DNA from: Escherichia coli
GTDB taxonomy: Bacteria > Pseudomonadota > Gammaproteobacteria > Enterobacterales > Enterobacteriaceae
Assembly (NCBI RefSeq): GCF_044647545.1
Contig: NZ_CP172818.1
Length of the DNA stretch: 64,000 nucleotides
Strand: one strand, 5' to 3'
In this document: piece by piece, positions 1 to 64,000 of the stretch
Layout of the letters: each line of letters begins with the position of its first letter
Numbering within the stretch: the stretch's first letter is position 1
Notes under the pieces: generated by a model
Databases searched by the model: none
What the model saw: the letters and a program-made list of their open reading frames with translations, nothing else
What the model was told of the DNA's origin: nothing
Translations under genes and position numbers: made by a program

Positions 1-15
1 CATTTTGTCAGTCAT
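1..15 (-). CDS. rpoH: RNA polymerase sigma-32 (RpoH), first 5 codons only; gene continues beyond window start
   Basis: Reverse complement of 1..15 reads ATG ACT GAC AAA ATG = MTDKM, the recalled RpoH N-terminus; sits downstream of ftsX as in K-12. Confidence 0.55.
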
Positions 16-107
16 TCAAATCCTCTCAATCGATATCTTCTGGCGCTTCAGTGGTAGCAACAACTGTGCCAGAGCTTAAGAGCAACGAGGTTATCATTCA
101 CTGTTTT

Positions 108-135
108 ATCAGACAGTGATTTTATCCACAAGTTC
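108..135 (-). promoter_or_regulatory. sigma-E type promoter (rpoH P3-like): -35 GAACTT, -10 TCTGAT
   Basis: Minus strand reads TTGAACTTGTGGATAAAATCACTGTCTGATAAAACAG, matching the GGAACTT-N16-TCTGA sigma-E architecture upstream of the rpoH start. Confidence 0.6.
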
Positions 136-259
136 AATGCAACGCTGTGAATAAATTACGCACAAAATGTGACATAGAGATGAAATACCGGGAAGAGACA
201 ACGGGGTCTCTTTCCCTGCTACGGAACCCATTGCAGGGAAAGAGTATAACACGCTTTTA

Positions 260-1318
260 TTATTCAGGCGTAAAGTGGCGTAAATGTTGTACCGTGGCAA
301 GCCACGCTGCCACCCAGCCAATCATCGAGCATACCAGCAGCAATAGCAGGCATTCATCGAACGATAAGCCATTGATATCAAACTTTGTTCCGAAAACCTG
401 TGCCACTTCCGCAACCGCCGATGACAAACGCAGTACCAGAATTTCTGACAAAATTAGTGACAACAATGCGCCAGAAAATCCCAGCAATGCGCCTCCGTAC
501 AGGAACGGGCGCAGGATGAAACCATCCGTCGCACCAATCAGTTTCTGCACGTTAATGGAGTCACGGCGAGCAAAGATACTCAGGCGCACACTGTTACCGA
601 TGACGAGGAACACTGCTGCCACCATCAACACGCCGATCATCGCGGAAACGCGCCCGACCAGCCCGGTTAACGCCGCCAGACGGGCAAACCAGCTGTCATC
701 CATCCGCACTTCGTCAATGCCATTGATCTGGGTGATACGATCACGCAGCGTATTCAGTGATTCCGTCCCCTGAAAATCGAGTTTCGGGATCACCACCGCC
801 ACTGCCGGAAGCGGGTTTTCTTCCAGCATATCCAGCGCACCACCAAAACCAGACCAGTTACGGAACTCGCCCAGTGCGTCTTCACGAGAAAGATAATTCA
901 CTTTCTCCACGCCTTGCTCGGCCTGCAACTGTGCCACCACGCCCGCAGCGGCGTCATCGTCCAGCGTTTTTTGCAGATAAACAGTGATTTGCGGTGACGG
1001 ATAATATTGCGTCGCCGCCTGGTTAACGTTTTTGTACACCATATAACAGACGCTGGGCAGCGTCAGGGAGATGGCGATAACCATCACCGTTAAAAACGTG
1101 GCGAACGGTTTGCTTTTCAGATCCTGCAATGCGCCGTGGAAGGCATAGCGCACCTGTTCGTTGAAAACGTTGGTTTTGCGATTTACCGGTTTTGGCGAGG
1201 ATTTCGCCCGTTTTGGCGCGTTACGACCGCCGTCGCCAGAGCCGCCGACCGATTTACGGAAGCGATCCAGACGCCCGCCAAACTGCCGAATATGATTGAT
1301 TGCATCGCGCTTATTCAT
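260..1318 (-). CDS. ftsX: Cell division ABC transporter permease FtsX
   Basis: ORF 260..1345; start trimmed to [15 protein letters not shown] (352 aa); start overlaps ftsE 3' end. Confidence 0.95.
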
Positions 1319-1979
1319 GGCCCACGCCTCCATGCAAGTGACCATCGCTCAGGGTGAGCATGCGATAGGAACGCCGCGAGATCAGGTTGATGTCGTGCGT
1401 TGCCATCAATACGGTTACCCCAACGCGGTTAAACTCTTCAAACAGACGTAAAATGCCTTCCGACAGCGCGTCGTCCAGGTTACCAGTCGGTTCGTCCGCC
1501 AGCAGTACCGCGGGCTTGTTCACCACCGCGCGGGCAATGCCAACACGCTGTTGTTCACCGCCGGAAAGCTGAATAGGGAAGTTCTTCGCTTTGTCCAGTA
1601 GCCCGACTTTATCCAGCGCCGCCGACACCCGGCGACGAATGTCATCACCGCTGGCACCGGCGATAATCAGCGGGATCGCCACGTTATCATAGACAGTACG
1701 GTCCATCAGTAGATGGTGATCCTGGAAAATCATGCCAATCTGGCGGCGCAGAAACGGAACTTCACGGTTTTTCAGACGCGTGATGTCATGGCCGCTAAAC
1801 CAGATTTTCCCGGCGCTGGGCCGCTCAATCCCACAGATCAGCTTCAGGAGGGTACTTTTCCCTGCGCCGGAATGACCGGTCAGAAACGCCATCTCACCCG
1901 GCTGCATATGGAACGTAACGCCCTGCAGCGCCTGTCTCCCACCGAGATAAGCCTTGCTGACATGTTCAAAGCGAATCAT
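1311..1979 (-). CDS. ftsE: Cell division ABC transporter ATPase FtsE
   Basis: 222 aa, Walker [13 protein letters not shown] signature LSGGEQQR; directly downstream of ftsY. Confidence 0.97.
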
Positions 1980-1981
1980 TG

Positions 1982-3469
1982 TTAATCCTCTCGGGCAAAA
2001 AGTGCCTCTATAAAGTCGTCCGCCTTAAACGGACGCAAATCCTCAATACGTTCGCCGACACCAATGTAGCGGATAGGGATACCAAACTGGTCAGCCACCG
2101 AGAAAATTACCCCGCCTTTCGCCGTGCCGTCCAGTTTCGTTAGCGTGATGCCGGTTAAGCCAACGGCTTCGTGGAACAGTTTGGCCTGGCTTACCGCATT
2201 CTGCCCGGTGCTGGCATCGATGGTCAGCATAACTTCATGCGGAGCTTCAACGTCGAGTTTCTTCATCACGCGGACGATTTTCTTCAACTCTTCCATCAGG
2301 TGCGATTTGTTCTGCAGGCGTCCGGCGGTATCGGCAATCAGGACGTCGATGTTACGCGCTTTAGCGGCCTGAATGGCATCGAAGATAACAGAAGCGGAAT
2401 CCGCACCGGTATGCTGGGCAATCACCGGAATATTGTTGCGCTGACCCCAGACCTGAAGCTGTTCAACCGCTGCTGCACGGAAAGTATCGCCCGCCGCCAG
2501 CATCACCGATTTACCCTGCTGCTCAAACTGACGTGCCAGCTTACCAATCGTCGTGGTTTTACCCACACCGTTGACGCCCACCATCAGGATCACGAACGGC
2601 GTTTTACCTTCAACATTCAGCGGCTCATCGACTTTCGCCAGAATCTCGCCCATCTCTTCTTTCAGCAGGCCATAGAGCGCCTCGGCATCACGAAGCTGCT
2701 TGCGGGATGCGCCTTCTGTCAGATTGGTGATAATTTTACGTGTGGTTTCCACGCCCACATCGGCGATCAACAGCTGTTCTTCCAGCTCTTCAAACAGATC
2801 ATCGTCGATTTTTTTACCGCGGAACAGGCTGATAAATCCGGAACCGAGATTTTCTTTGGTTTTTAACAGGCTGCGTTTCAGGCGCGCGAAGAAACCTTCT
2901 TTGGTCGGTTTTTCCTGCTCCTGAGCGATTTCTTCCACCGGCTGCTCTTCTTCTGCCGGAGGAACCACTATCACCGCCTCTTCGGCAGCCAGCGCCTGTG
3001 CTTCCAGCTCTTCGTCGGTGATTTCTTCTTTAGCCGCTTCTTCTTCCGCCGCTTCGACAATCTCTACGGTTTCCGCTTCGGCCTGCCACTCTTCTGGCGA
3101 AACCTCTTCGGCGTTGACGTCTTCCGGCAACGGCAGTTCTTCACGCTCGATAGCCACTGGCTCCGGCGTTTCTTCTGCGACCAGTTCCGGCTGTGCAACG
3201 ACTTCCGCTTCAGGCTGCGCTTTTTCACTTTCAGCAACCTGTTCAGTAACTTCCACAACGTCGGCAGCAAAAGTTTCCGCCTCGGCTTCAGTATGCGCCT
3301 GCGGCTGCTCTTCAACGGCTTGTTCAGAAGCCTTCACAGGCTCTTGCGCCTGAACGATTTCTTCTACAACTGGTTGTTCATTCTGAACTTCTGTCTCTTT
3401 TTCCGGGGTCTGCTCTTTTTGACCAAAGCCCAGCCAGGAAAAAAAGCCACGTTTTTTTTCTTTCGCCAT
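1982..3469 (-). CDS. ftsY: Signal recognition particle receptor FtsY
   Basis: 495 aa; acidic E/A/Q-rich N-terminal domain followed by SRP-GTPase NG domain (GVNGVGKTTT, DTAGR). Confidence 0.95.
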   Translation of the reverse strand: MAKEKKRGFFSWLGFGQKEQTPEKETEVQNEQPVVEEIVQAQEPVKASEQAVEEQPQAHTEAEAETFAADVVEVTEQVAESEKAQPEAEVVAQPELVAEETPEPVAIEREELPLPEDVNAEEVSPEEWQAEAETVEIVEAAEEEAAKEEITDEELEAQALAAEEAVIVVPPAEEEQPVEEIAQEQEKPTKEGFFARLKRSLLKTKENLGSGFISLFRGKKIDDDLFEELEEQLLIADVGVETTRKIITNLTEGASRKQLRDAEALYGLLKEEMGEILAKVDEPLNVEGKTPFVILMVGVNGVGKTTTIGKLARQFEQQGKSVMLAAGDTFRAAAVEQLQVWGQRNNIPVIAQHTGADSASVIFDAIQAAKARNIDVLIADTAGRLQNKSHLMEELKKIVRVMKKLDVEAPHEVMLTIDASTGQNAVSQAKLFHEAVGLTGITLTKLDGTAKGGVIFSVADQFGIPIRYIGVGERIEDLRPFKADDFIEALFARED

Positions 3470-3618
3470 TTGCGACTACACTCCTCGCTGTTGCTTCATG
3501 GCACAGCGTTAACGCTATGTACATAGCAGCTAAAAAAATGATGAAATAGTCTATCACTTAACTTAATTCACATCACCGCCTGCAAGTATGTGTTATCTGG
3601 CGGATTGAGCAATTTATC

Positions 3619-4215
3619 ATGAAAAAACCGAATCATTCCGGCAGCGGCCAAATCCGCATTATTGGCGGGCAGTGGCGAGGCCGTAAACTCCCGGTTCCTG
3701 ATAGCCCAGGTCTGCGCCCCACCACCGACCGCGTACGCGAAACGTTGTTTAACTGGCTGGCTCCGGTCATTGTTGACGCCCAATGTCTGGATTGCTTCGC
3801 CGGAAGCGGCGCGCTGGGGCTGGAAGCGTTATCGCGCTACGCTGCGGGGGCCACGTTGATTGAGATGGATCGTGCGGTTTCTCAGCAGTTAATTAAGAAT
3901 CTGGCGACACTAAAAGCAGGCAATGCACGCGTGGTGAACAGCAACGCGATGTCATTCCTGGCGCAAAAAGGCACACCGCATAATATCGTGTTTGTCGATC
4001 CACCGTTCCGCCGTGGATTGTTAGAAGAGACGATAAATTTACTGGAAGATAACGGCTGGCTGGCTGACGAAGCCCTGATTTATGTCGAAAGCGAAGTCGA
4101 AAACGGTCTGCCCACTGTTCCGGCGAACTGGTCATTACATCGGGAAAAAGTGGCGGGTCAGGTGGCTTATCGGCTGTATCAACGCGAAGCACAAGGAGAA
4201 AGTGATGTTGATTAA
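3619..4215 (+). CDS. rsmD: 16S rRNA (guanine966-N2)-methyltransferase RsmD
   Basis: 198 aa; methyltransferase motifs (LDCFAGSG, VFVDPPF); divergent from ftsY. Confidence 0.93.
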   Translation: MKKPNHSGSGQIRIIGGQWRGRKLPVPDSPGLRPTTDRVRETLFNWLAPVIVDAQCLDCFAGSGALGLEALSRYAAGATLIEMDRAVSQQLIKNLATLKAGNARVVNSNAMSFLAQKGTPHNIVFVDPPFRRGLLEETINLLEDNGWLADEALIYVESEVENGLPTVPANWSLHREKVAGQVAYRLYQREAQGESDVD

Positions 4216-4474
4216 TATTGGACGTTTGTTAATGCTCTGCGTTTGGGGATTTTTAATCCTCAACCTGGTGCATCCCTTCCCGCGTCCGCTGAATATTTTT
4301 GTTAACGTGGCGCTGATTTTTACCGTGCTGATGCATGGTATGCAGCTGGCGCTATTGAAATCCACTTTGCCGAAAGATGGCCCGCAGATGACCACCGCCG
4401 AAAAGGTGCGGATTTTCCTTTTCGGCGTGTTTGAACTGCTGGTCTGGCAGAAGAAATTTAAAGTTAAAAAATAA
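4205..4474 (+). CDS. yhhL: Small inner-membrane protein YhhL
   Basis: 89 aa hydrophobic protein from ATG 4205 (GTG at 4202 also in frame); overlaps rsmD 3' end by 11 nt. Confidence 0.8.
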   Translation: MLINIGRLLMLCVWGFLILNLVHPFPRPLNIFVNVALIFTVLMHGMQLALLKSTLPKDGPQMTTAEKVRIFLFGVFELLVWQKKFKVKK

Positions 4475-4476
4475 CC

Positions 4477-4836
4477 TTATTGTTCGCCTACAAAGCTGAC
4501 AAAGCGCGTTCCTTTATAGCTCAGCGTACCTTTATCGCCCACTGTCAGGGCGTGGTACTGCTGGGCGTCGAGGCGAAACGTCTGCTCCATTCCTCCGCTT
4601 TGCGGTTTGAAGCTTGCCTCATAGCGCATACTGGTGCCTGCCGGAGTCACTTCCTGCTGGCGCGAACGGCGATCGTTAATCGGTTTTTCCCGCTTGTTGC
4701 TCACCACCACCAGCTTTTGCTGGAGCGGTGCCATATCATTATCAGCTTTTTCCCGTCGTTGTTGCATAAAACGAAACGATGCGGCGACGATGATTAAGCC
4801 AATGATAACAATAAAGAAAAGAGGTGGTTTACTCAT
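4477..4836 (-). CDS. yhhM: Uncharacterized membrane-anchored protein YhhM
   Basis: 119 aa ORF with single N-terminal TM helix; position between yhhL and yhhN. Confidence 0.85.
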   Translation of the reverse strand: MSKPPLFFIVIIGLIIVAASFRFMQQRREKADNDMAPLQQKLVVVSNKREKPINDRRSRQQEVTPAGTSMRYEASFKPQSGGMEQTFRLDAQQYHALTVGDKGTLSYKGTRFVSFVGEQ

Positions 4837-4976
4837 CTTTATCCCTCATCGGAAAATGCGGAAATAAGCATACCCTGCCAGTTATGGTGTTGTCATCCGT
4901 CCACCCTCGCCACTAAACTGGAAGCAAGACCGTAGGCATTCCGCTTACGAAAAAATAACGAATTCAAGGAACTAAG

Positions 4977-5603
4977 ATGCTTTGGTCGTTTATCGCTGTC
5001 TGTCTTTCCGCATGGCTATCTGTGGATGCATCGTATCGTGGGCCAACCTGGCAACGCTGGGTGTTTAAACCGTTAACCCTTCTTCTCCTGCTGTTGCTGG
5101 CCTGGCAAGCGCCGATGTTCGACGCCATTAGCTATCTGGTGCTGGCGGGGCTGTGTGCCTCACTGCTGGGCGATGCGCTAACCCTGTTGCCACGTCAACG
5201 TCTGATGTACGCCATCGGCGCGTTTTTCCTCTCGCACCTGCTGTACACCATCTATTTCGCCAGTCAGATGACGCTCTCCTTCTTCTGGCCTCTGCCGTTG
5301 GTGCTGTTGGTTCTGGGCGCGCTGTTACTGGCGATTATCTGGACGCGTCTGGAAGAGTATCGTTGGCCTATCTGCACGTTTATCGGCATGACGCTGGTGA
5401 TGGTGTGGCTGGCAGGTGAACTGTGGTTCTTCCGTCCGACCGCTCCGGCACTCTCTGCGTTTGTCGGCGCTTCGTTACTGTTTATCAGTAACTTTGTCTG
5501 GCTGGGTAGTCACTATCGCCGACGCTTCCGTGCGGACAACGCGATTGCTGCGGCCTGCTACTTTGCTGGTCACTTCCTCATCGTCCGCTCGCTGTATCTC
5601 TGA
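4977..5603 (+). CDS. yhhN: Inner membrane protein YhhN (YhhN/TMEM86 family)
   Basis: 208 aa polytopic membrane ORF. Confidence 0.88.
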
Positions 5604-5609
5604 TAAAAC

Positions 5610-5640
5610 TTGACTCTGGAGTCGACTCCAGAGTGTATCC
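5610..5640 (+). promoter_or_regulatory. zntA promoter with ZntR (MerR-type) operator: -35 TTGACT, long spacer carrying dyad ACTCTGGAGTCGACTCCAGAGT
   Basis: Perfect 22-bp palindrome 5613..5634 between -35 and -10 elements, about 40 nt upstream of the zntA ATG. Confidence 0.8.
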
Positions 5641-5676
5641 TTCGGTTAATGAGAAAAAACTTAACCGGAGGATGCC

Positions 5677-7875
5677 ATGTCGACTCCTGACAATCACGGC
5701 AAGAAAGCCCCTCAATTTGCTGCGTTCAAACCGCTAACCACGGTACAGAACGCCAACGACTGTTGCTGCGACGGCGCATGTTCCAGCACGCCAACGCTCT
5801 CTGAAAACGTCTCCGGCACCCGCTATAGCTGGAAAGTCAGCGGCATGGACTGCGCCGCCTGTGCGCGCAAGGTAGAAAATGCCGTGCGCCAGCTTGCAGG
5901 CGTGAATCAGGTGCAGGTGTTGTTCGCCACCGAAAAACTGGTAGTCGATGCCGACAATGACATCCGTGCCCAGGTTGAATCTGCGGTGCAAAAAGCGGGC
6001 TATTCCCTGCGCGATGAACAGGCCGCCGACGAACAACAAGCATCACGCCTGAAAGAGAATCTGCCGCTGATTACGCTAATCGTGATGATGGCAATCAGCT
6101 GGGGTCTGGAGCAGTTCAATCATCCGTTCGGGCAACTGGCGTTTATCGCGACCACGCTGGTTGGGCTGTACCCGATTGCTCGTCAGGCATTACGGCTGAT
6201 CAAATCCGGCAGCTACTTCGCCATTGAAACCTTAATGAGCATAGCCGCTATTGGGGCGCTGTTTATTGGCGCAACGGCTGAAGCTGCGATGGTGTTGCTG
6301 CTGTTTTTGATTGGTGAACGACTGGAAGGCTGGGCCGCCAGCCGCGCGCGTCAGGGCGTTAGCGCGTTAATGGCGCTGAAGCCAGAAACCGCCACGCGTC
6401 TGAGTAACGGTGAGCGTGAAGAGGTGGCGATTAACAGCCTGCGGCCTGGCGATGTGATTGAAGTCGCCGCAGGTGGGCGTTTGCCTGCCGACGGTAAACT
6501 GCTCTCACCGTTTGCCAGTTTTGATGAAAGCGCCCTGACCGGAGAATCCATTCCTGTGGAGCGCGCGACGGGCGATAAAGTTCCTGCAGGAGCCACCAGC
6601 GTAGATCGTCTGGTAACGCTGGAAGTGCTGTCAGAACCGGGTGCCAGCGCCATTGACCGGATTCTGAAACTGATCGAAGAAGCCGAAGAGCGCCGCGCGC
6701 CCATTGAGCGGTTTATCGACCGCTTCAGCCGTATTTATACGCCAGCGATTATGGCCGTCGCCCTGCTGGTAACGCTGGTGCCGCCGCTGCTGTTTGCCGC
6801 CAGCTGGCAAGAGTGGATTTATAAAGGGCTGACGCTGCTGCTGATTGGTTGCCCGTGTGCTTTAGTTATCTCCACGCCCGCGGCGATTACCTCCGGGCTG
6901 GCGGCAGCAGCGCGTCGTGGGGCGTTGATTAAAGGCGGCGCGGCGCTGGAGCAGCTGGGTCGTGTTACCCAGGTGGCGTTTGATAAAACCGGTACGCTGA
7001 CCGTCGGTAAACCGCGCGTTACCGCGATTCATCCGGCAACGGGTATTAGTGAATCTGAACTGCTGACACTGGCGGCGGCGGTCGAGCAAGGCGCGACGCA
7101 TCCACTGGCACAGGCCATTGTGCGCGAAGCACAGATTGCTGAACTCGCCATTCCCACCGCCCAATCACAGCGGGCGCTGGTCGGGTCTGGCATTGAAGCG
7201 CAGGTTAACGGTGAGCGCGTGTTGATATGCGCTGCCGGGAAACATCCCGCTGATGCATTTGCTGGTTTAATTAACGAACTGGAAAGCGCCGGGCAAACGG
7301 TAGTGCTGGTAGTACGTAACGATGACGTGCTGGGTATCATTGCATTGCAGGATACTCTACGCGCCGATGCTGCAACTGCTATCAGTGAACTGAACGCGCT
7401 GGGCGTCAAAGGGGTGATCCTCACCGGCGATAATCCACGCGCAGCGGCGGCAATTGCCGGGGAGTTGGGGCTGGAGTTTAAAGCGGGCCTGTTGCCGGAA
7501 GATAAAGTCAAAGCGGTGACCGAGCTGAATCAACATGCGCCGCTGGCGATGGTCGGTGATGGTATTAACGACGCGCCAGCGATGAAAGCTGCCGCCATCG
7601 GGATTGCAATGGGTAGCGGCACAGACGTGGCGCTGGAAACCGCCGATGCAGCATTAACCCATAACCACCTGCGCGGTCTGGTGCAAATGATTGAACTGGC
7701 ACGCGCCACTCACGCCAATATCCGCCAGAACATCACTATTGCGCTGGGGCTGAAAGGCGTTTTCCTCGTCACGACGCTGTTAGGGATGACCGGACTGTGG
7801 CTGGCGGTGCTGGCAGATACGGGTGCGACGGTGCTGGTGACGGCGAATGCGTTAAGGCTGTTGCGCAGGAAATAA
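5677..7875 (+). CDS. zntA: Zn(II)/Cd(II)/Pb(II)-translocating P-type ATPase ZntA
   Basis: 732 aa; N-terminal metal-binding GMDCAAC, CPC transmembrane motif, DKTGTLT phosphorylation site, GDGINDAP hinge. Confidence 0.97.
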   Translation: MSTPDNHGKKAPQFAAFKPLTTVQNANDCCCDGACSSTPTLSENVSGTRYSWKVSGMDCAACARKVENAVRQLAGVNQVQVLFATEKLVVDADNDIRAQVESAVQKAGYSLRDEQAADEQQASRLKENLPLITLIVMMAISWGLEQFNHPFGQLAFIATTLVGLYPIARQALRLIKSGSYFAIETLMSIAAIGALFIGATAEAAMVLLLFLIGERLEGWAASRARQGVSALMALKPETATRLSNGEREEVAINSLRPGDVIEVAAGGRLPADGKLLSPFASFDESALTGESIPVERATGDKVPAGATSVDRLVTLEVLSEPGASAIDRILKLIEEAEERRAPIERFIDRFSRIYTPAIMAVALLVTLVPPLLFAASWQEWIYKGLTLLLIGCPCALVISTPAAITSGLAAAARRGALIKGGAALEQLGRVTQVAFDKTGTLTVGKPRVTAIHPATGISESELLTLAAAVEQGATHPLAQAIVREAQIAELAIPTAQSQRALVGSGIEAQVNGERVLICAAGKHPADAFAGLINELESAGQTVVLVVRNDDVLGIIALQDTLRADAATAISELNALGVKGVILTGDNPRAAAAIAGELGLEFKAGLLPEDKVKAVTELNQHAPLAMVGDGINDAPAMKAAAIGIAMGSGTDVALETADAALTHNHLRGLVQMIELARATHANIRQNITIALGLKGVFLVTTLLGMTGLWLAVLADTGATVLVTANALRLLRRK

Positions 7876-7976
7876 GGCAAACCGATCGCAACATTGAGCG
7901 CGATCGGTCCCCTCGCTCCTCTGGGGAGAGGGTTAGGGTGAGGGGAAAAGGCGGCATCGAAGCCAATCTTCCCCCA

Positions 7977-8222
7977 TCAACCGCCTTTACGAATCAAATA
8001 ACGATAAGGCAGTCCATCCGTCTCTTTCGCAACCAGTTCGTGTTCCATAAAGGTACAAAACCCAGGAATATCGCGGGTCGTCGCCGGATCGTCAGCAATA
8101 ATCAGCAACGTTTCACCTGGCTGCATATTGCGCACTGTTTTGCGCACCATCATTACTGGTTCCGGGCAGCGCAGGCCAAGTGCGTCGAGTGTGTGGTCAG
8201 GGCTGGAAAAGAGATCGGTCAT
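7977..8222 (-). CDS. tusA: Sulfur carrier protein TusA
   Basis: 81 aa with conserved CPxP motif (LRCPEPV). Confidence 0.95.
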
Positions 8223-8442
8223 TTTCTTCTCATCACATAAAAAAACGGCGCTAGTTTACGCCCTGTGAGTCCGTAAGCAAACCAGGTTAACGATTGCGTG
8301 AAAATTAACCATTGCATTGTTAACGTAAAGCAGTATCATGCGGCGGCTCGAAAAAAGGGTCAGCACGTTATTATGTTAAGGTAACAGACGTGTCGTACGT
8401 ATTGGGTTCCCTCACCCCAATGGTTAATCAAAAAGGTACAAT

Positions 8443-9108
8443 ATGAACGTTTTCTCGCAAACTCAACGCTATAAGGCGTTGTTCTGGTTATCGTTATTTC
8501 ATCTTCTGGTGATCACCTCCAGTAACTATCTGGTTCAGCTTCCCGTATCCATTTTTGGTTTCCATACCACCTGGGGCGCGTTTAGCTTTCCGTTTATTTT
8601 CCTTGCTACCGACCTGACTGTGCGTATTTTTGGCGCACCGCTGGCCCGTCGTATCATCTTTGCGGTGATGATCCCGGCGTTACTGATCTCCTACGTCATC
8701 TCGTCGCTGTTCTATATGGGTTCCTGGCAGGGATTCGGCGCGCTCGCCCACTTCAACCTGTTTGTCGCCCGTATCGCCACCGCCAGTTTCATGGCCTACG
8801 CGCTGGGGCAAATCCTCGACGTGCACGTTTTTAACCGCCTGCGTCAGAGTCGTCGCTGGTGGCTGGCACCGACGGCTTCCACCCTGTTTGGTAACGTCAG
8901 CGACACGCTGGCCTTCTTCTTCATTGCCTTCTGGCGTAGCCCGGATGCCTTTATGGCTGAACACTGGATGGAAATCGCGCTGGTCGATTACTGTTTCAAA
9001 GTGTTAATCAGTATCGTTTTCTTCCTGCCAATGTATGGCGTATTACTCAATATGCTGTTGAAAAGACTGGCAGATAAATCCGAAATCAACGCTTTGCAGG
9101 CGAGTTAA
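8443..9108 (+). CDS. yhhQ: Queuosine precursor transporter YhhQ
   Basis: 221 aa polytopic membrane ORF. Confidence 0.9.
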   Translation: MNVFSQTQRYKALFWLSLFHLLVITSSNYLVQLPVSIFGFHTTWGAFSFPFIFLATDLTVRIFGAPLARRIIFAVMIPALLISYVISSLFYMGSWQGFGALAHFNLFVARIATASFMAYALGQILDVHVFNRLRQSRRWWLAPTASTLFGNVSDTLAFFFIAFWRSPDAFMAEHWMEIALVDYCFKVLISIVFFLPMYGVLLNMLLKRLADKSEINALQAS

Positions 9109-9180
9109 AGGTTCGTTATCAGAGTTGTGATAAGATGGATGAATGAGCCGTTATGGCCGTTTATCGAAAGGAAGAAGTCA

Positions 9181-9738
9181 ATGCGCAATCTGGTTAAATA
9201 TGTCGGAATTGGCCTGCTGGTTATGGGGCTTGCGGCCTGTGATGATAAAGACACTAACGCTACGGCGCAGGGTTCAGTCGCGGAAAGTAACGCTACCGGG
9301 AATCCCGTCAACCTGCTTGATGGCAAGTTAAGTTTCTCGCTGCCAGCGGATATGACCGACCAGAGCGGTAAGCTGGGAACGCAGGCTAATAACATGCATG
9401 TCTGGTCCGACGCCACCGGGCAAAAAGCAGTCATCGTCATCATGGGCGATGATCCGAAAGAAGATCTGGCGGTGCTGGCGAAGCGCCTGGAAGATCAGCA
9501 ACGTAGCCGCGATCCGCAGCTGCAAGTGGTAACCAATAAAGCCATTGAGCTGAAAGGTCACAAAATGCAGCAGTTAGACAGCATTATCTCCGCGAAAGGC
9601 CAGACGGCGTACTCTTCCGTTATTCTGGGTAACGTGGGTAATCAACTGCTAACCATGCAAATTACGCTGCCCGCTGACGATCAGCAAAAAGCACAGACCA
9701 CCGCAGAAAACATCATTAATACGCTGGTTATTCAGTAA
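9181..9738 (+). CDS. dcrB: Periplasmic lipoprotein DcrB
   Basis: 185 aa from [11 protein letters not shown]; lipobox LAAC; longer ORF 9127.. is an upstream extension. Confidence 0.9.
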
Positions 9739-9741
9739 GTT

Positions 9742-10959
9742 TTAAGATGATGAGATGGCCTCAGGTACTTCCACCGGAGGCCGTTTTTTTAATCGCCACG
9801 TCAGTAATAACGCGATTGCGACCAGTCCCGCCGCCGCCAGATAAATCACCGGGACGCCCGCCCAACTCATCACCAGCCCAGCCAGTGGTCCGGTCACGCC
9901 AAGCGATAAATCCATAAATACGGTGTAAGTTGCCAGCGCCGCCCCCTGATTTTGCTGCGGAACCGCTTTTACCGCCACTACGCCCAATGCCGGGAACACC
10001 AGCGAAAACCCCGCCCCCGCGAGTAAGACGCCGATTTTCGCCATCCACGGCATAGTCGCCACGCCAACCAGTAGCAGGCCGATTATCTCAACGCTAAAGC
10101 AAATCATCGCCACGTTTAAGCCGCCGATACGGTTAATGCCGTTAGGAAATAACAAACGCGTACCGACAAACGCACAGCTAAACAGCGTCAGCGCGAAAGC
10201 CGCACCGTCCCAACCTTTAGCGTCATAAAACAGCGTGATAAAGGTGGCGATAACGCCAAATCCGGCGGAAGCCAGTGCCAGCGCCATACCGTACAGCCAG
10301 ACGCGCCCAAGCACCGCGCGAAACGGCAGCGGTTTGCCTTTACTGGCTTTTACCGTCGGACGCGGGATCGCCAACAAAATGGCCACCAGCGCCACGCCCA
10401 TAATGATTAACGCTAACGCCTGCAAGCCGCCCCAGTGATAAAACACGACACCTAACGGCGCACCCATCGCCATCGCCCCGTAAGTGACAATGCCGTTCCA
10501 CGAAATCACCCGCCCGATATGCAGCGAACCAACCACGCCAACGCCCCATAGGGTCGATCCCGTTCCGGCAAAACTTTGCCCAATCCCAAGGATCACGCGC
10601 CCCAGGCACAGTAATAACAGGCTGATGACGGGCAGACTGGCGGTTAATCCTGCCGTCAGATACCCCAAACCGCTCAAAAAGCAGCCGCATAAACCGAAGA
10701 CGACAATCTTTTTGGGTCCCAGCAAATCGGCGTAACGTCCGGCATGAGGGCGGCTCAGCAAGGTGGCGAAATATTGCAGGCTGATAACCAATCCTGCCCA
10801 GAAAGCGCTAAAGCCCATCACATCATGGACATAGCCCGGTAATACAGCGAGCGGCAACCCGATGGTGAGGTAGCTGGCGAAGTTAAACATGACAATGGAG
10901 ACAATGCGCAAATTCAGGCGCAATCCGTTTAGCGCGGGTTCGGCTACGGGTTCGGGCAT
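9742..10959 (-). CDS. yhhS: MFS transporter YhhS
   Basis: 405 aa from MPEPVAEPALNG; 12-TM MFS-like hydrophobicity; stop only 3 nt from dcrB stop. Confidence 0.9.
   Translation of the reverse strand: MPEPVAEPALNGLRLNLRIVSIVMFNFASYLTIGLPLAVLPGYVHDVMGFSAFWAGLVISLQYFATLLSRPHAGRYADLLGPKKIVVFGLCGCFLSGLGYLTAGLTASLPVISLLLLCLGRVILGIGQSFAGTGSTLWGVGVVGSLHIGRVISWNGIVTYGAMAMGAPLGVVFYHWGGLQALALIIMGVALVAILLAIPRPTVKASKGKPLPFRAVLGRVWLYGMALALASAGFGVIATFITLFYDAKGWDGAAFALTLFSCAFVGTRLLFPNGINRIGGLNVAMICFSVEIIGLLLVGVATMPWMAKIGVLLAGAGFSLVFPALGVVAVKAVPQQNQGAALATYTVFMDLSLGVTGPLAGLVMSWAGVPVIYLAAAGLVAIALLLTWRLKKRPPVEVPEAISSS
9757..9790 (+). terminator. Rho-independent terminator for dcrB, embedded in the 3' coding end of convergent yhhS
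   Basis: GGCCTC...GAGGCC stem followed by a 7-nt T run (9784..9790). Confidence 0.55.
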
Positions 10960-11090
10960 GAGGATCACCACATTTTTACAACAGTGTTTCATTTTTACCA
11001 CGTGCTGACGTGAAAATCAGCAGTAAGAATCAGAATATTGCTGGCGTGACTCCCGCTACACTTAATACAAAAAGTCACAAGGAAGCCCCA

Positions 11091-12140
11091 ATGGAAACCC
11101 CTCAACCCGATAAAACGGGCATGCACATTCTGCTCAAGCTGGCCTCGCTGGTGGTGATCCTCGCGGGAATTCACGCAGCGGCAGATATCATTGTGCAGCT
11201 GTTACTGGCGCTGTTTTTTGCCATCGTCCTCAACCCGCTCGTCACCTGGTTTATTCGTCGGGGAGTACAACGCCCCGTTGCCATTACGATTGTGGTGGTG
11301 GTGATGCTGATCGCACTAACCGCGCTGGTCGGCGTACTGGCGGCATCGTTTAACGAATTTATCTCTATGCTGCCGAAGTTTAATAAGGAGCTGACGCGCA
11401 AACTTTTTAAATTGCAGGAGATGTTGCCTTTTCTTAATTTGCATATGTCGCCGGAGCGAATACTGCAGCGGATGGACTCGGAAAAAATGGTTACCTTCAC
11501 CACGGCGCTAATGACCGGGCTTTCCGGGGCAATGGCGAGCGTGCTTTTGCTGGTGATGACCGTAGTTTTCATGCTGTTTGAAGTGCGCCACGTCCCTTAC
11601 AAAATGCGTTTTGCGTTGAATAATCCACAGATTCACATCGCCGGACTACACCGCGCCTTAAAAGGTGTTTCGCACTATCTTGCATTGAAGACACTGCTAA
11701 GTTTATGGACAGGCGTAATCGTCTGGCTGGGGCTGGCGCTAATGGGCGTACAGTTTGCGCTGATGTGGGCAGTACTGGCGTTTTTGCTCAACTACGTGCC
11801 CAATATCGGCGCGGTAATTTCCGCCGTACCGCCAATGATTCAGGTGCTGCTGTTTAATGGCGTTTACGAATGTATTCTGGTCGGCGCATTGTTTTTAGTG
11901 GTCCATATGGTCATCGGCAATATTTTAGAACCACGGATGATGGGCCATCGCCTGGGGATGTCCACCATGGTGGTATTTCTTTCATTGTTAATTTGGGGAT
12001 GGCTGCTCGGCCCGGTAGGGATGCTACTTTCGGTACCATTAACCAGCGTGTGTAAAATCTGGATGGAAACCACCAAAGGCGGTAGCAAACTGGCGATTTT
12101 ACTGGGACCGGGCAGACCGAAAAGTCGATTACCGGGATGA
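11091..12140 (+). CDS. yhhT: AI-2E family (PerM-like) transporter YhhT
   Basis: 349 aa from METPQPDKTG; polytopic membrane protein. Confidence 0.88.
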   Translation: METPQPDKTGMHILLKLASLVVILAGIHAAADIIVQLLLALFFAIVLNPLVTWFIRRGVQRPVAITIVVVVMLIALTALVGVLAASFNEFISMLPKFNKELTRKLFKLQEMLPFLNLHMSPERILQRMDSEKMVTFTTALMTGLSGAMASVLLLVMTVVFMLFEVRHVPYKMRFALNNPQIHIAGLHRALKGVSHYLALKTLLSLWTGVIVWLGLALMGVQFALMWAVLAFLLNYVPNIGAVISAVPPMIQVLLFNGVYECILVGALFLVVHMVIGNILEPRMMGHRLGMSTMVVFLSLLIWGWLLGPVGMLLSVPLTSVCKIWMETTKGGSKLAILLGPGRPKSRLPG

Positions 12141-12194
12141 GGCGACAAGTGTTACGATACGCACTTTCATTTTCCATTAAACGTTGGCCCTGAT

Positions 12195-12782
12195 ATGTAT
12201 CGGATAGTTCTGGGGAAAGTTTCGACCTTAAGCGCAGCTCCTCTGCCACCGGGTTTACGCGAGCAAGCACCGCAAGGTCCACGACGCGAACGCTGGCTGG
12301 CGGGGCGTGCATTGCTTTCGCACACGCTTTCCCCGCTACCGGAGATCATCTATGGCGAACAAGGCAAACCTGCATTCGCGCCGGAAACGCCGCTATGGTT
12401 CAACTTAAGCCATAGCGGTGACGATATCGCCCTGCTGTTGAGCGATGAAGGCGAAGTCGGCTGCGATATCGAAGTGATTCGCCCGCGCGCCAACTGGCGC
12501 TGGCTGGCGAACGCCGTATTCAGCCTTGGGGAACATGCCGAGATGGACGCCGTGCATCCTGATCAGCAACTGGAAATGTTCTGGCGCATCTGGACGCGCA
12601 AAGAAGCCATCGTTAAACAGCGTGGCGGCAGCGCCTGGCAAATCGTCAGCGTAGACAGCACCTATAACTCCTCGCTGTCAGTCAGCCATTGTCAGCTAGA
12701 AAATTTAAGCCTGGCGATCTGCACCCCTACCCCCTTTACGCTCACCGCCGACAGTGTGCAATGGATCGATTCAGTTAACTGA
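12195..12782 (+). CDS. acpT: 4'-phosphopantetheinyl transferase AcpT
   Basis: 195 aa; PPTase-like motifs (FNLSHSGD, WTRKEA). Confidence 0.9.
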   Translation: MYRIVLGKVSTLSAAPLPPGLREQAPQGPRRERWLAGRALLSHTLSPLPEIIYGEQGKPAFAPETPLWFNLSHSGDDIALLLSDEGEVGCDIEVIRPRANWRWLANAVFSLGEHAEMDAVHPDQQLEMFWRIWTRKEAIVKQRGGSAWQIVSVDSTYNSSLSVSHCQLENLSLAICTPTPFTLTADSVQWIDSVN

Positions 12783-12828
12783 TCCGCCCACCCGACTGCC
12801 CATCTATTGATCCAGAACAGGTAATCAG

Positions 12829-12856
12829 TATGACGAATACTTAAAATCGTCATACT
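12829..12856 (+). promoter_or_regulatory. NikR operator GTATGA-N16-TCATAC in the nikA promoter
   Basis: Exact match to the two-half-site NikR operator pattern 37 nt upstream of nikA; possible FNR-like half site TTGAT at 12808. Confidence 0.85.
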
Positions 12857-12892
12857 TATTTCCGCCATCTATTTTAATCCATTGGGGTTACC

Positions 12893-14467
12893 ATGTTCTC
12901 TACACTCCGCCGCACTCTATTTGCGCTGCTGGCTTGTGCGTCTTTTATCGTCCATGCCGCTGCACCAGATGAAATCACCACCGCCTGGCCGGTGAATGTC
13001 GGGCCACTAAACCCGCACCTTTACACGCCTAACCAAATGTTCGCCCAGAGCATGGTTTATGAACCACTGGTGAAATATCAGGCAGACGGTTCGGTGATCC
13101 CGTGGCTGGCAAAAAGCTGGACCCATTCAGAAGATGGCAAAACCTGGACCTTCACCCTGCGTGATGATGTGAAATTCTCTAACGGTGAACCGTTTGATGC
13201 AGAGGCCGCGGCAGAAAACTTCCGCGCTGTGCTCGACAACCGTCAACGTCACGCCTGGCTGGAGCTGGCAAACCAGATTGTTGATGTCAAAGCTCTCAGT
13301 AAAACCGAGCTGCAAATCACCCTGAAAAGCGCCTACTACCCTTTCCTGCAAGAACTGGCCCTGCCCCGTCCTTTCCGCTTTATCGCCCCCTCGCAGTTTA
13401 AAAACCATGAAACCATGAATGGGATTAAAGCGCCGATTGGCACCGGGCCGTGGGTTTTGCAGGAATCGAAACTGAATCAGTACGATGTCTTCGTCCGTAA
13501 CGAAAACTACTGGGGCGAAAAGCCGGCGATTAAGAAGATCACTTTTAACGTCATCCCAGACCCGACTACCCGCGCAGTAGCGTTTGAAACCGGCGATATC
13601 GATCTACTATACGGTAATGAAGGGCTATTACCGCTCGATACCTTCGCCCGCTTTAGCCAGAACTCGGCTTACCACACCCAACTGTCACAGCCGATCGAAA
13701 CCGTGATGCTGGCGCTCAATACTGCCAAAGCCCCCACCAACGAGCTGGCAGTCCGTGAAGCTCTTAATTACGCGGTAAACAAAAAATCGCTGATCGATAA
13801 CGCGTTGTATGGCACCCAGCAGGTCGCCGACACCCTGTTTGCCCCTTCCGTGCCCTATGCCAATCTCGGCCTGAAACCGCGCCAGTACGATCCGCAGAAA
13901 GCAAAAGCGTTGCTGGAACAAGCAGGCTGGACGCTGCCCGCAGGCAAAGACATCCGCGAGAAAAATGGTCAGCCGCTGCGCATTGAACTGTCGTTCATCG
14001 GCACCGATGCGTTAAGCAAATCAATGGCCGAAATCATTCAGGCTGATATGCGCCAGATTGGCGCGGATGTCACGCTGATCGGCGAAGAAGAGAGCAGTAT
14101 CTATGCTCGTCAGCGCGACGGTCGTTTTGGCATGATTTTCCACCGTACCTGGGGCGCGCCATACGATCCACACGCCTTCCTGAGTTCAATGCGCGTACCG
14201 TCGCACGCTGACTTCCAGGCACAGCAAGGTTTAGCCGACAAGCCACTGATTGATAAAGAGATTGGCGAAGTGCTGGCGACACACGACGAAACACAACGTC
14301 AGGCACTGTATCGCGACATTCTGACCCGTCTGCATAACGAGGCGGTTTATCTGCCCATCAGCTATATCTCAATGATGGTGGTTTCAAAACCGGAACTGGG
14401 TAACATCCCCTACGCGCCGATCGCCACCGAAATCCCGTTCGAACAGATTAAACCGGTGAAACCTTAA
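12893..14467 (+). CDS. nikA: Nickel ABC transporter periplasmic binding protein NikA
   Basis: 524 aa with signal peptide; first gene of nik operon. Confidence 0.96.
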
Positions 14468-15407
14468 TGTTGCGTTATGTATTACGCCGCTTTCTGCTGC
14501 TGATCCCGATGGTGCTCGCCGCCTCGGTGATCATTTTTCTGATGCTGCGCCTCGGCACCGGCGACCCGGCGCTCGATTATCTGCGTCTGTCTAACCTGCC
14601 GCCGACGCCGGAAATGCTGGCTTCTACCCGCACCATGCTGGGGCTGGATCAGCCGTTGTACGTGCAGTACGGAACCTGGTTGTGGAAAGCGCTGCATCTT
14701 GACTTTGGTATCTCATTCGCCAGCCAACGCCCGGTGCTGGACGATATGCTGACCTTCCTGCCCGCCACGCTGGAGCTGGCGGGTGCGGCGCTGGTATTAA
14801 TTCTGCTCACTTCCGTGCCGCTCGGCATCTGGGCGGCGCGCCATCGCGACCGCCTGCCGGATTTCGCCGTGCGTTTTATCGCGTTTCTTGGCGTGTCGAT
14901 GCCTAACTTCTGGTTGGCGTTTTTACTGGTGATGGCATTTTCAGTGTATCTGCAATGGCTGCCCGCGATGGGTTACGGCGGCTGGCAGCACATCATTTTG
15001 CCTGCGGTTTCCATCGCTTTTATGTCGCTGGCGATTAACGCGCGTCTGCTGCGCGCCAGTATGCTGGACGTCGCCGGTCAGCGTCATGTGACCTGGGCGC
15101 GACTGCGCGGCCTGAACGACAAACAGACCGAACGCCGCCACATCCTGCGCAATGCCTCGCTGCCGATGATCACCGCCGTGGGGATGCACATTGGCGAACT
15201 GATTGGCGGGACGATGATTATCGAAAACATCTTTGCCTGGCCGGGCGTCGGGCGCTATGCGGTGTCGGCGATTTTTAACCGTGACTATCCAGTGATCCAA
15301 TGCTTTACGCTGATGATGGTGGTGGTTTTTGTGGTCTGTAATTTGATTGTCGATTTGCTCAACGCCGCGCTGGACCCGCGTATTCGTCGTCATGAAGGAG
15401 CGCACGC

Positions 15408-15411
<4 letters not shown>
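14467..15411 (+). CDS. nikB: Nickel ABC transporter permease NikB
   Basis: 314 aa; start overlaps nikA stop. Confidence 0.96.
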
Positions 15412-18235
<2,824 letters not shown>

Positions 18236-18278
18236 CTATTAAAATTAAGTTCGTACGTCTGTAAAAAAGGATTTTACG

Positions 18279-21200
18279 ATGAGCGGAAAACCGGCGGCGC
18301 GTCAGGGCGACATGACGCAGTATGGCGGTAGCATTGTTCAGGGTTCTGCCGGGGTGCGTATTGGTGCCCCCACCGGCGTGGCCTGTTCAGTGTGCCCCGG
18401 CGGGGTGACGTCCGGTCATCCGGTCAATCCGCTGCTGGGTGCAAAGGTCCTTCCCGGCGAAACCGACCTTGCCCTGCCCGCCCCGCTGCCGTTCATCCTC
18501 TCCCGCACCTACAGCAGTTACCGGACAAAAACGTCCGCGCCGGTGGGGAGCCTCGGCCCCGGCTGGAAAATGCCTGCGGATATCCGCTTACAGCTGCGCG
18601 ATAACACACTGATACTCAGTGATAACGGCGGCAGAAGCCTGTATTTTGAGCACCTGTTTCCCGGTGAGGACGGTTACAGCCGCAGCGAGTCACTCTGGCT
18701 GGTGCGCGGCGGCGTGGCGAAACTGGATGAAGGTCACCGGCTGGCCGCACTCTGGCAGGCGCTGCCGGAAGAGCTTCGCCTGAGTCCGCATCGTTATCTG
18801 GCGACGAACAGTCCACAGGGGCCGTGGTGGGTACTCGGCTGGTGTGAGCGGGTGCCGGAGGCGGATGAGGTGCTGCCTGCGCCGCTGCCGCCGTACCGGG
18901 TACTGACCGGGCTGGTGGACCGCTTCGGGCGCACACAGACGCTCCACCGCGAAGCCGCCGGTGAATTCAGCGGCGAAATCACCGGCGTGACGGATGGTGC
19001 CGGGCGTCACTTCCGGCTGGTACTGACCACGCAGGCGCTGCGGGCAGAAGAGGCCCGGCAGCAGGCCATTTCCGGCGGGACGGAACCGTCCGCTTTTCCT
19101 GATACCCTGCCGGGTTACACCGAATATGGCCGGGACAACGGTATCCGCCTGTCCGCCGTGTGGCTGACGCACGACCCGGAATATCCGGAGAATTTACCTG
19201 CCGCGCCGCTGGTGCGCTATGGCTGGACGCCACGCGGCGAACTGGCGGTGGTGTATGACCGCAGCAATACACAGGTGCGCAGCTTTACTTACGATGATAA
19301 ATACCGGGGCCGGATGGTGGCGCACCGTCACACGGGCCGGCCGGAAATCCGTTACCGTTACGACAGTGACGGGCGGGTGACAGAACAGCTAAACCCGGCA
19401 GGCTTAAGCTACACCTATCTGTTATGAGCAAAACCGCATCACCATCACCGACAGCCTGAACCGCCGTGAAGTCCTGCATACGCAGGCGAAGGCGGCCTGA
19501 AGCGGGTGGTGAAAAAGGAACACGCGGACGGCAGCGTCACGCAGAGTCAGTTTGACGCGGTGGGCAGGCTTAAGACACAGACGGATGCCGCAGGCCGGAC
19601 AACAGAATACAGCCCGGATGTGGTGACGGGCCTCATCACGCGCATCACCACGCCGGATGGCAGGGCATCGGCGTTTTACTATAACCACCACAGCCAGTTA
19701 ACGTCAGCCACCGGGCCTGACGGGCTGGAAATACGCCGGGAATATGATGAATCCGGCCGTCTGATTCAGGAAACCGCCCCTGACGGCGATATCACCCGCT
19801 ACCGTTATGATAATCCACACAGTGACTTCCCCTGCGCAACGGAAGATGCCACCGGCAGCCGGAAAACCATGACGTGGAGCCGTTACGGTCAGTTGCTGAG
19901 CTTCACCGACTGTTCCGGCTACCAGACCCGTTATGACCATGACCGCTTCGGGCAGATGACGGCGGTGCACCGCGAGGAAGGCCTGAGCCAGTGCCGCGCA
20001 TACGACAGCCGTGGACAGTTAATTGCCGTGAAAGACACGCAGGGCCATGAAACGCGGTATGAATACAACATCGCCGGTGACCTGACCGCCGTCATTGCCC
20101 CGGACGGCAGCAGAAACGGGACACAGTACGATGCGTGGGGAAAGGCCATCCGTACCACGCAGGGCGGGCTGACCCGCAGTATGGAATACGATGCTGCAGG
20201 ACGGGTCATCCGCCTGACAAACGAAAACGGCAGCCACACCACCTTCCGTTACGATGTACTCGACCGGCTGATACAGGAAACCGGCTTTGACGGCCGCACA
20301 CAGCGTTACCACCACGACCTGACCGGCAAACTTATCCGCAGCGAGGATGAGGGGCTGGTCACCCACTGGCACTATGACGAAGCAGACCGCATCACGCAGC
20401 GAACGGTGAATGGTGAAACCGCAGAACAGTGGCGGTACGACGAACGCGGCTGGCTGACACAAATCAGCCATCTCAGCGAAGGGCACCGGGTGACGGTGCA
20501 TTACGGGTATGATGAGAAAGGCCGCCTGACCGGTGAGCGCCAGACGGTGCATCATCCGCAGACGGAAGCACTGCTCTGGCAGCATGAGACCAGACATGCG
20601 TACAACGCGCAGGGGCTGGCGAACCGCTGTATACCGGACAACCTGCCCGCCGTGGAATGGCTGACTTATGGCAGTGGTTACCTGGCAGGGATGAAACTCG
20701 GCGACACACCGCTGGTGGAGTACACCCGCGACCGCCTGCACCGGGAAACGCTGCGCAGCTTCGGCCGTTATGAACTCACCACCGCTTATACCCCTGCCGG
20801 GCAGTTACAGAGCCAGCACCTGAACAGCCTGCAGTATGACCGCGATTACACCTGGAACGACAACGGCGAACTCATTCGCATCAGCAGCCCGCGCCAGACC
20901 CGGAGTTACAGCTACAGCGACTCCGGCAGGCTGACCGGCGTTCACACCACCGCAGCGAACCTGGATATCCGCATCCCGTATGCCACGGACCCGGCAGGTA
21001 ACCGCCTGCCCGACCCGGAGCTGCACCCGGACAGCACCCTCAGCATGTGGCCGGATAACCGTATCGCCCGTGACGCGCACTATCTTTACCGGTATGACCG
21101 TCACGGCAGGCTGACGGAGAAAACCGACCTCATCCCGGAAGGGGTTATCCGCACGGATGATGAGCGGACTCACCGGTACCATTACGACAGCCGGCACCGG

Positions 21201-22514
21201 CTGGTGCACTACACGCGGACACAATATGCAGAGCCGCTGGTCGAAAGTCGCTATCTTTACGACCCGCTGGGCCGCAGGGTGGCAAAACGGGTGTGGCGGC
21301 GTGAACGGGACCTGACGGGCTGGATGTCGCTGTCACGGAAACCGGAAGTGACCTGGTACGGCTGGGACGGCGACCGCCTGACCACGATACAGAACGACAG
21401 AACCCGCATCCAGACGGTTTATCAGCCGGGGAGCTTCACACCACTCATCAGGGTCGAAACCGCCACCGGTGAGCAGGCGAAAACGCAGCGCCGCAGCCTG
21501 GCGGATGCGCTTCAGCAGTCCGGCGGCGAAGACGGTGGCAGTGTGGTGTTCCCGCCGGTGCTGGTGCAGATGCTCGACCGGCTGGAAAGTGAAATCCTTA
21601 CTGACCGGGTGAGTGAGGAAAGCCGCCGCTGGCTGGCATCGTGCGGCCTGACGGTGGCGCAGATGCAAAACCAGATGGACCCGGTGTACACGCCGGCGAG
21701 AAAAATCCACCTGTACCACTGCGACCATCGCGGCCTGCCGCTGGCGCTTGTCAGCACGGAAGGGGCAACAGAATGGTGCGCAGAATACGATGAGTGGGGC
21801 AACCTGCTGAATGAAGAGAACCCGCACCAGCTGCAACAGCTTATCCGCCTGCCGGGTCAGCAGTATGATGAGGAGTCAGGCCTGTATTACAACCGCCACC
21901 GCTATTATGACCCGCTGCAGGGGCGGTATATCACTCAGGATCCGATTGGGCTGAAGGGGGGATGGAACCTGTATGGATATCAATTGAATCCGATATCAGA
22001 CATCGACCCCCTGGGTTTATCTATGTGGGAGGATGCAAAATCGGGGGCATGTACTAATGGTCTTTGCGGCACACTATCCGCTATGATAGGTCCAGATAAG
22101 TTTGATTCTATAGATAGCACCGCATATGACGCCTTAAATAAAATAAATAGCCAATCTATTTGCGAAGATAAAGAGTTCGCTGGTTTAATATGTAAGGATA
22201 ATAGTGGCAGATATTTCTCAACAGCACCTAACCGAGGGGAAAGAAAAGGATCATATCCATTCAATAGCCCTTGCCCTAATGGTACTGAGAAAGTATCAGC
22301 TTATCATACTCATGGTGCAGATAGTCATGGAGAATATTGGGACGAAATATTTTCAGGCAAAGATGAGAAAATAGTTAAAAGTAAAGATAACAATATCAAG
22401 TCATTTTATTTGGGCACGCCCAGTGGTAATTTTAAAGCAATAGATAACCACGGGAAGGAAATAACAAACGGAAAAGGATTACCTAATGTCTGCAGAGTTC
22501 ATGGTAATATGTAA
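18279..22514 (+). pseudogene. rhsB: Rhs core protein with C-terminal toxin tip (RhsB-like), interrupted by a compensated frameshift at about 19422..19484
   Basis: Two same-frame ORFs (18279..19427, 19506..22514) with YD-repeat content, PxxxxDPxGL core end at about 21945..22020 and an AT-rich tip; two in-frame TGA codons between them. Confidence 0.85.
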
Positions 22515-22869
22515 AAAAATATTTTTTAGGAACTGTGTCATTGTATCTTTGTTTGTTTTTACATACAACACATGGGCGCAGTGTAATAATAATATTAAAA
22601 TAATGCGCAAGTATGAAAGTGAGGGTAAATATACCGTTAGAAATTTGGTTAAAAATAAAGCTATAGCATTGGAATTAGCTGAGATATATGTTAAGAATCG
22701 TTATGGGCAGGATGCCGCAGAAGAAGAAAAACCATATAAAATCACTGAGTTAACAACAAGTTGGGTTGTTGAAGGCACCATTCACTCAGACCAAATTGCT
22801 GGTGGGGTTTTTATTATAGAAATAGGCAAAAATGATGGGGTAATTCTGAATTTTGGCCACGGAAAATAA
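22486..22869 (+). CDS. yhhH: Putative Rhs immunity protein YhhH
   Basis: 127 aa AT-rich ORF overlapping the rhs stop; alternative start at 22501. Confidence 0.7.
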
Positions 22870-22973
22870 GTATGTAAGGATAATCAAACATCGTGTGCGC
22901 TGATGGCAGAGTAGGTGGAGGACTCCAGACAGTCAAACGATAAAAAAAGATAGCCTTTATGGAGGCTCCTGCA

Positions 22974-23357
22974 ATGTCAAATACATACCAGAAAAGAAAG
23001 GCAAGTAAAGAGTATGGTTTATATAATCAATGTAAGAAACTAAATGATGATGAATTATTTCGCTTACTTGATGATCACAATTCCTTGAAAAGGATTTCAT
23101 CTGCCAGAGTATTACAGTTAAGAGGTGGGCAAGACGCTGTTAGATTGGTAATTGAGTTCTGCTCTGATAAAAATTATATCCGTAGAGATATCGGAGCATT
23201 TATACTCGGGCAAATAAAAATTTGCAAAAAATGCGAAGATAATGTGTTTAATATTTTGAACAATATGGCATTGAATGATAAGAGCGCTTGCGTTCGAGCT
23301 ACGGCAATCGAGTCAACGGCCAGGGAAAGATCATCAAAAGTACACTTTTTGTACTAA
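22974..23357 (+). CDS. Hypothetical protein, possibly an orphan Rhs-associated immunity protein (helical-repeat-like)
   Basis: ORF 22959..23357; likely start 22974 after GGAGG; AT-rich, between yhhH and H-repeat transposase. Confidence 0.4.
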   Translation: MSNTYQKRKASKEYGLYNQCKKLNDDELFRLLDDHNSLKRISSARVLQLRGGQDAVRLVIEFCSDKNYIRRDIGAFILGQIKICKKCEDNVFNILNNMALNDKSACVRATAIESTARERSSKVHFLY

Positions 23358-23464
23358 ATAATTCGCATTTTATGTTTAAAAATTGAGATATTCCTCATTA
23401 CCTGAAGCTGTTTTTTATTGCTTATACATGATCAAATACTCCTTACATAATTAAGGAGAACAAA

Positions 23465-35199: not shown

Positions 35200-36402
35200 T
35201 CAGGACGACTTCGCTGCAATCAAATCCTGCGCACAAGCCCACGCACTCGACCACGCCCACTGGAAATTATAGCCCCCCAGCCAGCCGGTGACGTCCATCA
35301 CTTCGCCGATGAAGTACAGCCCAGGCACTTTGCGCGCTTCCATCGTCCGTGAAGAGAGTTCGTTGGTGTCCACGCCGCCGAGCGTCACTTCAGCAGTACG
35401 ATAGCCTTCAGTGCCGTTGGGTTGTACGCGCCAGTCGGTCAATGTGCTAATCAGTGCCTGTTGGTCACGCACGTTGAGCTGTTTTAGCGAAACATCCGGG
35501 ATTTGCCCGAGTTGCTGTAAACGTTCAACCAACCGCTTCGGTAGATGAACCGCCAGTGTGTTTTTCAGGCTCTGATTCGGATGTGCATTACGCTGCTCAT
35601 TCAGGAAGGTTTCGAGGTCCACATCCGGTAGCAGATTGATACTGACAAATTCACCCGGTTGCCAGTAGCTGGAAATTTGCAACACCGCCGGTCCAGATAA
35701 GCCGCGGTGGGTGAAGAGTAAGTTCTCACGGAAAACGGTGCCGTTTTCAGCGGTAATCACGGAAGGCACCGCCACGCCCGCCAGCACCTGTAACTCTTCG
35801 AGCAACGGTTTATGCAGAGTGAATGGCACCAGGCCCGCGCGGGTCGGCAGCACGTTGAGGCCAAATTGTTCGGCAATCTTATAACCAAACGGCGACGCGC
35901 CCAGCCCTGGCATTGACAGTCCACCGGTCGCGATGACCAGCTTTTCGCAACCGACAGTCATGCCGTTCAGTTCAAGCGTGAAGCCTGTTTCATCCTTCGC
36001 CACACTCAGCACTTCGCTACGCAATCTGAAGGTCACATTGCCCTTCTCGCACTCATCCACCAGCATGTCGACAATCTGCTGCGCGGAGTCATCGCAGAAG
36101 AGTTGCCCTAACGTTTTCTCGTGCCAGGTGATGCCGTGTTTATTGACCAGATCAATGAAATCCCACTGGGTAAAACGCGCGAGTGCAGACTTACAAAAAT
36201 GCGGATTCTGGCTCAGATAAGCGCCCGGTTCGACATAAAGGTTGGTAAAGTTGCAGCGCCCACCGCCAGACATGAGGATTTTGCGCCCTGGTTTTTTACC
36301 ATTATCGATCAGCAGAACCCGGCGTCCTGCCTGACCTGCCAGCGCAGAACAGAACATACCTGCCGCACCAGCGCCTATAATAATGGCATCAAACCTTTCC
36401 AC
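35200..36402 (-). CDS. yhiN: FAD/NAD(P)-binding protein YhiN (HI0933-like)
   Basis: 400 aa; N-terminal dinucleotide fold IIGAGAAG. Confidence 0.9.
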   Translation of the reverse strand: MERFDAIIIGAGAAGMFCSALAGQAGRRVLLIDNGKKPGRKILMSGGGRCNFTNLYVEPGAYLSQNPHFCKSALARFTQWDFIDLVNKHGITWHEKTLGQLFCDDSAQQIVDMLVDECEKGNVTFRLRSEVLSVAKDETGFTLELNGMTVGCEKLVIATGGLSMPGLGASPFGYKIAEQFGLNVLPTRAGLVPFTLHKPLLEELQVLAGVAVPSVITAENGTVFRENLLFTHRGLSGPAVLQISSYWQPGEFVSINLLPDVDLETFLNEQRNAHPNQSLKNTLAVHLPKRLVERLQQLGQIPDVSLKQLNVRDQQALISTLTDWRVQPNGTEGYRTAEVTLGGVDTNELSSRTMEARKVPGLYFIGEVMDVTGWLGGYNFQWAWSSAWACAQDLIAAKSS

Positions 36403-36633
36403 GTTGCGCTCCTCTAAGAAAAAACGGGCGTGAATTGTAAAGATTCCTCAGTGGTCGCACCAGCATCAATATTACTAAAAGGAAGTATTTGCCTGAATTA
36501 TATAAGATAATTATTTTTTGAGTGAAATCCATACAGGAGGCAAATCAAAAAAAGTCTATATTTCACTTTGCCCGCGCCGCGAAAGTCACTGATAATGCGC
36601 CGCGTTCATGTCCTCAAAATGGCGTAACGTCCT

Positions 36634-38133
36634 ATGCTACATTTGTTTGCTGGCCTGGATTTGCATACCGGGCTGTTATTATTGCTTGCACTGGCTTTTG
36701 TGCTGTTCTACGAAGCCATCAATGGTTTCCATGACACAGCCAACGCCGTGGCAACCGTTATCTATACCCGCGCGATGCGTTCTCAGCTCGCCGTGGTTAT
36801 GGCGGCGGTGTTCAACTTTTTGGGTGTTTTGCTGGGTGGTCTGAGTGTTGCCTATGCCATTGTGCATATGCTGCCGACGGATCTGCTGCTTAATATGGGA
36901 TCGTCTCATGGCCTTGCCATGGTGTTCTCTATGTTGCTGGCGGCGATTATCTGGAACCTGGGTACCTGGTACTTTGGTTTACCTGCATCCAGCTCTCATA
37001 CGCTGATTGGCGCGATCATCGGGATTGGTTTAACCAATGCGTTGATGACCGGGACGTCAGTGGTGGATGCACTCAATATCCCGAAAGTATTAAGTATTTT
37101 CGGTTCTCTGATCGTTTCCCCTATTGTCGGCCTGGTGTTTGCTGGCGGTCTGATTTTCTTGCTGCGCCGCTACTGGAGCGGCACCAAGAAACGCGCCCGT
37201 ATCCACCTGACCCCAGCGGAGCGTGAAAAGAAAGACGGCAAGAAAAAGCCGCCGTTCTGGACGCGTATTGCGCTGATCCTTTCCGCTATCGGCGTGGCGT
37301 TTTCGCACGGCGCGAACGATGGTCAGAAAGGCATTGGTCTGGTTATGTTGGTATTGATTGGCGTCGCACCAGCAGGCTTCGTGGTGAACATGAATGCCAC
37401 TGGCTACGAAATCACCCGTACCCGTGATGCCATCAACAACGTGGAAGCTTACTTTGAGCAGCACCCTGCGCTGCTGAAACAGGCTACCGGTGCTGATCAG
37501 TTAGTACCGGCTCCGGAAGCTGGCGCAACGCAACCTGCGGAGTTCCATTGCCATCCGTCGAATACCATTAACGCGCTCAACCGCCTGAAAGGCATGTTGA
37601 CTACTGATGTGGAAAGCTACGACAAGCTGTCGCTTGATCAACGTAGCCAGATGCGCCGCATTATGCTGTGCGTTTCTGACACTATCGATAAAGTGGTGAA
37701 GATGCCTGGTGTGAGTGCTGACGATCAGCGTCTGTTGAAGAAACTGAAGTCCGACATGCTTAGCACCATCGAGTACGCGCCGGTGTGGATCATCATGGCG
37801 GTCGCGCTGGCGTTAGGTATCGGTACGATGATTGGCTGGCGTCGTGTGGCAACGACTATCGGTGAGAAAATCGGTAAGAAAGGCATGACCTACGCTCAGG
37901 GGATGTCTGCCCAGATGACGGCGGCAGTGTCTATCGGCCTGGCAAGTTATACCGGGATGCCGGTTTCCACTACTCACGTACTCTCCTCTTCTGTCGCGGG
38001 GACGATGGTGGTAGATGGCGGCGGCTTACAGCGTAAAACCGTAACCAGTATTCTGATGGCCTGGGTATTTACCCTTCCGGCTGCGGTACTGCTTTCCGGC
38101 GGGCTGTACTGGCTCTCCTTGCAGTTCCTGTAA
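36634..38133 (+). CDS. pitA: Low-affinity inorganic phosphate transporter PitA
   Basis: 499 aa polytopic ORF with GANDGQKG motif. Confidence 0.95.
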
Positions 38134-38147
38134 TCGTACGCACCAAA

Positions 38148-38180
38148 ACGAGCGGGTCAGTTTACTGGCCCGCTTTTTTT
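38148..38180. terminator. Hairpin terminator between convergent pitA and uspB
   Basis: AGCGGGTCAG...CTGGCCCGCT stem flanked by A run upstream and T run downstream. Confidence 0.6.
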
Positions 38181-38203
38181 ATGCGTCATTATTGCTGAAG
38201 TGC

Positions 38204-38539
38204 TTAATGCCAAATCATCAATGCAATCAGGCTGACCACCACCAGACCACACAATGCGCTGGTCAGAATAAACTGCCGACGCACCCGCTCACAGCGGCGA
38301 ATAAACTCATCATCGTGATGATCGCGATAACGTTGGGCATAGATATACCAAACGAGACGCACCTGTTTGTTGGGTTGGCCATGTGAGGTAAAAAAGCCCC
38401 CTCCATCAACATATTGATAGAGCAATGGATCGCAGTTACGCAGTACCACTAACAACGCGCGTAGTGATGAGAAATAGCGCGCCATGTTAACAATGCAAAC
38501 GACACATAAAGCCCAAAATAATGCGACGGTGCTTATCAT
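38204..38539 (-). CDS. uspB: Universal stress protein B
   Basis: 111 aa two-TM ORF divergent from uspA. Confidence 0.93.
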
Positions 38540-38929
38540 ACCTCCTCCCCGGCGACCTGCCCGCGGAGTTCCACCCCGGGGCTACCGCTCCCGATACGCT
38601 GCCAATCAGTTAACACCAGGTCCTGGAGAAACCGCTTTTGTGGTGACCAACATCCGAGCGGCTCTATAGATAGTGTAGGAGATCAGGTTGTTTTTTTTCC
38701 AGAAGGTTAACCACTATCAATATATTCATGTCGAAAATTTGTTTATCTAACGAGTAAGCAAGGCGGATTGACGGATCATCCGGGTCGCTATAAGGTAAGG
38801 ATGGTCTTAACACTGAATCTTTACGGCTGGGTTAGCCCCGCGCACGTAGTTCGCAGGACGCGGGTGACGTAACGGCACAAGAAACGCTAGCTGGCCAGTC
38901 ATCGACAACTTTATGGAAGGAGTAACACT

Positions 38930-39364
38930 ATGGCTTATAAACACATTCTCATCGCGGTCGACCTCTCCCCGGAAAGCAAAGTTCTGGTAGAGAAAGCAGT
39001 CTCTATGGCTCGCCCCTACAATGCGAAAGTTTCTCTGATCCACGTAGATGTAAACTACTCTGACCTATACACCGGGCTTATTGATGTGAATCTGGGTGAT
39101 ATGCAGAAACGCATCTCTGAAGAGACACATCATGCGCTGACCGAGCTTTCCACTAATGCAGGCTACCCAATCACTGAAACCCTGAGCGGCAGCGGCGACC
39201 TGGGCCAGGTTCTGGTCGATGCAATCAAGAAATACGATATGGATCTGGTGGTTTGTGGTCACCACCAGGACTTCTGGAGCAAACTGATGTCTTCCGCACG
39301 TCAGCTGATCAACACCGTTCACGTTGATATGCTGATTGTTCCGCTACGCGACGAAGAAGAATAA
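38930..39364 (+). CDS. uspA: Universal stress protein A
   Basis: 144 aa matching recalled UspA ([17 protein letters not shown]). Confidence 0.96.
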
Positions 39365-39390
39365 TCTTCCCTCTACGACGTGTTCCTGAA

Positions 39391-39419
39391 CGCCCGCATA
39401 TGCGGGCGTTTTGCTTTTT
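39391..39419 (+). terminator. Rho-independent terminator of uspA
   Basis: CGCCCGCATATGCGGGCG hairpin followed by TTTTGCTTTTT. Confidence 0.7.
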
Positions 39420-39679
39420 GGCGCGCCTTGTTACCTTGCAGCGTAAACACCTTATCTGGCCTACGGTCTGCGTACGCAATCAAAATCCCCTGCCAATACA
39501 ACATTTAACACCATCATATTTTCCATCATTAGTGTGATCAGCTGGTTATTTTCTGTTGTAATAGTGTATTAATCTATTCACCGCATCAATATTAAGAATC
39601 TCTGACAGATGTAAACTTTTTCGCGCGTTATCCCTTACGCGTTCATACTTTTCAGGATGGTATTGGAAGGTTAATAAAT

Positions 39680-41149
39680 ATGAATACAACAACACCCATG
39701 GGGATGCTGCAGCAACCTCGCCCATTTTTCATGATCTTTTTTGTCGAGTTATGGGAGCGATTCGGCTACTACGGCGTGCAGGGCGTACTGGCTGTTTTCT
39801 TCGTTAAGCAGCTTGGATTCTCGCAAGAACAGGCTTTTGTCACTTTTGGTGCTTTTGCTGCGCTGGTCTATGGCCTCATTTCCATTGGCGGCTATGTCGG
39901 CGACCACCTGCTGGGGACCAAACGCACCATTGTTCTCGGAGCACTTGTGCTGGCGATTGGCTACTTCATGACCGGCCTGTCGCTACTTAAGCCTGACCTG
40001 ATTTTCATCGCCCTGGGGACTATCGCTGTCGGTAACGGCCTGTTTAAAGCTAACCCAGCCAGCTTGCTTTCGAAGTGCTATCCGCCGAAAGATCCGCGGC
40101 TTGATGGCGCATTTACCCTGTTCTATATGTCGATCAACATCGGCTCGTTGATAGCGTTATCGCTGGCCCCTGTGATCGCTGATAGATTCGGCTATTCAGT
40201 CACCTACAACCTGTGCGGTGCGGGATTAATTATCGCGCTATTGGTTTACATCGCCTGTCGCGGAATGGTGAAAGATATTGGTTCTGAACCCGACTTCTGC
40301 CCGATGAGCTTCAGTAAACTGTTGTACGTGTTACTTGGCAGCGTGGTGATGATCTTCGTCTGTGCATGGCTGATGCACAACGTAGAAGTCGCCAATCTGG
40401 TGCTGATTGTTCTCTCCATCGTCGTCACCATCATTTTCTTTCGTCAGGCATTCAAGCTGGATAAAACCGGGCGCAATAAAATGTTTGTCGCCTTTGTCCT
40501 GATGCTCGAAGCGGTGGTGTTTTACATTCTCTACGCCCAGATGCCAACGTCGCTGAACTTCTTTGCCATCAACAACGTGCATCATGAAATTCTCGGCTTT
40601 TCCATCAACCCGGTCAGCTTCCAGGCGCTTAACCCGTTCTGGGTGGTACTCGCCAGCCCAATACTGGCAGGCATTTACACGCATCTGGGTAACAAAGGCA
40701 AAGACCTCTCGATGCCGATGAAATTTACTCTCGGAATGTTTATGTGCTCGCTGGGCTTTTTGACGGCTGCAGCGGCTGGAATGTGGTTTGCGGATGCCCA
40801 GGGGCTGACATCGCCATGGTTTATCGTGCTGGTGTACTTATTCCAGAGCCTGGGTGAACTGTTTATTAGCGCCCTGGGCCTGGCGATGATTGCTGCCCTG
40901 GTGCCGCAGCATTTGATGGGCTTTATTCTCGGGATGTGGTTCCTGACGCAGGCTGCCGCGTTCTTGCTGGGCGGCTATGTGGCAACATTTACCGCAGTAC
41001 CAGACAACATTACCGATCCGCTTGAGACGTTGCCCGTCTATACCAACGTGTTTGGTAAGATTGGCCTGGTTACGCTGGGCGTTGCGGTGGTGATGCTGCT
41101 GATGGTGCCGTGGCTGAAACGCATGATTGCGACACCCGAAAGCCATTAA
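39680..41149 (+). CDS. dtpB: Di/tripeptide:proton symporter DtpB (POT family)
   Basis: 489 aa; POT-family pattern. Confidence 0.93.
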
Positions 41150-41160
41150 TTATTCTTGCA

Positions 41161-41197
41161 GAAAGCAGGGTAGCGATAACGCTACCCTGCTTTACTT
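41161..41197. terminator. Hairpin terminator between convergent dtpB and rsmJ
   Basis: AAAGCAGGGTAGCG...CGCTACCCTGCTTT 14-bp stem. Confidence 0.6.
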
Positions 41198-41950
41198 TTA
41201 CACCGGCGTTCCGGCATAAATATCAAAGCGATGCCCTTTGGTCACTACCGCGTTTGGCGTGGCGACATTCGCCAGCGGCGGCGCGTAGTCCGGGCGCTTT
41301 ACCACCACGCGTTTGGTCGCCAGCAAGCGTGCAGGCTCCAGCAATCCATCGGCATCAAGATCCGGCCCCACCAGCGACTGAAAGACGCGCATCTCTTTTT
41401 TCACCAGCGCGCTTTTCTGCTTATGCGGGAACATCGGGTCGAGATAAACCACCTGCGGGCGCGGGGTAATATCGGTCAGCGCCGTCAGGCTGGAGGCGTG
41501 AATTAACTGCAAACGCTCCTGCAACCAGCCGCCGATTTCCGCATCCGCATAACCACGCGCCAGGCCGTCGTCGAGCAATGCAGCAACGACTGGATTACGC
41601 TCCAGCATCCGCACGCGGCAGCCGACTGAAGCCAGCACAAAGGCATCGCGCCCCAGCCCTGCAGTGGCATCCACCACATCCGGCAAATAATCGCCTTTAA
41701 TGCCCACCGCTTTCGCCACTGCCTCCCCACGTCCGCCGCCGAATTTGCGTCGGTGCGCCATCGCTCCGCCAACAAAATCAACAAAGATGCCGCCAAGTTT
41801 TGGCTCATCACGCTTGCGCAGTTCCAGATGCTCCGGCGTTAACACCAGCGCCATCAGGTTGTCTTCATCGTGTTCCAGCCCCCAGCGGGCCGCCAGAACA
41901 GATAAGGCACCGTCTCCGGTGCCTGTTTCATCAATTAAGCAGATTTTCAC
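41198..41950 (-). CDS. rsmJ: 16S rRNA (guanine1516-N2)-methyltransferase RsmJ
   Basis: 250 aa from GTG start ([10 protein letters not shown]); ORF track shows an upstream extension to 42055. Confidence 0.88.
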
Positions 41951-41957
41951 TGAATGA

Positions 41958-44000
41958 TCAGCCCTTAATGCCGTAATGCTCCAGCATCGCATCCAGCTGC
42001 GGTTCACGACCACGGAAGCGTTTGAACAGATCCATCGGCTCTTCTGAACCGCCACGGCTCAGAATGTTGTCGAGGAACGACTGTCCGGTTTCACGGTTGA
42101 AAATGCCCTCTTCCTCAAAGCGCGAGAAGGCATCTGCCGCCAGCACGTCGGCCCACAGGTAGCTGTAGTAACCTGCGGCATAACCACCGGCGAAAATATG
42201 GCTGAAAGCGTGCGGGAAACGGCCCCAGGATGGAGACGGTACTACGGCAACCAGTTTCTTGATTTCTGCCAGAGTTTCGAGGATTTTCGCTCCCTGATCC
42301 GGGCGGAACTCGGCATGGAGGCGGAAATCAAACAGGCCGAACTCCAGCTGGCGCAGAATAAACAGCGCCGCCTGGTAGTTCTTCGCCGCCAGCATTTTAT
42401 CCAGCAGCTCCTTCGGCAGCGGTTCGCCGGTTTCATAGTGACCGGAGATAAACGCCAGCGCCTCAGGCTCCCAGCACCAGTTTTCCATAAACTGGCTCGG
42501 CAGTTCGACCGCATCCCACGGCACCCCACTAATCCCGGATACACCGGCGGTTTCGATGCGGGTCAGCATATGATGCAGGCCGTGACCGAACTCATGGAAC
42601 AGCGTGATTACTTCGTCATGAGTAAACAGCGCCGGTTTACCATTCACCGGGCGGTTGAAGTTACAGGTCAGGTACGCGACCGGTTTTTGCAGAGAACCGT
42701 CAGCTTTGCGCATCTGGCCTACGCAGTCATCCATCCACGCCCCGCCGCGCTTGTTTTCACGGGCATACAGGTCGAGGTAGAAGCTACCGCGCAGTTCGTT
42801 GTTCTCGTCATACAGTTCGAAGAAACGGACATCCGGATGCCAGACATCAACATCTTTACGCTCTTTAGCGGTGATGCCGTAAATACGTTTCACCATCTCA
42901 AACAAGCCGTTAACCGCTTTGTTTTCCGGGAAGTACGGACGCAGTTGTTCGTCGCTGATGCTGTAGAGGTGCTGTTTCTGTTTTTCGCTGTAGTATGCGA
43001 TATCCCACGGCTGCAACTCATCGACGCCAAATTCGGCTTTGGCGAAGGCACGCAGTTGCGCCAGCTCTTTTTCGCCTTGTGGACGCGCGCGTTTTGCCAG
43101 ATCGGTTAAGAAATCCAGCACCTGCTGCGGATTTTCTGCCATTTTAGTAGCAAGGGATTTAAAGGCGTAGTTTTCAAAGCCCAGCAGTTGCGCCAGTTCG
43201 TGACGCAGCGCGAGGATCTCTTCCATCACCTTGCTGTTGTCCCACTTACCGGCGTTCGGACCTTGATCGGAGGCGCGGGTGCTGTAAGCGCGATACATCT
43301 CTTCGCGCAGAGCCTGGTTGTCGCAGTAGGTCATTACCGGCAGGTAGCTTGGGATATCCAGCGTCAGCAGGTAGCCTTCAAGTTCTTTCGCTTCAGCCTG
43401 GGCTTTTGCCGCAGCCAGCGCGCTTTCTGGCATCCCCGCCAGCTCCGCTTCGTCGGTAACGAGTTTGGTCCAGCCCATTGTCGCATCGAGGACGTTGTTG
43501 CTGTACTGGTTGCCCAGCTCGGAAAGACGGGTGGCAATTTCGCCATAACGCTGCTGCTTCTCTTTCGGCAGACCGATGCCAGAGAGTTCGAAGTCGCGCA
43601 GTGCGTTATCAACCGCTTTCTTCTGCGCCGTGTTCAGCGTGGCGTAATGATCGCCATCGCGCAGGTCGCGATACGCTTTATACAGTCCTTCATGTTGCCC
43701 AACCCAGGTGCTGTATTCCGACAGCAGCGGCAGGGTTTGTTCGTACGCTTCACGCAGTTCCGGGCTATTTTTCACCGAGTTCAGGTGGCTGATCGGGGAG
43801 AAGATACGCCCCAGCACATCGTCCACTTCCGCCAACGGCTGGCAGAGATTTTCCCAGGTGTACGGTGCTCCTTGCGCTACTACGCGCTCCACATTTTCGC
43901 GGCAGTCGTTCAGCGCCTTAGTCACGGCAGGAACGACATGTTCCGGGAGAATTTTAGAAAACGGAGGCAATTCAAAGGGAGTCAGTAACGGATTCGTCAT
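41958..44000 (-). CDS. prlC: Oligopeptidase A (M3 family zinc metallopeptidase)
   Basis: 680 aa from [19 protein letters not shown] zinc motif. Confidence 0.95.
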
Positions 44001-44202
44001 TAGCGCAGTCCTGGTTAAAGAGGTTAAGGAAGCGCTCAACTGGCGCTTTACATAATGTGTGTAGCATGGGGTTAAGTGTAGTGAATTTCAATGAGAAACG
44101 TTACGCTTTCGCGGCGGCGGCCTCTTTTCGGTATACTGTCCTGATAGGCTTTTGTGCGCCCCGAATACGGGCCGATTTTTACTTACCGGAACACCTTTAC
44201 CC

Positions 44203-45045
44203 ATGCTCAGTTATCGCCACAGCTTTCACGCTGGCAACCACGCCGACGTCCTTAAACATACCGTTCAGAGCCTGATCATCGAGTCGCTGAAAGAGAAAGA
44301 TAAACCGTTTCTCTATCTCGATACCCACGCAGGGGCCGGGCGTTATCAGTTAGGCAGCGAACATGCCGAGCGTACCGGCGAATATCTCGAAGGTATCGCC
44401 CGTATCTGGCAGCAGGACGATTTGCCTGCGGAGCTGGAGGCGTACATCAATGTGGTAAAACACTTCAACCGTAGCGGTCAGTTGCGTTACTACCCCGGTT
44501 CACCGTTGATTGCTCGTCAGTTACTGCGTGAACAGGACAGCCTGCAACTGACCGAACTGCACCCGAGCGATTACCCGTTGCTGCGTTCTGAATTTCAGAA
44601 AGACAATCGTGCGCGCGTCGAAAAAGCCGATGGTTTCCAGCAGCTTAAGGCCAAACTGCCGCCGGTTTCCCGCCGTGGTTTAATCCTTATCGACCCACCG
44701 TATGAAATGAAAACCGACTATCAGGCGGTGGTCAGCGGGATAGCAGAAGGCTATAAACGTTTCGCCACTGGCACTTACGCACTGTGGTATCCAGTGGTGC
44801 TGCGTCAGCAAATTAAGCGCATGATCCACGACCTGGAAGCGACCGGCATTCGCAAAATTCTGCAAATTGAACTGGCGGTGCTGCCAGACAGCGATCGCCG
44901 TGGCATGACCGCTTCCGGCATGATTGTGATTAACCCACCGTGGAAGCTGGAACAGCAGATGAATAACGTGCTGCCGTGGCTGCACAGCAAACTGGTTCCG
45001 GCAGGCACTGGTCACGCTACCGTCAGCTGGATCGTGCCGGAGTAA
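44203..45045 (+). CDS. rlmJ: 23S rRNA (adenine2030-N6)-methyltransferase RlmJ
   Basis: 280 aa from MLSYRHSFHAGNHADV; DPPY motif. Confidence 0.9.
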   Translation: MLSYRHSFHAGNHADVLKHTVQSLIIESLKEKDKPFLYLDTHAGAGRYQLGSEHAERTGEYLEGIARIWQQDDLPAELEAYINVVKHFNRSGQLRYYPGSPLIARQLLREQDSLQLTELHPSDYPLLRSEFQKDNRARVEKADGFQQLKAKLPPVSRRGLILIDPPYEMKTDYQAVVSGIAEGYKRFATGTYALWYPVVLRQQIKRMIHDLEATGIRKILQIELAVLPDSDRRGMTASGMIVINPPWKLEQQMNNVLPWLHSKLVPAGTGHATVSWIVPE

Positions 45046-45116
45046 TTGCAGCCATCGCTGGCACCTATTACGTCTCGCGCTACAATCGCGGTAATCAACG
45101 ATAAGGACACTCTGTC

Positions 45117-46469
45117 ATGACTAAACACTATGATTACATCGCCATCGGCGGCGGCAGCGGCGGTATCGCCTCCATCAACCGCGCGGCTATGTACGGTCAG
45201 AAATGCGCGCTGATTGAAGCCAAAGAACTGGGCGGCACCTGCGTAAATGTTGGCTGTGTGCCGAAAAAAGTGATGTGGCACGCGGCGCAAATCCGTGAAG
45301 CGATCCATATGTACGGCCCGGATTATGGTTTCGATACCACCATCAACAAGTTCAACTGGGAAACGTTGATCGCCAGCCGTACCGCCTATATCGACCGTAT
45401 TCATACCTCCTATGAAAACGTGCTCGGTAAAAATAACGTTGATGTAATCAAAGGCTTTGCCCGCTTCGTTGATGCCAAAACGCTGGAAGTTAACGGTGAA
45501 ACCATCACGGCCGATCATATTCTGATCGCCACCGGCGGTCGTCCGAGCCACCCGGATATTCCGGGCGTGGAATACGGTATTGATTCTGATGGCTTCTTCG
45601 CCCTTCCTGCTTTGCCAGAGCGCGTGGCGGTTGTTGGCGCGGGTTACATCGCCGTGGAACTGGCGGGCGTGATTAACGGCCTCGGCGCGAAAACGCATCT
45701 GTTTGTGCGTAAACATGCGCCGCTGCGCAGCTTTGACCCGATGATCTCTGAAACGCTGGTCGAAGTGATGAACGCTGAAGGCCCGCAGTTGCACACCAAC
45801 GCCATCCCGAAAGCAGTAGTGAAAAATGCTGATGGTAGCCTGACGCTGGAGCTGGAAGATGGCCGCAGTGAAACGGTGGATTGCCTGATTTGGGCGATTG
45901 GTCGCGAGCCTGCCAATGACAACATCAACCTGGAAGCCGCTGGCGTTAAAACTAACGAAAAAGGGTATATCGTCGTCGATAAATATCAAAATACCAACGT
46001 TGAAGGTATCTACGCGGTGGGCGATAACACGGGGGCAGTGGAACTGACACCGGTAGCAGTTGCCGCGGGTCGCCGTCTCTCTGAACGCCTGTTTAATAAC
46101 AAGCCGGATGAGCATCTGGATTACAGCAACATTCCGACCGTGGTCTTCAGCCATCCGCCGATTGGTACTGTTGGTTTAACGGAGCCGCAGGCGCGCGAGC
46201 AGTACGGCGACGATCAGGTGAAAGTGTATAAATCCTCTTTCACCGCGATGTATACCGCCGTCACCACTCACCGCCAGCCGTGCCGCATGAAACTGGTATG
46301 CGTTGGGCCGGAAGAGAAGATTGTCGGTATTCACGGCATTGGTTTTGGTATGGACGAAATGTTGCAGGGCTTCGCGGTGGCGCTGAAGATGGGTGCAACC
46401 AAAAAAGACTTCGACAACACGGTTGCCATTCACCCGACAGCGGCAGAAGAGTTCGTTACCATGCGTTAA
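45117..46469 (+). CDS. gor: Glutathione reductase
   Basis: 450 aa; FAD fold GGGSGG, redox-active CVNVGC. Confidence 0.97.
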
Positions 46470-46522
46470 ATGTTAAAGGGCTAAGAGTAGTGTGCTCTTA
46501 GCCCTTAGCTACGTTTCCGCTA

Positions 46523-46606
46523 TCAGTTCAGAAGCTGAAGCAGAAAGCGGATCAGTTCCAGCAGCGCAATTAACGCCCCAAGAACGATGATTGCTTTATC
46601 AATCAC
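46523..46606 (-). CDS. dinQ: DinQ membrane toxin peptide (type I toxin)
   Basis: Minus-strand GTG-initiated 27-codon ORF: (V/M)IDKAIIVLGALIALLELIRFLLQLLN; below the ORF-track size cut-off. Confidence 0.8.
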   Translation of the reverse strand: MIDKAIIVLGALIALLELIRFLLQLLN

Positions 46607-46799
46607 CCGTGTTCTCCATACGATGGAGTGAGAATGCATCCGCTTACTCATCCATTGCCTGTCACGGCGCATGCCCTATTGTTAGATAATGGCATTCTCA
46701 CTCCGGCCAGAGCATCAGTTAACGGCACCACCCGTACCACTGTTCAGGACTTTGAAAGCGTTTATGCGCATTGCCAGAGTGAAAATGCCTCAGAGCTAA

Positions 46800-46815
46800 C
46801 TGGATAATCATACAG
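46800..46815. promoter_or_regulatory. LexA box (CTG-N10-CAG) in the dinQ promoter region
   Basis: aaCTGgataatcataCAGta about 200 nt upstream of the dinQ ORF on the minus strand. Confidence 0.65.
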
Positions 46816-46877
46816 TATATTCAGGTTATAAAACCAGCATGTCCTTGCAATAGTTTCAGTATGGTATTAGCATTGAT

Positions 46878-46964
46878 GCGTTAGATGATGGCATTCTCAC
46901 TCCAGCCAGAGCCACCAACTCAGGGCTGGAAAGTAAAAAAACCGACGCAAAGTCGGTTTTTTTA
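46878..46964 (+). ncRNA. agrA: AgrA-like small RNA (first tandem copy), antisense to the dinQ leader
   Basis: Repeat unit ending in CCGACgcaaaGTCGG + T7 terminator; near-identical to plus-strand 46685..46715. Confidence 0.6.
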
Positions 46965-47109
46965 CATCCGGATTCGGACAAGGCTTAATATGACGATGAC
47001 CCAGTGAAAGTATATAAATCGTCACTGCGATATATACCGAAGTGCCCCCTCCGCCAGCTGAAGAAATCGCTAATTCTTGCAATGTTAGCCACTGGCTAAT
47101 AGTATTGAA

Positions 47110-47195
47110 CCGTTAGATAAGAGCTCTCTCACTCCAGCCAGAGCCACCAACTCAGGGCTGGAAAGTAAAAAACCGACGCAAAGTCGGTTTTTTTA
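47110..47195 (+). ncRNA. agrB: AgrB-like small RNA (second tandem copy)
   Basis: Second copy of the same unit with identical terminator hairpin (47173..47194). Confidence 0.6.
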
Positions 47196-47344
47196 CGTCC
47201 TGATTCAGGTCTTTTCCAATAAATACCCAACTCTTAACTCACATCTATTACCTTCCTCTGCACATACGCATTCGTTAAACCATATATGTTTTTGACTTAT
47301 CCGCTTCGAAGAGAGACACTAAGTGCAACAATCAGGAGCGCAAT

Positions 47345-47698
47345 ATGTCATTTCTGTTACCCATCCAACTCTTCAAAATTCTTGCCGATGAAACCCGTTT
47401 GGGCATCGTTTTACTGCTCAGCGAGCTGGGAGAGTTATGCGTCTGCGATCTCTGCACTGCCCTCGATCAGTCGCAGCCCAAGATCTCCCGCCATCTGGCA
47501 TTACTGCGTGAAAGTGGGCTATTGCTGGACCGCAAGCAAGGAAAGTGGGTTCATTACCGTTTATCGCCGCATATTCCAGCATGGGCGGCGAAAATTATTG
47601 AGCAGGCCTGGCGATGCGAACAGGAAAAGGTTCAGGTGATTGTCCGTAACCTCGCCAGACAAAATTGTTCCGCAGACAGTAAGAATATTTGTAGTTAA
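47345..47698 (+). CDS. arsR: Arsenical resistance operon repressor ArsR
   Basis: 117 aa; ArsR/SmtB HTH with metal site ELCVCDLC. Confidence 0.95.
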   Translation: MSFLLPIQLFKILADETRLGIVLLLSELGELCVCDLCTALDQSQPKISRHLALLRESGLLLDRKQGKWVHYRLSPHIPAWAAKIIEQAWRCEQEKVQVIVRNLARQNCSADSKNICS

Positions 47699-47752
47699 AA
47701 AATTTATCTAAACACATATGAATATTCGAATGTGTTTTATCCAGGAGGCATG

Positions 47753-49042
47753 ATGTTACTGGCAGGCGCTATTTTTGTCCTGACCATCGTATTGGTTATC
47801 TGGCAGCCGAAAGGTTTAGGCATCGGCTGGAGTGCGACACTGGGCGCCGTACTGGCGTTAGTTACTGGCGTGGTCCATCCGGGCGATATTCCGGTGGTGT
47901 GGAATATCGTCTGGAACGCGACGGCGGCGTTTATCGCCGTCATTATCATCAGCTTGCTGCTGGATGAGTCCGGCTTTTTTGAATGGGCTGCGCTGCACGT
48001 CTCACGCTGGGGCAATGGGCGCGGTCGCTTGCTGTTTACCTGGATTGTCCTGCTCGGTGCTACCGTTGCAGCTCTGTTTGCCAATGATGGCGCGGCGCTT
48101 ATTTTGACACCGATTGTCATCGCCATGCTGCTGGCTTTAGGGTTCAACAAAGGCACTACGCTGGCGTTTGTGATGGCGGCCGGATTCATTGCCGATACCG
48201 CCAGCCTGCCGCTTATTGTCTCTAATCTGGTGAATATCGTTTCGGCAGATTTCTTTGACCTCGGCTTTCGCGAATACGCCTCGGTGATGGTGCCGGTGGA
48301 TATCGCTGCAATACTGGCTACCCTGGTGATGTTGCATCTCTATTTCCGCAAAGATATTCCGCAGAACTACGACATGGCGCTGCTGAAATCTCCCGCAGAA
48401 GCGATTAAAGATCCTGCTACGTTCAAAGCTGGCTGGGTTGTTTTACTGCTTCTGCTGGTGGGATTTTTCGTCCTGGAACCGCTCGGCATTCCGGTAAGCG
48501 CCATTGCGGCAGTGGGCGTGCTGATATTATTTGTCGTCGCTAAACGCGGTCATGCGATTAATACGGGTAAGGTGCTACGCGGTGCGCCCTGGCAGATTGT
48601 CATCTTCTCGCTCGGCATGTATCTGGTGGTTTATGGCCTGCGCAATGCCGGACTAACGGAATATCTTTCTGGCGTACTCAACGTGCTGGCGGATAACGGC
48701 CTGTGGGCGGCGACGCTCGGTACCGGATTCCTCACCGCCTTCCTCTCTTCTATTATGAACAATATGCCGACGGTACTGGTTGGCGCGTTGTCCATTGATG
48801 GCAGCACGGCGTCTGGTGTCATCAAAGAGGCGATGGTTTATGCCAACGTGATTGGCTGCGATTTGGGGCCGAAAATTACACCGATTGGTAGCCTGGCAAC
48901 GCTGCTCTGGCTGCACGTACTTTCGCAGAAGAATATGACTATCAGCTGGGGATATTACTTCCGTACAGGGATTATCATGACCCTGCCGGTGCTGTTTGTG
49001 ACGCTCGCCGCGCTGGCGCTTCGTCTCTCTTTCACTTTGTAA
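47753..49042 (+). CDS. arsB: Arsenite efflux pump ArsB
   Basis: 429 aa from [10 protein letters not shown] (AGGAGG RBS 47743..47748); ORF track start 47732 is an extension. Confidence 0.93.
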
Positions 49043-49054
49043 TGAGATACTGAT

Positions 49055-49480
49055 ATGAGCAACATTACTATTTATCACAACCCAGCCTGCGGCACGTCGC
49101 GAAATACGCTGGAGATGATCCGCAACAGCGGCACAGAACCGACCATTGTTTATTATCTGGAAACCCCACCGACGCGTGATGAACTGGTCAAACTCATTGC
49201 CGATATGGGGATTTCCGTACGCGCGCTGCTGCGTAAAAACGTCGAGCCGTATGAGGAACTGGGCCTTGCAGAAGATAAATTTACTGACGATCGGTTAATC
49301 GACTTTATGCTTCAGCACCCGATTCTGATTAATCGCCCGATTGTGGTGACGCCACTGGGAACTCGCCTGTGCCGCCCTTCAGAAGTGGTGCTGGAAATTC
49401 TGCCAGATGCGCAACAACGCGCGTTCACCAAGGAAGATGGCGAGAAAGTGGTTGATGAGGCGGGTAAGCGCCTGAAATAG
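49055..49480 (+). CDS. arsC: Arsenate reductase ArsC (glutaredoxin-coupled)
   Basis: 141 aa; catalytic Cys in HNPACGTSRN. Confidence 0.95.
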   Translation: MSNITIYHNPACGTSRNTLEMIRNSGTEPTIVYYLETPPTRDELVKLIADMGISVRALLRKNVEPYEELGLAEDKFTDDRLIDFMLQHPILINRPIVVTPLGTRLCRPSEVVLEILPDAQQRAFTKEDGEKVVDEAGKRLK

Positions 49481-49529
49481 CTAAAGGGGGATATGCCCCC
49501 ACGGTTTTACAAAACTCGCTTTATTTATG

Positions 49530-49635
49530 TCCGATGCGACGCTGCGCGTATTATCCCGACCTACAAAAGTTATGAAAATTCGATTTCAGAATAGATGTTA
49601 TTTGTAGGCCTGACAGGCAGTAGGGCATCAGGCGA
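49530..49635. repeat. Pair of inverted REP-like elements (BIME-like)
   Basis: GTCCGATGCGACGCTGCGCGTATTATCCCGACCTACA and inverted TGTAGGCCTGACAGGCAGTAGGGCATCAGGCG resemble the REP consensus. Confidence 0.6.
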
Positions 49636-50653
49636 TCAAAATTTTGATGCTATTTACACAGTATGCCGCGTACAAACAAACCAAAAAACAAAACCCCGAG
49701 AAAAAACAAAAAACAAAAAAAAAAAAAAAAATTCCAATTAAGCTTCACAGACAAATTTACTAAAAACGAATAACCAATAGAAGAGAAGCAATGCTTAGTT
49801 AATCAGCCATTCAGAAACCCCCACTTAACCAATACCAAACTTAATATTAACCCATAAAAAACACCACCAAAACTCAACATTTAAAGATGTACTGCCATAT
49901 CTTTTTAGGGCATAATATACTCTTTTATTTATCTTTATTCCCTCAGATGATTCCCTCATCACAAATACCCCTCCCACCCATACGCCGTGTTTATCCCTAT
50001 ATACCCAACATTATCCCTCTCATCTGTTTGATACAAAAGAATTCTACATTAACATTAACCACCCCAACCACGAATGATATTACTTAAATCAATCAAAACC
50101 GATGATATTCATAGTTACTATACTATCTACTATTACTCAAAGCTATTTTAAAAACCACATAAACTATAAATATATCCTTATCCTCTGAAAAACATAAAGA
50201 TACCTTAAAAAAACAAATAATTAACACTTTATAATTTATGACGGACTCATAATCATCAACGACAATCACCACCAATCATTTCCAATTTTACAAACAATCT
50301 CTTCTCATATCATCCTTTAAACACTTTTTTAAACAAAAAAACACACTTTAACCTGGCTCATTATTACACATCTAAAACATCACAAAAATATCACTTCACA
50401 CACTATCGGAGAACATCATAACTTCTTAAAATGAGCGCTTTTTGATAGTTGTTAACGTTTTCCTTTACGATACTATCACTGCCCTTTTTTTATACACAAA
50501 TATTACCTGGTGGAAATGAAAGGGAAGTTAAAGGTAATTATATCAGGAAGATATGACGCATTGTGTTTATTTCCGCGTAGAAGAAAATCCATTCCTGCTC
50601 TAATTCTCCGATTTACAAAAATTTAGCGAAATAGATGAACAATAAGGAATGTT

Positions 50654-51874
50654 ATGTCAATTGACTTTACCCCAGGTATGATAAATACATATCACGGCGA
50701 TATTTATAACCGCACAACAGATACCGACAATGCTAAAACACCAGACACACCGATGTGGCCTTGTGATAATCAGGAAGAACAGCAACCCATTAATTTTTCA
50801 TTGTCTGAAGAAGGATATAACGCTGAACAATTTGATTTAGCGCAACAACAACTCCAACAAATTAATGCGTGCCACACGAACACCACATATACAAATGCAG
50901 ACTACTCAAAAGTTGTGGCTCAACTTGTAAAACTTATTAATAACATTGAAACGATAAGTTCGACACCACTTACGCAACAGACACAATCAATACTTAATCA
51001 GATTAATAACATTAGATACGAAAAGAATAAAAACTCTGAATCTAAAATCATTGTTGTCTTTAATCCTAAGCCCAATAAGCCAATCATAACTAAAATTCTC
51101 GTAGAAGAGGGAATACCAGTAAGATTCAGTGTCCAAACCGTTTCTTCCGAAAATAAAAATTTTTCTGGGCAACGAACTGATTTACCAACTGATATAAAAG
51201 ATATTCAACGCTTGTACCAAAAAATGACAAGGTTGTATATTGAGCACAGTGAAAATGAAAACAGGATGAAAGTCTTTGCTGGAACCAACTTTATTGATTT
51301 CAATATGACAGGACAGGACCTGTCCGGGTTCGTTCTAACCTTGTCAAGGTTTTATTTCGAAGATTTACTTAATGTAAACTTCACTGACGCAAATTTTGAT
51401 ACTATTTTTTCACATAAGGAAAACCCCATCACAAATTTACATAAAGATGAACAATATGTTGACAAACAAATCAATGGTTTATTTTCAACATTATTAACCA
51501 TTAATGACAACTCTTTAAGAGCAAAAGCGGAAATTGTTTCGACAATAATAGAATTATTAGAAACCAGGGTAAACAATCTTTCATACAACGACATAATAAA
51601 ATATCAGCAAGAATTCCAAAAAGAATGTTACAAGCAAGTTAAAGATTTTACAACACCCTCTCGATACAATAGAATTAAAAAATGGGCACAAATGTCTGAA
51701 TATCAATTCGAAATATTTCAACACGATACGTTTCATCTTAAAAAAATGTCATACGCACCTTATTTAAAGAGATCGCTACCTGATGAAAAAACTATAAATT
51801 ATGGGGTGGAAATAGAAACACCAACTGGCAAAAGAATTCGCTTATCAAATCATTACCAGAATATAATCCCATAA
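50654..51874 (+). CDS. yhiS: Uncharacterized protein YhiS-like with pentapeptide-repeat segment (uninterrupted)
   Basis: 406 aa AT-rich ORF; no IS element inside. Confidence 0.75.
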
Positions 51875-52119
51875 TATTGAACATTAGCGCTTTATAATCA
51901 TTGAATAAAAATAGATTTTATGCACCTTTAAAAAAAGGCTATTTTATGGGGCGATGGATACTCATGTCACGCCCCAAAATTAACAGAATTAAACTAAACA
52001 GAAGGGATATAAACATCAGACAGGTTTACGTTACTATCAGGCATATCGCCTCAGAATCAGATGAAAACTATAAAGAAATATCTATTATGGTTTTAATATT
52101 TGTTGATAAGGATAGTAAC

Positions 52120-52686
52120 ATGAACATGACAAAAGGTGCACTCATCCTCAGCCTTTCATTTTTGCTTGCCGCATGTAGTTCAATTCCGCAAAATATCAAA
52201 GGCAATAACCAACCTGATATTCAAAAAAGTTTTGTTGCTGTTCATAACCAGCCGGGGTTATATGTTGGTCAACAAGCGCGCTTTGGTGGGAAGGTTATCA
52301 ACGTTATCAATGGCAAAACGGATACGTTGTTAGAAATCGCTGTATTACCGTTGGATAGCTATGCGAAGCCTGATATTGAAGCCAACTATCAGGGCCGACT
52401 GCTCGCCAGACAAAGCGGCTTCCTTGATCCAGTGAACTATCGTAATCACTTTGTTACCATCCTCGGTACCATTCAGGGTGAACAACCTGGCTTTATCAAT
52501 AAAGTCCCGTATAACTTCCTCGAAGTGAATATGCAGGGCATCCAGGTGTGGCATTTGAGAGAAGTGGTTAATACCACCTATAACCTGTGGGATTACGGCT
52601 ATGGTGCATTCTGGCCGGAACCGGGCTGGGGTGCGCCTTACTACACCAACGCGGTGAGTCAGGTAACACCTGAGCTGGTCAAATAA
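52120..52686 (+). CDS. slp: Outer membrane starvation lipoprotein Slp
   Basis: 188 aa from MNMTKGALILSLSFLLAACSS (lipobox); ORF track start 51901 is an extension. Confidence 0.92.
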   Translation: MNMTKGALILSLSFLLAACSSIPQNIKGNNQPDIQKSFVAVHNQPGLYVGQQARFGGKVINVINGKTDTLLEIAVLPLDSYAKPDIEANYQGRLLARQSGFLDPVNYRNHFVTILGTIQGEQPGFINKVPYNFLEVNMQGIQVWHLREVVNTTYNLWDYGYGAFWPEPGWGAPYYTNAVSQVTPELVK

Positions 52687-52838
52687 CACCACCGAAAGAT
52701 GCAGATGCTTTCTCAGCATCTGCATCATGCATTACATCAAATTAATACACAGTAAGCTAATTATTATTATAAGCCCTGTCCTGTTAATTACCTTTGGCAA
52801 ACTGATTATAAAGTTAATGTCCGCACCAGGAGTCGGTT

Positions 52839-53369
52839 ATGTTTCTTATAATTACCAGGGATACGATGTTCTTCACTGCGATGAAAAACATTCTGAGTAA
52901 AGGTAATGTCGTTCATATACAGAACGAAGAAGAGATCGACGTAATGTTGCATCAGCATGCCTTCGTCATTATTGATACATTAATGAATAATGTATTTCAT
53001 TCTAATTTGCTCACTCAAATTGAACGATTAAAACCTGTCCATGTGATTATTTTCTCTCCCTTTAATATTAAACGCTGCCTGGGGAAAGTACCGGTGACCT
53101 TTGTTCCGCGAACTATCACCATCATCGACTTTGTCGCACTCATCAATGGCAGTTACTGCTCTGTGCCTGAAGCGGATGTGTCCCTTTCGCGCAAGCAGCA
53201 TCAGGTTCTGAGCTGCATTGCGAATCAAATGACAACGGAAGATATTCTGGAGAAACTGAAAATATCGCTAAAAACGTTCTACTGCCATAAACACAATATC
53301 ATGATGATCCTCAATCTTAAGCGGATCAATGAGTTGGTACGCCATCAGCATATTGATTATCTGGTGTGA
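52839..53369 (+). CDS. dctR: LuxR-family transcriptional regulator DctR (YhiF)
   Basis: 176 aa with C-terminal LuxR-type HTH. Confidence 0.9.
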   Translation: MFLIITRDTMFFTAMKNILSKGNVVHIQNEEEIDVMLHQHAFVIIDTLMNNVFHSNLLTQIERLKPVHVIIFSPFNIKRCLGKVPVTFVPRTITIIDFVALINGSYCSVPEADVSLSRKQHQVLSCIANQMTTEDILEKLKISLKTFYCHKHNIMMILNLKRINELVRHQHIDYLV

Positions 53370-53399
53370 ATATTCAGGGTACTGGTAACGGTATCCGGG

Positions 53400-55092
53400 T
53401 TAATGTGTGCGATATGTCCCAGTATCGGTGTCTTTGCCGCGGGTACGGTTATAGGCCACATCAAGGCTAAACAGATCAGTGGTATATTTCGTCATTACAT
53501 CCCAGCCCCAGATTTTGGCGTTCGGGACGTTATACGACATAGTTGTCGCCGCCGCGAAATCGACGGTCGTGGAGATGTAATCCTTCGCTTTGGTATCAAA
53601 GTAGCTGGCTTTAAATTCCAGAGCATCATTGGACAACATCAGGTCATCAAAACGCAGCCCAAAACCGTACTCCTGAGTTTTTCGTTAGTTTCCGGACGTG
53701 CAGCGTGGCACCCAATAGTTGGTATAGAAGCGACCAATCGAGAAGTGCTTAGAATCGTTATACATTTCGCCCATCGTCGGGGCGCGGAATACCTGGGCAT
53801 ATGAGCCAAATAACATCAGCCAGTTGGTCGGGTTGATAGTCATCCCCGCACGAGATGACCATTTGTCAGCATCAACATCTTTGTAGCCGTCGCTGCTACC
53901 GCGATAACTGTCATAGCGGGTTCCGCCAAGCAGAGTAATCGGCAGATCGCGTAAGGTGATCTCATCCTGTAGCCAGCCGGAGCTAAAATAGATTTTGCTT
54001 GCGGGAAGCCCGTCGTCGCGCCGCCCGGATGTTGTTCCTGACGATAATACTCACCGCCATATGTCAGTAAGTGAGAAGCGAAACTGTCGGCAAATAAGTC
54101 CGGAACGGTTCTCCAGCCTGGCTCCTTTTGTTATCTGTTCACGATACTCGCCGGAACTCCCCGTGTTTTGCGCATTAATACGGACTTCCGACCAGTAAAT
54201 TTTTGCATCTGCATTTAACCAGTCGTTGCCCTGTGGGGCGAGTTTATAAGAAAGCTGCGCATCGCGTTGAATTGTTGAACGATCAACCATCGGGTTGCTG
54301 CTATCGAGAAACTGCTCAACAGTCTGCGGATTTTTTGGTTCACGCGCGTCGTTGTTGTAGTAACGCACTAAACCGCTCAGAGACTGGGCTGAAATCAATT
54401 TGCCAGGTCCCTTTCGCCAGCATGTTATTAATGGACTCGTCATTCGGCGCGGTTTCACCATTGCTCTGGCGTAAATCACCCCGATCGCGACTGGACCAGG
54501 CCACAATACCATCCAGATTTTCAGTTCGCCCAAACGCGCTCGCGCCTAATCCCAGGCTATGGTCCCCCGTGCCGCCAGTACCAAAGACACGAAAACCACT
54601 GCTTTGTCCTTCCTGCAATAAATCTTTTGCATCGACCGTATCGTAGGAGATCACTCCACCCAGCGCGCCACTGCCATACAGTAATGCTGAAGGTCCGCGA
54701 ACGATCTCAACACGCTTGATCAGCGCCGGATCGAGAAAAGTGCCATTCAGGTGTCCGGTATCCGTTCCCTGGCGAACACCATCGACAAGAACCAGCACGC
54801 CGCGATGATCATAGCCACGCATATTTACATCCTGACCGTTGGTTCGTCCGGTACCATCAAGAGTAATTCCAGGAACATGACGCAGCAAATCAGTGGCTGG
54901 AGTCGCCGTTTGATTTTCAGGAGCGGAAGTGTCGATAACGCTGACCATCATAGGCGCTTCGAAGGAACTACGTGCATTCCCGGTTGCCGTAACGGTCATG
55001 GTTTCAGTAGCAAAAGCAAATGTTGGCAAGGTGGCAGAAACAGCCAAAGCCAACAAACTCAAACGCAACGAGGTAAATTGCGGACGTGACAT
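53400..55092 (-). pseudogene. chuA: TonB-dependent heme receptor ChuA/ShuA-like, frameshifted and 3'-truncated
   Basis: N-terminal ORF 54340..55092 has signal peptide, TonB box ETMTVTA and plug domain; continues in other frames (54051..54533, 53400..53639); about 1.7 kb remains of an expected ~2 kb. Confidence 0.8.
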
Positions 55093-55375
55093 AGCGATTC
55101 TCCATGAGGAAAATAAAATGCTGGCTGCCTGGTTAATTGCAGTGCTGGCGAAAAATAAATTTATTTACAATTCAAATGATTAGATATCACCACGGGAAGC
55201 TATTAGCGTATATATCCCGTAAAATTGCCGAATATTTCTGATAATTCAGCAAAAGCACGCCCTCTTTGTCAGGCAAAGTAGTACGCCACGTCTGAAGTGA
55301 AGAGTGCTGTGCGTTTCCCTTACAAAAGATATGATTTTGTTATCCATGATGTCATATTTTGTTAAACTCAAACGT

Positions 55376-55394
55376 GATAATGAGAATTATTATC
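55376..55394. promoter_or_regulatory. Fur-box-like operator in the chuA-chuT divergent region
   Basis: GATAATGAGAATTATTATC versus consensus GATAATGATAATCATTATC (2 mismatches). Confidence 0.6.
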
Positions 55395-55722
55395 GATCAA
55401 TTTTTTATGATCAAGCTTTTTTAACCGCCATTAACACAATAAACAGGGATTATGGAATCTTATCCAGCATCAGAAAACCATCCTGTGTTTATGGCTATCC
55501 CCCACAACCTCATCACAAAACGTTGTCGTTAACAGTGATAATTTTCTCTTCTCTTTGCTCTGCAAGCCGCGATATCTCCGGGTTCTCAGCTTTTTCCCGC
55601 GCTGAAATTTAATCGGTAACAAGAACGTTCACGACGAAGCATCTTGATAAAAATCAAAAATAAATACGCTTGTAACGCCGTGCGTATTGAATCGACGGTT
55701 GTATTTCATATATAACTCAAAT

Positions 55723-55741
55723 GATAATCATGATCATTCTC
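55723..55741. promoter_or_regulatory. Fur-box-like operator upstream of the chuT remnant
   Basis: GATAATCATGATCATTCTC, close to the Fur consensus. Confidence 0.55.
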
Positions 55742-55845
55742 AATTTGATAAGGGTTCTCATATTATGCCAAGGATCATCACCAGGCCGTTTCTTTTTTCC
55801 CCACTGACGTTATGTATTTCAGCCGTGGCCTCTGCCGCGAAGACC

Positions 55846-56674
55846 ATGGTAAAACGAAAAAAATTGTTTACGGCATTACTGGCTCTTAGCTGGACTTTTA
55901 GCGTAACGGCTGCGAACGTATCGTGGTCGCAGAGATCGCTGACGGAGCTAATCTACGCGATGGGCGCTGGCAAACGCGTGGTTGGTGTCGATGAAACGAC
56001 ATCTTATCCACCAGAAACCGCCAGACTGCCGCATATTGGTTACTGGAAACAACTCAGCAGCGAAGGCATTTTGTCACTTCGCCCGGATAGCGTAATTACC
56101 TGGCAGGATGCAGGACCGCAAATTGTGCTCGAACCGACTGCGGCGCAAGAGTCAACGTCGTCACTCTGCCGCATATTTCCGCCACCCTTGAGCAGATGTA
56201 CGCCAACATTCGCCAACTGGCAAAAACGTTACAGGTTCCTGAACAAGGCGAGGCGCTGGTGACACAATCAACCAACGCCTGGAGCGAGTACAGCAAAACG
56301 TGGCGGCCAAAAAAGCCCCGGTTAAAGCCATGTTTATTCTCTCCGCAGGCGGAAGTGCGCCACAGGTTGCCGGTAAAGGCAGCGTCGCGGACGCCATTCT
56401 TTCGCTTGCCGGAGCAGAAAACGTCGCTACCCACCAGCAGTACAAAAGCTACAGCGCGGAATCGCTGATTGCGGCTAACCCTGAAGTGATTGTCGTCACC
56501 TCACAAATGGTCGATGGCGATATTAATCGGCTACGTTCTATTGCCGGAATTACCCACACTGCCGCATGGAAAAACCAGCGCATTATCACCGTTGATCAAA
56601 ACCTGATTCTGGGAATGGGTCCGCGTATTGCTGATGTCGTTGAGTCTTTACACCAGCAGCTTTGGCCGCAATAA
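55846..56674 (+). pseudogene. chuT: Periplasmic heme-binding protein ChuT-like, frameshifted
   Basis: Three frame segments (55687..56262, 56196..56468, 56300..56674) jointly encode a signal peptide and a class III periplasmic binding protein. Confidence 0.75.
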
Positions 56675-56693
56675 ATGGATTTAGATCAGACGA

Positions 56694-58027
56694 ATGAACA
56701 CAAATAACACCCTGGATCTCACGCCACATTTTGCTTTAGACGGTGATGCGCCATTTAAAGACAGGCGCGCCATGATGCGTTCGTGGGGCCATTCCAGTTG
56801 CCAAAGAGCAACTGACACAGACCTGGCAAGAGATGCTCAATCAAACGGTATCACCACGTAAGCGACTGGTTTATCTACACATTCCTTTTTGTGCGACACA
56901 CTGCACGTTTTGTGGTTTTTATCAGAACCGTTTTAATGACGATGCGTGTGCTCATTATACCGACGCCCTGATTCGTGAAATAGAAATGGAAGCAGACAGC
57001 GTATTGCATCAGTCTGCCCCATCCACGCGGTCTATTTCGGTGGCGGTACGCCTTCCGCGCTTTCAGCACACGATTTCGCCAGAATCATCACCACATTACG
57101 AGAAAAGCTGCCACTGGCCCCTGATTGTGAAATCACTATTGAAGGCCGGGTACTGAATTTTGACGCTGAGCGAATCGATGCTTGCCTTGATGCTGGAGCA
57201 AACCGCTTCTCAATTGGTATTCAGTCGTTTAACAGCAAAATCCGCAAGAAAATGGCCCGCACCTCGGATGGCCCAACCGCTATTGCGTTTATGGAAAGCC
57301 TGGTCAAACAACTGATGCAGCGGTGGTCTGTGACCTGCTGTTTGGTCTGCCGGGTCAGGATGCGCAAACCTGGGGAGAAGATCTCGCTGTACCACGATAT
57401 CGGTCTCAACGGCGTCAATTCTCTATGCGCTCAATGTTAGCCCAATACACCGCTGGGCAAAGCCGTGGAAAATCGGCATACTACCGTGCCCTCTCCGGCA
57501 GAACGTCGCGATCTTTACCTGCAAGGGTGTGATTTTATGGACGATGCCGGTTGGCGCTGCATCAGTAACAGCCACTGGGGCCGTACCACACGCGAACGCG
57601 ATCTCTATAACCTGCTGATTAAACAAGGTGCCGATTGCTGGCCTTTGGTTCCGGAGCCGGCGGTTCGATTAATGGTTACTCCTGGATGAACGAACGCAAT
57701 CTTCAGACCTGGCATGAATCCGTCGCGGCAGGCAAAAAAACCAGCTGCATGATGATCATGCGTAACGCCGAACGTAATGCGCAATGGCGTCATACCTTGC
57801 AGTCAGGTGTTGAAACAGCGCGCGTACCGCTGGATGAACTTACACCACATGCCGAAAAACTCGCGCCGTTACTGGCTCAATGGCACCAAAAAGGCTTAAG
57901 TCGCGATGCTTCAACTTGCCTGCGGCTGACTAATGAAGGTCGTTTCTGGGCAAGCAATATTTTGCAGTCTCTTAATGAACTAATTCAGGTACTTAATGCG
58001 CCAGCGATTGTGCGTGAAAAACCATAA
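56694..58027 (+). pseudogene. chuW: Radical-SAM heme-degrading enzyme ChuW/HemN-like, multiply frameshifted
   Basis: Fragments 56833..57156 (CxxxCxxC as CATHCTFC), 57252..57689, 57635..58027 in different frames. Confidence 0.7.
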
Positions 58028-58039
58028 CAGGAGTGATTT

Positions 58040-58534
58040 ATGAGCCATGTCTCGTTGCAGAATTTTGAAAACGGAGCCGGACGGTACGCTGGAGGTGGTA
58101 GCCGAACAATACAACACCACACTGCTGGAAGTAGTGAAAGATCTGCCCTCCTCTACCATAGTGTCAGGCGATAAATTCGATACTGTCTGGGATACCGTCT
58201 GCGAATGGGGCAACGTCACCACGTTAGTACATACTGCCGATGTAATCCTCGAATTTAGCGGCGAATTCTGCCTTCGGGTTTCCACCGCCACGGCTATTTC
58301 AACCTACGCGGAAAGCACGGCATGTCCGGGCATATGAAAGCAGAAAACTGCACACATATTGCCTTGATCGAACGTAAATTTATGGGCATGGACACCGCCT
58401 CTATTCTCTTTTTCAATAAGGAAGGCAGCGCCATGCTGAAAATCTTCCTCGGCAGGGATGACCATCGTCAGCTCCTGAGCGAACAAGTCAGCGCCTTCCA
58501 TGCTCTGGCAGCATCGTTAAAGGAACACGCCTGA
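58040..58534 (+). pseudogene. chuX: ChuX-like heme utilization protein, frameshifted
   Basis: ATG 58040 (MSHVSLQ), then ORFs 58047..58337 and 58322..58534 in shifted frames. Confidence 0.65.
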
Positions 58535-59162
58535 TGACGCCGTGGCTACTCTTTTGGCGCAGGCGGAAAAGGTGTGGGTGCCAGAACGCTTGAACTGGCG
58601 CTGGCAGCAACGTCCAGTGGCGAGTACTATCGTTCGTCATGCCGATGCCGCCACGAAACTGGCGCAACAAGGCGTACAGGTTTTTACAGGCGACGCCTGT
58701 GATGCCAGCGTAACCTGACGGATGCTTGCCACGCAGCTCGGCCCGGATGCGCTTGTGGTTCAACAATGGGCGGAGCTCAGGATTATCTGGCGCACGAACA
58801 GTGATTGATGAGGCCGAAAAGGCCGGCATCAGTCGCATGATTCTGGTGACCTCTTTGGGATGCGGCGATAGCTGGCCATTTTTATCGGAGCGAGCAAAGG
58901 CTGCGTTTGGTCAGGCGGTACGGGAAAAAACGCTGGCGGAAAGCTGGTTGCAAACCAGCCAGCTTGATTACGCCATTCTCCGCCCTGGCGGTCTGCTGGA
59001 TGCGGGCGGCAACAGGGCAAAGCACAACGGATACAAAATCAGGAGTGTCATGGTTTTGTTCACCGTGCCGATGTCGCCGCACATATCCATGAACTGGCAA
59101 ATGCGCCAGCACTTAACCAGCAGGTCTACAGTCTGATTGAACCGGACCTGAAACCGGCGTGA
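58535..59162 (+). pseudogene. chuY: ChuY-like NAD(P)-binding protein, frameshifted
   Basis: Rossmann-like FGAGGKGVGARTLELALAA visible only in a shifted frame; C-terminal fragment ORF 58726..59136. Confidence 0.6.
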
Positions 59163-59210
59163 TACCCCGGCGCGGCATGTCCGCGCCGTAATGTCGTAAC
59201 GGAGTTTTGC

Positions 59211-60204
59211 GTGCTCAAGGATTCACTCTCTTCCGCCAGGGTCTACTGGGGCTATCACTATTATTGCTAGCTCTGGTGCTGTTCGGTGCCAGTCAGGGGA
59301 GCGTAAAGAATCAGTTTTGATGCCCTTTTTGATGAGGAATACCGCCATATCTGGCTCAATATTCGTCTACCACGGGTTTTGCTGGCGGTGCTGGTAGGTG
59401 CAGCGTTGGCAACCGCAGGGGTAATTATGCAGGGGCTTTTTCGCAACCCAATGGCTGACCCTGGATTACTTGGCGTCAGTAGCGGTTCTGCATTAATGGT
59501 TGGCGTTGCTATTGTGCTGCCCTTCTCCTTCCCAGTGGTGCTGGTGCTCTATGAGCAAATGGTGTTTGCCATTGCCGGAAGTTTAGTGGTCTGCACCATC
59601 ATTTTTCTCATCACGCAGCGCCATCGCGATGGCAGCATGATGCAATTATTACTCGCCGGTATCGCCATCAATGCCCTGTGCGGCGCAGCGATCGGCATCC
59701 TGAGCTATATCGGCGATGAGCAGCAGCTACGACAACTCACATTGTGGATGATGGGCAATCTTGGACAGGCGCAATGGCCGACGTTATTGGTTGCCAGTTC
59801 ATTCATCCTACCGGCCATTATCGCAACAACTTGTCTCGCCGGAACGCTGAATTTACTGCAGCTCGGTGATGAAGAAGCCCATTACCTCGGCGTGAACGTT
59901 AAGCGTAAACGCCAGCAATTACTGTTAGTGAGCTCACTGCTCGTTGGTGCCGCCGTATCGGTAAGCGGCATTATCGGCTTTATTGGCCTGGTGATCCCGC
60001 ATCTGATTCGCATGACTACCGGAGCAAATCACCGCTGGCTAATCCCTTGCTCCGCCCTCGCCGGAGCCTGTTTATTGCTGATGGCAGACACGCTTGCCCG
60101 CACGCTGGTACAGCCAGCAGAAATGCCCGTGGGATTATTAACCAGCCTGCTTGGTGGTCCTTATTTTATGTGGTTGATTCTGCGCAACCCGGAGGATCAC
60201 ATGA
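59211..60204 (+). pseudogene. chuU: Heme ABC transporter permease ChuU-like (FecCD family), frameshifted at N-terminus and fused in frame to downstream ATPase fragment
   Basis: ORF 59379..60386 carries FecCD-like TM segments and reads through into the ATPase N-terminus. Confidence 0.7.

Positions 60205-64000: not shown

Follow-up and report, generated by a model that had tools for sequence, protein, structure and literature searches.

The 64,000-nt stretch of DNA analysed in this study (hereafter the window) comes from Escherichia coli, and an 801-nt query taken round the site of interest was 100% identical to several complete genomes in which zntA and tusA are annotated. The zntA gene, encoding a P-type Zn/Cd/Pb ATPase, occupies 5677-7875 on the plus strand (stop codon at 7873-7875) and the tusA gene, encoding a sulfurtransferase, occupies 7977-8222 on the minus strand; both were placed from the list of open reading frames and from the RefSeq annotation under the 100%-identical E. 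coli matches. The two genes are convergent, as the first-pass annotation had described them, and are separated by a gap of 101 nt (7876-7976). Whichever strand was taken, this gap folded more stably than shuffled sequence (z=-3.3 for plus and z=-4.5 for minus).

Two GC-rich inverted repeats had been recorded in the gap, and both were found where they had been placed. The first (hairpin 1) consists of ACCGATCGC (7881-7889) and GCGATCGGT (7900-7908), which are 9 nt long, 100% complementary and separated by a 10-nt spacer. The second consists of TCCCCTC (7908-7914) and GAGGGGA (7940-7946), and is contained within the 37-nt GC-rich segment CCCCTCGCTCCTCTGGGGAGAGGGTTAGGGTGAGGGG (7909-7945). The window holds perfect 9-nt hairpins with spacers of 3-12 nt at about 17 places (38 overlapping seeds) versus 2.5 seeds in mononucleotide shuffles, which puts hairpin 1 in a real, non-random class. 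Elsewhere in the window, two copies of one perfect hairpin, with the arm AAAAAACCGAC..., are located at 46935-46963 and 47167-47193, 232 nt apart.

A 9-nt inverted repeat can arise randomly, with 2.5 seeds expected per 64 kb, and both palindromes might be taken for chance features of a GC-rich spacer, unrelated by origin to other sequences. This reading is refuted by the highly significant multi-copy family described below, both by copy count and by profile match, and hairpin 1 was invariant in all seven sampled genomes that carry the allele of the window; we give it practically no chance of being correct. As part of the overall explanation developed here, we consider it highly probable that the zntA-tusA gap combines an old dispersed repeat with a small number of unique bases.

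Identity and anatomy of the GC-rich unit

The GC-rich unit in the zntA-tusA gap is BoxC, and this very copy has already been published under four names (BoxC, PIT, TMECO and HPG1) since the 1990s. For its G-rich 23-nt part, the chance expectation in the window was 0.00 occurrences, and one was seen. Holder et al. 2015 (PMC4666352) defined the TMECO motif as CCCTCNCCC-N3-6-GGGNGAGGG-N3-GGGNGAGGG, noting BoxC as its earlier name and its rediscovery as PIT (potential intrastrand triplex). Table 1 of that paper lists 23 copies in MG1655, among which no. 16 is CCCTCGCCCCTCTGGGGAGAGGGTTAGGGTGAGGGG at 3,608,684-3,608,719, type A 'mm', and in its Supplementary Table S2 this copy is 33 nt away from zntA and 31 nt away from tusA, spacings that are the same in the window. 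Kaplan et al. 2016 (PMC5100583) independently listed the zntA-tusA site as no. 40 of the HPG1 group of putative G-quadruplexes, and Petrillo et al. 2008 (PMC2267715) tabulated BoxC as a 56-bp family of 32 copies. The finding is therefore real but ordinary, since both the element and this copy were known already.

The BoxC core lies at 7910-7945 on the plus strand and corresponds to TMECO no. 16 (type A mm), to a PIT element and to HPG1 G4 motif no. 40; it aligns to MG1655 3,608,684-3,608,719 and agrees with K-12 at 35 of 36 positions. Three blocks are recognized within it, namely the C-rich block 1 CCCTCGCTC (7910-7918; consensus CCCTCNCCC), block 2 GGGAGAGGG (7924-7932) and block 3 GGGTGAGGG (7936-7944), all read on the plus strand, with the TTA loop that defines type A standing before block 3. 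Block 1 can pair with either block 2 or block 3, and the earlier description of the palindromes as nested is thus correct for the second unit. Blocks 2 and 3 with their flanking Gs provide four G-tracts on the plus strand, in the canonical G-quadruplex arrangement GGGG-AGA-GGG-TTA-GGG-TGA-GGGG. The only difference from K-12 inside the unit is a C>T change at 7917 on the plus strand, which by alignment also distinguishes the window from E. marmotae and leaves T:G in place of a C:G pair; an exact match to the 66-mer with T at 7917 was present in 2701 records. By this one mismatch the window copy fails the strict TMECO pattern, its blocks 2 and 3 and both loops fitting, whereas the K-12 orthologue fits fully. 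Its membership of BoxC, judged by homology, is unaffected by this miss. The remaining three differences from K-12 fall in the variable tail that separates BoxC from the stop codon of tusA (7961-7976), in which the sampled strains vary at 7968-7974.

The first-pass annotation had also remarked that the second unit lacks a flanking T run and resembles a dispersed repeat more than a simple terminator. Both remarks are borne out: the unit is followed by AAAAGGCGG on the plus strand and by ACCGATCGC on the minus strand, no U-rich tract follows the core on either strand, and the core was left unflagged by the consensus scan for terminators. A genome search for further copies had been suggested, a single-copy sequence with terminator behaviour only being named as the contrary outcome. 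Using a 66-nt query, matches were obtained in 5425 of the 5426 complete E. coli genomes, with a median of 18 and a maximum of 34 places per genome. Among the 92,185 places in these genomes, 92,116 were chromosomal and 69 were on plasmids, and all of the 12 other K-12 BoxC sites, which were fetched by their published coordinates, were intergenic. The unit is therefore dispersed and multi-copy, the opposite of that contrary outcome.

The extent of the unit was evaluated from the type-A copies among these twelve K-12 sites. In their flank alignment, conservation continues beyond the core, over about 20 nt on its left side (cAAaAacG.Gc.CGgACGGT) and over about 13 nt on its right side (GAAcAg.ccggcac). 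An nhmmer profile built from 10 other K-12 type-A copies matched the window at 7887-7955 (67.7 bits, E=1.9e-20), so that the full unit, comprising the 5' extension, the three-block core and the 3' extension with the G-rich strand on plus, is placed at 7887-7955. The 37 nt previously given for the repeat unit is too short; BoxC here is about 69 nt long, with approximately 56 nt of that well conserved, in agreement with the 56 bp published for the family. When the weight matrix of the left 20 nt was used alone, 7887-7906 ranked 4 of 127,962 positions, and the matrix of the right 16 nt ranked the corresponding segment 243 of 127,970 positions; the 3' extension of the window copy is weakly conserved. 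The profile match and the rank of the left extension together indicate that the loop and the right arm of hairpin 1 are part of BoxC, the right arm (7900-7908) lying within the 5' extension. Only the left arm (7881-7889) is unique, non-repeat DNA, and it is homologous to the linker between REP and BoxC in other alleles. The two palindromes, which had been described as adjacent, are indeed so, but they are overlapping parts of one repeat and not independent features.

RNAalifold analysis of 11 aligned BoxC copies predicted the core hairpin alone, with block 1 paired to block 3 or block 2, and detected no covariation in this alignment. An outer stem formed by the 5' and 3' extensions was also considered, and was dropped because RNAalifold predicted none.

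A scan of the genome collection for the G-rich pattern gave, among the matches listed, loci from Polaromonas, Afipia, Contendobacter, Archangium and a Bacteroidaceae MAG. The upstream CCCTCNCCC block was present at 90 of the 141 core matches in such distant-taxa loci (again among the matches listed), and this wide recurrence agrees with the published occurrence of the three-block motif in more than 260 genomes. In the betaproteobacterial Polaromonas MAG (L035, L038, L039, L043, L047, L054, L055, L061 and L064), many three-block motifs are arranged as inverted pairs 35-100 nt apart, which mirror the inverted pairs of type A and type B described for E. coli. In an enterobacterium whose TusA is 94% identical, a type-B BoxC (CCCTCACCCGGCCCCTCTCCCACGGGGAGAGGG) adjoins the end of tusA and is oriented as in the window (L137:1540-1590), with MarC and not zntA as its downstream neighbour, and BoxC is thus found at the 3' end of tusA in two contexts. 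A single-block motif, GGGGTGAGGG, which is not BoxC, was observed in the divergent tusA-yhhQ gap of the window (8409-8421, minus strand). It stands upstream of both genes, about 140 nt from the tusA start and, in the window, 22-34 nt from the yhhQ ATG. Klebsiella, Salmonella and two further enterobacterial loci have conserved it, the matches lying near 1146 in L137-L139 and near 1056 in L140.

The anatomy and distribution of BoxC bear on the proposal that it is a functional hairpin, triplex or G-quadruplex switch, acting either in DNA or in the 3' UTR RNA of zntA, which regulates expression, blocks polymerases or protects the 3' end. The four G-tracts lie on the zntA sense strand, triplex formation was recorded in vitro by CD and NMR for oligonucleotides of type A and type B (PMC4666352), switching between G-quadruplex and hairpin was recorded in vitro by CD for the type B oligonucleotide HPG2 (PMC5100583), and the three-block motif recurs in distant phyla with block 1 in the proportion given above. 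Against these observations, DMS footprinting in vivo gave no sign of a triplex and addition of the complementary strand led to duplex (PMC4666352, PMC5100583), the motif is linked neither to gene function nor to the distance from the open reading frames (PMC4666352), covariation is lacking among the 11 aligned copies, the core at this locus is truncated or deleted in about 6% of E. coli, and the window copy carries the weakening C>T change. We therefore regard a switch of this kind as unlikely. The near-identity of the copies together with the three-block motif in distant phyla could nevertheless reflect selection for a function, the status of neutral passenger being a default assumption.

Structural alleles of the gap and their ancestry

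Four structural forms of the zntA-tusA gap were seen, which were first revealed by a ranked sample of matches. Allele A, with the 101-nt gap of the window and K-12, was present in 4567 of the 5426 genomes (84%). Allele B (e.g. Nissle 1917 and ATCC 11775), present in 523 genomes (10%), carries two REP units between zntA and BoxC and an imperfect left arm, ACCGGTTTCAAGCAG.... Allele C carries a 102-aa open reading frame, one REP and a BoxC without 6 nt of block 3, and allele D carries the same open reading frame, two REPs and, of BoxC, no more than the 5' extension and block 1 in mutated form; C and D were counted together in 318 genomes (6%). Among seven allele-A genomes, the core varied at 7917 and in the length of one G-run, in addition to the tail positions noted above. 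The junction at 7866-7912 is single-copy per genome and was present in 4567 genomes. REP/BIME units (GCCGGATGCGGCG...CCTTATCCGGCCTAC) were observed in the gap of alleles B-D (L122:208-365; L124:556-706) and also in E. marmotae and E. albertii, and no GCCGGATGCGGCG-type palindromic unit exists in 7876-7976, the window allele being free of any REP.

The 102-aa open reading frame is hydrophobic, occupies the zntA-tusA gap of about 6% of E. coli genomes and is absent from the window and K-12. It was located at L123:233-541 (allele C), L124:233-541 (allele D), L141:901-1209 (E. marmotae) and L143:901-1209 (Escherichia sp. E4742). Searches of Pfam and NCBIfam returned no family for it, and its homologues were confined to Escherichia. 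In loci reached through protein look-ups with TusA and the 102-aa product, the tusA-zntA gap holds this frame in E. marmotae, in E. albertii (truncated) and in Escherichia sp. E4742, and its presence in these three other species suggests that the ORF-bearing form is ancestral; allele A appears to be a deletion derivative, the polarity of the deletion being drawn from these three outgroup genomes. BoxC itself stands at the same position in E. marmotae (where block 3 has undergone two G>A changes) and as a remnant in E. albertii, and is lacking at the locus in Escherichia sp. E4742, in Klebsiella, in whose gap only a REP-like unit was seen, and in Salmonella, in which a chemoreceptor gene lies beside tusA. 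The BoxC insertion is best read from these comparisons as old within Escherichia, preceding the split of E. coli and E. marmotae, and as decaying in several lineages. Allele D was considered as an empty pre-insertion site and was rejected, because it retains the BoxC 5' extension and the mutated block 1 and is thus a deletion derivative.

That BoxC promotes local genome instability, with the four alleles as its products, is a tentative reading that we hold to be possible and, on balance, doubtful. Holder et al. (PMC4666352) recorded greater intergenic change round the motifs than at control sites, and the variants at this locus are compatible with their claim of unusual variability, as association only. 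The variants include the loss of 6 nt in block 3 (L123), the loss of blocks 2 and 3 (L124), a change of G-run length (strain 7/2), the point change in block 1, the variable tail and the large deletion of the open reading frame and REPs. However, the variability recorded by Holder et al. may simply stem from relaxed constraint in gaps that bear repeats, REP elements, which are themselves linked to rearrangement, share the gap in alleles B-D, and the end of the large deletion is not in the BoxC core but about 10 nt outside the element. Whatever their cause, the alleles form a natural series (core intact, truncated or deleted, with or without REP) for tests of 3'-end formation and of deletion.

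Hairpin 1 and the 3' end of tusA

A terminator-like site was identified by the consensus scan on the minus strand at 7869-7910, with the stem GGACCGATCGCGC...GCGATCGGTTT and the tail GCCTTATTT, and is proposed as the intrinsic terminator of tusA. It has the GC-rich stem and U tract sought by the scan, with 12 pairs (6 of them G-C) and a loop of 8 nt, and the RNA of hairpin 1 on this strand has a minimum free energy of -20.1 kcal/mol. On the minus strand hairpin 1 is followed by TTTGCCTTATTT, which includes the interrupted U tract UUUGCCUUAUUU, and on the plus strand it is followed by CCCCTCGC; the scan found no terminator-like site on the plus strand between zntA and tusA, and none in the gap of alleles B and D. 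Hairpin 1 on the minus strand probably terminates tusA, as its sequence features suggest, and the tusA 3' UTR would then carry the C-rich strand of BoxC. This terminator may be weak, given its interrupted U tract and the 10-nt loop between its perfect arms.

Mapped 3' ends for tusA or zntA were sought in Term-seq supplementary tables and none was found there. Adams et al. 2021 list a significant minus-strand entry antisense to zntA at MG1655 3,607,955(-), roughly window 7181, apparently in the bicyclomycin-sensitive (Rho-dependent) set. This signal could be accounted for by some read-through from tusA or by antisense transcription.

Two other candidates for the nature or origin of hairpin 1 were set aside. 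An Rfam search run with permissive thresholds matched the Hrs13 sRNA (RF02631) at 19.7 bits versus a gathering threshold of 52 bits, the match being driven by the terminal hairpin and the U tail. An origin of the left arm by de novo template switching at a quasi-palindrome is weakened by Escherichia sp. E4742, which already has the short CCGATCACAACATTGAG form.

The whole gap might alternatively be a dedicated bidirectional terminator, in which hairpin 1 and BoxC stop both transcripts and BoxC is kept for that purpose. Both strands fold far better than shuffles, 6 of the 16 K-12 copies of HPG1 lie between convergent genes, and hairpin 1 resembles a terminator on the minus strand. However, the BoxC core lacks a T run on both strands, the plus strand has no terminator-like site in the gap, alleles B and D persist in about 15% of genomes without such a site, and selfish repeats would also be expected to gather between convergent genes. 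Moreover, PIT/BoxC elements were negative for both promoter and terminator activity in earlier work to which Holder et al. (PMC4666352) refer. We consider a dedicated bidirectional terminator quite improbable.

The explanation that we prefer, and hold with considerable confidence as a whole, combines BoxC as a passenger, a deletion of the open reading frame and REPs, and hairpin 1 as the terminator of tusA. BoxC is a non-coding, chromosomal and intergenic family of roughly 20-30 copies per E. coli genome, and its presence at this locus is older than the split of E. coli and E. marmotae. When single-stranded, its core, in which a C-rich block precedes two G-rich ones, can fold into a hairpin, a G-quadruplex or a purine-motif intrastrand triplex, and the duplex apparently stays B-form in vivo. 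Most likely BoxC persists as a tolerated, selfish or neutral passenger, for which the gap between convergent genes would be a harmless place, and it may render nearby DNA prone to small deletions. The ancestral 102-aa frame and the REP elements would have been deleted in the short allele, the direction of this change being the one suggested by the outgroups, and the deletion would have joined unique ACCGATCGC to the BoxC 5' extension GCGATCGGT, creating the perfect 9-bp hairpin. On the minus strand this hairpin with UUUGCCUUAUUU would act as the intrinsic terminator of tusA, and it may also serve as a 3' stabilizing stem for zntA mRNA.

A bolder form of this explanation, which we offer as a conjecture with less than even prospects, is that the tusA terminator of most E. 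coli is a BoxC chimera, in which deletion of the ancestral, Escherichia-specific 102-aa membrane-protein gene and REPs produced the hairpin with its U tract in allele A only (84%); BoxC would also cause the polymorphism of the gap by structure-induced deletions.

Relation to known elements

To what is already known of this locus, the present analysis adds the extent of about 69 nt, the assignment of half of hairpin 1 to BoxC, the restriction of the hairpin with its tail to the commonest allele, and the apparently ancestral ORF-bearing form. With Rho-independent terminators, hairpin 1 on the minus strand shares a GC-rich stem and a U-rich tail placed directly downstream of the tusA 3' UTR; it differs in that its U tract is interrupted and its role is putative, and the BoxC core has no U tract. 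REP/BIME elements are likewise short, palindromic, multi-copy and intergenic, often lie between convergent genes and occupy the same gap in alleles B-D, but are unrelated in sequence to the BoxC of the window. REP elements can serve as 3' stabilizers and are mobilized by RAYT transposases, whereas no such enzyme is known for BoxC.

The G-rich 21-mer of HPG1 (PMC5100583), GGGAGAGGGTTAGGGTGAGGG, is identical in the window copy. In that paper the motif is put forward as a candidate regulator, and at the zntA-tusA site regulation is likewise a candidate role only. As to the TMECO/PIT elements (Hoyne & Maher 2000, 2002; PMC4666352), the window copy is the orthologue of no. 16 as tabulated there, of type A 'mm' with TTA as the second loop. 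It differs by having CCCTCGCTC in place of CCCTCNCCC, which makes it a 'mutated TMECO' in the terms of PMC4666352, and the extra T:G raises the imperfect triplets to 2/9 from 1/9. With BoxC as given in the Bachellier/Hofnung surveys and, with 56 bp and 32 copies, in the table of PMC2267715, the unit shares its family, its intergenic and chromosomal location and a copy number of the order of 20-30; apart from one substitution in block 1 and a weak 3' extension, the window copy has no essential difference from it.

What the first reader, a model, noticed from the sequence alone, without database searches (positions are those of the whole stretch)
9736..9790. Convergent dcrB and yhhS stop 3 nt apart with a terminator inside the yhhS coding end
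The dcrB stop (9736..9738) and the yhhS stop (9742..9744, minus strand) are separated by 3 nt, and a hairpin plus T7 run at 9757..9790 lies within the last ~15 codons of yhhS. Transcription of one gene must run into the other's coding sequence, a layout that invites transcriptional interference or antisense effects.
Basis: seen in the sequence. Interest (0 to 1): 0.3.

Follow-up and report, generated by a model that had tools for sequence, protein, structure and literature searches.

The report
dcrB terminator inside yhhS coding tail
Two E. coli genes that face each other end 3 bases apart, and the stop signal for transcribing one (dcrB) sits inside the last 15 codons of the other (yhhS); this is real and strongly conserved, but it is a common layout and this pair is already catalogued.

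Summary
dcrB (9181..9738, +) and yhhS (9742..10992, -) have stop codons 3 nt apart. A GC-rich hairpin (9757..9782) followed by T7 (9784..9790) lies in the last 15 codons of yhhS.

The hairpin is the Rho-independent terminator of dcrB:
- It is kept in about 60 Enterobacteriaceae species, including species where yhhS is absent.
- 7 of its 12 base pairs show compensatory changes.
- G.U wobbles favour the + strand, 48 against 4.
- Synonymous sites of yhhS under the outer stem and T-tract are nearly frozen, while the amino acids under the loop vary freely.

So the YhhS tail KK-RPP-xxxx-EA is largely a translation of the terminator's opposite strand.

The hairpin is not bidirectional: there is no U-tract on the minus strand, and it lies upstream of the yhhS stop. 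Published bicyclomycin data (Adams 2021) place Rho termination regions about 450 nt into antisense dcrB and about 230 nt into antisense yhhS.

ExcludonFinder (NAR 2025) already lists dcrB-yhhS among 165 convergent overlapping pairs in E. coli MG1655, 146 of which have such overlapping terminators. yhhL/yhhM, 5 kb away in this window, has its stops 2 nt apart.

Regulatory interference between the two genes is untested. Verdict: ordinary, low interest.

The parts
9181..9738 (+). dcrB coding sequence (185 aa lipoprotein, Pfam DcrB); stop TAA at 9736..9738
   Evidence: ORF list, RefSeq annotation, Pfam PF08786 at E = 5e-30
9739..9741 (.). 3-nt spacer (GTT) between the two stop codons
   Evidence: Sequence. 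The spacer is 0-6 nt in about 45 of the species examined.
9742..10992 (-). yhhS coding sequence (MFS transporter; 416 aa by the PGAP start; the K-12 annotation starts at the equivalent of 10959); stop at 9742..9744
   Evidence: Pfam MFS_1 covers residues 36-362 only, so the tail lies outside the domain.
9757..9782 (+). Terminator hairpin of dcrB: 6-bp GC outer stem, 1x1 mismatch, 3-bp inner stem, 6-nt loop. The flanking 9756/9783 add a U.G pair here (C-G in K-12).
   Evidence: Folds, inverted repeat. In 50 species, 93.5% of cells are paired and 7 of 12 pairs show compensatory changes. There are 48 G.U cells on + against 4 A.C cells.
9784..9790 (+). T7 tract (U-tract of the dcrB terminator). 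On the minus strand, 9784..9789 are the Lys-Lys codons AAA AAA of YhhS, and 9790 belongs to Leu TTA.
   Evidence: Sequence. T6 is invariant in 50 species. AAA AAA is found in 45 of 45 species, never AAG.
9745..9789 (-). YhhS C-terminal tail KKRPPVEVPEAISSS, read from the opposite strand of the terminator. RPP and EA come from the two stem arms; VEVP comes from the loop and inner stem.
   Evidence: Translation. Synonymous sites under the arms are frozen, while the loop amino acids are only 31-58% conserved.
9791..10130 (+). C-rich, G-poor untranslated stretch antisense to yhhS, immediately after the terminator. It is the likely Rho loading and backstop region for dcrB read-through. The published Rho region peak, K-12 3610794, corresponds to window ~10020.
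   Evidence: C/G is 1.5-2.1 with 35-44% C. Adams 2021 supplement 2: Rho score 7.24, p = 1e-15. The resolution of that method is coarse (800-nt windows).
9181..9741 (-). Antisense-dcrB stretch that yhhS transcripts must enter. The published Rho termination region peak, K-12 3610066, corresponds to window ~9292.
   Evidence: No terminator-like site on the minus strand below 9742. Adams 2021 supplement 2: Rho score 3.23, p = 9e-6. C/G rises to 1.5-2.9 only 440-640 nt past the yhhS stop.

Best explanation
The hairpin plus T7 at 9757..9790 is the Rho-independent terminator of dcrB. It is an old, selected element of the dcrB transcription unit.

The convergent yhhS reading frame runs through it on the other strand and stops at the first in-frame stop beyond it, 3 nt from the dcrB stop. 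As a result, the last ~15 codons of yhhS are dictated mostly by the terminator:
- T7 is read as Lys-Lys.
- The two stem arms are read as Arg-Pro-Pro and Glu-Ala.
- The loop gives a free-varying linker.

Most dcrB transcripts therefore end about 50 nt inside the yhhS coding end (inferred; no mapped 3' end was found). Read-through RNA is untranslated and C-rich, and Rho stops it a few hundred nt further on (published bicyclomycin data).

yhhS has no intrinsic terminator. Its polymerase passes the hairpin while ribosomes are still translating it, then runs antisense into dcrB until Rho terminates it roughly 450 nt downstream (published bicyclomycin data; coarse resolution).

The two mRNAs are thus obligatorily complementary over at least ~50 nt. 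Whether this has any regulatory consequence is unknown.
For: 1. Anatomy: a stable GC-rich hairpin is followed directly by T7, 18 nt after the dcrB stop.

2. Conservation: the motif CGGCCTCC..loop..GGGGGCCG-T7-A sits at the same place after dcrB in nearly all of 80 species-representative loci.

3. Independence from yhhS: the hairpin is retained where yhhS is absent. In Enterobacter cloacae dcrB is followed directly by yhhT, and in Yokenella by arnF.

4. Covariation on an ungapped 50-species alignment: 93.5% of cells are paired, 7 of 12 pairs have changes on both sides, and 0 of 500 shuffles reach this. Slid registers give only 36-53% paired.

5. Strand: there are 48 G.U cells on the + strand against 4 A.C cells, which would be the wobbles on the - strand.

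6. Frozen synonymous sites in yhhS under the arms and T-tract: AAA AAA 45/45, CGG 40/40, CCG 36/37, GAG 42/43, GCC 40/41. The baseline majority fraction at conserved 4-fold codons of the same gene is 0.67, with 1 of 42 at 0.9 or above. Amino acids under the loop are only 31-58% conserved.

7. Within E. coli (5,426 genomes), the loop and inner stem occur as several alleles that change the YhhS tail (VEVP / EHVP). The outer stem (apart from one A/G site that keeps the pair, U-A or U.G) and T7 are the same in all allele classes examined.

8. Floating stop: the yhhS stop lies in the hairpin loop in Kluyvera, and 0-6 nt from the dcrB stop in most genera.

9. Rho termination regions are reported on both strands beyond the junction (Adams et al. 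2021, PMC7815308, supplement 2). The composition fits, especially on the + strand.

10. RNA-seq overlap for this pair is catalogued in ExcludonFinder (PMC12288877).
Against: - No experimentally mapped 3' end at the U-tract was found. The Term-seq table of Adams 2021, as held, has no entry at K-12 36105xx; its only dcrB entry is an ORF-internal end at 3609992. Other 3'-end data sets (Dar & Sorek 2018, Ju 2019) could not be consulted.
- A significant Rho signal on the + strand just downstream means the terminator is not fully efficient, or that other + strand transcripts arise inside yhhS.
- The Rho positions come from 800-nt window comparisons, so the 230 and 450 nt distances are approximate.
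- Covariation counts are not phylogenetically independent.
- In Salmonella enterica subsp. arizonae the hairpin is weakened (-7.8 kcal/mol) although dcrB is intact.
- Minus-strand composition just past the yhhS stop is not C-rich for the first ~100 nt.
Confidence: 0.85

Rival explanations
1. The hairpin is a shared bidirectional terminator that ends both dcrB and yhhS transcripts, as described for many convergent pairs.
For: - The reverse strand also folds well: -17.5 kcal/mol, z = -4.7.
- Convergent pairs often share one hairpin, and polymerase collisions at a stem-loop can enforce termination (Wang et al. 2022 bioRxiv abstract).
- Species with a 60-260 nt spacer (Kosakonia, Atlantibacter) do carry a different A-tract/hairpin/T-tract element between the two genes, and it looks bidirectional.
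Against: - On the minus strand the hairpin is preceded by A7 and followed by AUCUCAUCAUCUU, with only 3 U in the first 8 nt, so there is no U-tract.
- It lies 13 nt upstream of the yhhS stop codon. Termination there would give mRNAs without a stop codon.
- It is being translated when transcribed.
- The wobble asymmetry (48 against 4) favours the + strand.
- A Rho-dependent region is reported about 450 nt further on the minus strand.
Confidence: 0.07
2. The sequence is conserved because the YhhS C-terminal tail is a functional peptide. The hairpin and T-run are by-products of coding for KKRPP...EA...SSS.
For: - KK after the last transmembrane helix fits the positive-inside rule, and WRLK is kept even in species without the overlap.
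- SSS is kept with one synonymous change between Escherichia and Citrobacter.
Against: - The hairpin and T7 persist where yhhS is deleted.
- Synonymous positions are frozen, which protein selection does not predict.
- Paired positions change together while the amino acids change.
- The tail is truncated to KKRPLA in Kluyvera and replaced in Kosakonia.
- The tail lies outside the MFS domain.
Confidence: 0.03
3. The layout is a selected regulatory device (an excludon). Expression of one gene lowers the other through head-on polymerase collisions and RNase III cleavage of the mRNA duplex.
For: - The pair is in the ExcludonFinder core set, and the authors argue that overlapping terminators guarantee overlap whenever either gene is transcribed.
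- The tight junction is kept across many genera.
- Long antisense read-through of yhhS into dcrB is implied by the Rho data.
Against: - There are no data on reciprocal expression for this pair.
- 146 of 165 listed E. coli pairs share the feature, so it needs no special explanation.
- Several lineages have lost yhhS or separated the genes without losing the dcrB terminator.
- Both genes give low 3'-end read counts: 171 and 73 reads per 800 nt.
Confidence: 0.15

Closest known systems
Convergent excludons with 'overlapping terminators' (ExcludonFinder, NAR 2025, PMC12288877)
   Same: This is the same gene pair: dcrB-yhhS is in Table 1 of that paper. The terminator of one gene lies inside the transcription unit of the convergent neighbour, so the transcripts always overlap. 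146 of 165 E. coli pairs in the list are of this type.
   Different: The paper gives no anatomy for this pair. Here the terminator lies in the neighbour's coding sequence rather than only its 3' UTR, and the overlap is asymmetric: intrinsic termination for dcrB, Rho for yhhS. The mutual exclusion that defines an excludon is not shown for this pair.
Canonical Rho-independent (intrinsic) terminators of E. coli
   Same: GC-rich stem, short loop, U7 directly after the stem, placed shortly after a stop codon, with covarying stem pairs.
   Different: It is embedded in an opposite-strand reading frame, which freezes yhhS synonymous sites and shapes a protein tail. A 3' end at the U-tract has not been seen in the data available here.
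Bidirectional terminators of convergent gene pairs (Ju et al. 2019, from my own knowledge; Wang et al. 2022 bioRxiv)
   Same: Convergent genes, with one stem-loop at the boundary that could position polymerase collisions.
   Different: There is no A-tract/U-tract symmetry, and the hairpin lies inside one gene's coding sequence rather than between the stops. Relatives such as Kosakonia do have a symmetric element in a longer spacer.
yhhL/yhhM junction in the same window (4474/4477)
   Same: The convergent stops are 2 nt apart, and the pair is also in the ExcludonFinder list. A minus-strand hairpin lies inside the yhhL coding end, and a Term-seq 3' end (K-12 3605158, -) is classified as antisense to yhhL.
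   Different: It is the mirror case (the minus-strand gene's hairpin lies in the plus-strand gene). That hairpin lacks a long U-tract, and its conservation was not examined.
Rho suppression of antisense read-through (Adams et al. 2021, PMC7815308; Peters et al. 2012, from my own knowledge)
   Same: Untranslated antisense RNA beyond a convergent gene end is terminated by Rho. Both strands at this junction have bicyclomycin-sensitive regions.
   Different: Nothing unusual. The positions are only approximate.

Membership tests
Rho-independent (intrinsic) terminator | Stable GC-rich stem-loop in the nascent RNA | tested here: met
   -15.9 kcal/mol for 30 nt with a 6-bp GC outer stem; z = -3.6 to -4.9
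Rho-independent (intrinsic) terminator | U-rich tract directly 3' of the stem | tested here: met
   T7 begins 1 nt after the GGCC arm, and that nucleotide pairs as U.G or C-G. T6 is invariant in 50 species.
Rho-independent (intrinsic) terminator | Located downstream of the stop codon of a gene on the same strand | tested here: met
   The hairpin starts 19 nt after the dcrB TAA. It holds the same position in relatives, including those without yhhS.
Rho-independent (intrinsic) terminator | Structure maintained by selection (covariation) | tested here: met
   7 of 12 pairs have double changes, 93.5% of cells are paired, and 0 of 500 shuffles reach this. Strand-specific wobbles are 48 against 4.
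Rho-independent (intrinsic) terminator | Transcript 3' ends mapped at the U-tract; termination in vitro without Rho | tested here: inconclusive
   The held Term-seq table of Adams 2021 has no entry at K-12 36105xx. Other data sets are not held. The table lists only ends above the authors' threshold.
Bidirectional terminator | A-tract 5' and U-tract 3' of the hairpin, so that both strands read hairpin + U-tract | tested here: not met
   The minus-strand tail is AUCUCAUCAUCUU, and the + strand 5' flank is GAUGAUGAGAU.
Bidirectional terminator | Hairpin downstream of both stop codons | tested here: not met
   The hairpin is 13 nt upstream of the yhhS stop, inside its coding sequence.
Convergent excludon | Overlapping transcripts from the two convergent genes | tested here: met
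   This rests on literature, not my own data. The pair is listed in at least 50% of 58 MG1655 transcriptomes, and Rho regions lie beyond both gene ends.
Convergent excludon | Reciprocal (mutually exclusive) expression, or RNase III processing of the duplex | not testable with these tools
   No expression or dsRNA data for this pair were found. The ExcludonFinder supplements are not held.
Rho-dependent terminator (for yhhS) | Read-through on Rho inhibition | tested here: met
   From literature: on the - strand at 3610066, downstream/upstream reads are 23/73 without bicyclomycin and 121/119 with it, p = 9e-6.
Rho-dependent terminator (for yhhS) | C-rich, G-poor untranslated loading region | tested here: inconclusive
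   C/G is below 1 for the first ~100 nt past the stop, 1.0-1.5 at +100 to +340, and 1.5-2.9 at +440 to +640.
Programmed -1 ribosomal frameshift site (dnaX-like) | Slippery heptamer X XXY YYZ in frame | tested here: met
   The frame UUA AAA AAA contains A AAA AAA.
Programmed -1 ribosomal frameshift site (dnaX-like) | Stimulatory structure 5-9 nt downstream of the heptamer | tested here: not met
   The hairpin starts 0-1 nt after A7. The -1 frame gives only KKTASGGST* here. A7 conservation is explained by the terminator's U-tract.

The most novel reading that the evidence does not exclude
The embedded terminator could make yhhS output depend on dcrB activity, in two ways.

1. Head-on collisions would be positioned by the hairpin, and RNase III would cleave the duplex of at least 50 bp, so dcrB transcription would lower yhhS expression and vice versa.

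2. yhhS transcripts are terminated by Rho far downstream. If 3' exonucleases trim them back to the only strong hairpin, which lies 13 nt upstream of the stop codon, a fraction of yhhS mRNA would lose its stop codon. That fraction would be handled by tmRNA, giving a built-in cap on YhhS synthesis.

Neither effect is excluded by the evidence, and neither is supported by any data for this pair.
Probability: 0.1. Interest if true: 0.45.

Novelty: already known. Interest (0 to 1): 0.15.

Why it matters
It matters little as a discovery. The layout is visible in every E. coli annotation, the transcript overlap of this pair is already published, and terminators embedded in a convergent neighbour are the rule among such pairs.

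It does make a clean, quantifiable textbook example of dual use of one DNA stretch. An RNA structure on one strand fixes the synonymous sites and even the amino-acid pattern (KK-RPP...EA) of a protein tail on the other strand. This is a caution for two kinds of analysis:
- Reading conservation at gene ends as protein-level selection.
- Recoding or 'refactoring' designs that alter synonymous sites near convergent gene ends.

Tried and rejected
- Rfam scan of 9000..11200 at E <= 1: no family. The hairpin is not a known RNA family or riboswitch.
- Repeat-element idea (REP/BIME-like): the GGCCTC..GRGGCC motif occurs once in the 64-kb window, so it is not a dispersed repeat. Pseudescherichia has what looked by eye like a REP-type palindrome (not tested against known REP sequences) inserted between the dcrB stop and the hairpin.
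- Loop inversion as the origin of the two E. coli loop alleles: rejected, because the reverse complement of one cassette does not give the other (sequences). All four combinations of flank and loop alleles exist, pointing to recombination between old alleles.
- -1 frameshift site (A AAA AAA plus hairpin): rejected on spacing (0-1 nt) and because the -1 product is trivial.
- Antisense ORF 9747..9917 (+, 56 aa): rejected as a gene. It starts after dcrB and runs through the terminator, so terminated transcripts would lack its stop.
- Direct 3'-end evidence:
  - The TERMITe supplements have no dcrB/yhhS entry.
  - The Dar & Sorek 2018 supplements are not held.
  - Ju et al. 2019 is not held.
  - The ExcludonFinder supplements are not held.
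  - The Adams 2021 Term-seq table has no end at the hairpin.
- The built-in terminator scan flagged only the 5-bp inner stem, and its counts were not above shuffles, so it was not used as evidence.
Full report
**1. Observation**

The window around 9100..10000 and the ORF list show dcrB on the + strand ending with TAA at 9736..9738. A long minus-strand ORF has its stop (TTA on +) at 9742..9744, leaving the 3-nt spacer GTT.

A 2-kb query across the junction (window 9100..11100) is 100% identical to several E. coli chromosomes and is present in 5,425 of 5,426 complete E. coli genomes. RefSeq annotates dcrB and yhhS 3 nt apart, both in one of these matching strains (whole-window map) and in K-12 MG1655, where dcrB is 3609955..3610512 and yhhS is 3610516..3611733. 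Pfam confirms DcrB and MFS_1; the MFS domain ends at residue 362 of 416, so the tail lies outside it.

The hairpin GGCCTC-A-GGT/ACTTCC/ACC-G-GAGGCC (9757..9782) is followed by G and T7 (9784..9790). It is the only inverted repeat in 9600..9950. It folds at -15.9 kcal/mol alone and -22.8 kcal/mol in context, with z-scores of -3.6 to -4.9. Only 3 of the 91 runs of T6 or longer in the window have an adjacent hairpin this stable.

**2. What it is**

Read on the minus strand, the terminator gives the end of YhhS: UUA AAA AAA CGG CCU CCG GUG GAA GUA CCU GAG GCC AUC UCA UCA UCU UAA, which is L K K R P P V E V P E A I S S S stop. The T7 run is Lys-Lys, the 3' arm is Arg-Pro-Pro, the 5' arm is Glu-Ala, and the loop and inner stem give VEVP.

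I fetched 80 orthologous loci, one per species, using DcrB as the query, and analysed the junction.
- In about 45 species the two stops are 0-6 nt apart. These span Escherichia, Citrobacter, Enterobacter, Lelliottia, Leclercia, Klebsiella, Trabulsiella, Buttiauxella, Phytobacter and Franconibacter.
- Nearly all carry CGGCCTCC..loop..GGGGGCCG-T7-A right after dcrB.
- The element is also present where yhhS is not next door. In Enterobacter cloacae dcrB is followed directly by yhhT on the same strand. In Yokenella it is followed by arnF. The hairpin therefore belongs to dcrB.
- In Kluyvera the yhhS stop lies in the hairpin loop, giving the tail KKRPLA.
- In Kosakonia and Atlantibacter the genes are 60-260 nt apart, yhhS ends early (WRLKQKPVLVG), and a different A-tract/hairpin/T-tract element sits in the spacer.

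The yhhS stop floats, while the dcrB terminator stays.

**3. Tests of selection on the RNA**

- Covariation: on an ungapped 50-species alignment, the 12-bp helix is paired in 93.5% of cells and 7 of 12 pairs show changes on both sides. None of 500 column shuffles reaches the observed values, and slid registers give 36-53% pairing. These counts are not phylogenetically independent, but the signal is large.
- Strand: G.U wobbles are 48 on the + strand, against 4 A.C cells that would be wobbles on the minus strand. The selected structure is therefore in the dcrB transcript.
- Frozen synonymous sites: in 45 species with yhhS, the sites under the arms and T-tract barely vary. AAA AAA is found in 45/45, CGG in 40/40, CCG in 36/37, GAG in 42/43 and GCC in 40/41. 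At conserved four-fold codons in the preceding 100 codons, the majority base reaches only 0.67 on average, and 1 of 42 reaches 0.9.
- The one tail position that toggles (Pro CCT/CCC) switches a U-A pair to U.G. Amino acids under the loop are only 31-58% conserved.
- Within E. coli, the loop and inner stem exist as distinct alleles. The K-12 type is identical in 3,884 genomes; the window type is identical in 146, with 207 more one base away. Recombinant combinations also occur. Apart from one A/G site in the 3' arm that keeps the pair as U-A or U.G, the outer stem and T7 do not differ between the allele classes examined, while the YhhS tail changes from VEVP..I to EHVP..A.

**4. How it most likely works**

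Shown:
- The anatomy and evolutionary maintenance of a + strand terminator hairpin with a U-tract.
- The absence of a U-tract on the minus strand.
- The position of the hairpin upstream of the yhhS stop.

Taken from the literature:
- Adams et al. 2021 (PMC7815308, supplement 2) list two bicyclomycin-sensitive termination regions beyond this junction.
  - On the + strand the peak is at 3610794, antisense to yhhS: 16 downstream and 171 upstream reads without drug, against 124 and 183 with drug (p = 1e-15).
  - On the minus strand the peak is at 3610066, antisense to dcrB: 23 and 73 reads, against 121 and 119 (p = 9e-6).
  - In window coordinates these are about 10020 and 9292, that is roughly 230 nt beyond T7 and 450 nt beyond the yhhS stop. 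The resolution is coarse.
- ExcludonFinder (PMC12288877) lists dcrB-yhhS among the 165 convergent overlapping pairs seen in at least half of 58 MG1655 transcriptomes. It reports that 146 of these have TransTermHP-predicted overlapping terminators.

Composition fits. The + strand beyond T7 is 35-44% C with C/G of 1.5-2.1 for about 340 nt. The minus strand becomes C-rich only 440-640 nt beyond the yhhS stop.

Inferred:
- Most dcrB transcripts end at the U-tract, about 50 nt inside yhhS, and Rho catches the leak.
- yhhS polymerase passes the hairpin while it is being translated and is stopped by Rho inside antisense dcrB.

I found no mapped 3' end at the U-tract. The held Term-seq table has none at 36105xx, and the other data sets were not available. 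This is the main gap.

**5. Rivals**

- A shared bidirectional terminator is unlikely. There is no minus-strand U-tract, the hairpin lies inside the yhhS coding sequence, the wobble asymmetry favours the + strand, and there is a Rho signal further down.
- Protein-level selection on the tail as the cause of conservation is contradicted by the frozen synonymous sites, by covariation that changes amino acids, by retention without yhhS, and by the truncated or replaced tails in Kluyvera and Kosakonia.
- A selected regulatory excludon is possible but unsupported for this pair. The feature is generic (146 of 165 pairs), and several lineages lost yhhS or separated the genes.
- A dnaX-like frameshift site (A AAA AAA plus hairpin) fails on spacing.

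**6. Comparison with what is known, and novelty**

This is a canonical intrinsic terminator overlapping the coding end of a convergent gene. The type is well known and this very pair is catalogued. The same window holds a second case: the yhhL and yhhM stops are 2 nt apart, with a minus-strand hairpin and a Term-seq 3' end inside yhhL. Two of the 9 convergent pairs in the first 42 kb of the window are 3 nt apart or less.

What my analysis adds is the evolutionary dissection: the terminator is ancestral, the YhhS tail is imposed by it, and synonymous sites are frozen. That is a nice illustration, not a new kind of system.

**Verdict**

The finding is ordinary and already known, and its interest is low.

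Noticed in passing
window 4400..4480 (yhhL 4205..4474 +, yhhM 4477..4836 -): This is a second tight convergent junction, with stops 2 nt apart. A minus-strand hairpin CGCCGAAAAGG..CCTTTTCGGCG (z = -4.1) lies inside the yhhL coding end. Adams 2021 Term-seq lists a 3' end at K-12 3605158 (-) classed as antisense to yhhL, and the pair is also in the ExcludonFinder list.
   Followed up: partly
window ~9218 (K-12 3609992, + strand): Published Term-seq reports a 3' end 37 nt into the dcrB reading frame, in the signal-peptide region, in two conditions. It is scored as not Rho-dependent, and no hairpin or U-tract is obvious there. It could be a processing or pause product.
   Followed up: no
L085 1540..2330 (E. 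coli strain E07, NZ_CM143880.1): An IS1 element is inserted in the 3' arm of the terminator hairpin, with a 9-bp target duplication CGGGGGCCG. This separates the intact hairpin from the T7 tract and makes the annotated yhhS frame run into IS1. It is a natural knock-out of the dcrB terminator.
   Followed up: partly
window 9766..9775 compared with K-12 (L002 2041..2050): The two main E. coli loop cassettes differ at 5 of 8 adjacent bases (GGTACTTCCACC against GGGACGTGTTCC), while the flanks are nearly identical. Both types also occur in other Escherichia species or clades, and all four flank/loop combinations exist. These look like old alleles shuffled by recombination.
   Followed up: partly
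window 38152..38180, + strand: A strong hairpin GCGGGTCAG/CTGGCCCGC (-16.3 kcal/mol) followed by T7 lies antisense inside the 5' coding part of prlC (36308..38350, -), upstream of rlmJ. Its role is unknown.
   Followed up: no
window 10959..11001, minus strand: The yhhS start is annotated differently: 416 aa in PGAP records (start at 10992), 405 aa in K-12 (equivalent to 10959), and the longest ORF starts at GTG 11001 (419 aa).
   Followed up: no
L044 3064..4274 (Salmonella enterica subsp. arizonae): yhhS matches in five pieces in different frames, so it is apparently a pseudogene. The dcrB hairpin is weakened to about -7.8 kcal/mol, while T7 is kept.
   Followed up: partly
L071 3059..3139 (Pseudescherichia vulneris): What looked by eye like a REP-type palindrome (GCCCGGCGGCGCGTTGCTTGCCGGGC; not tested against known REP sequences) sits between the dcrB stop and the conserved hairpin. 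The yhhS frame reads through the hairpin and stops at the edge of the insert, leaving 37 nt between the stops.
   Followed up: no

Follow-up and report, generated by a model that had tools for sequence, protein, structure and literature searches.

The 110-bp spacer between acpT and nikA is the nikA promoter of E. coli, that is, the promoter of the nickel-uptake operon nikABCDE(R), and is the same as nikAp of E. coli K-12. It occupies positions 12783..12892 of the 64-kb stretch of DNA analyzed, here called the window, and was read directly in 12400..13200. With a probability of about 0.93 we assign it as a sigma-70 promoter of nikABCDE(R) on which FNR and NikR act in tandem, FNR by a class II mechanism and NikR by occlusion. 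Control of nikA by FNR and NikR is already known, and the K-12 version was found unchanged here.

The nikA control region and the nik operon

Between the last base of acpT and the nikA ATG, the spacer was 100% identical to that of E. coli K-12 MG1655. Its length, its neighbours acpT and nikA, the NikR operator and the FNR motif were all the same as in K-12 nikAp, which is reportedly described in Wu 1989, Navarro 1993, de Pina 1999, Chivers and Sauer 2000 and Rowe 2005. A 301-bp query around the FNR site matched 5425 of 5426 complete E. coli genomes, with acpT and nikA as the annotated genes, and the 110-bp spacer was at least 99% identical in 5198 of the 5426. In three less identical E. coli variants of the spacer (97.3 to 99.1% identity) the FNR 14-mer, the NikR half sites and the -10 hexamer were all unchanged; the substitutions were located 5' of the FNR motif, at the -35 position or in the operator spacer.

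While the control region showed no difference from K-12, coding differences and a 7-codon 3' extension of nikR were found downstream of it in the window. The genes of the nickel ABC transporter, nikABCDE (12893..17808), are collinear with K-12, and the proteins differ by 0 to 8 amino acids each without internal stops. All five genes are intact and lie on the plus strand: nikA (12893..14467), nikB (14467..15411), nikC (15408..16241), nikD (16241..17005) and nikE (17002..17808). The nik coding genes differ from K-12 at approximately 3 to 5% of the nucleotides (78 of 1575 bases in nikA), the adjoining 110-bp spacer at none.

The gene for the cognate repressor, nikR (17813..18235, plus strand), encodes residues 1 to 133 identical to K-12. 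At its 3' end (18212..18235) the K-12 stop codon TGA is replaced by TGG, and seven more codons (WFRKKRY) give a protein of 140 instead of 133 amino acids. This extension was caused by deletion or replacement of about 140 bp of the spacer between nikR and rhs. The junction (18150..18290) was found at a coverage of at least 80% in none of the 5426 complete E. coli genomes.

Since the nikA control region is unchanged, the knowledge from K-12 should transfer to this strain, namely anaerobic activation by FNR, repression by NikR with nickel and repression by NarL with nitrate. Beyond annotation this is of little importance.

The FNR site upstream of nikA

The FNR binding site TTGATCCAGAACAG is located at 12807..12820 (no strand assigned) with its centre at 12813.5, which is position -40.5 relative to the start of transcription and corresponds to a class II placement. 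The left half TTGAT (12807..12811) is perfect and is followed by CCAG, and the right half AACAG (12816..12820) matches at 3 of 5 positions, with C12 and A13 kept. Overall, 8 of the 10 positions of TTGAT-N4-ATCAA are matched. An earlier note on this DNA had recorded TTGAT followed 4 nt later by AACAG and had judged it a weak FNR match with a poor right half. This description holds, but the left half lies at 12807..12811 and not at 12808..12812. A GATC, the Dam methylation site, is present at 12809..12812 inside the left half; the spacer contains no other GATC. A full-text literature search for the 14-mer TTGATCCAGAACAG returned no paper.

Taken alone, the motif is near chance level, because matches to TTGAT-N4-ATCAA with two mismatches are common in the window (51 versus 34.5 expected). 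The earlier note had proposed matrix scoring as a check, with a low score speaking against FNR. We therefore scored the region with a symmetrised matrix derived from the 63 ChIP-confirmed sites whose sequences Myers et al. 2013 give in their Table S6 (PMC3688515). The nikA site reached 8.7 bits (exact p 1.3e-4). The corresponding ln p of -8.95 can be compared only approximately with the value of -9.55 published for the best motif beneath the nikA peak (PMC3688515), because the sites in our matrix all lie above the threshold of Myers et al. and bias it towards strong sites. In the 64-kb window the nikA site ranked 16th. Between 12700 and 12900 it was the sole candidate, the runner-up scoring 0.44 bits, and about 0.013 sites of this score are expected in a 110-bp spacer. 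The nikA motif falls short of the precision-recall threshold of -10.75 used by Myers et al. for genome-wide prediction, and with its published ln p of -9.55 it surpasses the motif in 71% of 208 scored FNR ChIP peaks, for which the median is -7.47 (PMC3688515). The matrix score of the nikA site is moderate, not low.

The occupancy of this site in vivo has been documented for the identical sequence of K-12. Myers et al. 2013 placed nikABCDE in Category 1, the operons directly activated by FNR (PMC3688515). Their Table 1 gives for nikABCDE a ChIP-seq summit at 3,611,605 (U00096.2 numbering), one motif at -40.5, and increased sigma-70 occupancy as well as increased expression without oxygen; no earlier direct evidence for FNR binding was noted there for nikA (PMC3688515). 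The FNR peak was called by all four peak finders and was observed by both ChIP-chip and ChIP-seq (PMC3688515). In order to place these data on the window, the U00096.2 numbering was calibrated against NC_000913.3 with three motifs of Table S6, which yielded an offset of 1977 and revealed that each listed coordinate denotes the motif's first base. In calibrated coordinates the FNR summit falls on position 12808, inside the left half site and no more than 6 bp away from the centre of the site. For sigma-70, the anaerobic-specific ChIP-seq peak at 3,611,651 (U00096.2) falls on 12854; its signal was 68.7 under aerobic and 1896.9 under anaerobic conditions (PMC3688515).

The expression data point in the same direction. 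The operon nikABCDER counted as FNR-activated in each of the three transcriptome sets, its expression dropped in an fnr mutant, and aerobic and anaerobic expression of nikA differed approximately 33-fold, as for nirB (PMC3688515). A second report describes the nikA promoter as repressed by NikR with rising nickel and as Fnr-dependent under anaerobic conditions (PMC9434800). In the papers that were read, no footprint or site-mutation study of the nikA FNR site was found. The earlier note had cautiously called the motif a possible half-site consistent with anaerobic activation, and had named missing anaerobic induction as an argument against it. Induction is documented, in the published data, for the identical K-12 sequence, and the FNR peak of Myers et al. 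backs the assignment (PMC3688515), which is supported more strongly than had been supposed. The "possible half-site" is a real FNR site, and to call this asymmetric full site a "half-site" is fair.

One could argue that TTGAT-N4-AACAG is a chance match and that FNR acts on nikA indirectly, through another regulator or through the nickel demand caused by hydrogenase synthesis. The near-chance frequency of two-mismatch matches, the 15 sites in the window that outscore the nikA site and the published threshold that it does not reach would fit this explanation. We nevertheless consider it very improbable, since the ChIP-seq summit of FNR is at most 6 bp away from the middle of the site, the nikA site alone scores positive under the FNR peak, its distance from the conserved -10 hexamer is that of a class II site, and all 70 orthologous promoters carry it at the same position with completely diverged flanks.

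At class II FNR promoters such as those of narG, nirB, dmsA, pykA, yfiD and focA the site is found at -40.5 or -41.5, and at nikA it is likewise located about 41 bp 5' of the start. A poor -35, a good -10 and anaerobic-specific occupancy by sigma-70 are common to nikA and these promoters. The nikA site differs from those of narG and nirB in being asymmetric and much weaker (ln p -9.55 versus -13.3 and -16.5; PMC3688515). Moreover, unlike these class II promoters, nikA has the operator of a metal-dependent repressor packed directly downstream.

The NikR operator, the core promoter and the proposed mechanism

The NikR operator GTATGA-N16-TCATAC, an exact dyad with the full sequence GTATGACGAATACTTAAAATCGTCATAC, is located at 12828..12855 (no strand assigned), approximately from -26 to +2, and its first base lies 65 bp 5' of the nikA ATG. 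It was the single exact match in the 64-kb window, where shuffled sequences gave an expectation of 0.01 per window. Allowing up to two mismatches, we found no further NikR operator in the window apart from one unrelated, chance-level match at 21863. The exact NikR site recorded in the earlier note is thus present, but at 12828..12855 instead of 12829..12856. The 28-bp dyad corresponds to the published NikR operator (PMC7055735). The dyad of an E. coli-type NikR operator is found here in exact form together with an intact cognate nikR gene, and every defining feature of such an operator that is open to in silico testing is present. Nickel-dependent binding and repression by NikR are known from the literature on the identical K-12 sequence (PMC9434800, PMC7055735). 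A ribbon-helix-helix NikR tetramer and a widely spaced dyad at the promoter of a nickel gene are shared with the NikR operators of Brucella nikA and of Helicobacter pylori ureA, nixA and further genes (PMC7055735). The NikR of H. pylori differs in that its consensus is looser and its regulon larger.

The operator overlaps the core promoter. The -10 hexamer TAAAAT (12842..12847, plus strand) matches TATAAT at 5 of 6 positions and lies in the operator spacer, at -12 to -7 from the probable start. The start of transcription was placed at A12854 (plus strand), because the motif centre at 12813.5 plus the 40.5 bp given in Table 1 of Myers et al. leads to this base; the sigma-70 peak coincides with it. 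Both the -10 hexamer and this putative start are inside the operator, the start being in the right NikR half site. The sequence AGGTAA at the -35 position (12819..12824, plus strand) matches TTGACA at only 2 of 6 positions, which suggests that there is effectively no -35 element. A putative Shine-Dalgarno-like GGGG (12884..12887, plus strand) precedes the nikA ATG by 5 nt. The centre of the FNR site is located 28.5 bp before the -10 hexamer. With the start taken from the literature and the sigma-70 peak, the site has the placement near -41.5, replacing a weak -35, that characterizes class II activation. TTGATC was considered as a -35 hexamer and rejected, since it is 29 bp away from the only conserved -10.

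A scan for consensus sigma-70 promoters and terminators in 12600..13000 yielded neither a promoter nor a terminator. This result is not evidence against a promoter, because it is expected for an activator-dependent one. The combination of a poor -35 and a negative generic scan is typical of activator-dependent promoters.

Class II activation is established for FNR in general. For nikA we propose the following mechanism. Under anaerobic conditions, dimeric [4Fe-4S] FNR would bind to the asymmetric site TTGATCCAGAACAG, centred 40.5 bp 5' of the start. FNR would stand in for the missing -35 and recruit RNA polymerase by the class II mechanism, with contacts that its position suggests. When nickel is sufficient, the Ni-NikR tetramer would occupy GTATGA-N16-TCATAC from about -26 to +2. 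Since the operator holds the -10 hexamer and the start, polymerase would be excluded regardless of FNR; the overlap of operator and core promoter points to such an occlusion. The net outcome would be import of nickel only in the absence of oxygen, when hydrogenases are synthesized, and when nickel is scarce. Three elements of this scheme are inferred: the precise base at which transcription starts, the contacts of class II type, and occlusion as the way in which NikR represses.

Comparison across nikA loci and further motifs

The nikA promoters of other species were compared in a NikA scan with one genome per species, which yielded 80 loci, 70 from Enterobacterales and 10 from non-enterobacterial organisms. 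The Enterobacterales span Escherichia, Citrobacter, Klebsiella, Raoultella, Kosakonia, Atlantibacter, Edwardsiella, Biostraticola, Samsonia and Arsenophonus. In all 70 of their nikA loci an FNR-type site begins exactly 21 bp before the NikR operator; the locus of Escherichia sp. E1V33 (L002) agrees with this offset after allowing for an insertion in its 5'UTR. In the 69 loci that were scanned with the matrix this site had the highest score within the 260 bp preceding nikA. When 69 distinct sequences were aligned without gaps, near-maximal information was seen for TTGATCC, A13, both NikR half sites and TAnAAT, and almost none in the columns flanking this block. The columns at the -35 position were not conserved across genera. 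Because the sequences are related by descent, the argument rests on the conserved block against random flanks. The FNR site, the NikR operator and the -10 hexamer thus form one rigid block throughout the Enterobacterales, a comparison that is new here. Its fixed geometry independently supports the ChIP-based assignment of a motif that is too weak for matrix scanning alone.

The conserved TTGATCC could also be read mainly by a factor other than FNR, be it another CRP/FNR-family protein, NarL or NarP, or it could serve as a -35 element for a different -10 or as a Dam-dependent GATC switch. The conservation indeed reaches into the FNR spacer (CC, then AG), which is not strongly read by FNR, the left half contains a GATC, and nitrate or NarL control of nikA has been reported without a defined site. 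Against this, TTGAT is an FNR-type and not a CRP-type half site (TGTGA), 29 bp would separate a -35 element at this place from the only -10 that is conserved, and many real FNR sites carry a C at motif position 6 (45 of 126 in the matrix set). Furthermore, FNR cross-links at nikA in vivo and expression falls in the fnr mutant. We therefore regard a non-FNR reader as highly unlikely and retain FNR as the factor acting at this site. The C at position 6 is conserved in most of the orthologous promoters.

The two halves of the FNR site have fared differently. Among the Enterobacterales the left half stays perfect, while in the right half only A13 is fixed and the variants AACAG, AACAC, AACAA, CTTAC, GTTAC and CTCAA occur. 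In some lineages the right half is near consensus, as in Arsenophonus (TTGATCCAGCTCAA, 16.7 bits) and Atlantibacter (TTGATCCAGAACAA, 15.1 bits). In Klebsiella and Raoultella a T takes the place of the contact C12; therefore, the second half site may contribute little. This pattern is behind the idea that the asymmetry has been selected and is not a decayed consensus, so that the weak right half would make nik transcription require a high level of active FNR. Abutting the -35 region, it could under this idea also leave room for a second input, for example NarL. We consider the idea unlikely.

Outside the Enterobacterales the arrangement was different. A NikR dyad with at most one mismatch was found in 6 of the 10 loci (Consotaella, a proteobacterial MAG, two Rhizobium, Fulvimarina and Halomonas), and a recognisable dyad was absent from the other four (Stappia, Desulfovibrio, Paenibacillus and Domibacillus). 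Unlike E. coli nikA, none of the 10 promoters fetched carried an FNR-type site at the 21-bp offset. The alphaproteobacterial and Halomonas loci have for the most part retained a NikR operator, without the FNR-type site before it, so that control of the distant nikA loci is mostly by NikR alone.

In two Escherichia lineages the nikA 5' leader contains an insertion between the NikR operator and the ATG, and the FNR/NikR/-10 block is intact in both. The insertion of Escherichia sp. E1V33 (L002:4531..4960) comprises about 430 bp and is rich in tandem repeats. That of Escherichia sp. MOD1-EC7003 (L004:4860..4980) comprises about 112 bp and is presumably an ERIC/IRU-like element, which we take from its appearance.

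A match to the NarL heptamer TACYYMT, TACTTAT, is present at 12853..12859 (plus strand) and overlaps the putative start as well as the right NikR half site. The window contains 0.45 such heptamers per kb, which gives an expectation of about 0.05 in 110 bp, and TACTTAT is only partly conserved in the alignment of other genera. nikA has been cited second-hand as NarL-controlled and nitrate-repressed with no site defined, and the site predicted in the MotifAdjuster paper belongs to torC, not to nikA. TACTTAT may, speculatively, be a weak candidate for repression by nitrate and NarL; a NarL site at 12853 is not claimed, as a lone heptamer carries too little information.

Two stronger FNR matches elsewhere in the window were recorded. 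The top matrix score of 18.3 bits belongs to TTGATAAAAATCAA at 55644..55657, an exact FNR consensus. It lies in the divergent spacer between chuA and chuT, about 115 bp 5' of chuT-chuW(hutW)-hutX, an operon that includes an anaerobic radical-SAM haem-degrading enzyme. An identification with a site inside gadE of K-12 was rejected on account of this location. The chuA-chuT region was found in 2236 of the 5426 complete E. coli genomes. The paper on this subject that was examined for chuW and FNR does not mention direct control of chuTWXY by FNR, only control of chuS by FnrS. The second-best match, TTGATTTAGCGCAA at 50832..50845 (13.8 bits), is located inside a coding sequence annotated as "hypothetical protein" upstream of slp-dctR and is the same 14-mer as the hcp entry in Table S6 of Myers et al. 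(PMC3688515).

Follow-up and report, generated by a model that had tools for sequence, protein, structure and literature searches.

An rhs core gene of the rhsB type in the Escherichia coli record NZ_CP172818.1 (GCF_044647545.1) is interrupted by two offsetting single-nucleotide indels that were found in this assembly alone, and the double frameshift is most probably an artefact of the consensus or the assembly, not a property of the bacterium. The whole stretch of DNA analysed, 64,000 nucleotides long, is called the window here, and all positions are counted from its first letter.

Two offsetting indels split the rhs gene

The following features describe the split gene.

18279..22514, plus strand: whole rhs core gene, rhsB type, 4236 nt, read without the indels (repaired product 1411 aa)
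18279..19427, plus strand: 5′ ORF fragment, 382 aa, ending in LSYTYLL and a stop, with a match to RHS_core
19418, plus strand: extra T (+1 lesion); in the alignment CCTA-CTGT becomes CCTATCTGT
19419..19484, plus strand: out-of-frame stretch of 66 nt (22 codons), which holds both TGAs (19425 and 19467)
19485..19486, plus strand: GG run (−1 lesion), GGG in all other alleles; CAGGGC becomes CAGGC
19506..22514, plus strand: 3′ ORF, 1002 aa, GTG start, with YD repeats, the Rhs-associated core, PxxxxDPxGL and the C-terminal toxin domain

The two ORFs lie in the same frame and are separated by 78 nt, where TGA 19425-19427 and TGA 19467-19469 are the sole in-frame stops. The original prediction had described two same-frame Rhs ORFs with this spacing and these two stops, all of which are present in the sequence. 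It had also read the adjacent frame as open and Rhs-like over the gap, and translation of that frame gave a 22-residue Rhs peptide.

Five intact alleles were aligned with the window gene, taken from the two ST648-type paralogues, three draft genomes, GMF065 and K-12. Compared with them, the window rhs contains exactly two indels, an additional T at 19418 and a missing G at 19485-19486. These alignments thereby place the +1 insertion that had been expected near 19422 and the compensating −1 change expected near 19483. In the alignment against K-12 rhsB that had been proposed as a check, here extended to 6357 nt of the rhsB element, the two lesions are the sole internal gaps. At the extra T, the intact alleles read TAC TGT TAT GAG and the window reads TAT CTG TTA TGA. 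The lesions are 67 nt apart, 22 codons are out of frame, and the original frame is regained at the missing G. When the T was undone and the G restored, an ORF of 1411 codons without a stop was obtained; a single continuous ORF of ∼1400 aa exists only once both indels are undone. Two 1-nt indels that offset each other interrupt a bona fide rhs core sequence, and the pattern of ORFs is not due to chance.

Identity of the gene and of its toxin and immunity module

The repaired protein is identical over 1411 aa to a protein named 'rhs element protein RhsB' at NCBI (P0001; EGO4471703.1 and others; UniRef UPI0019DDF71E), which is on record from six other contigs. The precomputed Pfam matches of P0001 are DUF6531, RHS_repeat, TEN_YD-shell, RHS and a C-terminal DUF4329 (PF14220). 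With the NCBIfam profile RHS_core (NF041261), the 5′ ORF matched profile positions 1-389 with 786.8 bits and the 3′ ORF matched positions 419-1261 with 1749.6 bits. Both ORFs together cover the profile from end to end, the ∼29 absent positions being the frameshifted stretch, and neither ORF by itself reaches the 2000 bits that RHS_core sets as its whole-protein cut-off. The 3′ ORF contains YD repeats (TIGR01643, E = 3.4e-40) and a TIGR03696 match at residues 761-838, and the Rhs-associated core ends in PxxxxDPxGL, as read in the repaired translation. PxxxxDPxGL is the motif which demarcates the toxin domain in Rhs proteins (PMC3150448).

Three features follow the rhs gene.

22486..22869, plus strand: yhhH, predicted cognate immunity gene, 127 aa, overlapping the 3′ end of rhs (assigned by identity to the L007 gene)
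22959..23357, plus strand: yibA-like gene, partial (the K-12 yrhC pseudogene), NF007244 profile positions 1-126 of 285
23465..24601, plus strand: ISAs1-family transposase (H-repeat, yhhI type), intact, 378 aa, NF033564

The putative variable C-terminal toxin domain (DUF4329) is thus accompanied by a small downstream gene of predicted immunity function. The gene in locus L007 that is identical to the window yhhH matches PF15631 (Imm-NTF2-2), and YhhH is annotated at the corresponding gene in WB61 and K-12. The yibA-like gene is cut by ISAs1 at 23320/23321, and this junction is collinear with K-12. The Rhs/YD-repeat polymorphic toxins (Poole et al. 2011, PMC3150448) have the YD repeats, the RHS core and PxxxxDPxGL in common with the window gene, and they are also alike in the variable C-terminal domain (here DUF4329) and in the immunity gene immediately downstream. 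The window differs from these toxins by the interrupted frame alone and shows no new domain or arrangement. From its domains and its neighbours, the underlying gene is predicted to be an ordinary RhsB-type polymorphic toxin with a YhhH immunity module.

The indels are private to one assembly

A BLAST search with 19400-19510 covered 3,900 complete E. coli genomes and 20,522 rhs places in them; the top match was 96.4%, so all four local differences are absent from the other copies. With 19250-19650, the top match was 98.8% among 12,370 places in 3,893 genomes. Neither lesion haplotype was found by exact-pattern scans of the metagenome and species-representative contig collections, in which the downstream pattern fixed CAG before the gap and would let a CAA GGC allele escape. 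Such an allele would still show at ∼98% in the BLAST search with 19400-19510, and none did. For the 382-aa and the 1002-aa product alike, the sole source on record is one NCBI contig of 4,499,902 bp. A heritable pseudogene should carry a lesion that recurs in independent sequence data from its lineage, and this one was seen in a single assembly. Both indels are private to that assembly.

This distribution also bears on the idea that the split is functional. Ribosomes could shift by +1 near TTA-TGA (19422-19427) and by −1 near 19485, or the gene could be expressed as two separate fragments, an N-terminal piece and a 1002-aa C-terminal toxin piece starting from GTG 19506. We regard either form as extremely improbable. 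The net frame is regained, the stop after the first lesion superficially resembles stop-stimulated +1 shifting, and an in-frame GTG is present at 19506. However, the split is not conserved, since the frame is continuous in every other copy examined. No slippery heptamer or prfB-like context was recognised on reading the sequence, and each fragment alone falls short of a whole RHS_core protein. Programmed frameshifting would be marked by a conserved slippery site with a stimulator, and the other alleles are simply continuous. The original prediction had considered the 1002-aa portion potentially expressible from GTG 19506; this found no support, as no promoter-like site was found upstream of that GTG. 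The 1002-aa fragment is without the N-terminal third of the protein (RHS_core profile 1-418). The part used for delivery by known Rhs effectors is N-terminal, and the fragment would be without it. For want of conservation, motif or promoter, programmed frameshifting was rejected, and so was a C-terminal ORF expressed as a separate unit.

The lesions lie at a seam between two rhs copies

From 18265 to 19156 the window has 100% identity with the rhs that ST648-type strains carry at the rpmE locus. From 19497 to 23320 it matches loci L001 and L007 at 100%, and equals the yibF-locus rhs element of ST648-type strains. One feature lies at the seam of the 5′ part (rpmE-locus type) and the 3′ part (yibF-locus copy).

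19157..19496, plus strand: patch of 340 nt to which the six differences from the closest intact allele are confined

The allele encoding P0001 lies at the rpmE locus in the draft genomes GCA_026540165.1, GCA_052717865.1 and GCA_015288025.1. Its DNA is 99.86% identical to the window over 5061 nt, and it has the same yhhH and the same beginning of yibA downstream. It differs from the window in its locus (priA-rpmE, against nikR-yhhJ in the window), in its continuous frame and by six nucleotides, every one of which is inside 19157-19496. The six differences are 19157 T>C, 19385 G>A, +T 19418, 19479 C>T, −G 19485 and 19496 G>C. The four substitutions are third-position changes, and all are synonymous because the repaired protein equals P0001. 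19157C and 19385A are common to the K-12 and GMF065 alleles, and 19479T and 19496C are private.

The extra T falls where the K-12 type (TATCAG) and the ST648 type (TACTGT) differ by a multi-base change of 4 nt. In the window, TATCTGTTATGAG consists of K-12 'TATC' followed by ST648 'TGTTATGAG', and divergence from K-12 peaks around the extra T, with 8 differences in 18 nt. None of the 56 variable sites in the downstream ISAs1 copy carries a private base, and the base at each of these sites is known from ST648 ISAs1 copies or from K-12 yhhI. It is a mosaic of the ISAs1 copies of this strain type plus one base otherwise found only in K-12.

The substitutions in the patch count against a purely artefactual origin of this region. 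Random noise would rarely make four of four patch changes synonymous (0.25^4, or ∼0.004). These substitutions look like real allelic differences, so at least part of the patch would be genuine, and in principle the indels could be genuine too. In addition, the missing G, 19479T and 19496C have no explanation as carry-over from K-12, and natural rhs genes are often pseudogenes. The view that the patch substitutions are noise was rejected, since four of four are synonymous, compared with two of ten in the chu cluster described below. We take them as real variation or as template carry-over and treat the indels alone as errors.

The locus in K-12 and in ST648-type relatives

The gene order in the window is nikABCDE-nikR (12893-18214), rhs, the overlapping small ORF, the partial yibA-like gene and ISAs1, followed by yhhJ-rbbA on the opposite strand. 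The RhsB element of K-12 (rhsB-yhhH-yrhC-yhhI between nikR and yhhJ) has the same locus and gene order. It is collinear with the window over 6357 nt at 96.9% identity, the rhs length is 4236 nt in both, and the yibA′/ISAs1 junction is alike. K-12 rhsB is a continuous ORF, whereas the window rhs has +T 19418 and −G 19485. The left spacer is 48 nt in the window and 187 nt in K-12, and both window spacers are scrambled.

18214..18264, no strand: left element junction, scrambled deletion-rich spacer of 48-50 nt (compared with the 187 nt of K-12 and with the ST648 nikR-hicB spacer)
24612..24662, no strand: right element junction, A-rich scrambled spacer with K-12-type (TTATCCGGC) and ST648-type pieces

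Within the left junction, 13 nt (TAAAATTAAGTTC) agree exactly with the ST648 spacer, and the ST648-type piece of the right junction reads ATCAATA.TAT.ACA.CACAATATG.

The window rhs is nearer to the two ST648-type rhs paralogues than to K-12. In WB61 and FDAARGOS_497, the close ST648-type relatives examined, hicAB (777 nt) and no rhs lies between nikR and yhhJ. In none of the complete genomes searched does an rhs lie next to an ST648-like nikE-nikR; the top match of this kind was 97.6%. An origin from Shigella or another Escherichia, considered when the first matches were just 97-99%, was rejected on finding flanks 100% identical to ST648-type E. coli. A K-12 × ST648 hybrid strain was also rejected, as the element is 96.9%, not 100%, identical to K-12. 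The presence of the rhsB element at nikR-yhhJ in the living strain is uncertain.

Sequence quality across the window

Compared with FDAARGOS_497 (NZ_CP033850.1), there are zero substitutions in 1-18213, 24663-49500 and 61007-64000, so that ∼46 kb of the window is free of substitutions relative to ST648-type genomes. Strains named ST648, ECONIH1 and WB61 match the first 12 kb at 100% identity. The remaining parts are of a different quality. The 656 nt at 49664-50319 is G-depleted junk with a GC skew of about −0.7, and is a deletion-rich shadow of an ST648 island. The chu heme-uptake cluster at 53379-61006 has 64 substitutions and 70 indel events relative to FDAARGOS_497, and none of these changes is common to any of the 5,420 genomes compared. 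The isolated substitutions in chu are synonymous in two cases and non-synonymous in eight, and are therefore unselected. The window lacks chuS and the 3′ end of chuA.

The four bad segments, namely the two element junctions, 49664-50319 and the chu cluster, coincide within ∼15 nt with those parts of the window for which K-12 MG1655 has no homologue. Scars were also found at breakpoints elsewhere, and these are the only other private changes: a private 3-nt deletion at 51395/6 is at the exact insertion point of the K-12 IS5 in yhiS, and the sole private indel in the clean part (−C 32013) is at a complex indel between K-12 and ST648. The same record thus carries other private, unselected, indel-rich errors at repeats and breakpoints. 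Indel events occur at ∼1 per 109 nt in the noisy parts, which makes two indels in a 340-nt patch unremarkable. Neighbouring chu indels less than 100 nt apart are of opposite sign in 18 cases and of the same sign in 26. Local compensation was accordingly rejected as a special signature of noise, opposite signs being roughly a one-in-two coincidence in chu.

Origin of the double frameshift

The original prediction had left two alternatives, an inactivated gene or paired errors. The second has gained from the private indels, the identity of the repaired product to P0001 and the other defects of the window, and inactivation is the less favoured of the two. The indel compensation has no biological or selective sense because the shifted stretch contains two stops.

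The indels, their privacy, the identity of the repaired product and the error pattern of the window are matters of direct observation, and these footprints suggest what the generating pipeline may have been. The record resembles a consensus that was built from an ST648-type strain on top of a K-12-like template, or polished with such a template as guide. Its sequence is perfect wherever both genomes are collinear, and its consensus is damaged wherever structural or dense multi-base differences set them apart. The extra T looks as if a complex K-12/ST648 variant had been applied in part only, and the missing G, 67 nt downstream, would be a one-base shortening of a GGG run. The rhsB element itself perhaps came in with the template, its sequence then being replaced by that of reads from the two other rhs loci of the strain. 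Consensus errors from reference bias or hybrid assembly are a known class of artefact. Those of the window are like that class in being private, dominated by indels and placed at structural differences from the template and at repeats, and also in the chimeric repeat copies without private bases. Unlike noise of that class, the four synonymous substitutions of the patch look like real variation.

The same footprints can be read with the element left in place. The rhsB insertion in an ST648-type background would then be genuine and assembled de novo from noisy long reads; polishing alone would have been biased, for example by short reads preselected on K-12, and the indels would be unpolished long-read errors. 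This is possible but less likely than not. It accounts equally well for the noise in segments without K-12 homology and for the errors at K-12 breakpoints. The chu island is near full length, unlike the product of a pure template consensus, and the extra T is at the most K-12-divergent spot of the region. On the other hand, the junction spacers have lost about half of their bases, for which a forced alignment is likelier than an unpolished consensus, and pieces of K-12 and ST648 spacer are mixed at the right junction. Private bases are nearly absent (0 of 56 ISAs1 sites, 2 in 5 kb of rhs), which would be odd for an independent third copy.

It is unlikely that a genuine rhsB element at nikR-yhhJ has a core gene with two real 1-nt indels. 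These could have arisen independently, or together through a single complex event at the junction of a gene conversion between rhs paralogues. Because of the TGAs in the shifted stretch, translation would end after 382 aa and no full-length Rhs would be made, and the YhhH immunity gene could still be useful. The lesions are exactly at the seam of the rpmE-type and yibF-type sequences, a plausible conversion junction. The patch substitutions are synonymous and two of them equal the nikR-locus alleles of K-12 and GMF065, giving the look of a remnant of a native third copy. The layout rhsB-yhhH-yrhC-yhhI and the locus are both canonical, and rhs fragments and pseudogenes are common in annotated genomes. 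Against this, each indel is confined to one assembly, and two real mutations within 67 nt are very unlikely given 46 kb of flank without substitutions relative to the relatives. The stops between the indels deprive compensation of any selective meaning, the window is error-ridden in and around the element, and the close relatives examined have no rhs at nikR-yhhJ. That both indels are real and come from one event at a conversion junction, a third and freshly homogenised rhsB having been inactivated at the crossover, is in our view quite improbable.

Were that single event true, the window would give a snapshot of error-prone repair during the concerted evolution of rhs repeats, possibly with an 'orphan-like' toxin and immunity module left behind. 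If the lesion is real by any route, it adds one more to the inactivated Rhs toxin genes of E. coli and is of minor interest. What the preferred reading, a consensus or assembly artefact, offers in practice is a warning on the quality of this record, with its scrambled junctions, junk stretch, frameshifted chu cluster and scars at K-12 breakpoints. Given such probable template or polishing damage, calls of a 'pseudogene', a 'split gene' or a 'novel junction' in the window should be distrusted, and this distrust extends to the presence of the rhsB element in the ST648-type background.

The nikR-yhhJ locus

The close relatives examined (WB61 and FDAARGOS_497) carry a hicAB toxin-antitoxin pair between nikR and yhhJ, at positions 18218-18994 of L003, an ST648-type comparison sequence of this locus; the hicA of this pair is annotated with an internal stop. 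At the same place the window has a 6.4-kb K-12-type rhsB element (18214-24662), and it is doubtful that this element is real in the sequenced strain.

The chu heme-uptake cluster

When the chu cluster, from chuA to chuV (53379-61006), is compared with the 5,420 complete E. coli genomes that match it, 64 substitutions and 70 indel events set it apart from every one of them, and all of its genes are fragmented. Among the isolated substitutions within the cluster, 2 are synonymous and 8 are non-synonymous. Both flanks of the cluster are perfect. The divergence looks like unpolished or low-quality sequence rather than biology. At 53369/53370, directly after dctR, 1394 nt of ST648-type genomes are absent, corresponding to 7240-8633 of L010, the comparison sequence of the chu/dctR region. 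With this segment, chuS is lost and chuA lacks its 3′ end; homology to K-12 stops at this breakpoint too.

Differences in yhiS, the DUF4049 gene and the arsenic region

The yhiS-like gene has a 3-nt deletion (TTA) at 51395-51396 that was seen in this assembly only. It is located at the exact nucleotide where K-12 MG1655 carries IS5 (insH11) with its TTAG target duplication, and it reads as if 1202 nt, not 1199 nt, had been excised from a K-12 template. A private C>T substitution is found at 51365, 30 nt upstream of the deletion. Another private change, a deletion of one C adjoining a run of seven T at 32013, truncates a DUF4049 gene (ORF 31984..33534); at this site K-12, where yhiL is a pseudogene, and ST648-type genomes differ by a complex indel.

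A stretch of 656 nt (49664-50319) is extremely G-poor, with a GC skew of about −0.7 and runs like AAAAACAAAAAAAAAAAAAAAAA. In alignment it is a shadow, rich in deletions (67% identity, 193 gaps), of part of an ST648 island, namely its right half; this island encodes a permease and an ArsR/SmtB regulator, and its left half is missing from the window. A REP-like stretch 3′ of arsC (49501-49663) is about 90% like K-12 with small indels and is not found in ST648-type genomes; either carry-over from the template or natural variation may account for it. Between dinQ and arsR, two direct repeats of about 115 nt each, 88% alike (46862-47206), match what is annotated in K-12 as the small-RNA genes agrA/agrB and are an ordinary feature.

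rhs 3′ ends at other loci

In three draft-genome loci, L007-L009 (GCA_026540165.1, GCA_052717865.1 and GCA_015288025.1; positions 6001-10236), the rhs gene at the rpmE locus has the RhsB-type C-terminal toxin and is accompanied by yhhH and yibA, whereas FDAARGOS_497 has an RhsC-type end at rpmE and the RhsB-type end at yibF. This difference could mean that rhs genes at different loci have swapped their 3′ ends, or that repeats were mis-joined from short reads.

Follow-up and report, generated by a model that had tools for sequence, protein, structure and literature searches.

A JAB-type toxin tip and a predicted exported immunity protein, YhhH, in an Escherichia coli rhsB element: a candidate periplasmic metallopeptidase behind a disrupted Rhs core

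Rhs proteins form a shell around a C-terminal toxin, release this toxin by autoproteolysis after a DPxGL motif, and deliver it to other cells, and a cognate immunity protein accompanies each toxin. [quoted passage not shown] The gene pair analyzed in this study appears to share the logic of an exported immunity protein opposing a hydrolase; however, its enzyme fold is unrelated to the folds of those effectors, and its toxin is the C-terminal tip of an Rhs protein.

The toxin domain of this pair belongs to a catalogued class. Zhang et al. (2012, PMC3482391) equated the family DUF4329 with Tox-JAB-2, described its conserved E, H[ST]H, S, and D residues and its fusion to RHS repeats, and gave Imm-NTF2-2 as the Tox-JAB-2 immunity family, limited to "E. 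coli only". The domain, the motif, the RHS fusion, and the adjacent Imm-NTF2-2 gene are all shared by the locus described here. In contrast to the "E. coli only" distribution, we also found Imm-NTF2-2 genes adjacent to distantly related DUF4329 toxins, both in metagenomes and in Acidobacteria-type records. A related pair, rhsD-ybbC, sits at another rhs locus of E. coli than rhsB-yhhH; according to RefSeq, which uses the family name YbbC/YhhH, YbbC is a paralogue of YhhH.

This study used a 64,000-nucleotide stretch of E. coli DNA, hereafter termed the window. The gene order within it is nikD-nikE-nikR, rhsB, yhhH, a short HEAT-repeat ORF, yhhI, yhhJ, and rbbA. Both the chromosomal site (nikR / yhhJ) and the gene order match those of the K-12 type rhsB-yhhH element; unlike that element, the window carries two indels with premature stops in the rhsB core. 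Within this E. coli rhsB element, positions 22020-22869 constitute the toxin-immunity cassette. The finding of rhsB-yhhH is in itself already known, because the element is common in E. coli and the pairing of the two domains was described in 2012. The features of the element are as follows.

18279..19427, + strand: 5' fragment of rhsB, 382 codons, ending at a premature TGA (ORF list; Pfam DUF6531, E=2.7e-18).
19418..19485, + strand: out-of-frame patch from a +1 insertion (T) to a -1 deletion (G), located by pairwise alignments to L001 and L010, two reference loci described below.
19506..22019, + strand: remainder of the rhsB core, with RHS repeats and the RHS-associated core (PF05593 RHS_repeat, E=1.6e-63, 10 stretches; PF03527 RHS, E=2.5e-16).
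22020..22514, + strand: C-terminal toxin tip of RhsB, 164 aa plus stop, with a Tox-JAB-2/DUF4329 domain of the JAB-fold metallohydrolase type.
Catalytic codons of the tip: E52, 22173-22175; H96, 22305-22307; H98, 22311-22313; S112, 22353-22355; D115, 22362-22364.
22486..22869, + strand: yhhH, 127 aa, Imm-NTF2-2 immunity protein (Pfam PF15631, E=3.4e-25, residues 60-127).
22959..23357, + strand: truncated yibA-like HEAT-repeat gene (NCBIfam PRK09687, E=3.6e-48, profile positions 1-126 of 285).
23465..24601, + strand: yhhI, an intact ISAs1-family (ISEc1, "H-repeat") transposase gene, 378 aa (Pfam DDE_Tnp_1_assoc, E=7e-34; DDE_Tnp_1, E=7.5e-31; RefSeq homologous loci).

An initial annotation of the window had placed the end of the conserved core, DPIGL...DPLGL, at about 21945..22020 and had reported an abrupt switch to AT-rich DNA after it. 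Both observations held. The autoproteolysis motif at the core end was found as DPIGL at 21939-21953 and DPLGL at 22005-22019, and the G+C content fell after DPLGL from about 0.63 to 0.35. Measured over 200-nt intervals, it was 0.58-0.65 at 21300-21900 and 0.41-0.28 at 22000-22700, and it remained low until about 24650. The codons of the tip (22020-22511) are in frame with the core and are followed by a TAA stop at 22512-22514. The tip had been described as a Cys- and Gly-rich segment of about 164 residues; the 164 codons are present, but the tip is only modestly rich in either residue, with 6 Cys and 18 Gly beside 17 Ser, 15 Lys, and 14 Asn.

The same annotation had seen in the tip no motif assignable to a known toxin class, a statement that our profile searches overturned. 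Residues 33-149 of the tip matched Pfam DUF4329 (PF14220) over profile positions 2-112 of 116, with 135.9 bits against a cut-off of 28.6 bits (E=7.9e-40). A scan of 1.84 billion cluster representatives identified 753 homologues of the tip at E<=0.001. In 118 extracted domains, E52, H96, H98, S112, and D115 were 99-100% conserved and T97 was 97% conserved; in a 56-sequence alignment, T97 and D115 were each conserved at 90% or more. The tip in the window retains all of the catalytic residues. Its AF2 model (pLDDT 94.1, pTM 0.89) exhibited the JAB/MPN (deaminase-like alpha+beta) fold, and the best structural matches of the tip were peptidases and isopeptidases. The tip is thus a JAMM-type metal-hydrolase domain with a complete Glu / His-x-His / Ser-x-x-Asp site, and it presumably depends on zinc. 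The Pfam JAB family did not match the tip, and NCBIfam had no model matching the tip or YhhH. Sequence searches of the PDB with the tip, YhhH, and the DUF4329 profile returned only chance-level matches (E about 0.3-1.7), and no solved structure of a DUF4329 family member was detectable there by sequence.

We compared the tip with the JAMM/MPN+ isopeptidases AfJAMM, PfJAMM1, Rpn11, BRCC36, AMSH, and CBASS Cap3, to which it is only 11-20% identical. The spacing between the HxH motif and the Ser is 13 residues in the tip, whereas it is about 7 residues in the canonical JAMM motif. Unlike these isopeptidases, the tip combines co-varying cysteine pairs with an apparently exported inhibitor. Among the toxin sequences, C58 and C85 were both present in 53 and both absent from 50, and they occurred singly in 1 and 14; C11 and C16 were present together in 14 of 14. 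Paired co-variation of this kind would be expected if the cysteines formed disulfides, bonds that arise outside the cytoplasm. A ubiquitin-like substrate would not be expected for the tip. The residues of the Ubl-tail tunnel are unconserved in Tox-JAB-2 (Zhang et al. 2012, PMC3482391).

The DUF4329 carriers that we sampled were Rhs, teneurin-like, SpvB/TcC-like, and VgrG proteins. At locus L008, a VgrG spike (Phage_GPD, Phage_base_V, Gp5_trimer_C) encoded at 394-3075 carries a C-terminal DUF4329 and is followed by a 193-aa protein without a signal peptide and then by a PAAR protein. This arrangement links the toxin family directly to the T6SS. In addition, DUF4329 ends giant SpvB/TcC-like, teneurin-like (TTR/NHL/YD-shell), and cadherin/Big_9-repeat proteins (L012, 2001-9026; L013, 2001-8045; L003, 3001-7644). 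The short DUF4329 representatives, among which we looked for stand-alone proteins with a signal peptide, were mostly Rhs fragments.

The gene directly downstream of the tip is yhhH, which had been said to encode 127 aa and to overlap the stop codon of the tip in the usual toxin/immunity arrangement. The analysis agreed on both points. The gene (22486-22869) begins within the toxin ORF, so that the two overlap by 29 nt, and AAGGA, a Shine-Dalgarno sequence, lies 7 nt ahead of its start codon; its product matched Imm-NTF2-2 with 88.4 bits (cut-off, 26), a family already paired with DUF4329. The order of DUF4329 followed by Imm-NTF2-2 recurred at L005, L007, and L009, where the toxins are 43%, 47%, and 36% identical to the tip, respectively. 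From this sequence evidence, we infer that YhhH is the cognate immunity protein that would neutralize the tip.

YhhH exhibited the NTF2-like alpha+beta cone fold with the conserved Tyr and Trp, and its core resembled cystatin-like, PepSY, and metalloprotease propeptide folds as well as VirB8/NTF2-like periplasmic domains. The structural neighbors of the core (model residues 215-290) included PepSY and the propeptides by which secreted M4 and M36 metalloproteases are inhibited. A fold of this type, which is a common one, would suit a peptidase inhibitor. We also modeled a fusion of the tip, a (GGGGS)6 linker, and mature YhhH with AF2 by using a partly paired alignment; the pTM was 0.59, and the two domains were confidently predicted but their interface was not.

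The N-terminus of YhhH bears on where this neutralization would occur. Residues 1-31 (22486-22578) form a predicted Sec signal peptide, and the mature domain is encoded at 22579-22866. The signal consists of an n-region with KK..R, an 11-residue h-region, and a c-region reading NTWA|Q; the 10-residue Kyte-Doolittle maximum is 2.75. The hydrophobic core is too short for a membrane helix and is typical of a cleavable Sec signal. Because YhhH would be made with such a signal, it is expected in the periplasm. Met6 (ATG 22501) is conserved beside Met1 in all close homologues. The start codon of yhhH is uncertain, because a start at Met6 would give a more canonical signal peptide of 26 residues. We considered whether YhhH is a lipoprotein processed at "WAQC" and rejected this candidate; the Gln at -1 is unfit for a lipobox, and the Cys is missing in homologues.

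We then examined the export signal across the family. A profile search with six diverse Imm-NTF2-2 members returned 539 proteins. Among the distant matches listed, 31 of 34 diverse proteins carried a classical signal peptide as judged by a hydropathy heuristic and by eye rather than by a trained predictor, with MKK or MRK, a hydrophobic core, and then A-x-A. Of the remaining three, two were fragments truncated at the N-terminus and one was a short sequence. As a control, the same crude test was applied to 31 long ORFs in the window and flagged 13 of them (binomial p about 2.5e-9). The sequence of the signal region diverges from E. coli to Acidobacteria, whereas its physicochemical pattern is kept. 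Neither the near-universal export signal of Imm-NTF2-2 nor its implication for the site of the toxin was present in the literature that we searched.

The gene directly 3' of each of ten diverse DUF4329 toxins was also inspected. The downstream protein had a signal peptide or a lipobox at six loci (L005, L006, L007, L009, L013, and L014) and was not exported at three (L003, L008, and L012); that at L015 looks spurious. The partner at L013 has a lipoprotein-type signal (…LIWSC). Where the downstream protein was not of the NTF2 type (L003, L006, L008, L012, L013, and L014), Pfam assigned no family to it. In a Salmonella SPI-6 survey, the protein paired with PAAR-Rhs-DUF4329 effectors is CdiI-like and lacks both a signal peptide and a membrane helix (PMC10469887).

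Signal-less partners of this kind would fit a different site of action, in which the tip is a cytoplasmic nuclease or RNase, YhhH neutralizes it in the cytoplasm, and the N-terminus of YhhH is not a functional export signal. Zhang et al. (2012, PMC3482391) proposed a nuclease role from an analogy to RadC-clade JAB domains, and later papers list DUF4329 as "RNase". However, the assays reported concern only other Rhs-CT types. As summarized in a review, Ma et al. 2017 (PMID 27871130), to which the "RNase" label of later genome surveys traces, assayed only Rhs-CT1 (metallopeptidase-4), Rhs-CT3 (REase-3), and Rhs-CT5 (Toxin_55), none of which is DUF4329. No experiment on DUF4329/Tox-JAB-2, whether on toxicity, on chemistry, or on the "RNase" label, was found in the literature searched. 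Furthermore, the n-h-c signal peptide preserved in 31 of the 34 Imm-NTF2-2 proteins, the co-variation of the toxin cysteine pairs, and the peptidases and isopeptidases among the nearest structures all argue against a cytoplasmic nuclease, and we consider this explanation unlikely.

We favor a periplasmic metallopeptidase because the immunity family nearly always carries an export signal, six of the ten sampled toxins have an exported neighbor, and the toxin cysteine pairs co-vary. Reasoning from an exported immunity protein to a periplasm-acting effector has also been used in PMC10469887. For the locus in the window, it is reasonably probable that rhsB encodes a JAB-type toxin acting as a metallopeptidase on the envelope from the periplasm and opposed by exported YhhH, and that the core of the gene is broken and delivery has been lost. 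The wider claim, that Tox-JAB-2/DUF4329 domains are periplasmic JAMM metallo(iso)peptidases rather than RNases and are blocked by the secreted NTF2/PepSY-like YhhH family, is more tentative, and we rate it at slightly below an even chance. The family memberships, the motif, the fold, the signal-peptide pattern, and the gene disruption were observed directly in the data, whereas we infer the site of action, the peptidase chemistry, the neutralization by YhhH, and the loss of delivery.

In an intact RhsB, the tip would be held inside the Rhs shell, cut free after DPLGL by the aspartyl autoprotease of the shell, and delivered into a neighboring cell. It would then act as a metallopeptidase on an envelope substrate in the periplasm of the target, where the disulfides of the toxin may form. 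YhhH, exported via Sec, would guard the periplasm against the tip. Because JAMM enzymes are isopeptidases, the substrate might be a peptidoglycan cross-link or the Lpp-peptidoglycan bond, which is only a guess.

The initial annotation had also stated that the core upstream of the tip is frameshifted, and the alignments bore this out. We aligned positions 18279-22869 with the intact rhsB-yhhH of strain 1919D3 (L001) and placed the indels more finely by using rhsC of FDAARGOS_497 (L010), the nearest intact core, which is 99.5% identical over 1.3 kb. Relative to these references, a T is inserted in the window at about 19418-19423, and a G is missing at 19485. The 66 nt between the two indels are out of frame and contain stops at 19425-19427 and 19467-19469. 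The ORFs at 18279-19427 and 19506-22514 share one reading frame, and the total length of 18279-22869 equals that of the 1919D3 rhsB-yhhH despite the two indels. At its N-terminus, rhsB matched PAAR_motif with E=0.043, which is below the cut-off and reaches only the final 19 positions of the 70-position profile; the 5' fragment may hold the remnant of a PAAR-like N-terminus, as this weak and partial match would indicate. No uninterrupted frame runs from the N-terminal loading region to the tip, an interruption that sequencing error could also produce.

If the sequence is taken at face value, rhsB would be a pseudogene here. A full-length, deliverable RhsB is probably not made, because the two indels put stops in the core; the toxin of this genome thus probably cannot be delivered, and yhhH is intact. 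A sequencing or assembly error is conceivable because the indels cancel in length and one of them sits in a G run, and in that case the locus would be a functional rhsB-yhhH cassette. The +1 and -1 changes are separated by 66 nt and together re-establish the frame, and the remainder of the 4.2-kb gene is open. Nevertheless, several substitutions (19385, 19479, and 19496) fall close together in one 110-nt stretch with the indels, a cluster that would also suit a real mutated or converted patch, and we put the chance of an intact gene at about one in four. The simplest reading is that of a decaying toxin gene beside an immunity gene that is kept and still useful. The intact yhhH would still protect this strain against neighbors with a working copy of the toxin.

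It had further been suggested that the tip may be orphaned or expressed only from an internal start. In the Salmonella rhs-CT/rhsI system, internal expression of the Rhs-CT yields an intracellular toxin-antitoxin pair, and in S. Typhimurium internal transcription starts 89 nt upstream of PxxxxDPxGL and is accompanied by internal translation starts (PMC7043789). A similar arrangement here, with an internal promoter and start codon driving the tip and yhhH independently of the broken core, would be compatible with the in-frame ATG at 22023 directly after DPLGL and with the intact frames of both genes. However, the analysis did not sustain expression from an internal start. The GTG at 19506 is only a mechanical start, being the first such codon past the second stop. 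A scan for sigma-70-like promoters, which is a weak test, found none at 21300-22100, upstream of yhhH, or elsewhere on the + strand before 23423, and no good Shine-Dalgarno sequence precedes ATG 22023. Moreover, the Salmonella-type logic fits poorly because YhhH is exported, and an exported antitoxin could not neutralize a cytoplasmic toxin. We consider an intracellular toxin-antitoxin pair at this locus very improbable. A tip product without the N-terminal region could not load on the secretion apparatus.

The locus itself is ordinary: roughly one in two complete E. coli genomes carries the rhsB-yhhH cassette. Of 5426 complete genomes, 2681 contained at least 80% of 21900-23460, and 2021 contained at least 80% of the whole rhsB element. 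The tip protein is 99% identical to E. coli entries, and YhhH is 96-99% identical. The DNA of the whole element (18100-24800) is at most about 96-97% identical to that of any complete genome, and the flank at 12000-18200 is 100% identical to that of several E. coli strains, such as FDAARGOS_497. In the strains that share these flanks, the interval from nikR to yhhJ contains a hicAB toxin-antitoxin pair in place of the rhsB element (L011). The first 1.3 kb of rhsB in the window (18279-19600) is 99.5% identical to rhsC of the flank-sharing strains (L010) and is closer to it than to any rhsB. This proximity to rhsC suggests that rhs cores have exchanged sequence by gene conversion.

Downstream of yhhH, the truncated yibA-like ORF is probably the remnant of an orphan immunity gene cut short beside the ISEc1 copy; the same remnant is annotated as partial in RefSeq. 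Strain 2014C-3075 (L002) carries the same tip and yhhH at its rhsA locus, followed by a full-length yibA, and this position at rhsA indicates that the tip-yhhH-yibA cassette moves between rhs loci. The yhhI gene forms the distal boundary of the AT-rich part of the element. In strain 1919D3 (L001), yhhI is a pseudogene with an internal stop, and the copy in the window is intact.

The "RNase" label of DUF4329 is repeated in the searchable literature without an assay, yet the immunity family of this toxin is almost always exported. If the periplasmic reading is true, these toxins would constitute a JAB-fold enzyme class that acts outside the cytoplasm, and an annotation in thousands of Enterobacteriaceae genomes would be corrected. 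A common and easily manipulated gene pair of E. coli would then offer an entry to a new envelope-targeting toxin chemistry. The finding would also bear on what Rhs elements do in strains that have no obvious delivery system.

Follow-up and report, generated by a model that had tools for sequence, protein, structure and literature searches.

A yibA remnant behind yhhH in the RhsB island of Escherichia coli, cut by ISEc1 and known as the pseudogene yrhC

In the orphan modules that Jackson 2009 (PMC2935791) and Poole 2011 (PMC3150448) describe for Rhs and CDI loci, an older immunity gene is left 3′ of a newer cassette, and the classical examples keep a piece of the Rhs core and the old toxin tip before that immunity gene. 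The elements rhsA and rhsB are documented partners in recA-dependent recombination (PMC2935791). Among the toxin/immunity pairs catalogued by Zhang 2012 (PMC3482391), Imm-NTF2-2 partners Tox-JAB-2/DUF4329 and Imm-HEAT partners Ntox34. The tip of K-12 RhsA corresponded to Ntox34 (Pfam, E = 8.5e-44), and the HEAT-repeat gene yibA began 20 nt past rhsA. The passage of Poole 2011 (PMC3150448) that cites Vlazny & Hill 1995 describes the neutralization by yibA of the growth inhibition due to the RhsA C-terminus, and it concerns the full-length gene only. The RefSeq annotation of MG1655 has, between yhhH and yhhI, the pseudogene yrhC (b4552), located at exactly the position of the ORF studied here; one E. 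coli paper refers to yrhC simply as a pseudogene. The other uses of the name "yrhC" in the literature were mostly unrelated acronyms or a B. subtilis gene, and the "YibA" of one paper was a misspelling of YbiA/NADAR, irrelevant to this locus. In strain B1 (NZ_CP157955.1) and in many other assemblies, the rhsA locus is organized as rhs (Tox-JAB-2), yhhH, a 52-nt spacer, a 32-nt rhsA remnant, and yibA. In this arrangement yibA has its full length of 280 aa, and additional orphan Rhs fragments follow it. The yibA of these strains, standing behind yhhH at rhsA, qualifies as a genuine, intact orphan immunity gene.

The window analysed here is a stretch of 64,000 nt of E. coli DNA (contig NZ_CP172818.1, assembly GCF_044647545.1). 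It shows the gene order nikE-nikR-rhsB-yhhH-[ORF]-yhhI-yhhJ-rbbA of this E. coli region, the ORF being flanked by yhhH (Imm-NTF2-2, 22486–22869) on the 5′ side and by the ISAs1-family transposase gene yhhI (23465–24601) on the 3′ side. A first reading made from the sequence alone (the sequence-only reading) had pointed out a small AT-rich ORF of 127 to 132 aa between yhhH and the H-repeat transposase gene, and this was confirmed, with a GC content of 34.6% as compared to 60–65% in the Rhs core. The long form, 22959–23357 on the + strand, encodes 132 aa from the first ATG, and the short form, 22974–23357 on the same strand, encodes 127 aa; the stop codon is at 23355–23357. In the K-12 rhsA-yibA locus, ATG 22959 reads GTG; this start is not conserved, and the length to be considered is therefore 127 aa. 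ATG 22974 is the start used by PGAP for both yibA and the pseudogene, and corresponds to residue 1 of the crystallised YibA. The ribosome binding site previously judged plausible was found again as a Shine-Dalgarno motif read from the sequence, GGAGG at 22961–22965 (+ strand), 8 nt before ATG 22974; it is also kept 5′ of full-length yibA in the K-12 rhsA-yibA comparison. We estimated the chance that 127 codons stay open, given the base composition, to be about 1e-4. On this estimate the ORF is far beyond chance, and its homology to YibA decides the matter.

No sigma-70-like promoter was seen on the + strand in the 105-nt gap 5′ of the ORF, and the terminator-like matches near it were on the opposite strand or within the rhsB tip. 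As no + strand promoter-like site lay upstream, expression of the ORF, if any, would depend on read-through from rhsB-yhhH. An Rfam search over 22400–24800 gave no match at E ≤ 1, and a non-coding RNA in the spacer was rejected on this ground. An antisense ORF (22957–23100, 47 aa) was without support.

The comparison with Rhs immunity genes that had been proposed led to yibA, directly 3′ of rhsA, as the gene from which the ORF derives. Using phmmer against the PDB, residues 1–118 of the ORF aligned to residues 1–118 of 1OYZ (YibA, 280 aa) with E = 7.3e-73 and about 99% identity, and tblastn located YibA residues 1–117 in the window at 98.3% identity. From phmmer, DNA alignment and the MG1655 annotation, the gene-derived part of the ORF was 22974–23320 only (+ strand), corresponding to codons 1–116 of the 280-codon HEAT-repeat immunity gene yibA, so that 5′ 41% of the gene (116/280 codons, yibA′) is left; 23321–23357 belongs to the IS. 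The Pfam matches of the ORF to HEAT/HEAT_2 were weak, with a HEAT_2 score of 21.3 (cut-off 27.7) as compared to 79.9 for full-length YibA. Together with the match to YibA, an all-helical HEAT protein (E = 7e-73), they account for the "helical-repeat-like" appearance first noticed. In comparison with YibA of K-12 (b3594; PDB 1OYZ), the window was alike in residues 1–116 (99%), in the ribosome binding site, and in the 52 nt upstream including the rhsA end; it differed in having no residues 117–280, an 11-residue IS tail instead, and yhhH upstream rather than the Ntox34 tip. The comparison with the full-length yibA locus of strain B1 (NZ_CP157955.1) showed 0 mismatches over 22870–23320 (100% DNA identity) and divergence from 23321, the B1-type gene continuing to its end and the window gene being cut by ISEc1 at codon 116. 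The 164 missing residues, YibA 117–280, were absent when sought by tblastn and blastn across the window, and the presence of the rest of yibA elsewhere in the window was rejected. In all the genomes that were inspected, PGAP describes the corresponding stretch as [quoted passage not shown]. Judged by sequence homology, the ORF is a yibA remnant truncated by ISEc1, and it is not a new gene, its identity being already known and annotated as yrhC. The correct label would be a yibA-derived pseudogene yrhC cut by ISEc1, neither a new small protein nor an intact orphan immunity gene, and there is little importance beyond this correct annotation.

The truncating element, ISEc1 (H-rpt, ISAs1 family), covers 1291 bp from 23321 to 24611 on the + strand, between inverted repeats located at 23321–23338 and 24594–24611. 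This terminal inverted repeat is 18 nt long and 83% complementary. In thousands of E. coli genomes, ISEc1/ISAs1 copies unlinked to this locus match precisely the 1291-bp unit (query 1–1291), and copies located elsewhere in E. coli genomes start matching at window position 23321–23322. Base 23321 is at the same time the first base of the IS and a synonymous third base of codon 116. The end of the ORF, 23321–23357 (+ strand), is read from the left end of ISEc1 and provides codons 117–127 (RERSSKVHFLY) and the TAA stop. The junction peptide of the predicted chimera, IESTARERSSK / …AIESTARERSSK…, consists of YibA residues running into IS-encoded residues. The transposase gene yhhI (23465–24601, + strand) is intact and encodes 378 aa with matches to Pfam DDE_Tnp_1_assoc (E = 7e-34) and DDE_Tnp_1 (E = 7.5e-31); its PGAP name is "ISAs1-like element ISEc1 family transposase". 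The same copy of yhhI is called a pseudogene with an internal stop by PGAP in 1919D3, NN5, E2865, and ATCC 8739.

With its DDE_Tnp_1 transposase, its terminal inverted repeats and its existence as a discrete genome-repeated unit, the element has the features of the ISAs1 family. It resembles described ISEc1/H-rpt copies in its 1291 bp, its 18-nt inverted repeats, its 378-aa DDE transposase, and its presence in several copies per genome, but it has no flanking direct repeat and so marks a rearrangement or deletion junction, not a simple insertion. No target-site duplication was found around ISEc1, the flanks AGTCAACGGC and ATACAAAAAA being unrelated, and the right flank reached the chromosomal backbone within approximately 50 nt. 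A simple IS insertion was therefore rejected, since the sequence on the right is not yibA and the duplication is missing. From this missing duplication and the loss of the 3′ 59% of yibA, we infer that an IS-associated deletion or rearrangement took place at the yibA′ junction.

The C-terminal tip of the resident rhs gene started after the DPLGL motif (22005–22019) and extended from 22020 to 22514 (+ strand). It contained a DUF4329/Tox-JAB-2 toxin domain (Pfam DUF4329, E = 1.4e-39). The immunity gene yhhH (22486–22869, + strand) matched Imm-NTF2-2 (Pfam PF15631, E = 3.4e-25) and is called "protein YhhH" by PGAP; its first 29 nt (22486–22514) are shared with the end of the rhs tip ORF, as is typical of a tight toxin-immunity coupling. 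Since the resident tip is DUF4329 and yhhH is Imm-NTF2-2, yhhH and not the ORF under study is cognate to rhs here. The 52-nt spacer at 22870–22921, which travels with the Tox-JAB-2/yhhH cassette, was identical in the strain B1 rhsA-locus element and had no homology to K-12 rhsA-yibA, the local alignment starting only at 22922. From there to 22953 (+ strand) lay the 3′-terminal 32 nt of the rhsA (Ntox34) CDS, encoding SRQSNDKKR and the stop, identical to the end of K-12 rhsA.

A displaced toxin tip fragment, which the sequence-only reading had proposed to look for upstream in related strains, was thus present as a vestige in the window, in the form of the last nine RhsA-tip residues (22924–22950). 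When the RhsA C-terminus was used in tblastn on the whole window, only tip residues 122–130 were retrieved, at this position, and the rest of the tip was absent, so that the last 9 tip codons occupy the place directly 5′ of the ORF where a complete Ntox34 tip would stand. The classical Rhs/CDI orphans keep a core piece and the old tip, whereas here the tip is reduced to 32 nt, no core fragment lies upstream, and the immunity gene is truncated, at variance with an Rhs-array orphan whose immunity gene is intact. The proposal that the ORF is an orphan immunity gene whose tip has been lost holds for the origin (yibA, the Ntox34 tip being gone) and not for the integrity of the gene, of which the 5′ 41% remains, cut by ISEc1 and annotated as a pseudogene.

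The order Ntox34 then YibA recurred in K-12, in an orphan module of Salmonella enterica (YibA 74% identical), and in a metagenome contig (44% identical). Ntox34 was upstream of the YibA homologue in two of the six contexts recovered outside E. coli. The remaining four, with more distant YibA homologues, showed no toxin neighbour, the gene being standalone or the contig too short to tell. In Salmonella enterica GCA_025072195.1 (locus 3897–7271), an orphan RHS-core+Ntox34 and a YibA homologue were followed by an orphan DUF4329 and Imm-NTF2-2; this order is opposite to that of E. coli and shows that the two toxin/immunity modules move as independent cassettes. Two tandem YibA-like HEAT-repeat genes, with no toxin gene called nearby, were seen on the Logan SRR32613825 contig (1455–3379) and may be either a poly-immunity arrangement or paralogues of a housekeeping family. 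Other YibA homologues, with 43–51% identity, sit among housekeeping genes.

The yrhC pseudogene of K-12 MG1655 was like the window in position, upstream sequence, start codon, and ISEc1 junction nucleotide, with about 97% DNA identity, and the alignment of the two across the yibA′-ISEc1 junction was ungapped and colinear. It differs in carrying K82*, Q19K, H35R, and S64T, the K-12 haplotype of yrhC, and is annotated up to the stop (246 nt), whereas the window has none of these changes and is open for 127 codons. At 23217–23219 the window reads AAA (Lys); TAA was found in K-12, E2865, ATCC 8739, 2EC1, NN5, and 2017.02.03CC. The sequence-only reading had counted a lack of conservation outside this strain among what would refute its proposal; instead, the yibA′::ISEc1 junction occurred in 1814 of the 5426 complete E. 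coli genomes. This conservation is that of a dead fragment inherited from a common ancestor, and is no demonstration of selection. The haplotypes were surveyed in evenly spaced samples down the ranked list of genome matches, and nearly every sampled junction-bearing genome possessed the K-12 haplotype, 97.0–97.3% identical to the window. Only a small fraction of the complete genomes had an open-frame yrhC (1919D3, TW10573, 2015-01-466, and AS19), and the open-frame 132-aa product was found on at least 1000 contigs in a much larger protein collection. Between K-12 yrhC and K-12 yibA there were four synonymous and four non-synonymous differences (including the nonsense one), giving a dN/dS of approximately 0.25 from tiny counts.

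The yrhC alleles were mosaic, with yibA-type and yrhC-type blocks of varying extent, and all four gametes were observed at 23126 and 23217, which points to recombination or gene conversion. From 19500 to 23320, the window differed by a single nucleotide from the strain B1 rhsA-locus element and by about 3% from K-12 rhsB. These alignments suggest inter-locus gene conversion and mosaicism among Rhs elements. The simplest reading would be that rhs-yhhH-yibA′ was homogenised, up to the IS, against an Rhs element bearing full-length yibA. As the open frame matches a full-length yibA allele exactly, an intact frame in the window would be expected without selection, and recombination, rather than selection, best explains the open frame. 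The first 1.2 kb of rhs had no close match to either the strain B1 rhsA-locus element or K-12 rhsB. Over 8.1 kb and 5.3 kb, the backbone of the window showed 0 mismatches to that of ST648-type genomes and was thus identical to it. The RhsB island (rhs, yhhH, yibA′, and ISEc1; approximately 18214–24664) fills the nikR-yhhJ gap, in which ST648-type genomes such as NZ_CP008697.1 hold a hicAB toxin-antitoxin module and no RhsB island. The two are alternative occupants of one site, and the backbone identity extends to the island edges.

We propose the following history of the locus, in which the order of events and the co-transcription are deduced from the present arrangement. The ancestral Rhs element would have carried an Ntox34 toxin tip followed by the HEAT-repeat immunity gene yibA. 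A Tox-JAB-2 tip and yhhH cassette would then have replaced nearly all of the Ntox34 tip, leaving yibA stranded as a displaced immunity gene, an arrangement which, with yibA entire, persists in many strains at rhsA. Within the rhsB island, ISEc1/H-rpt became joined to yibA after codon 116, probably by an IS-associated deletion or rearrangement. The remnant has retained the yibA ribosome binding site and start, would probably be transcribed with rhsB-yhhH, and remains open for 11 more codons provided by the IS end. In most E. coli, yibA′ has undergone further decay (the K82 stop and three missense changes), and the window copy would have been re-homogenised by recombination or gene conversion with an Rhs element carrying full-length yibA. 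The locus is a tidy textbook case of Rhs evolution, combining cassette displacement, an IS-associated cut, and rhsA/rhsB exchange reshuffling the remnant.

The full-length YibA homologues were all 277–296 aa long, and the only ones as short as the ORF were fragments from E. coli or partial gene calls. Of the invariant or near-invariant columns of the YibA alignment, about half were located beyond residue 116. In the AlphaFold2 model of YibA (pLDDT 93.8), the protein is a 17-helix solenoid and the cut falls within helix 7 (residues 105–121). With 116 of 280 residues, the ORF does not encode the complete solenoid of about 280 aa and 17 helices. The predicted product, made of 6.7 of the 17 YibA helices and a foreign tail, would most likely be unstable and unable to neutralise Ntox34. 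The ORF is thus very probably a non-functional yibA remnant, a pseudogene. Some observations count against this reading: the intact frame and good ribosome binding site in the window mean that the 127-aa protein could be made, the open-frame 132-aa version on at least 1000 contigs is not vanishingly rare, and the dN/dS of about 0.25, although based on tiny counts, is not clearly neutral.

The ORF might alternatively encode an orphan immunity protein that is truncated yet still works: its first three HEAT hairpins, made from the retained ribosome binding site, would bind Ntox34 toxins coming from other E. coli and confer partial protection. Short repeat-protein fragments are sometimes able to fold. 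The frame is open with the yibA translation signals intact, its sequence is identical to that of a functional-looking allele, and open-frame versions are present on the contigs counted above; for CDI/Rhs arrays, it is known that orphan immunity genes are expressed and confer protection (PMC3150448). We nevertheless regard this as improbable, since the fragment is short of 164 of the 280 residues, 10 of the 17 helices, and roughly half the conserved positions, the cut is within a helix, and no natural homologue is so short apart from E. coli fragments and partial calls. Moreover, the dominant and widely spread E. coli allele stops at codon 82, and the identity to a full-length donor allele explains the open frame. 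A fragment that kept immunity would delimit the smallest part of a HEAT-type immunity protein able to bind the toxin, although the evidence points against it.

Slightly less probable still is a role of the fragment as DNA only, a homology patch for rhsB-rhsA exchange that would persist as a by-product of Rhs recombination dynamics and not for any product. The mosaic haplotypes, the near-identity of the window element with the rhsA-locus element up to the IS junction, and the documented recA-dependent recombination between rhsA and rhsB (PMC2935791) would fit such a role. Against it, the 4-kb Rhs core already gives far more homology, and there is no sign of selection on the extra 400 bp, which look like a consequence and not a function. 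We give equally little credit to the possibility that the chimera of YibA 1–116 and 11 ISEc1 residues is translated and acts as a minimal Ntox34-binding decoy, repaired by gene conversion from yibA, the open-frame alleles being selected in some lineages. Finally, the unrelated small protein evoked by the sequence-only reading, or a regulatory RNA within the spacer, has nothing in its favour beyond the existence of the ORF and can practically be discarded: it was rejected by the homology to YibA (E = 7e-73), and the Rfam search and the unsupported antisense ORF also speak against it.

In the window, rhsB (18279–22514) was split into two ORFs, 18279–19427 and 19506–22514. Within 19415–19482, an insertion (+1) and a deletion (−1) separated by about 60 nt were accompanied by five clustered substitutions, leading to two in-frame stops. 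An assembly error at the origin of the frameshifts was rejected, as gaps relative to the identical backbone occurred only at the island edges and the sequence looked clean. The frameshifts look real because the flanking backbone is error-free with respect to the reference, and if so the Rhs toxin of this strain would probably be inactive. The related rhs element of strain B1 also has an internal stop, at another codon (842).

What the first reader, a model, noticed from the sequence alone, without database searches (positions are those of the whole stretch)
46470..47340. dinQ-agrAB type I toxin-antitoxin locus is complete, with near-identical antisense repeats
Between gor and arsR the minus strand encodes the 27-aa DinQ peptide with a CTG-N10-CAG LexA box about 200 nt upstream. 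The plus strand carries two tandem ~85-nt units, each ending in the same terminator hairpin, whose 5' parts are nearly identical to plus-strand 46685..46715 and therefore complementary to the dinQ leader. The first copy differs from the dinQ leader target by one mismatch in the 26-nt core; the second copy is more divergent.
Basis: partly seen in the sequence, partly recalled or inferred. Interest (0 to 1): 0.35.

Follow-up and report, generated by a model that had tools for sequence, protein, structure and literature searches.

The report
Known dinQ toxin locus, antitoxin swapped
This is the well-studied E. coli DNA-damage-inducible DinQ toxin gene with its two small antisense RNAs, but here the first RNA (AgrA), not the second (AgrB) as in lab strain K-12, is the near-perfect match to the toxin message, and this arrangement turns out to be common across E. 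coli.

Summary
Window 46470-47340 is the E. coli gor-dinQ-agrA-agrB-arsR intergenic region. It is 100% identical to strain FDAARGOS_497. It has an intact 27-aa DinQ ORF, the K-12 LexA operator, and two Rfam AgrB-family sRNAs (103 and 108 bits). As a locus it is already known.

In K-12 AgrB matches the dinQ leader 30/31 and is the proven antitoxin, while AgrA (25/31) is inert. Here AgrA differs from the leader at 2 of 33 positions, one of them a G.U wobble (net cofold ddG -36.5 kcal/mol). AgrB differs at 5 of 33 (-23.6), the same energy as the inert K-12 AgrA pair (-23.5).

Across 5,426 complete E. coli genomes I found four leader "specificity patches". The window type is in 2,340 genomes and the K-12 type in 1,684. 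In every sampled haplotype one resident agr copy matches the leader, sometimes agrA and sometimes agrB. I found no report of this in the searched literature.

My best reading is that AgrA is the working antitoxin in this strain and AgrB is an orphan tuned to the K-12-type leader. That rests on energies and covariation, not experiments.

The parts
46523..46606 (-). dinQ CDS: 27-aa single-transmembrane toxin, GTG start at 46606, TGA stop at 46523-46525
   Evidence: ORF list. RefSeq annotation of the identical strain. NCBIfam NF041472 at 54 bits against cut-off 30. Same peptide accession, WP_001295215.1, as most of the other sampled strains (one sampled strain has a different DinQ accession).
46470..46800 (-). 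dinQ primary transcript, +1 to about +331. mRNA nt p corresponds to window coordinate 46801-p, so the +44 processing site is at 46757.
   Evidence: Gap-free alignment to K-12, combined with the published numbering G1, SD G184-G187 and 331-nt length (PMC5066626). The register was checked. The transcript ends are inferred by homology.
46476..46506 (.). Inverted repeat (12-bp arms) forming the shared gor/dinQ terminator hairpin
   Evidence: the repeat finder pair I7. Identical in K-12.
46614..46617 (-). Shine-Dalgarno GGAG (mRNA nt 184-187). It can be sequestered in the hairpin CUCCAUCGUAUGGAG.
   Evidence: Read directly from the sequence. Hairpin energy -6.2 kcal/mol, the same as K-12. Model from PMC5066626.
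46625..46637 (-). Element 3 (mRNA nt 164-176, GCAUUCUCACUCC). It pairs with the leader target to open the SD in the +44 form. The helix is 13 perfect bp here, against 9 bp in K-12.
   Evidence: Inverted repeat I5, 13 nt and 100% complementary. Duplex -25.2 kcal/mol against -19.8 in K-12.
46681..46713 (-). Antisense target in the dinQ leader (mRNA nt 88-120), containing element 2 and the variable specificity patch (plus strand AATGGCATT, 46688-46696)
   Evidence: Repeat family D2. K-12 target G88-A119. Patch differences from K-12 at mRNA nt 106, 107, 109, 110 and 111.
46773..46789 (-). Element 1 (mRNA nt 12-28, GGCAUUUUCACUCUGGC). It locks element 2 in the untranslated +1 form. The helix is 17 continuous bp here.
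   Evidence: MFE fold of the +1 form pairs nt 94-110 with 28-12. Duplex -32.9 kcal/mol against -24.8 in K-12.
46800..46815 (-). LexA operator CTGTATGATTATCCAG, overlapping the dinQ -10 hexamer (TATGAT, 46807-46812)
   Evidence: Identical to K-12, where the operator is reported with HI 4.83 (PMC3567139). Pattern hit.
46845..46873 (+). agrA promoter: -35 TTGCAA (46845-46850), 17-nt spacer, -10 TAGCAT (46868-46873)
   Evidence: Read from the sequence. Identical to K-12, where the transcription start was mapped. It falls below the threshold of the generic promoter scan.
46881..46963 (+). AgrA sRNA (83 nt): single-stranded 5' tail carrying the patch GAUGGCAUU, an internal stem-loop, and a terminator. 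It is the predicted cognate antitoxin of this strain.
   Evidence: Rfam RF02891 at 103 bits. K-12 annotation b4712 mapped across. Duplex -59.6 kcal/mol and cofold ddG -36.5.
46989..47060 (+). Decayed copy of the gor 3' coding region, lying in the spacer between agrA and agrB
   Evidence: the repeat finder D4. blastn of 47004-47058 against gor 46218-46278: 75% identity, E = 1e-7. An equivalent fragment follows the single agr copy in E. albertii.
47077..47105 (+). agrB promoter: -35 TTGCAA (47077-47082), 17-nt spacer, -10 TAGTAT (47100-47105)
   Evidence: Read from the sequence. The hexamers are identical to K-12.
47113..47194 (+). AgrB sRNA (82 nt), patch AAGAGCUCU. It is a poor match to this strain's leader but a near-perfect match to the K-12-type leader, so it is predicted to be an orphan or secondary antitoxin here.
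   Evidence: Rfam RF02891 at 108 bits. Duplex -47.2 kcal/mol and ddG -23.6 on the window leader; ddG -36.8 on the K-12 leader.

Best explanation
The region is the chromosomal dinQ/agrAB type I toxin-antitoxin module of E. coli.

Established mechanism, taken from K-12 experiments:
- LexA represses dinQ.
- After DNA damage a 331-nt mRNA is made. It is untranslatable because element 1 (nt 12-28) pairs with element 2 (nt 94-110) and the SD sits in a hairpin.
- Removal of the first 43 nt lets element 2 pair with element 3. That frees the SD, and the 27-aa membrane toxin is made.
- A constitutive antisense sRNA binds leader nt 88-120 through its single-stranded 5' tail. This re-closes the SD hairpin and creates an RNase III substrate.

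Inference specific to this window: the sRNA that does this job here is AgrA (46881-46963), not AgrB. The 9-nt specificity patch of this strain's leader (AATGGCATT) matches AgrA (GATGGCATT). AgrB (AAGAGCTCT) matches the K-12-type leader instead.

In the population, the agrA slot carries alleles matching leader types T2 and T4. The agrB slot carries alleles matching types T1 and T3. Each genome's leader matches one of its two resident sRNAs.
For: Identity of the locus:
- 100% identical to E. coli FDAARGOS_497, and the same gene order as K-12.
- DinQ equivalog HMM hit.
- Two AgrB covariance-model hits far above the gathering score, and no others in 64 kb.
- The LexA operator, both agr promoters and the +1 to +56 leader are identical to K-12.

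The swap:
- The alignment to K-12 shows a cluster of 5 substitutions in the leader patch, with reciprocal differences in agrA.
- Mismatches to the leader: AgrA 2/33 and AgrB 5/33 here, against AgrA 7 and AgrB 1 in K-12.
- Net cofold ddG on +44 dinQ: window AgrA -36.5 and AgrB -23.6; K-12 AgrB -37.7 and AgrA -23.5.
- K-12 AgrA was shown experimentally not to alter SHAPE reactivity or translation of +44 dinQ and not to counteract toxicity (PMC5066626; PMC3567139).
- The mismatches fall in the unpaired 5' tail of the sRNA (Rfam consensus structure; folds).

Population:
- The window-type leader is in 2,340 of 5,426 genomes and the K-12-type in 1,684.
- In the 60-row spread of the concatenated haplotype query, every row with the window-type leader except the lowest-ranked partial hit also carried a window-like agrA.
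- The full K-12 haplotype is in about 1,493 genomes and the commonest T2 haplotype in about 1,209.
- In all 12 distinct sampled haplotypes, including E. albertii, one resident copy is within 1-3 mismatches of the leader. The permutation test gave 96 of 40,320 permutations at or below the observed value.
- The cognate duplex is 96.7% paired, with 12 pairs changed on both sides (0 of 500 shuffles reach this). The non-cognate copies are 85.2% paired, with 2 such pairs.
- Strain L012 has the same agrA and agrB as the window but a K-12-type leader, which then matches its agrB.
- The cross-matrix of duplex energies is block-diagonal.
Against: - There are no expression or genetic data for this strain or for any T2-type strain. 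The AgrA-as-antitoxin step rests on thermodynamic prediction and analogy.
- The analogy is imperfect. Window AgrB has 5 mismatches and keeps 9 + 8 contiguous bp 3' of the patch. K-12 AgrA has 7 mismatches, including one in that 3' part. Window AgrB may therefore retain partial activity.
- In K-12 both sRNAs lowered the level of the +1 transcript.
- In this haplotype the competing intramolecular helices are also stronger, and that could change accessibility in ways the energies do not capture.
- "Cognate" was defined as the better-matching copy, and the haplotypes are not phylogenetically independent.
- Leader and agr copies are direct DNA repeats. Gene conversion alone could therefore keep them alike without selection on pairing.
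- The genome counts for T3, T4 and the fusion class are estimates from evenly spaced row samples, not full tallies.
Confidence: 0.65

Rival explanations
1. Both sRNAs repress dinQ redundantly in this strain. AgrA is the stronger binder, but AgrB still pairs well enough (27/32, with 17 bp 3' of the patch) to contribute materially. On this view there is no real swap, only a shift in relative strength.
For: The window AgrB-leader duplex is still -47.2 kcal/mol, with a net ddG of -23.6. Window AgrB has fewer mismatches (5) than the inert K-12 AgrA (7) and lacks the extra 3' mismatch. In K-12 both sRNAs reduced the primary dinQ transcript (PMC3567139).
Against: The net ddG is the same as for the K-12 AgrA pair (-23.5), which had no effect on +44 SHAPE reactivity or translation at five-fold excess. 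The mismatches lie in the accessible 5' tail, where pairing should nucleate. The population pattern shows one tight match per genome, not two.
Confidence: 0.22
2. The K-12 paradigm holds unchanged: AgrB remains the functional antitoxin here, for example because its expression level or stability matters more than 5 mismatches. AgrA's closer match would then be an incidental result of gene conversion between repeats.
For: AgrB is the only experimentally validated antitoxin. Leader and agrA are direct repeats 199 nt apart, so conversion is plausible.
Against: The energy gap is 13 kcal/mol in favour of AgrA. The same sRNA pair occurs with a K-12-type leader in L012, which shows that window AgrB is tuned to that other leader. 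In E. albertii and in single-copy E. coli variants, the only agr copy sits in the agrA position and matches the leader.
Confidence: 0.07
3. The locus is drifting or decaying in this lineage and the patch differences have no regulatory meaning. dinQ would be effectively silent or unregulated by either sRNA.
For: About 15% of E. coli genomes carry a leader::agr fusion that deletes the dinQ promoter. This shows the module is dispensable.
Against: Every functional element is intact here, and the peptide is unchanged. The substitutions are concentrated in the pairing patch and compensated in one sRNA. The patch also improves pairing with elements 1 and 3 rather than degrading it.
Confidence: 0.05

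Closest known systems
dinQ/agrAB type I toxin-antitoxin locus of E. coli K-12 (Weel-Sneve 2013, PMC3567139; Kristiansen 2016, PMC5066626)
   Same: It is the orthologous locus, with the same flanking genes (gor, arsR) and an identical DinQ peptide. The LexA operator, the agr promoters and terminators, the four-element RNA switch and the 5'-to-5' antisense geometry are all shared.
   Different: The 9-nt specificity patch of the leader differs at 5 positions. The near-perfect partner is AgrA instead of AgrB. The intramolecular helices 1:2 and 2:3 are longer: 17 and 13 bp, against 13 and 9 bp.
zor/orz type I systems (paralogous toxin-sRNA pairs with discriminating pairing regions; orphan OrzP-like sRNA in MG1655, PMC11264685)
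   Same: Both have tandem or paralogous antitoxin sRNAs whose short 5' pairing regions set which toxin mRNA is repressed. Both include antitoxin copies without a cognate toxin in the same genome (the specificity point is from my own knowledge of Wen et al. 2014 and was not checked here).
   Different: In zor/orz each sRNA normally has its own toxin gene alongside. Here a single toxin gene faces two sRNA slots, and the toxin leader allele decides which slot is cognate.
tisB/istR-1 (SOS-induced type I toxin of E. coli)
   Same: Both are LexA-controlled. Both have an inert primary transcript activated by 5' processing (+42 in tisB, +44 in dinQ). Both have a divergently encoded sRNA that blocks translation and triggers RNase III cleavage (discussion of PMC5066626).
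   Different: The sequences are unrelated. tisB uses a ribosome standby site rather than the element 2/3/4 switch, and it has a single antitoxin gene.
dql (dinQ-like) loci of Enterobacteriaceae, e.g. Citrobacter werkmanii (locus L026)
   Same: The leader architecture is the same, with two agr-like sRNA genes downstream. The first is near-identical to its own leader target. Element 2, element 3 and the sRNA covary (CTTCCTCC with GGAGGAA).
   Different: The peptide and genomic context differ. This locus was not examined further.

Membership tests
dinQ/agrAB type I toxin-antitoxin system | Small hydrophobic DinQ toxin ORF (27 aa, GTG start) preceded by an SD | tested here: met
   ORF at 46523-46606. 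NCBIfam equivalog NF041472 at 54 bits against cut-off 30. GGAG lies 7 nt upstream of the GTG.
dinQ/agrAB type I toxin-antitoxin system | Location in the gor-arsR intergenic region, with dinQ divergent from the agr genes | tested here: met
   ORFs and annotations.
dinQ/agrAB type I toxin-antitoxin system | LexA operator overlapping the dinQ promoter (SOS control) | tested here: met
   The sequence at 46800-46815 is identical to the K-12 operator (PMC3567139). LexA binding itself cannot be tested here. The second, weak operator region differs from K-12 at 46818 and 46821.
dinQ/agrAB type I toxin-antitoxin system | Trans-encoded sRNA of the AgrB family (Rfam RF02891) with a rho-independent terminator | tested here: met
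   Two full-length hits at 103 and 108 bits, gathering score 40.
dinQ/agrAB type I toxin-antitoxin system | About 31-34 nt of complementarity between the sRNA 5' end and dinQ leader nt 88-119 | tested here: met
   AgrA pairs at 31 of 32 positions, counting one G.U. AgrB matches at 27 of 32. The duplexes are -59.6 and -47.2 kcal/mol.
dinQ/agrAB type I toxin-antitoxin system | Four-element mutually exclusive RNA switch (1:2, 2:3, 3:4) in the 5' UTR | tested here: met
   All four elements are present. The 1:2 duplex is -32.9, the 2:3 duplex -25.2 and the SD hairpin -6.2 kcal/mol. Global MFE folds were not relied on.
dinQ/agrAB type I toxin-antitoxin system | AgrB (second copy) is the antitoxin and AgrA is inactive (the K-12 definition) | tested here: not met
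   By predicted pairing, the relationship is reversed in this haplotype. Activity itself cannot be tested here.
dinQ/agrAB type I toxin-antitoxin system | Toxicity of DinQ, expression of the sRNAs, RNase III cleavage of the duplex | not testable with these tools
   This needs northern blots, genetics or in vitro assays.

The most novel reading that the evidence does not exclude
agrA and agrB are not "one antitoxin plus a functionless paralog". They are two slots of a specificity repertoire.

E. coli carries at least four dinQ-leader alleles:
- T1, AAGAACTCT
- T2, AATGGCATT
- T3, GTGGGCATT
- T4, GACGACTAT

The agrA slot holds T2- or T4-type antitoxins. The agrB slot holds T1- or T3-type antitoxins. 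Recombination shuffles leaders and sRNA sets, and only combinations that keep one cognate pair survive.

On this view K-12's "inactive" AgrA is an orphan T4-type antitoxin, and this window's AgrB is an orphan T1-type antitoxin. The AgrB-centred model would then describe only about a third to two-fifths of E. coli genomes.
Probability: 0.5. Interest if true: 0.55.

Novelty: new variant of a known kind. Interest (0 to 1): 0.4.

Why it matters

What matters is that the functional label attached to it comes from one laboratory lineage: "AgrB is the antitoxin, AgrA does nothing".

If the pairing logic holds, roughly half of sequenced E. coli use the AgrA slot. These include O157:H7, O26, O111 and other phylogenetically diverse isolates that carry the window-type leader.

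The practical consequences:
- Knock-out designs, sRNA annotation and toxin-antitoxin databases that copy the K-12 assignment would be wrong for those strains. PGAP annotates neither sRNA outside K-12.
- The never-explained existence of AgrA gets a concrete, testable explanation.
- The locus becomes a compact natural example of how a toxin mRNA and its RNA antitoxins diversify in specificity without passing through an unprotected state.

Tried and rejected
1. The generic promoter/terminator scan missed the mapped agrA and agrB promoters and all three terminators. I did not use it as evidence either way.

2. Enrichment of the LexA pattern was not significant. The operator call rests on identity with K-12.

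Only E. albertii and Citrobacter werkmanii were usable, so I could not reconstruct the ancestral state across Escherichia species.

4. Global MFE folding of +44 dinQ did not reproduce the published SHAPE-supported 2:3 stem for K-12. I therefore relied on local helix energies rather than whole-molecule folds.

5. I considered that the window-type leader might be a rare strain oddity. This was rejected: it is the commonest leader type. The exact three-part haplotype of the window is uncommon, though (139 records at >=99% identity over 1 kb; about 3 of 60 spread rows).

6. I looked for prior description of the swap. T1TAdb notes the paralog problem and picks the more stable of the two predicted sRNAs. 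I found no explicit report. The library lacks most subscription-journal papers, so absence is not proof.

7. No protein-level homology, structure or viral or metagenome searches were needed.

Full report
**What is there**

The stretch 46470-47340 lies between the end of glutathione reductase (gor, 45117-46469) and arsR (47345-47698). A 1-kb query around it is 100% identical to E. coli FDAARGOS_497. It matches 5,422 of 5,426 complete E. coli genomes, and RefSeq annotates gorA, dinQ and arsR under the match. In K-12 MG1655 the same interval carries dinQ (b4613), agrA (b4712) and agrB (b4713). The window aligns to that K-12 interval with three gap columns in 913 (one single-base and one two-base indel) and about 97% identity.

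**Checking the observation**

- **DinQ ORF.** The minus-strand ORF 46523-46606 encodes VIDKAIIVLGALIALLELIRFLLQLLN. It matches the NCBIfam DinQ equivalog at 54 bits against a cut-off of 30.
- **Coordinate register.** The published numbering (SD G184-G187, 331-nt transcript; PMC5066626) maps as mRNA nt p = window 46801-p. So +1 is 46800, the +44 processing site is 46757, and the antisense target nt 88-120 is 46681-46713.
- **LexA box.** The CTG-N10-CAG box at 46800-46815 is identical to the K-12 operator (HI 4.83) and overlaps the -10 hexamer. The motif alone is not enriched in the window (8 found, 5.3 expected).
- **The two sRNA units.** Two plus-strand units, 46881-46965 and 47113-47196, match Rfam RF02891 (AgrB) end to end at 103 and 108 bits. 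Nothing else in the 64 kb does.
- **The triple repeat.** The 33-nt repeat sits at 46681-46713, 46880-46912 and 47112-47144. Copies 2 and 3 are 94% and 85% identical to the leader copy. The 18-nt core occurs three times against 0.12 expected.

The two units are 232 nt apart start to start, not head-to-tail.

In K-12 the leader is 30/31 complementary to AgrB and 25/31 to AgrA. Only AgrB represses the translatable +44 dinQ RNA and counteracts toxicity (PMC3567139). AgrA changes neither SHAPE reactivity nor translation of +44 dinQ even at five-fold excess (PMC5066626).

The alignment shows that the window differs from K-12 by a tight cluster of substitutions in the leader, at mRNA nt 106, 107, 109, 110 and 111. 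There are matching differences in agrA.

| Strain | Leader patch | agrA patch | agrB patch |
|---|---|---|---|
| K-12 | AAGAACTCT | GATGGCTAT | AAGAACTCT |
| Window | AATGGCATT | GATGGCATT | AAGAGCTCT |

The mismatch counts and energies reverse with it.

| Pair | Differences from leader | Duplex (kcal/mol) | Net cofold ddG on +44 (kcal/mol) |
|---|---|---|---|
| Window AgrA | 2 (one G.U wobble, one A.C) | -59.6 | -36.5 |
| Window AgrB | 5 | -47.2 | -23.6 |
| K-12 AgrB | 1 | -59.7 | -37.7 |
| K-12 AgrA | 7 | -44.2 | -23.5 |

So the weak pair in this window has the same predicted strength as the pair shown experimentally to be inert. The strong pair equals the validated antitoxin pair. The patch lies in the unpaired 5' tail of the sRNA, where antisense pairing is expected to start.

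**Is this a strain oddity?**

No. The leader and haplotype classes in 5,426 complete genomes are:

| Class | Approximate genomes |
|---|---|
| T2 leader 55-mer (window type) | 2,340 (1,904 at >=99% identity) |
| T1 leader 55-mer (K-12 type) | 1,684 |
| Full K-12 three-part haplotype | 1,493 |
| Commonest T2 three-part haplotype (agrA AATGGCATT, K-12-type agrB) | 1,209 |
| Exact window three-part haplotype | 150-230 |
| O157:H7 variant | 300 |
| T3 (GTGGGCATT) | 300 |
| T4 (GACGACTAT) | 430 |

The haplotype counts come from concatenated 173-nt queries (leader + agrA + agrB segments) read off evenly spaced row samples.

Seventeen E. coli loci were fetched and parsed. In every one with an intact leader, one resident agr copy is within 1-3 mismatches of the leader, and the other copy, if present, is at 4-7.
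- The cognate copy is agrA for T2 and T4.
- The cognate copy is agrB for T1 and T3.
- All four sRNA-slot combinations occur.
- Strain L012 has exactly the window's agrA and agrB but a T1 leader, which then matches its agrB.
- K-12's "inactive" AgrA is best matched to the T4 leader (-54.9 kcal/mol).

Statistical support:
- Shuffling leaders among the eight distinct two-copy sRNA sets reaches the observed fit in 96 of 40,320 permutations.
- On an sRNA/target pseudo-hairpin alignment of 11 haplotypes, including E. albertii and a Citrobacter dinQ-like locus, the cognate duplex is 96.7% paired. It has 12 pairs changed on both sides, and 0 of 500 shuffles reach this.
- The non-cognate copies are 85.2% paired, with 2 such pairs. 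That is at or below the shuffle expectation.

Caveats:
- "Cognate" was chosen as the better match.
- The haplotypes share ancestry.
- Leader and agr are direct DNA repeats, so gene conversion can preserve complementarity without selection.

**Mechanism**

Shown in K-12 and carried over by sequence identity:
- LexA control.
- An inert +1 mRNA locked by the 1:2 helix.
- 5' processing at +44.
- The 2:3 helix opening the SD.
- The sRNA binding nt 88-119, which re-closes the SD hairpin and licenses RNase III cleavage.

Inferred here:
- AgrA performs the sRNA role in this strain.
- The T2 patch (mRNA AAUGCC) is also complementary to GGCAUU in element 1 and GCAUU in element 3.
- As a result the 1:2 helix grows to 17 bp (-32.9 kcal/mol, against -24.8 in K-12) and the 2:3 helix to 13 bp (-25.2, against -19.8).
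- Elements 1 and 3 and the agr 5' ends are therefore all copies of one motif competing for element 2. The K-12 patch is the one that fits only its sRNA.
- Whether the stronger internal helices change the kinetics of AgrA access is unknown.

**Rivals**

| Reading | Probability |
|---|---|
| Both sRNAs act redundantly | about 0.22 |
| AgrB is still the antitoxin | about 0.07 |
| The locus is drifting | about 0.05 |

The main reason to keep the first rival open is that window AgrB has two fewer mismatches than K-12 AgrA and keeps 17 bp 3' of the patch.

**Comparison with the literature**

The two primary papers, the T1TAdb paper and the other dinQ/agr papers retrievable here all use the K-12 assignment.
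- Kristiansen et al. state that E. coli and Shigella hits are "almost 100% similar" to MG1655 dinQ.
- T1TAdb acknowledges the AgrA paralog and simply keeps the more stable predicted partner.
- I found no explicit description of leader alleles or of AgrA being the better partner.
- The library is incomplete, so this is absence of evidence only.

**Verdict**

As a locus this is already known and complete. As an allele it is a variant in which the antitoxin assignment is predicted to be swapped, and that variant is widespread. Confidence that it is the dinQ/agrAB module is about 0.98. Confidence that AgrA is the principal antitoxin here is about 0.65. Interest is moderate, at 0.4.

Noticed in passing
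window 46989-47060 (compare gor 46203-46283); L027 about 4000-4090: The spacer between agrA and agrB contains a decayed copy of the gor 3' coding region (75% identity over 61 nt, E = 1e-7). The small ORF 47004-47099 even begins VKVYKSS, echoing the gor-encoded VKVYKSSF. E. albertii, which has a single agr copy, also has a gor 3' pseudo-fragment, including the stop codon, right after it. This suggests the dinQ-agr cassette is bracketed by a duplicated gor end, from an old insertion or duplication event.
   Followed up: partly
L011 1782-1860 (E. coli SCU-176); counts: In roughly 800 of 5,426 genomes the leader repeat is fused directly to an agr copy. The recombination between the direct repeats deletes the dinQ promoter, the LexA box and the first ~88 nt of the mRNA, together with the agr promoter. 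RefSeq still annotates an intact dinQ CDS in these genomes.
   Followed up: partly
L009 (single agr, about 231-nt deletion), L010 and L015 (agrA only; arsR and arsB missing, arsC adjacent): Copy-number variants exist. Some strains have one agr copy from agrA/agrB recombination. Others lack agrB together with arsRB. In each sampled case the remaining copy still matches the leader.
   Followed up: partly
window 46985-47045, compared across sampled loci: The agrA-agrB spacer exists as two very divergent alleles. These assort independently of the leader and agr patches; for example, L004 has the window's patches but the other spacer. The locus is therefore a recombination mosaic.
   Followed up: no
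window 46904 and 47136 against 46705 (sRNA nt 24 against dinQ C96): An A.C mismatch in the middle of the sRNA-leader duplex is conserved in 10 of 11 cognate pairs (pair 25/46). Only L008/L014 have a G-C pair at this position. I tested no explanation for why a mismatch would be maintained.
   Followed up: no
L026 (Citrobacter werkmanii), reverse strand around 4300-4900: A dinQ-like locus has two agr-like sRNA genes. The first is near-identical to its own leader target (CTTCCTCC core, with a matching GGAGGAA upstream of the SD). The second resembles the E. coli type (CTCACTCC core). This is another case of one cognate and one non-cognate antitoxin.
   Followed up: partly
window 46818 and 46821: There are two substitutions relative to K-12 in the stretch immediately upstream of the main LexA box. 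The second, weak LexA operator (HI 13.82) was reported in close proximity to that box. The effect on SOS control was not evaluated.
   Followed up: no
L007 686-901, L016 718-933; several rows: RefSeq/PGAP annotates a "hypothetical protein" CDS across the agrA region or the dinQ leader in some genomes. It annotates neither agrA nor agrB outside K-12. These CDSs are probably spurious calls over RNA genes.
   Followed up: no
L006 (O157:H7-like haplotype): The leader patch is AATGGTATT, one step away from its AgrA (3 mismatches, -52.9 kcal/mol). AgrB is T3-type (5 mismatches, -47.3 kcal/mol). This is the least clear-cut cognate pair in the sample, so dinQ control may be looser in this lineage.
   Followed up: no

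Follow-up and report, generated by a model that had tools for sequence, protein, structure and literature searches.

The stretch at 49501-50338, between arsC and yhiS, is very probably a badly rebuilt version of a variable segment and not faithful natural DNA, judged from its comparison with related genomes. It lies within the window, that is, the whole 64,000-nt stretch of Escherichia coli DNA analysed here. A sequence-only reading had drawn attention to about 1 kb of AT-rich, apparently non-coding DNA with a run of 17 A at this place; most likely the feature as described there is not real. An ST648 genome would have been rebuilt on a K-12 template, possibly by reference-guided consensus calling or polishing from error-prone reads. 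Sequence present in the template would have come out perfectly, whereas the rebuild would have failed for ST648 DNA that is missing from K-12.

The spacer between arsC and yhiS

The last gene before the anomalous stretch is arsC (49055..49480, plus strand), a 141-aa ORF. Its stop codon ends at 49480 and the ATG of yhiS (50654..51874, plus strand, 406 aa, lacking 3 bp at 51395) lies at 50654, which leaves a spacer of 1173 bp. The window is 100% identical to the ST648-type genome CFSAN061771 over 47194-49500, including the 20 nt which follow the arsC stop (49481..49500, plus strand; CTAAAGGGGGATATGCCCCC) and which thus are ST648-type and faithful. At 49500 this identity stops. On the plus strand there follow a damaged K-12-type REP pair together with the start of a K-12-type remnant of a regulator 3' end (49501..49663), an A/C-rich filler that includes the A17 run and sits inside the K-12-type remnant (49664..49731), the 3' half of an ArsP permease gene with the spacer that follows it, depleted of most G and some of the T (49732..50338), and finally the faithful, AT-rich yhiS upstream region (50339..50653), the counterpart of a K-12 arsC/yhiS 'promoter island'. 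The segment between 49500 and 50339 is unmatched in 5,426 complete E. coli genomes. A close match to 49664-50338 is absent from this set, in which the best hits are gapped alignments of 67.6% to the ArsP permease gene.

The unusual composition reported for this spacer was confirmed. The longest ORF between arsC and yhiS has 66 aa (49887-50087), as had been claimed, and over 49700-50400 the DNA is indeed poor in GC (0.26-0.37) with an A/C-rich top strand (GC skew -0.48 to -0.78). The plus strand of 49640-50653 contains 407 A, 292 T, 225 C and 90 G, and in 300-bp windows G falls to a minimum of 3.3% around 50105. In natural comparator E. coli loci, about 203 kb in all, every base accounts for at least 8.3% and the longest homopolymer has 9 nt; set against these, the low G content and the A17 run are far beyond chance. 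The tract itself is there, but at 49715-49731, six bases to the left of the 49721-49737 first given for it. The only other long homopolymer in the window is an A10 run at 24616, inside another anomalous junction. The anomalous composition breaks off sharply at 50338. Thus, the description of about 1 kb as anomalous is correct up to this position but not for the final 315 bp (50339-50653), which are ordinary AT-rich yhiS upstream DNA.

For 49501-49663, the best match in the 5,426 genomes is of the K-12 type, at 84.8%. The differences from K-12 consist of G deletions, G-to-C changes and A/C insertions, while TGCTATTTACACAGTA matches the K-12-type sequence at 16 of 16 positions. The REP pair which had been recognised after arsC can be located at 49517-49636 (90% to K-12, 9 gap positions), but its first hairpin is lost: with -14.0 kcal/mol, against -20.5 kcal/mol in the K-12 copy, it no longer forms. 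Pairing is retained in the second REP. In ST648 genomes, arsC-yhiS is free of REPs. Furthermore, 49501-49740 carries K-12-specific alleles (ACACAGTA, GAGA, ATTCCAATTA) at sites where genomes with an intact regulator differ, and it is enclosed by ST648 flanks. Neither K-12-type nor ST648-type sequence has a counterpart to the filler at 49664-49731, and the collections searched gave no match for it; the filler holds 2-5 G per 50-bp bin.

In ST648 relatives, the arsC-yhiS interval is occupied by a gene for an ArsR/SmtB-family regulator (minus strand) and a gene for a 333-aa permease (plus strand), the latter matching the Pfam family ArsP_1 (PF03773, E 1.3e-52). This arsR-arsP segment measures 1693 bp in ST648 genomes, compared with 838 bp in the window. 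The stretch 49732-50338 is collinear with 3231-4010 of the CFSAN061771 locus sequence, and relative to this reference it shows 121 deletion blocks, mostly of 1-2 nt, and 14 substitutions. The deletions removed 73% of the reference G, 28% of the T, 15% of the C and 4% of the A, G retention being uniformly low until the abrupt boundary at 50338. Of the ArsP protein only residues 212-236 (25 aa) are still readable by tblastn, with a stop codon among them, and an intact ArsP_1 permease ORF (about 330 aa, PF03773) was not found in the window, where the longest ORF at this place is the one of 66 aa. A search for a foreign origin yielded no plasmid or phage match except arsP itself.

Deleting a G:C pair in duplex DNA cannot tell the two strands apart. 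A loss restricted to the G of one strand is therefore impossible by duplex mutation and resembles a biased read-out of one strand. Moreover, over 34 kb the flanks are free of substitutions, and a lineage of this kind cannot have gathered 121 independent deletions within a mere 780 bp. By these sequence criteria, the loss pattern in 49732-50338 is different from that of natural gene decay.

The faithful 3' part, 50339-50653, is 100% identical to CFSAN061771 and 84-100% identical across 5,410 genomes; to its K-12 counterpart it shows about 88-91% identity, and homology to K-12 picks up again at 50320-50360. A published set of 78 'promoter islands' includes the K-12 arsC/yhiS spacer and lists it as bound by H-NS in every ChIP study (Panyukov & Ozoline 2013, PMC3661553 Table 1). 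In addition, a 2026 preprint mentions yhiS as one of the StpA/H-NS sites. The AT richness of the DNA ahead of yhiS and its binding by H-NS in K-12 are thus already known, and they are the only real biology at this place. The suggestion of an H-NS nucleation region accordingly finds published ChIP backing for the K-12 spacer, to which 50339-50653 is the faithful counterpart, but the rest of the stretch is without such support. By analogy, binding of H-NS is plausible only for this 3' part.

Deviations elsewhere in the window

Gene order and gene content in the window follow K-12 (rhsB-yhhH-yhhI present, hicAB absent, a REP pair after arsC), while the core bases are all ST648. The comparison with Ecol_881, a strain of ST648, shows 0 mismatches in 11831-18216, 24649-49500 and 61007-64000, and downstream of the damaged spacer perfect ST648 identity returns at 50339-53369 and again at 61007-64000. 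A comparison of the whole window with K-12 left four intervals without a collinear match, 18214-18261, 24617-24688, 49664-50319 and 53379-61014, each of which coincides with or falls inside one of four anomalous stretches.

Two of these stretches are the rhs junctions, 18214-18261 and 24612-24688, with an A10 run at 24616-24625, deletions of G, G and T, and words blended from the ST648-type and the rhsB-type spacers. Judged from the sequence, this is the same style of damage as at arsC-yhiS. Neither junction sequence was found in any genome of the collection. The nikR stop codon is lost through a 1-nt deletion at 18214 (GATTGA to GATTG-G), so that NikR gains 7 residues; a protein with this 140-aa sequence is on record nowhere.

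Between the junctions, the place of the ST648 hicAB pair is taken by an rhs element, made up of rhs, an immunity gene resembling yhhH and an ISEc1 H-repeat. Over 19460-23323, which takes in the toxin tip and the immunity gene of 127 aa, this element differs very little from the ST648 copy at the rhsA locus (yibF-mtlA), about 135 kb away. The 5' part of the element, 18338-19460, is mosaic in structure and includes unique variants; a pair of frameshifts, +T and -G, is found at 19423/19487. The differences in this element are natural-looking and biased towards third codon positions. Hence, not all unusual features of the window are noise.

The fourth stretch is the chu haem-uptake island (53370-61015). 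Directly after the dctR stop, a 1394-bp deletion removes chuS and the 3' end of chuA; the remainder shows 62 mismatches and 71 gap openings relative to ST648, and all of its genes are frameshifted. The last of these differences lies 10 nt before K-12 homology resumes. On the plus strand of the window, purine transitions outnumber pyrimidine transitions by 31 to 6, whatever the orientation of the gene (p = 4e-5). A mismatch-repair mutator or pseudogene decay was considered for this island and rejected in view of this strand asymmetry and the flanks with 0 mismatches. The island alleles are specific for ST648, with 62 mismatches to Ecol_881 compared with 163 to CFSAN061771.

Smaller scars are located where K-12 and ST648 differ in structure. 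In yhiS, a TTA deletion at 51395 falls precisely on TTAG, the target of the IS5 insertion which interrupts yhiS in K-12. A unique C-to-T change was seen 30 nt upstream of it, at 51365, within a GATC site. The 406-aa yhiS product is not on record. In a DUF4049 (yhiJ/yhiL-family) gene, one C flanked by T runs is missing at 32013, which would cause a frameshift; at this site K-12 has 19 extra nt relative to ST648. Two 30-32-mers and five window-specific proteins were absent from all public collections searched, so that no independent copy backs the sequence.

This distribution is what a rebuild on a K-12 template should leave behind: errors occur only in segments absent from the template, and both the IS5 target site and the 19-nt indel carry scars. 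At arsC-yhiS the damaged REP pair of the template would have been kept and an A/C filler with a spurious A17 run added, after which the 3' half of the permease gene would have been rendered with most G and many T under-called. The underlying natural state would then be an accessory arsR-arsP module or a remnant of it, followed by the AT-rich yhiS upstream region. We know of no documented case with the exact order of loss G >> T > C > A, and the link to polishing artefacts is one that we infer. On the PacBio RS, T and G shared the green laser, which would fit a joint loss of G and T. The literature on this instrument confirms the two-laser design only, with one green and one red laser. A rebuild on a K-12 template does not obviously explain the chu island: these 7.6 kb are absent from K-12 and yet were recovered at 98.6%.

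Alternative explanations

It is unlikely that the sequence is a purely in silico product or edit, in which a generative DNA model or a simulated decay filled the accessory segments and no real molecule was sequenced. Such an origin could account for the blending of two natural haplotypes at a scale of 10-50 nt, for the drift into low-complexity A/C runs and poly-A, and for window-specific proteins and k-mers that are in no collection searched. However, the core is exact over tens of kb, and the chu island tracks the ST648-specific alleles of Ecol_881 (62 mismatches versus 163 to CFSAN061771). The scars at the K-12 IS5 site and the 19-nt indel suit a rebuild from a template and are harder to obtain from free generation. 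One variant, a generative model that is given a prompt and continues freely, was rejected, as perfect ST648 identity is back at 50339-53369 and 61007-64000.

Still less probable is a real, strain-specific degenerated arsR-arsP pseudogene, brought about by a strand-specific process which removes G and some T, that now serves as an AT-rich, H-NS-coated spacer upstream of yhiS. The sequence-only reading had offered a decayed gene as one possibility, and this is right insofar as the stretch is collinear with an intact arsR-arsP module at the same locus and retains the 25-aa ArsP fragment. K-12-type genomes have a natural old remnant at this place (55 bp at 83.6% and 17 bp at 94%), the AT-rich DNA of the locus is H-NS-bound in K-12, and a simple scan found 9 promoter-like sites, against 4.5 +/- 2.0 in shuffled sequence. 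Decay in duplex DNA should, however, produce at least as many substitutions as indels, no strand-specific loss of a base, and a divergence matching that of the flanks. Instead, 121 deletion blocks stand against 14 substitutions, 73% of G but 15% of C is lost, which duplex mutation cannot yield, and the flanks have 0 substitutions in 34 kb; the damage is confined to DNA that K-12 lacks. The natural K-12-type remnant is balanced in composition (G 72, C 76). Furthermore, the stretch is absent from the 5,426 genomes as well as from metagenome and genome collections, and its boundaries, like the other deviations in the window, track the structural differences between K-12 and ST648. Long-term natural pseudogene decay was therefore rejected on the deletion excess, the G-only strand bias and the 0-mismatch flanks.

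We consider it very improbable that the DNA is real and that a strand-specific process deletes G and some T, singly or in small groups, from silenced accessory DNA and spares the core genes next to it. The stretch could in principle also represent a rare real haplotype that has been sequenced nowhere else. An evolutionary intermediate between the K-12-type and the arsP-type arrangement was suggested by the shared words TGCTTAGTTA and ATTCCAATTA, but no such haplotype exists in the 5,426 genomes; a further shared 12-mer, AAGATACCTTAA, is not positionally homologous. The idea of two decaying read tails that meet midway is unsupported on the right side, where G stays low up to the abrupt edge at 50338.

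The least probable of the explanations is a dedicated functional element, be it an H-NS nucleation site or curved DNA, an RNA, or a phase-variable A17 tract that controls yhiS. The low GC content (0.26-0.37), the H-NS binding of the homologous K-12 spacer and a number of promoter-like sites about 2 sd above shuffles, obtained with a simple scan and not with the published PlatProm criterion, would be consistent with it. No RNA could be supported, as there were no Rfam hits at E <= 1, no terminators and no folding signal on either strand (z-scores -0.33 and +0.49). The proposed curvature did not hold up either: the A-tracts lack a helical phasing of 10-11 bp, and the maximal AA/TT power was 0.33, below the shuffle mean of 0.57 and exceeded by 78% of the shuffles. 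As to slippage in the A17 tract, no homologous tract exists in the 5,426 complete E. coli genomes, so that there is nothing to vary between isolates. The tract is located about 920 bp upstream of the yhiS ATG, outside any ORF, in filler that no other genome has; neither a position within an ORF or promoter spacer nor a length polymorphism, as typical of phase-variable homopolymers, was found.

Consequences and comparison with known systems

Anyone who trusted the stretch as it stands would see, at the edge of the acid-fitness island, an AT-rich regulatory element of a new kind or an A17 tract prone to hypermutation. The comparison points instead to a reconstruction error over an ordinary accessory arsR-arsP module, and no biology should be built on this stretch. 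Its practical value is mainly as a warning, since the rhs junctions, the chu island and the extended nikR appear corrupted as well and would produce false pseudogenes or novelties in any scan. The accessory segments of the window have to be regarded as unreliable.

Several known systems resemble the stretch in part. With the arsR-arsP module, which follows arsRBC in ST648 and in many further E. coli, it shares the locus and exact words of up to 26 nt. It differs from this module in having no ORF, no protein detectable with Pfam, no regulator gene and no 5' half of the permease gene, and the remainder is devoid of 73% of its G.

The likeness to the K-12-type spacer lies in the K-12-type alleles of 49501-49663 and in ATTCCAATTA; both are AT-rich and may share an excess of promoter-like sites. 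Promoter islands are by definition AT-rich segments, 300 bp or longer, in which promoter-like sites are very densely packed. The K-12-type spacer is, however, 628 bp long, balanced in G and C and equipped with an intact REP hairpin, whereas that of the window has 1173 bp, is starved of G and contains arsP sequence which K-12 lacks. Within the K-12 arsC-yhiS spacer, 2852-2935 of its locus sequence appears as an old, heavily deleted arsR-arsP remnant, with 55 bp at 83.6% to the regulator 3' end (CFSAN061771 2340-2394) and 17 bp at 94% to arsP (3366-3382). This lets us conclude that the K-12 'promoter island' adjoins, or partly covers, a dead arsenic-resistance module.

A further parallel is found with the artefacts of reference-guided consensus calling or polishing, with which the window shares a perfect core, errors in template-absent segments, scars at template indels and at the IS5 site, and damage that is dominated by deletions and asymmetric between the strands.

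Follow-up and report, generated by a model that had tools for sequence, protein, structure and literature searches.

The chu control region and the question it raises

In the window, by which is meant the whole 64-kb stretch of Escherichia coli DNA that was analysed, two matches to the Fur consensus lie between the divergently oriented haem-uptake genes chuA and chuT, both of which are broken as written. The question is whether these matches are operators that have outlived their genes, and now send iron-regulated transcripts towards dctR and yhiD or titrate Fur, or whether they belong to the ordinary control region of a locus whose decay is itself in doubt. The region is very probably the standard divergent haem-uptake control region, with the two boxes being the already known Fur operators of PchuA and PchuT. 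By collinearity with the annotated FDAARGOS_497 sequence, the gene order around it is arsRBC, a yhiS-like gene, slp, dctR, the chu locus, yhiD, hdeBA, and hdeD; dctR lies at 52839–53369 and yhiD at 61020–61679.

Two Fur boxes

The Fur sites were scored with the 19-bp consensus GATAATGATAATCATTATC and with 7-1-7 models, and the scores were tested against shuffled sequences. Box 1, GATAATGAGAATTATTATC at 55376–55394, agrees with the consensus in 17 of 19 positions (two mismatches), and box 2, GATAATCATGATCATTCTC at 55723–55741, in 16 of 19 (three mismatches). No other site in the 64-kb window lies within three mismatches of the consensus; the four matches counted (two sites on both strands) compare with a mean of 0.01 in dinucleotide shuffles of the whole window. 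Each box can be read as two overlapping 7-1-7 units with 1–3 mismatches of 14, and a third 19-mer with four mismatches, at 55717–55735, is offset by 6 bp from the phase of box 2 and forms with it a clustered arrangement typical of Fur sites.

55376–55394, minus strand: Fur box 1, operator of chuA (chuAS), at about −18 to +2, overlapping the −10 hexamer and the start site
55717–55741, plus strand: Fur box 2 cluster, comprising 55723–55741 (+1 to +19 of chuT) and 55717–55735

The chuA–chuT intergenic region is AT-rich (37% GC), and so are the sequences that match the Fur consensus, which speaks for coincidental matches that are not Fur sites. However, when the spacer alone was shuffled (n = 5000, dinucleotide-preserving), at least one site within three mismatches appeared in 0.08% of the shuffles and two sites in none; moreover, the boxes fall exactly on published start sites and on a validated Fur site, and they are kept across diverged alleles. 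A chance origin, ruled out by both the whole-window and the region-only shuffles, therefore has a negligible probability, and the first-pass annotation, which had placed two good Fur-consensus matches at these positions, was right to do so. The assignment draws on consensus agreement beyond chance, on the 7-1-7 units and the 6-bp phasing, on the overlap with promoters and start sites, and on orthology to a site with Fur evidence; for box 2 the orthology lies in the geometry of the shuT site and identity to the Sakai allele, and for box 1 it holds at the operon level.

The chuT promoter, leader, and start codon

55687–55716, plus strand: chuT promoter read from the sequence, −35 TTGAAT at 55687–55692, 18-nt spacer, −10 TATAAC at 55711–55716
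55723–55764, plus strand: chuT 5'UTR of 42 nt, the published shuT RNA thermometer, whose 5' half is encoded by Fur box 2

The transcription start of shuT lies 42 nt 5' of its ATG, and a 19-nt Fur site with three mismatches occupies +1 to +19 (Wei, Kouse and Murphy 2017, PMC5458455). Its dependence on Fur and iron was demonstrated by reporter fusions, truncation, and EMSA, a thermometer mutant was made at U +15/+16, and the 62-nt promoter fragment used implies a −35 hexamer starting at −36 (PMC5458455). The window fits this geometry: 42 nt on from 55723 stands the ATG at 55765, U is found at +15/+16, and TTGAAT starts at −36. Box 2 appears to be the validated shuT/chuT Fur site, an identity resting on geometry and on the Sakai allele rather than on the S. 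dysenteriae sequence itself. There is no lesion in the chuT promoter in comparison with functional alleles, while the 5'UTR is identical to that of FDAARGOS_497 and differs from UTI89 in two positions and from Sakai in one; the predicted fold of the leader is weak (−5.3 kcal/mol).

The start of chuT at ATG 55765 agrees with the PGAP annotation and with the published 42-nt shuT 5'UTR. The in-frame ATG at 55848, which precedes the signal-peptide-like MVKRKKLF, reads GCA in O157 Sakai. It had earlier been taken for the chuT start, giving a control region of 55093–55845; with the start at 55765 this span shrinks to 55093–55764, and the corrected boundary is of practical value.

The chuA promoter, leader, and RNA thermometer

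55386–55414, minus strand: predicted sigma-70 chuA promoter, −35 TTGATC at 55414–55409, 17-nt spacer, −10 AATAAT at 55391–55386
55093–55377, minus strand: chuA 5'UTR, 285 nt here, 291 nt in Sakai and 292 nt in FDAARGOS_497 (alignment and coordinate mapping)
55090–55119, minus strand: FourU RNA thermometer over the chuA Shine-Dalgarno sequence and start codon, Rfam RF02597 (shuA_thermo)

The start site of Sakai chuA was mapped to 4,391,862, with a leader of 291 nt (Sy and Tree 2022, PMC9002310). In the alignment it falls on window position 55377, the second base of box 1, and a box 1 so placed lies over +1 and over the −10 hexamer of PchuA, where a repressor classically acts. The promoter found by scanning (9 of 12 matches) agrees in position with the published Sakai +1. 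Published evidence for box 1 consists of promoter and start-site mapping together with regulon-level ChIP and RNA-seq, chuAS, chuTWXYU, and hmuV being part of the direct Fur regulon of UPEC CFT073 (PMC7157518).

The chuA leader carries lesions at about +65, at +235 to +249 (a scrambled 15-nt patch), and at +268/+269, where UU is lost. Upstream of the start, lesions are found at −40, −73 to −84, −95, −124, and about −255; the A/T tract directly upstream of the −35 hexamer has a 1-nt deletion at 55416/55417. This deletion or the leader lesions could alter the strength of the promoter or the fate of the RNA. Even in intact strains the chuA leader is subject to Rho termination at +271 and to sRNA control (PMC9002310); the lost UU adjoins this mapped Rho stop.

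The Rfam scan of the spacer found shuA_thermo and no other RNA element. The FourU hairpin AUUUUCC/GGAGAAU is intact and pairs with the Shine-Dalgarno sequence, folding at −8.5 kcal/mol (z = −2.0). Its RF02597 score of 49.3 bits lies under the gathering score of 58, as compared with 60.1 for the intact allele, the sole cause being the two U missing from the unpaired 5' U-run.

Conservation of the control region

Of 5426 complete E. coli genomes, 2236 have a match to the 753-bp span 55093–55845, in every case flanked by chuA and chuT. Both boxes are invariant in an alignment of the window with the two B2 strains FDAARGOS_497 and UTI89 and with O157 Sakai. Taken with 10 bp of flank on each side, box 1 is unchanged in 2161 of the 2231 complete genomes that match it and box 2 in 1877 of 2060. 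The region occurs in two allele classes of about 88% overall identity, and box 1 lies inside a 47-bp block of perfect identity amid the diverged leader.

As to the allele classes themselves, 1229 genomes are 95–99% identical to the window (with chuT so named by PGAP) and 1007 are 80–90% identical (named shuT by PGAP). Their divergence is concentrated in the chuA leader from +10 to +200, and the chuT-proximal 200 bp and the box 1 block are nearly invariant.

State of the chu genes

53370–55092, minus strand: chuA remnant with 15 indel events, 3' 257 nt deleted, first ORF of 250 aa
53369–53370, no strand: deletion junction, 1394 bp lost, equal to FDAARGOS_497 L001 5881–7274 (BLAST)
55765–56674, plus strand: chuT remnant with 7 indel events, its fragments covering Peripla_BP_2 profile positions 7–68 and 133–234
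56675–61006, plus strand: remnants of chuW, chuX, chuY, chuU, and chuV, every one with several small indels relative to the annotated L001

The seven retained genes, chuA, chuT, chuW, chuX, chuY, chuU, and chuV, have 3–15 indel events each, and their frames are disrupted in comparison with intact orthologues. The 250-aa chuA ORF encodes the signal peptide and Plug only (Plug being the sole domain found by Pfam), the chuT reading frame is broken from 55913 onward, and FecCD is followed by a truncated ABC_tran in one ORF, so that ChuU and ChuV are fused and truncated. The 1394-bp deletion takes away the dctR–chuS spacer, chuS, the GC-rich chuA–chuS hairpin (L001 7012–6993), and the 3' end of chuA, and it fuses the dctR stop codon to internal chuA sequence, leaving dctR without its native 3' spacer. 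The lesion-dense tract ends at a 4-bp deletion at 61006.

Neither Fur box is touched by a lesion, and the same is true of the −35 and −10 hexamers, start sites, Shine-Dalgarno sequences, and start codons. In the first-pass annotation the operators were described as surviving between pseudogenes. The boxes are indeed intact and the genes broken as written; that these are natural pseudogenes is made doubtful by the lesion spectrum described below. Nor does the presence of the boxes tell anything particular about the state of the genes. With 19 events per 683 bp, the intergenic region is hit at least as densely as the genes, and six lesion clusters placed at random in 672 bp would, by calculation, leave both 19-mers untouched with a probability of about 0.6. 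Chance thus predicts that both boxes would be missed, and their intactness is no argument that they were retained; selective retention was rejected on these grounds.

Lesion pattern: natural decay or artefact

In comparison with FDAARGOS_497, the chu island (53368–61006, 7.6 kb) has 62 substitutions and 70 indels of one or two bases, whereas about 42 kb of flanking sequence has no substitution at all. Of the 95 differing columns, 83 are private to the window, the B2 and O157 alleles agreeing with each other there, and the best match to the spacer among the 2236 genomes reaches 97.3% identity. The lesions fall in 48 tight clusters of locally scrambled appearance. Indels equal or outnumber substitutions, 24 of them lying outside homopolymers, and 44 of the 62 substitutions are at plus-strand purines, a bias seen to either side of the divergent promoters. 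Miscalling at Dam motifs was considered as a source: four A>G changes give rise to a GATC, but the total count of GATC is 32 in both sequences. The deletion junction is absent from the 5426 E. coli genomes, the GTDB representatives, and the JGI metagenomes; an exact-protein look-up gave no record of the truncated ChuA product, and a literature search for chuA pseudogenes gave no result.

A further altered tract lies outside the chu island. A patch of 675 bp at 49664–50338 contains no more than 42 G; its GC skew falls as low as −0.78, and a long poly-A run lies at about 49700–49732. It is collinear with, and about 70% identical to, FDAARGOS_497 sequence (L001 2044–2846, a spacer and the 3' portion of a permease gene) stripped of G, most G being deleted or replaced. 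The gene for an ArsR-family regulator is missing, as is the 5' portion of the permease gene. The patch has no match in the 5426 complete E. coli genomes, even with a blastn word size of 11.

Several natural origins of the chu lesions were considered. Judged from the sequences compared, ordinary vertical decay is excluded, since about 130 lesions would have to post-date a split that left zero change in the flanks; the divergence is unlike that of the flanks, it is not dominated by substitutions, and no relative carries the lesions. Acquisition of a diverged natural allele through recombination was rejected on account of the private columns and of the best genome standing at 97.3%, and transcription-coupled mutation because the strand bias keeps its direction across the divergent promoters. 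Low assembly quality in general was likewise rejected, the flanks being essentially identical and the Rhs region differing in a natural, substitution-dominated way.

The account that we consider probable, with appreciable room for doubt, is that the chu locus actually works and is under ordinary Fur control, the frameshifts and possibly the deletion being sequence errors or artificial alterations. It is favoured by the confinement of the changes to 7.6 kb next to unchanged flanks, by their privacy and tight clustering, by the excess of indels, many outside homopolymers, with a purine bias, by the second, G-stripped patch that has no counterpart in any of the genomes searched, and by the junction and truncated ChuA being unrecorded wherever they were sought. 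It has its own difficulties: the window is otherwise essentially free of errors, so that an artefact would have to be sharply local and to coincide with the borders of the island, and a 1.4-kb deletion is atypical of base-calling error. That the lesions are real and stem from an indel-rich mutation burst restricted to the chu island and the patch at 49.7–50.3 kb, in a clonal background, seems very unlikely. As the pseudogene call rests on an unnatural lesion pattern, the source sequence is to be checked before anything is built on a dead chu locus.

Expected Fur control and possible transcription into dctR and yhiD

60978–61004, minus strand: chuV/yhiD hairpin with an 11-bp stem, found in the terminator scan and also present in FDAARGOS_497

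Fe2+-Fur bound at box 1, over the −10 hexamer and about 55377, would block RNA polymerase at the chuAS promoter, and box 2, at +1 to +19, would serve as the Fur operator of the chuTWXYUV promoter while also encoding the 5' half of the thermometer. Because the operators and core promoters are identical to those of working alleles, both promoters should remain under repression by Fur and become active when iron is limiting; iron-repressible initiation should, to the extent that it can be read from the DNA, be retained in this sequence.

A truly dead locus whose operators drive iron-regulated junk antisense RNA into dctR and yhiD, or titrate Fur, is unlikely, if somewhat less so than the mutation burst. 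What speaks for it is that both promoters and their operators are intact and that the path into dctR is open, the deletion having taken out chuS and the chuA–chuS hairpin and brought the chuA remnant up against the dctR stop; the scan of the minus strand from the promoter to dctR found no terminator-like hairpin of comparable strength. If the lesions are real, the transcript from PchuA would consist of the leader, the 250-codon ORF, and an untranslated stretch of about 970 nt that continues antisense into dctR, and it is anatomically possible, by the layout of the DNA, for such transcripts to reach dctR. On the other hand, Rho terminates transcription in the chuA leader of intact strains as well (PMC9002310), and it should act more strongly on the untranslated remnant of about 970 nt, so that little may reach dctR. 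On the chuT side, the chuV/yhiD hairpin has a T-run on the yhiD strand only and none on the plus strand; it is probably the terminator of yhiD and a weak barrier to readthrough from the chuT operon, which again would suit junk transcription. Nevertheless, the convergent geometry is the same in functional strains, so readthrough into yhiD is not peculiar to this allele. The lesion statistics are also against it: nothing in them points to selection on the boxes, and the lesion spectrum makes it doubtful that the pseudogenes are real.

A cell contains thousands of copies of Fur. Set against that number, two or three sites cannot meaningfully titrate it, and the same two or three are found in every chu-positive E. 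coli (the box matches in 2161 and 1877 genomes given above), so any Fur sink would be negligible; the suggestion that the region might act as one is implausible.

Should the lesions nevertheless be real, iron starvation would lead to a 250-residue exported ChuA fragment, consisting of the signal peptide and the TonB-box/Plug part, and to an antisense-capable RNA into dctR. Once verified, they would make a modest case of regulatory DNA outliving its genes, with a possible antisense effect on the acid-fitness regulator dctR.

Other features of the window

The interval from nikR to yhhJ, which in FDAARGOS_497 contains hicAB, is occupied in the window by an Rhs region (18262–24616) comprising RhsB, yhhH, and the ISEc1/ISAs1-family transposase yhhI. 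Its Rhs core is broken into two ORFs, of 382 and 1002 aa; in comparison with the copy in O26 11368 the region has 182 mismatches and 3 gaps, and it looks natural. Between arsC and slp, in low-GC, G-poor DNA, there is an intact ORF of 406 aa (50654–51874) at the position of the FDAARGOS_497 hypothetical protein WP_022646234.1, from whose gene it differs by one substitution and an in-frame 3-bp deletion. Two direct copies of a sequence of about 115 bp, at 46862–46975 and 47093–47206, lie 3' of gor, next to the position of dinQ in FDAARGOS_497, with about 89% identity between the window and reference copies; presumably they are the agrA/agrB small-RNA repeats.

Comparison with known systems

The operators, promoters, and leaders described here have already been dissected in Shigella dysenteriae, EHEC, and UPEC, and their biological significance in this window is therefore small. 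Regulatory DNA, being a small mutational target, can outlast coding sequence, and in decaying genomes such as those of Mycobacterium leprae and Shigella pseudogenes are transcribed and promoters retained. Natural decay of that kind is rich in substitutions and shared by relatives, whereas the lesions in the window are private, indel-rich, and clustered, against a clone background that is otherwise identical.

Divergent pairs of Fur-controlled iron-uptake promoters occur elsewhere in E. coli, as in fepA–fes, fepD–entS, and fepB–entC. Like these, the chu locus has back-to-back iron-repressed operons with a Fur box at each start site. Unlike them, it does not have one shared compact region, its operators lying 328 bp apart at separate promoters, and box 2 is situated 3' of the start site. 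The divergent pair cited in work on shuT is fepD–ybdA (PMC5458455).

With the known chuA/shuA promoter and leader, which are under the control of iron, temperature, and sRNA (Kouse 2013, PMC3660397; PMC9002310), the window shares the box over −10/+1, the long leader, and the FourU hairpin, and it differs from them in three private leader lesions, an Rfam score below threshold, a truncated receptor, and the loss of chuS. The closest likeness is to the shuT/chuT Fur site of S. dysenteriae (PMC5458455), with the 19-mer of three mismatches at +1 to +19, the 42-nt leader, U at +15/+16, and the −35 hexamer from −36; over 55687–55764 the operator and promoter show no difference from that system, and the two part only downstream, where the chuT frame is broken at 55913.
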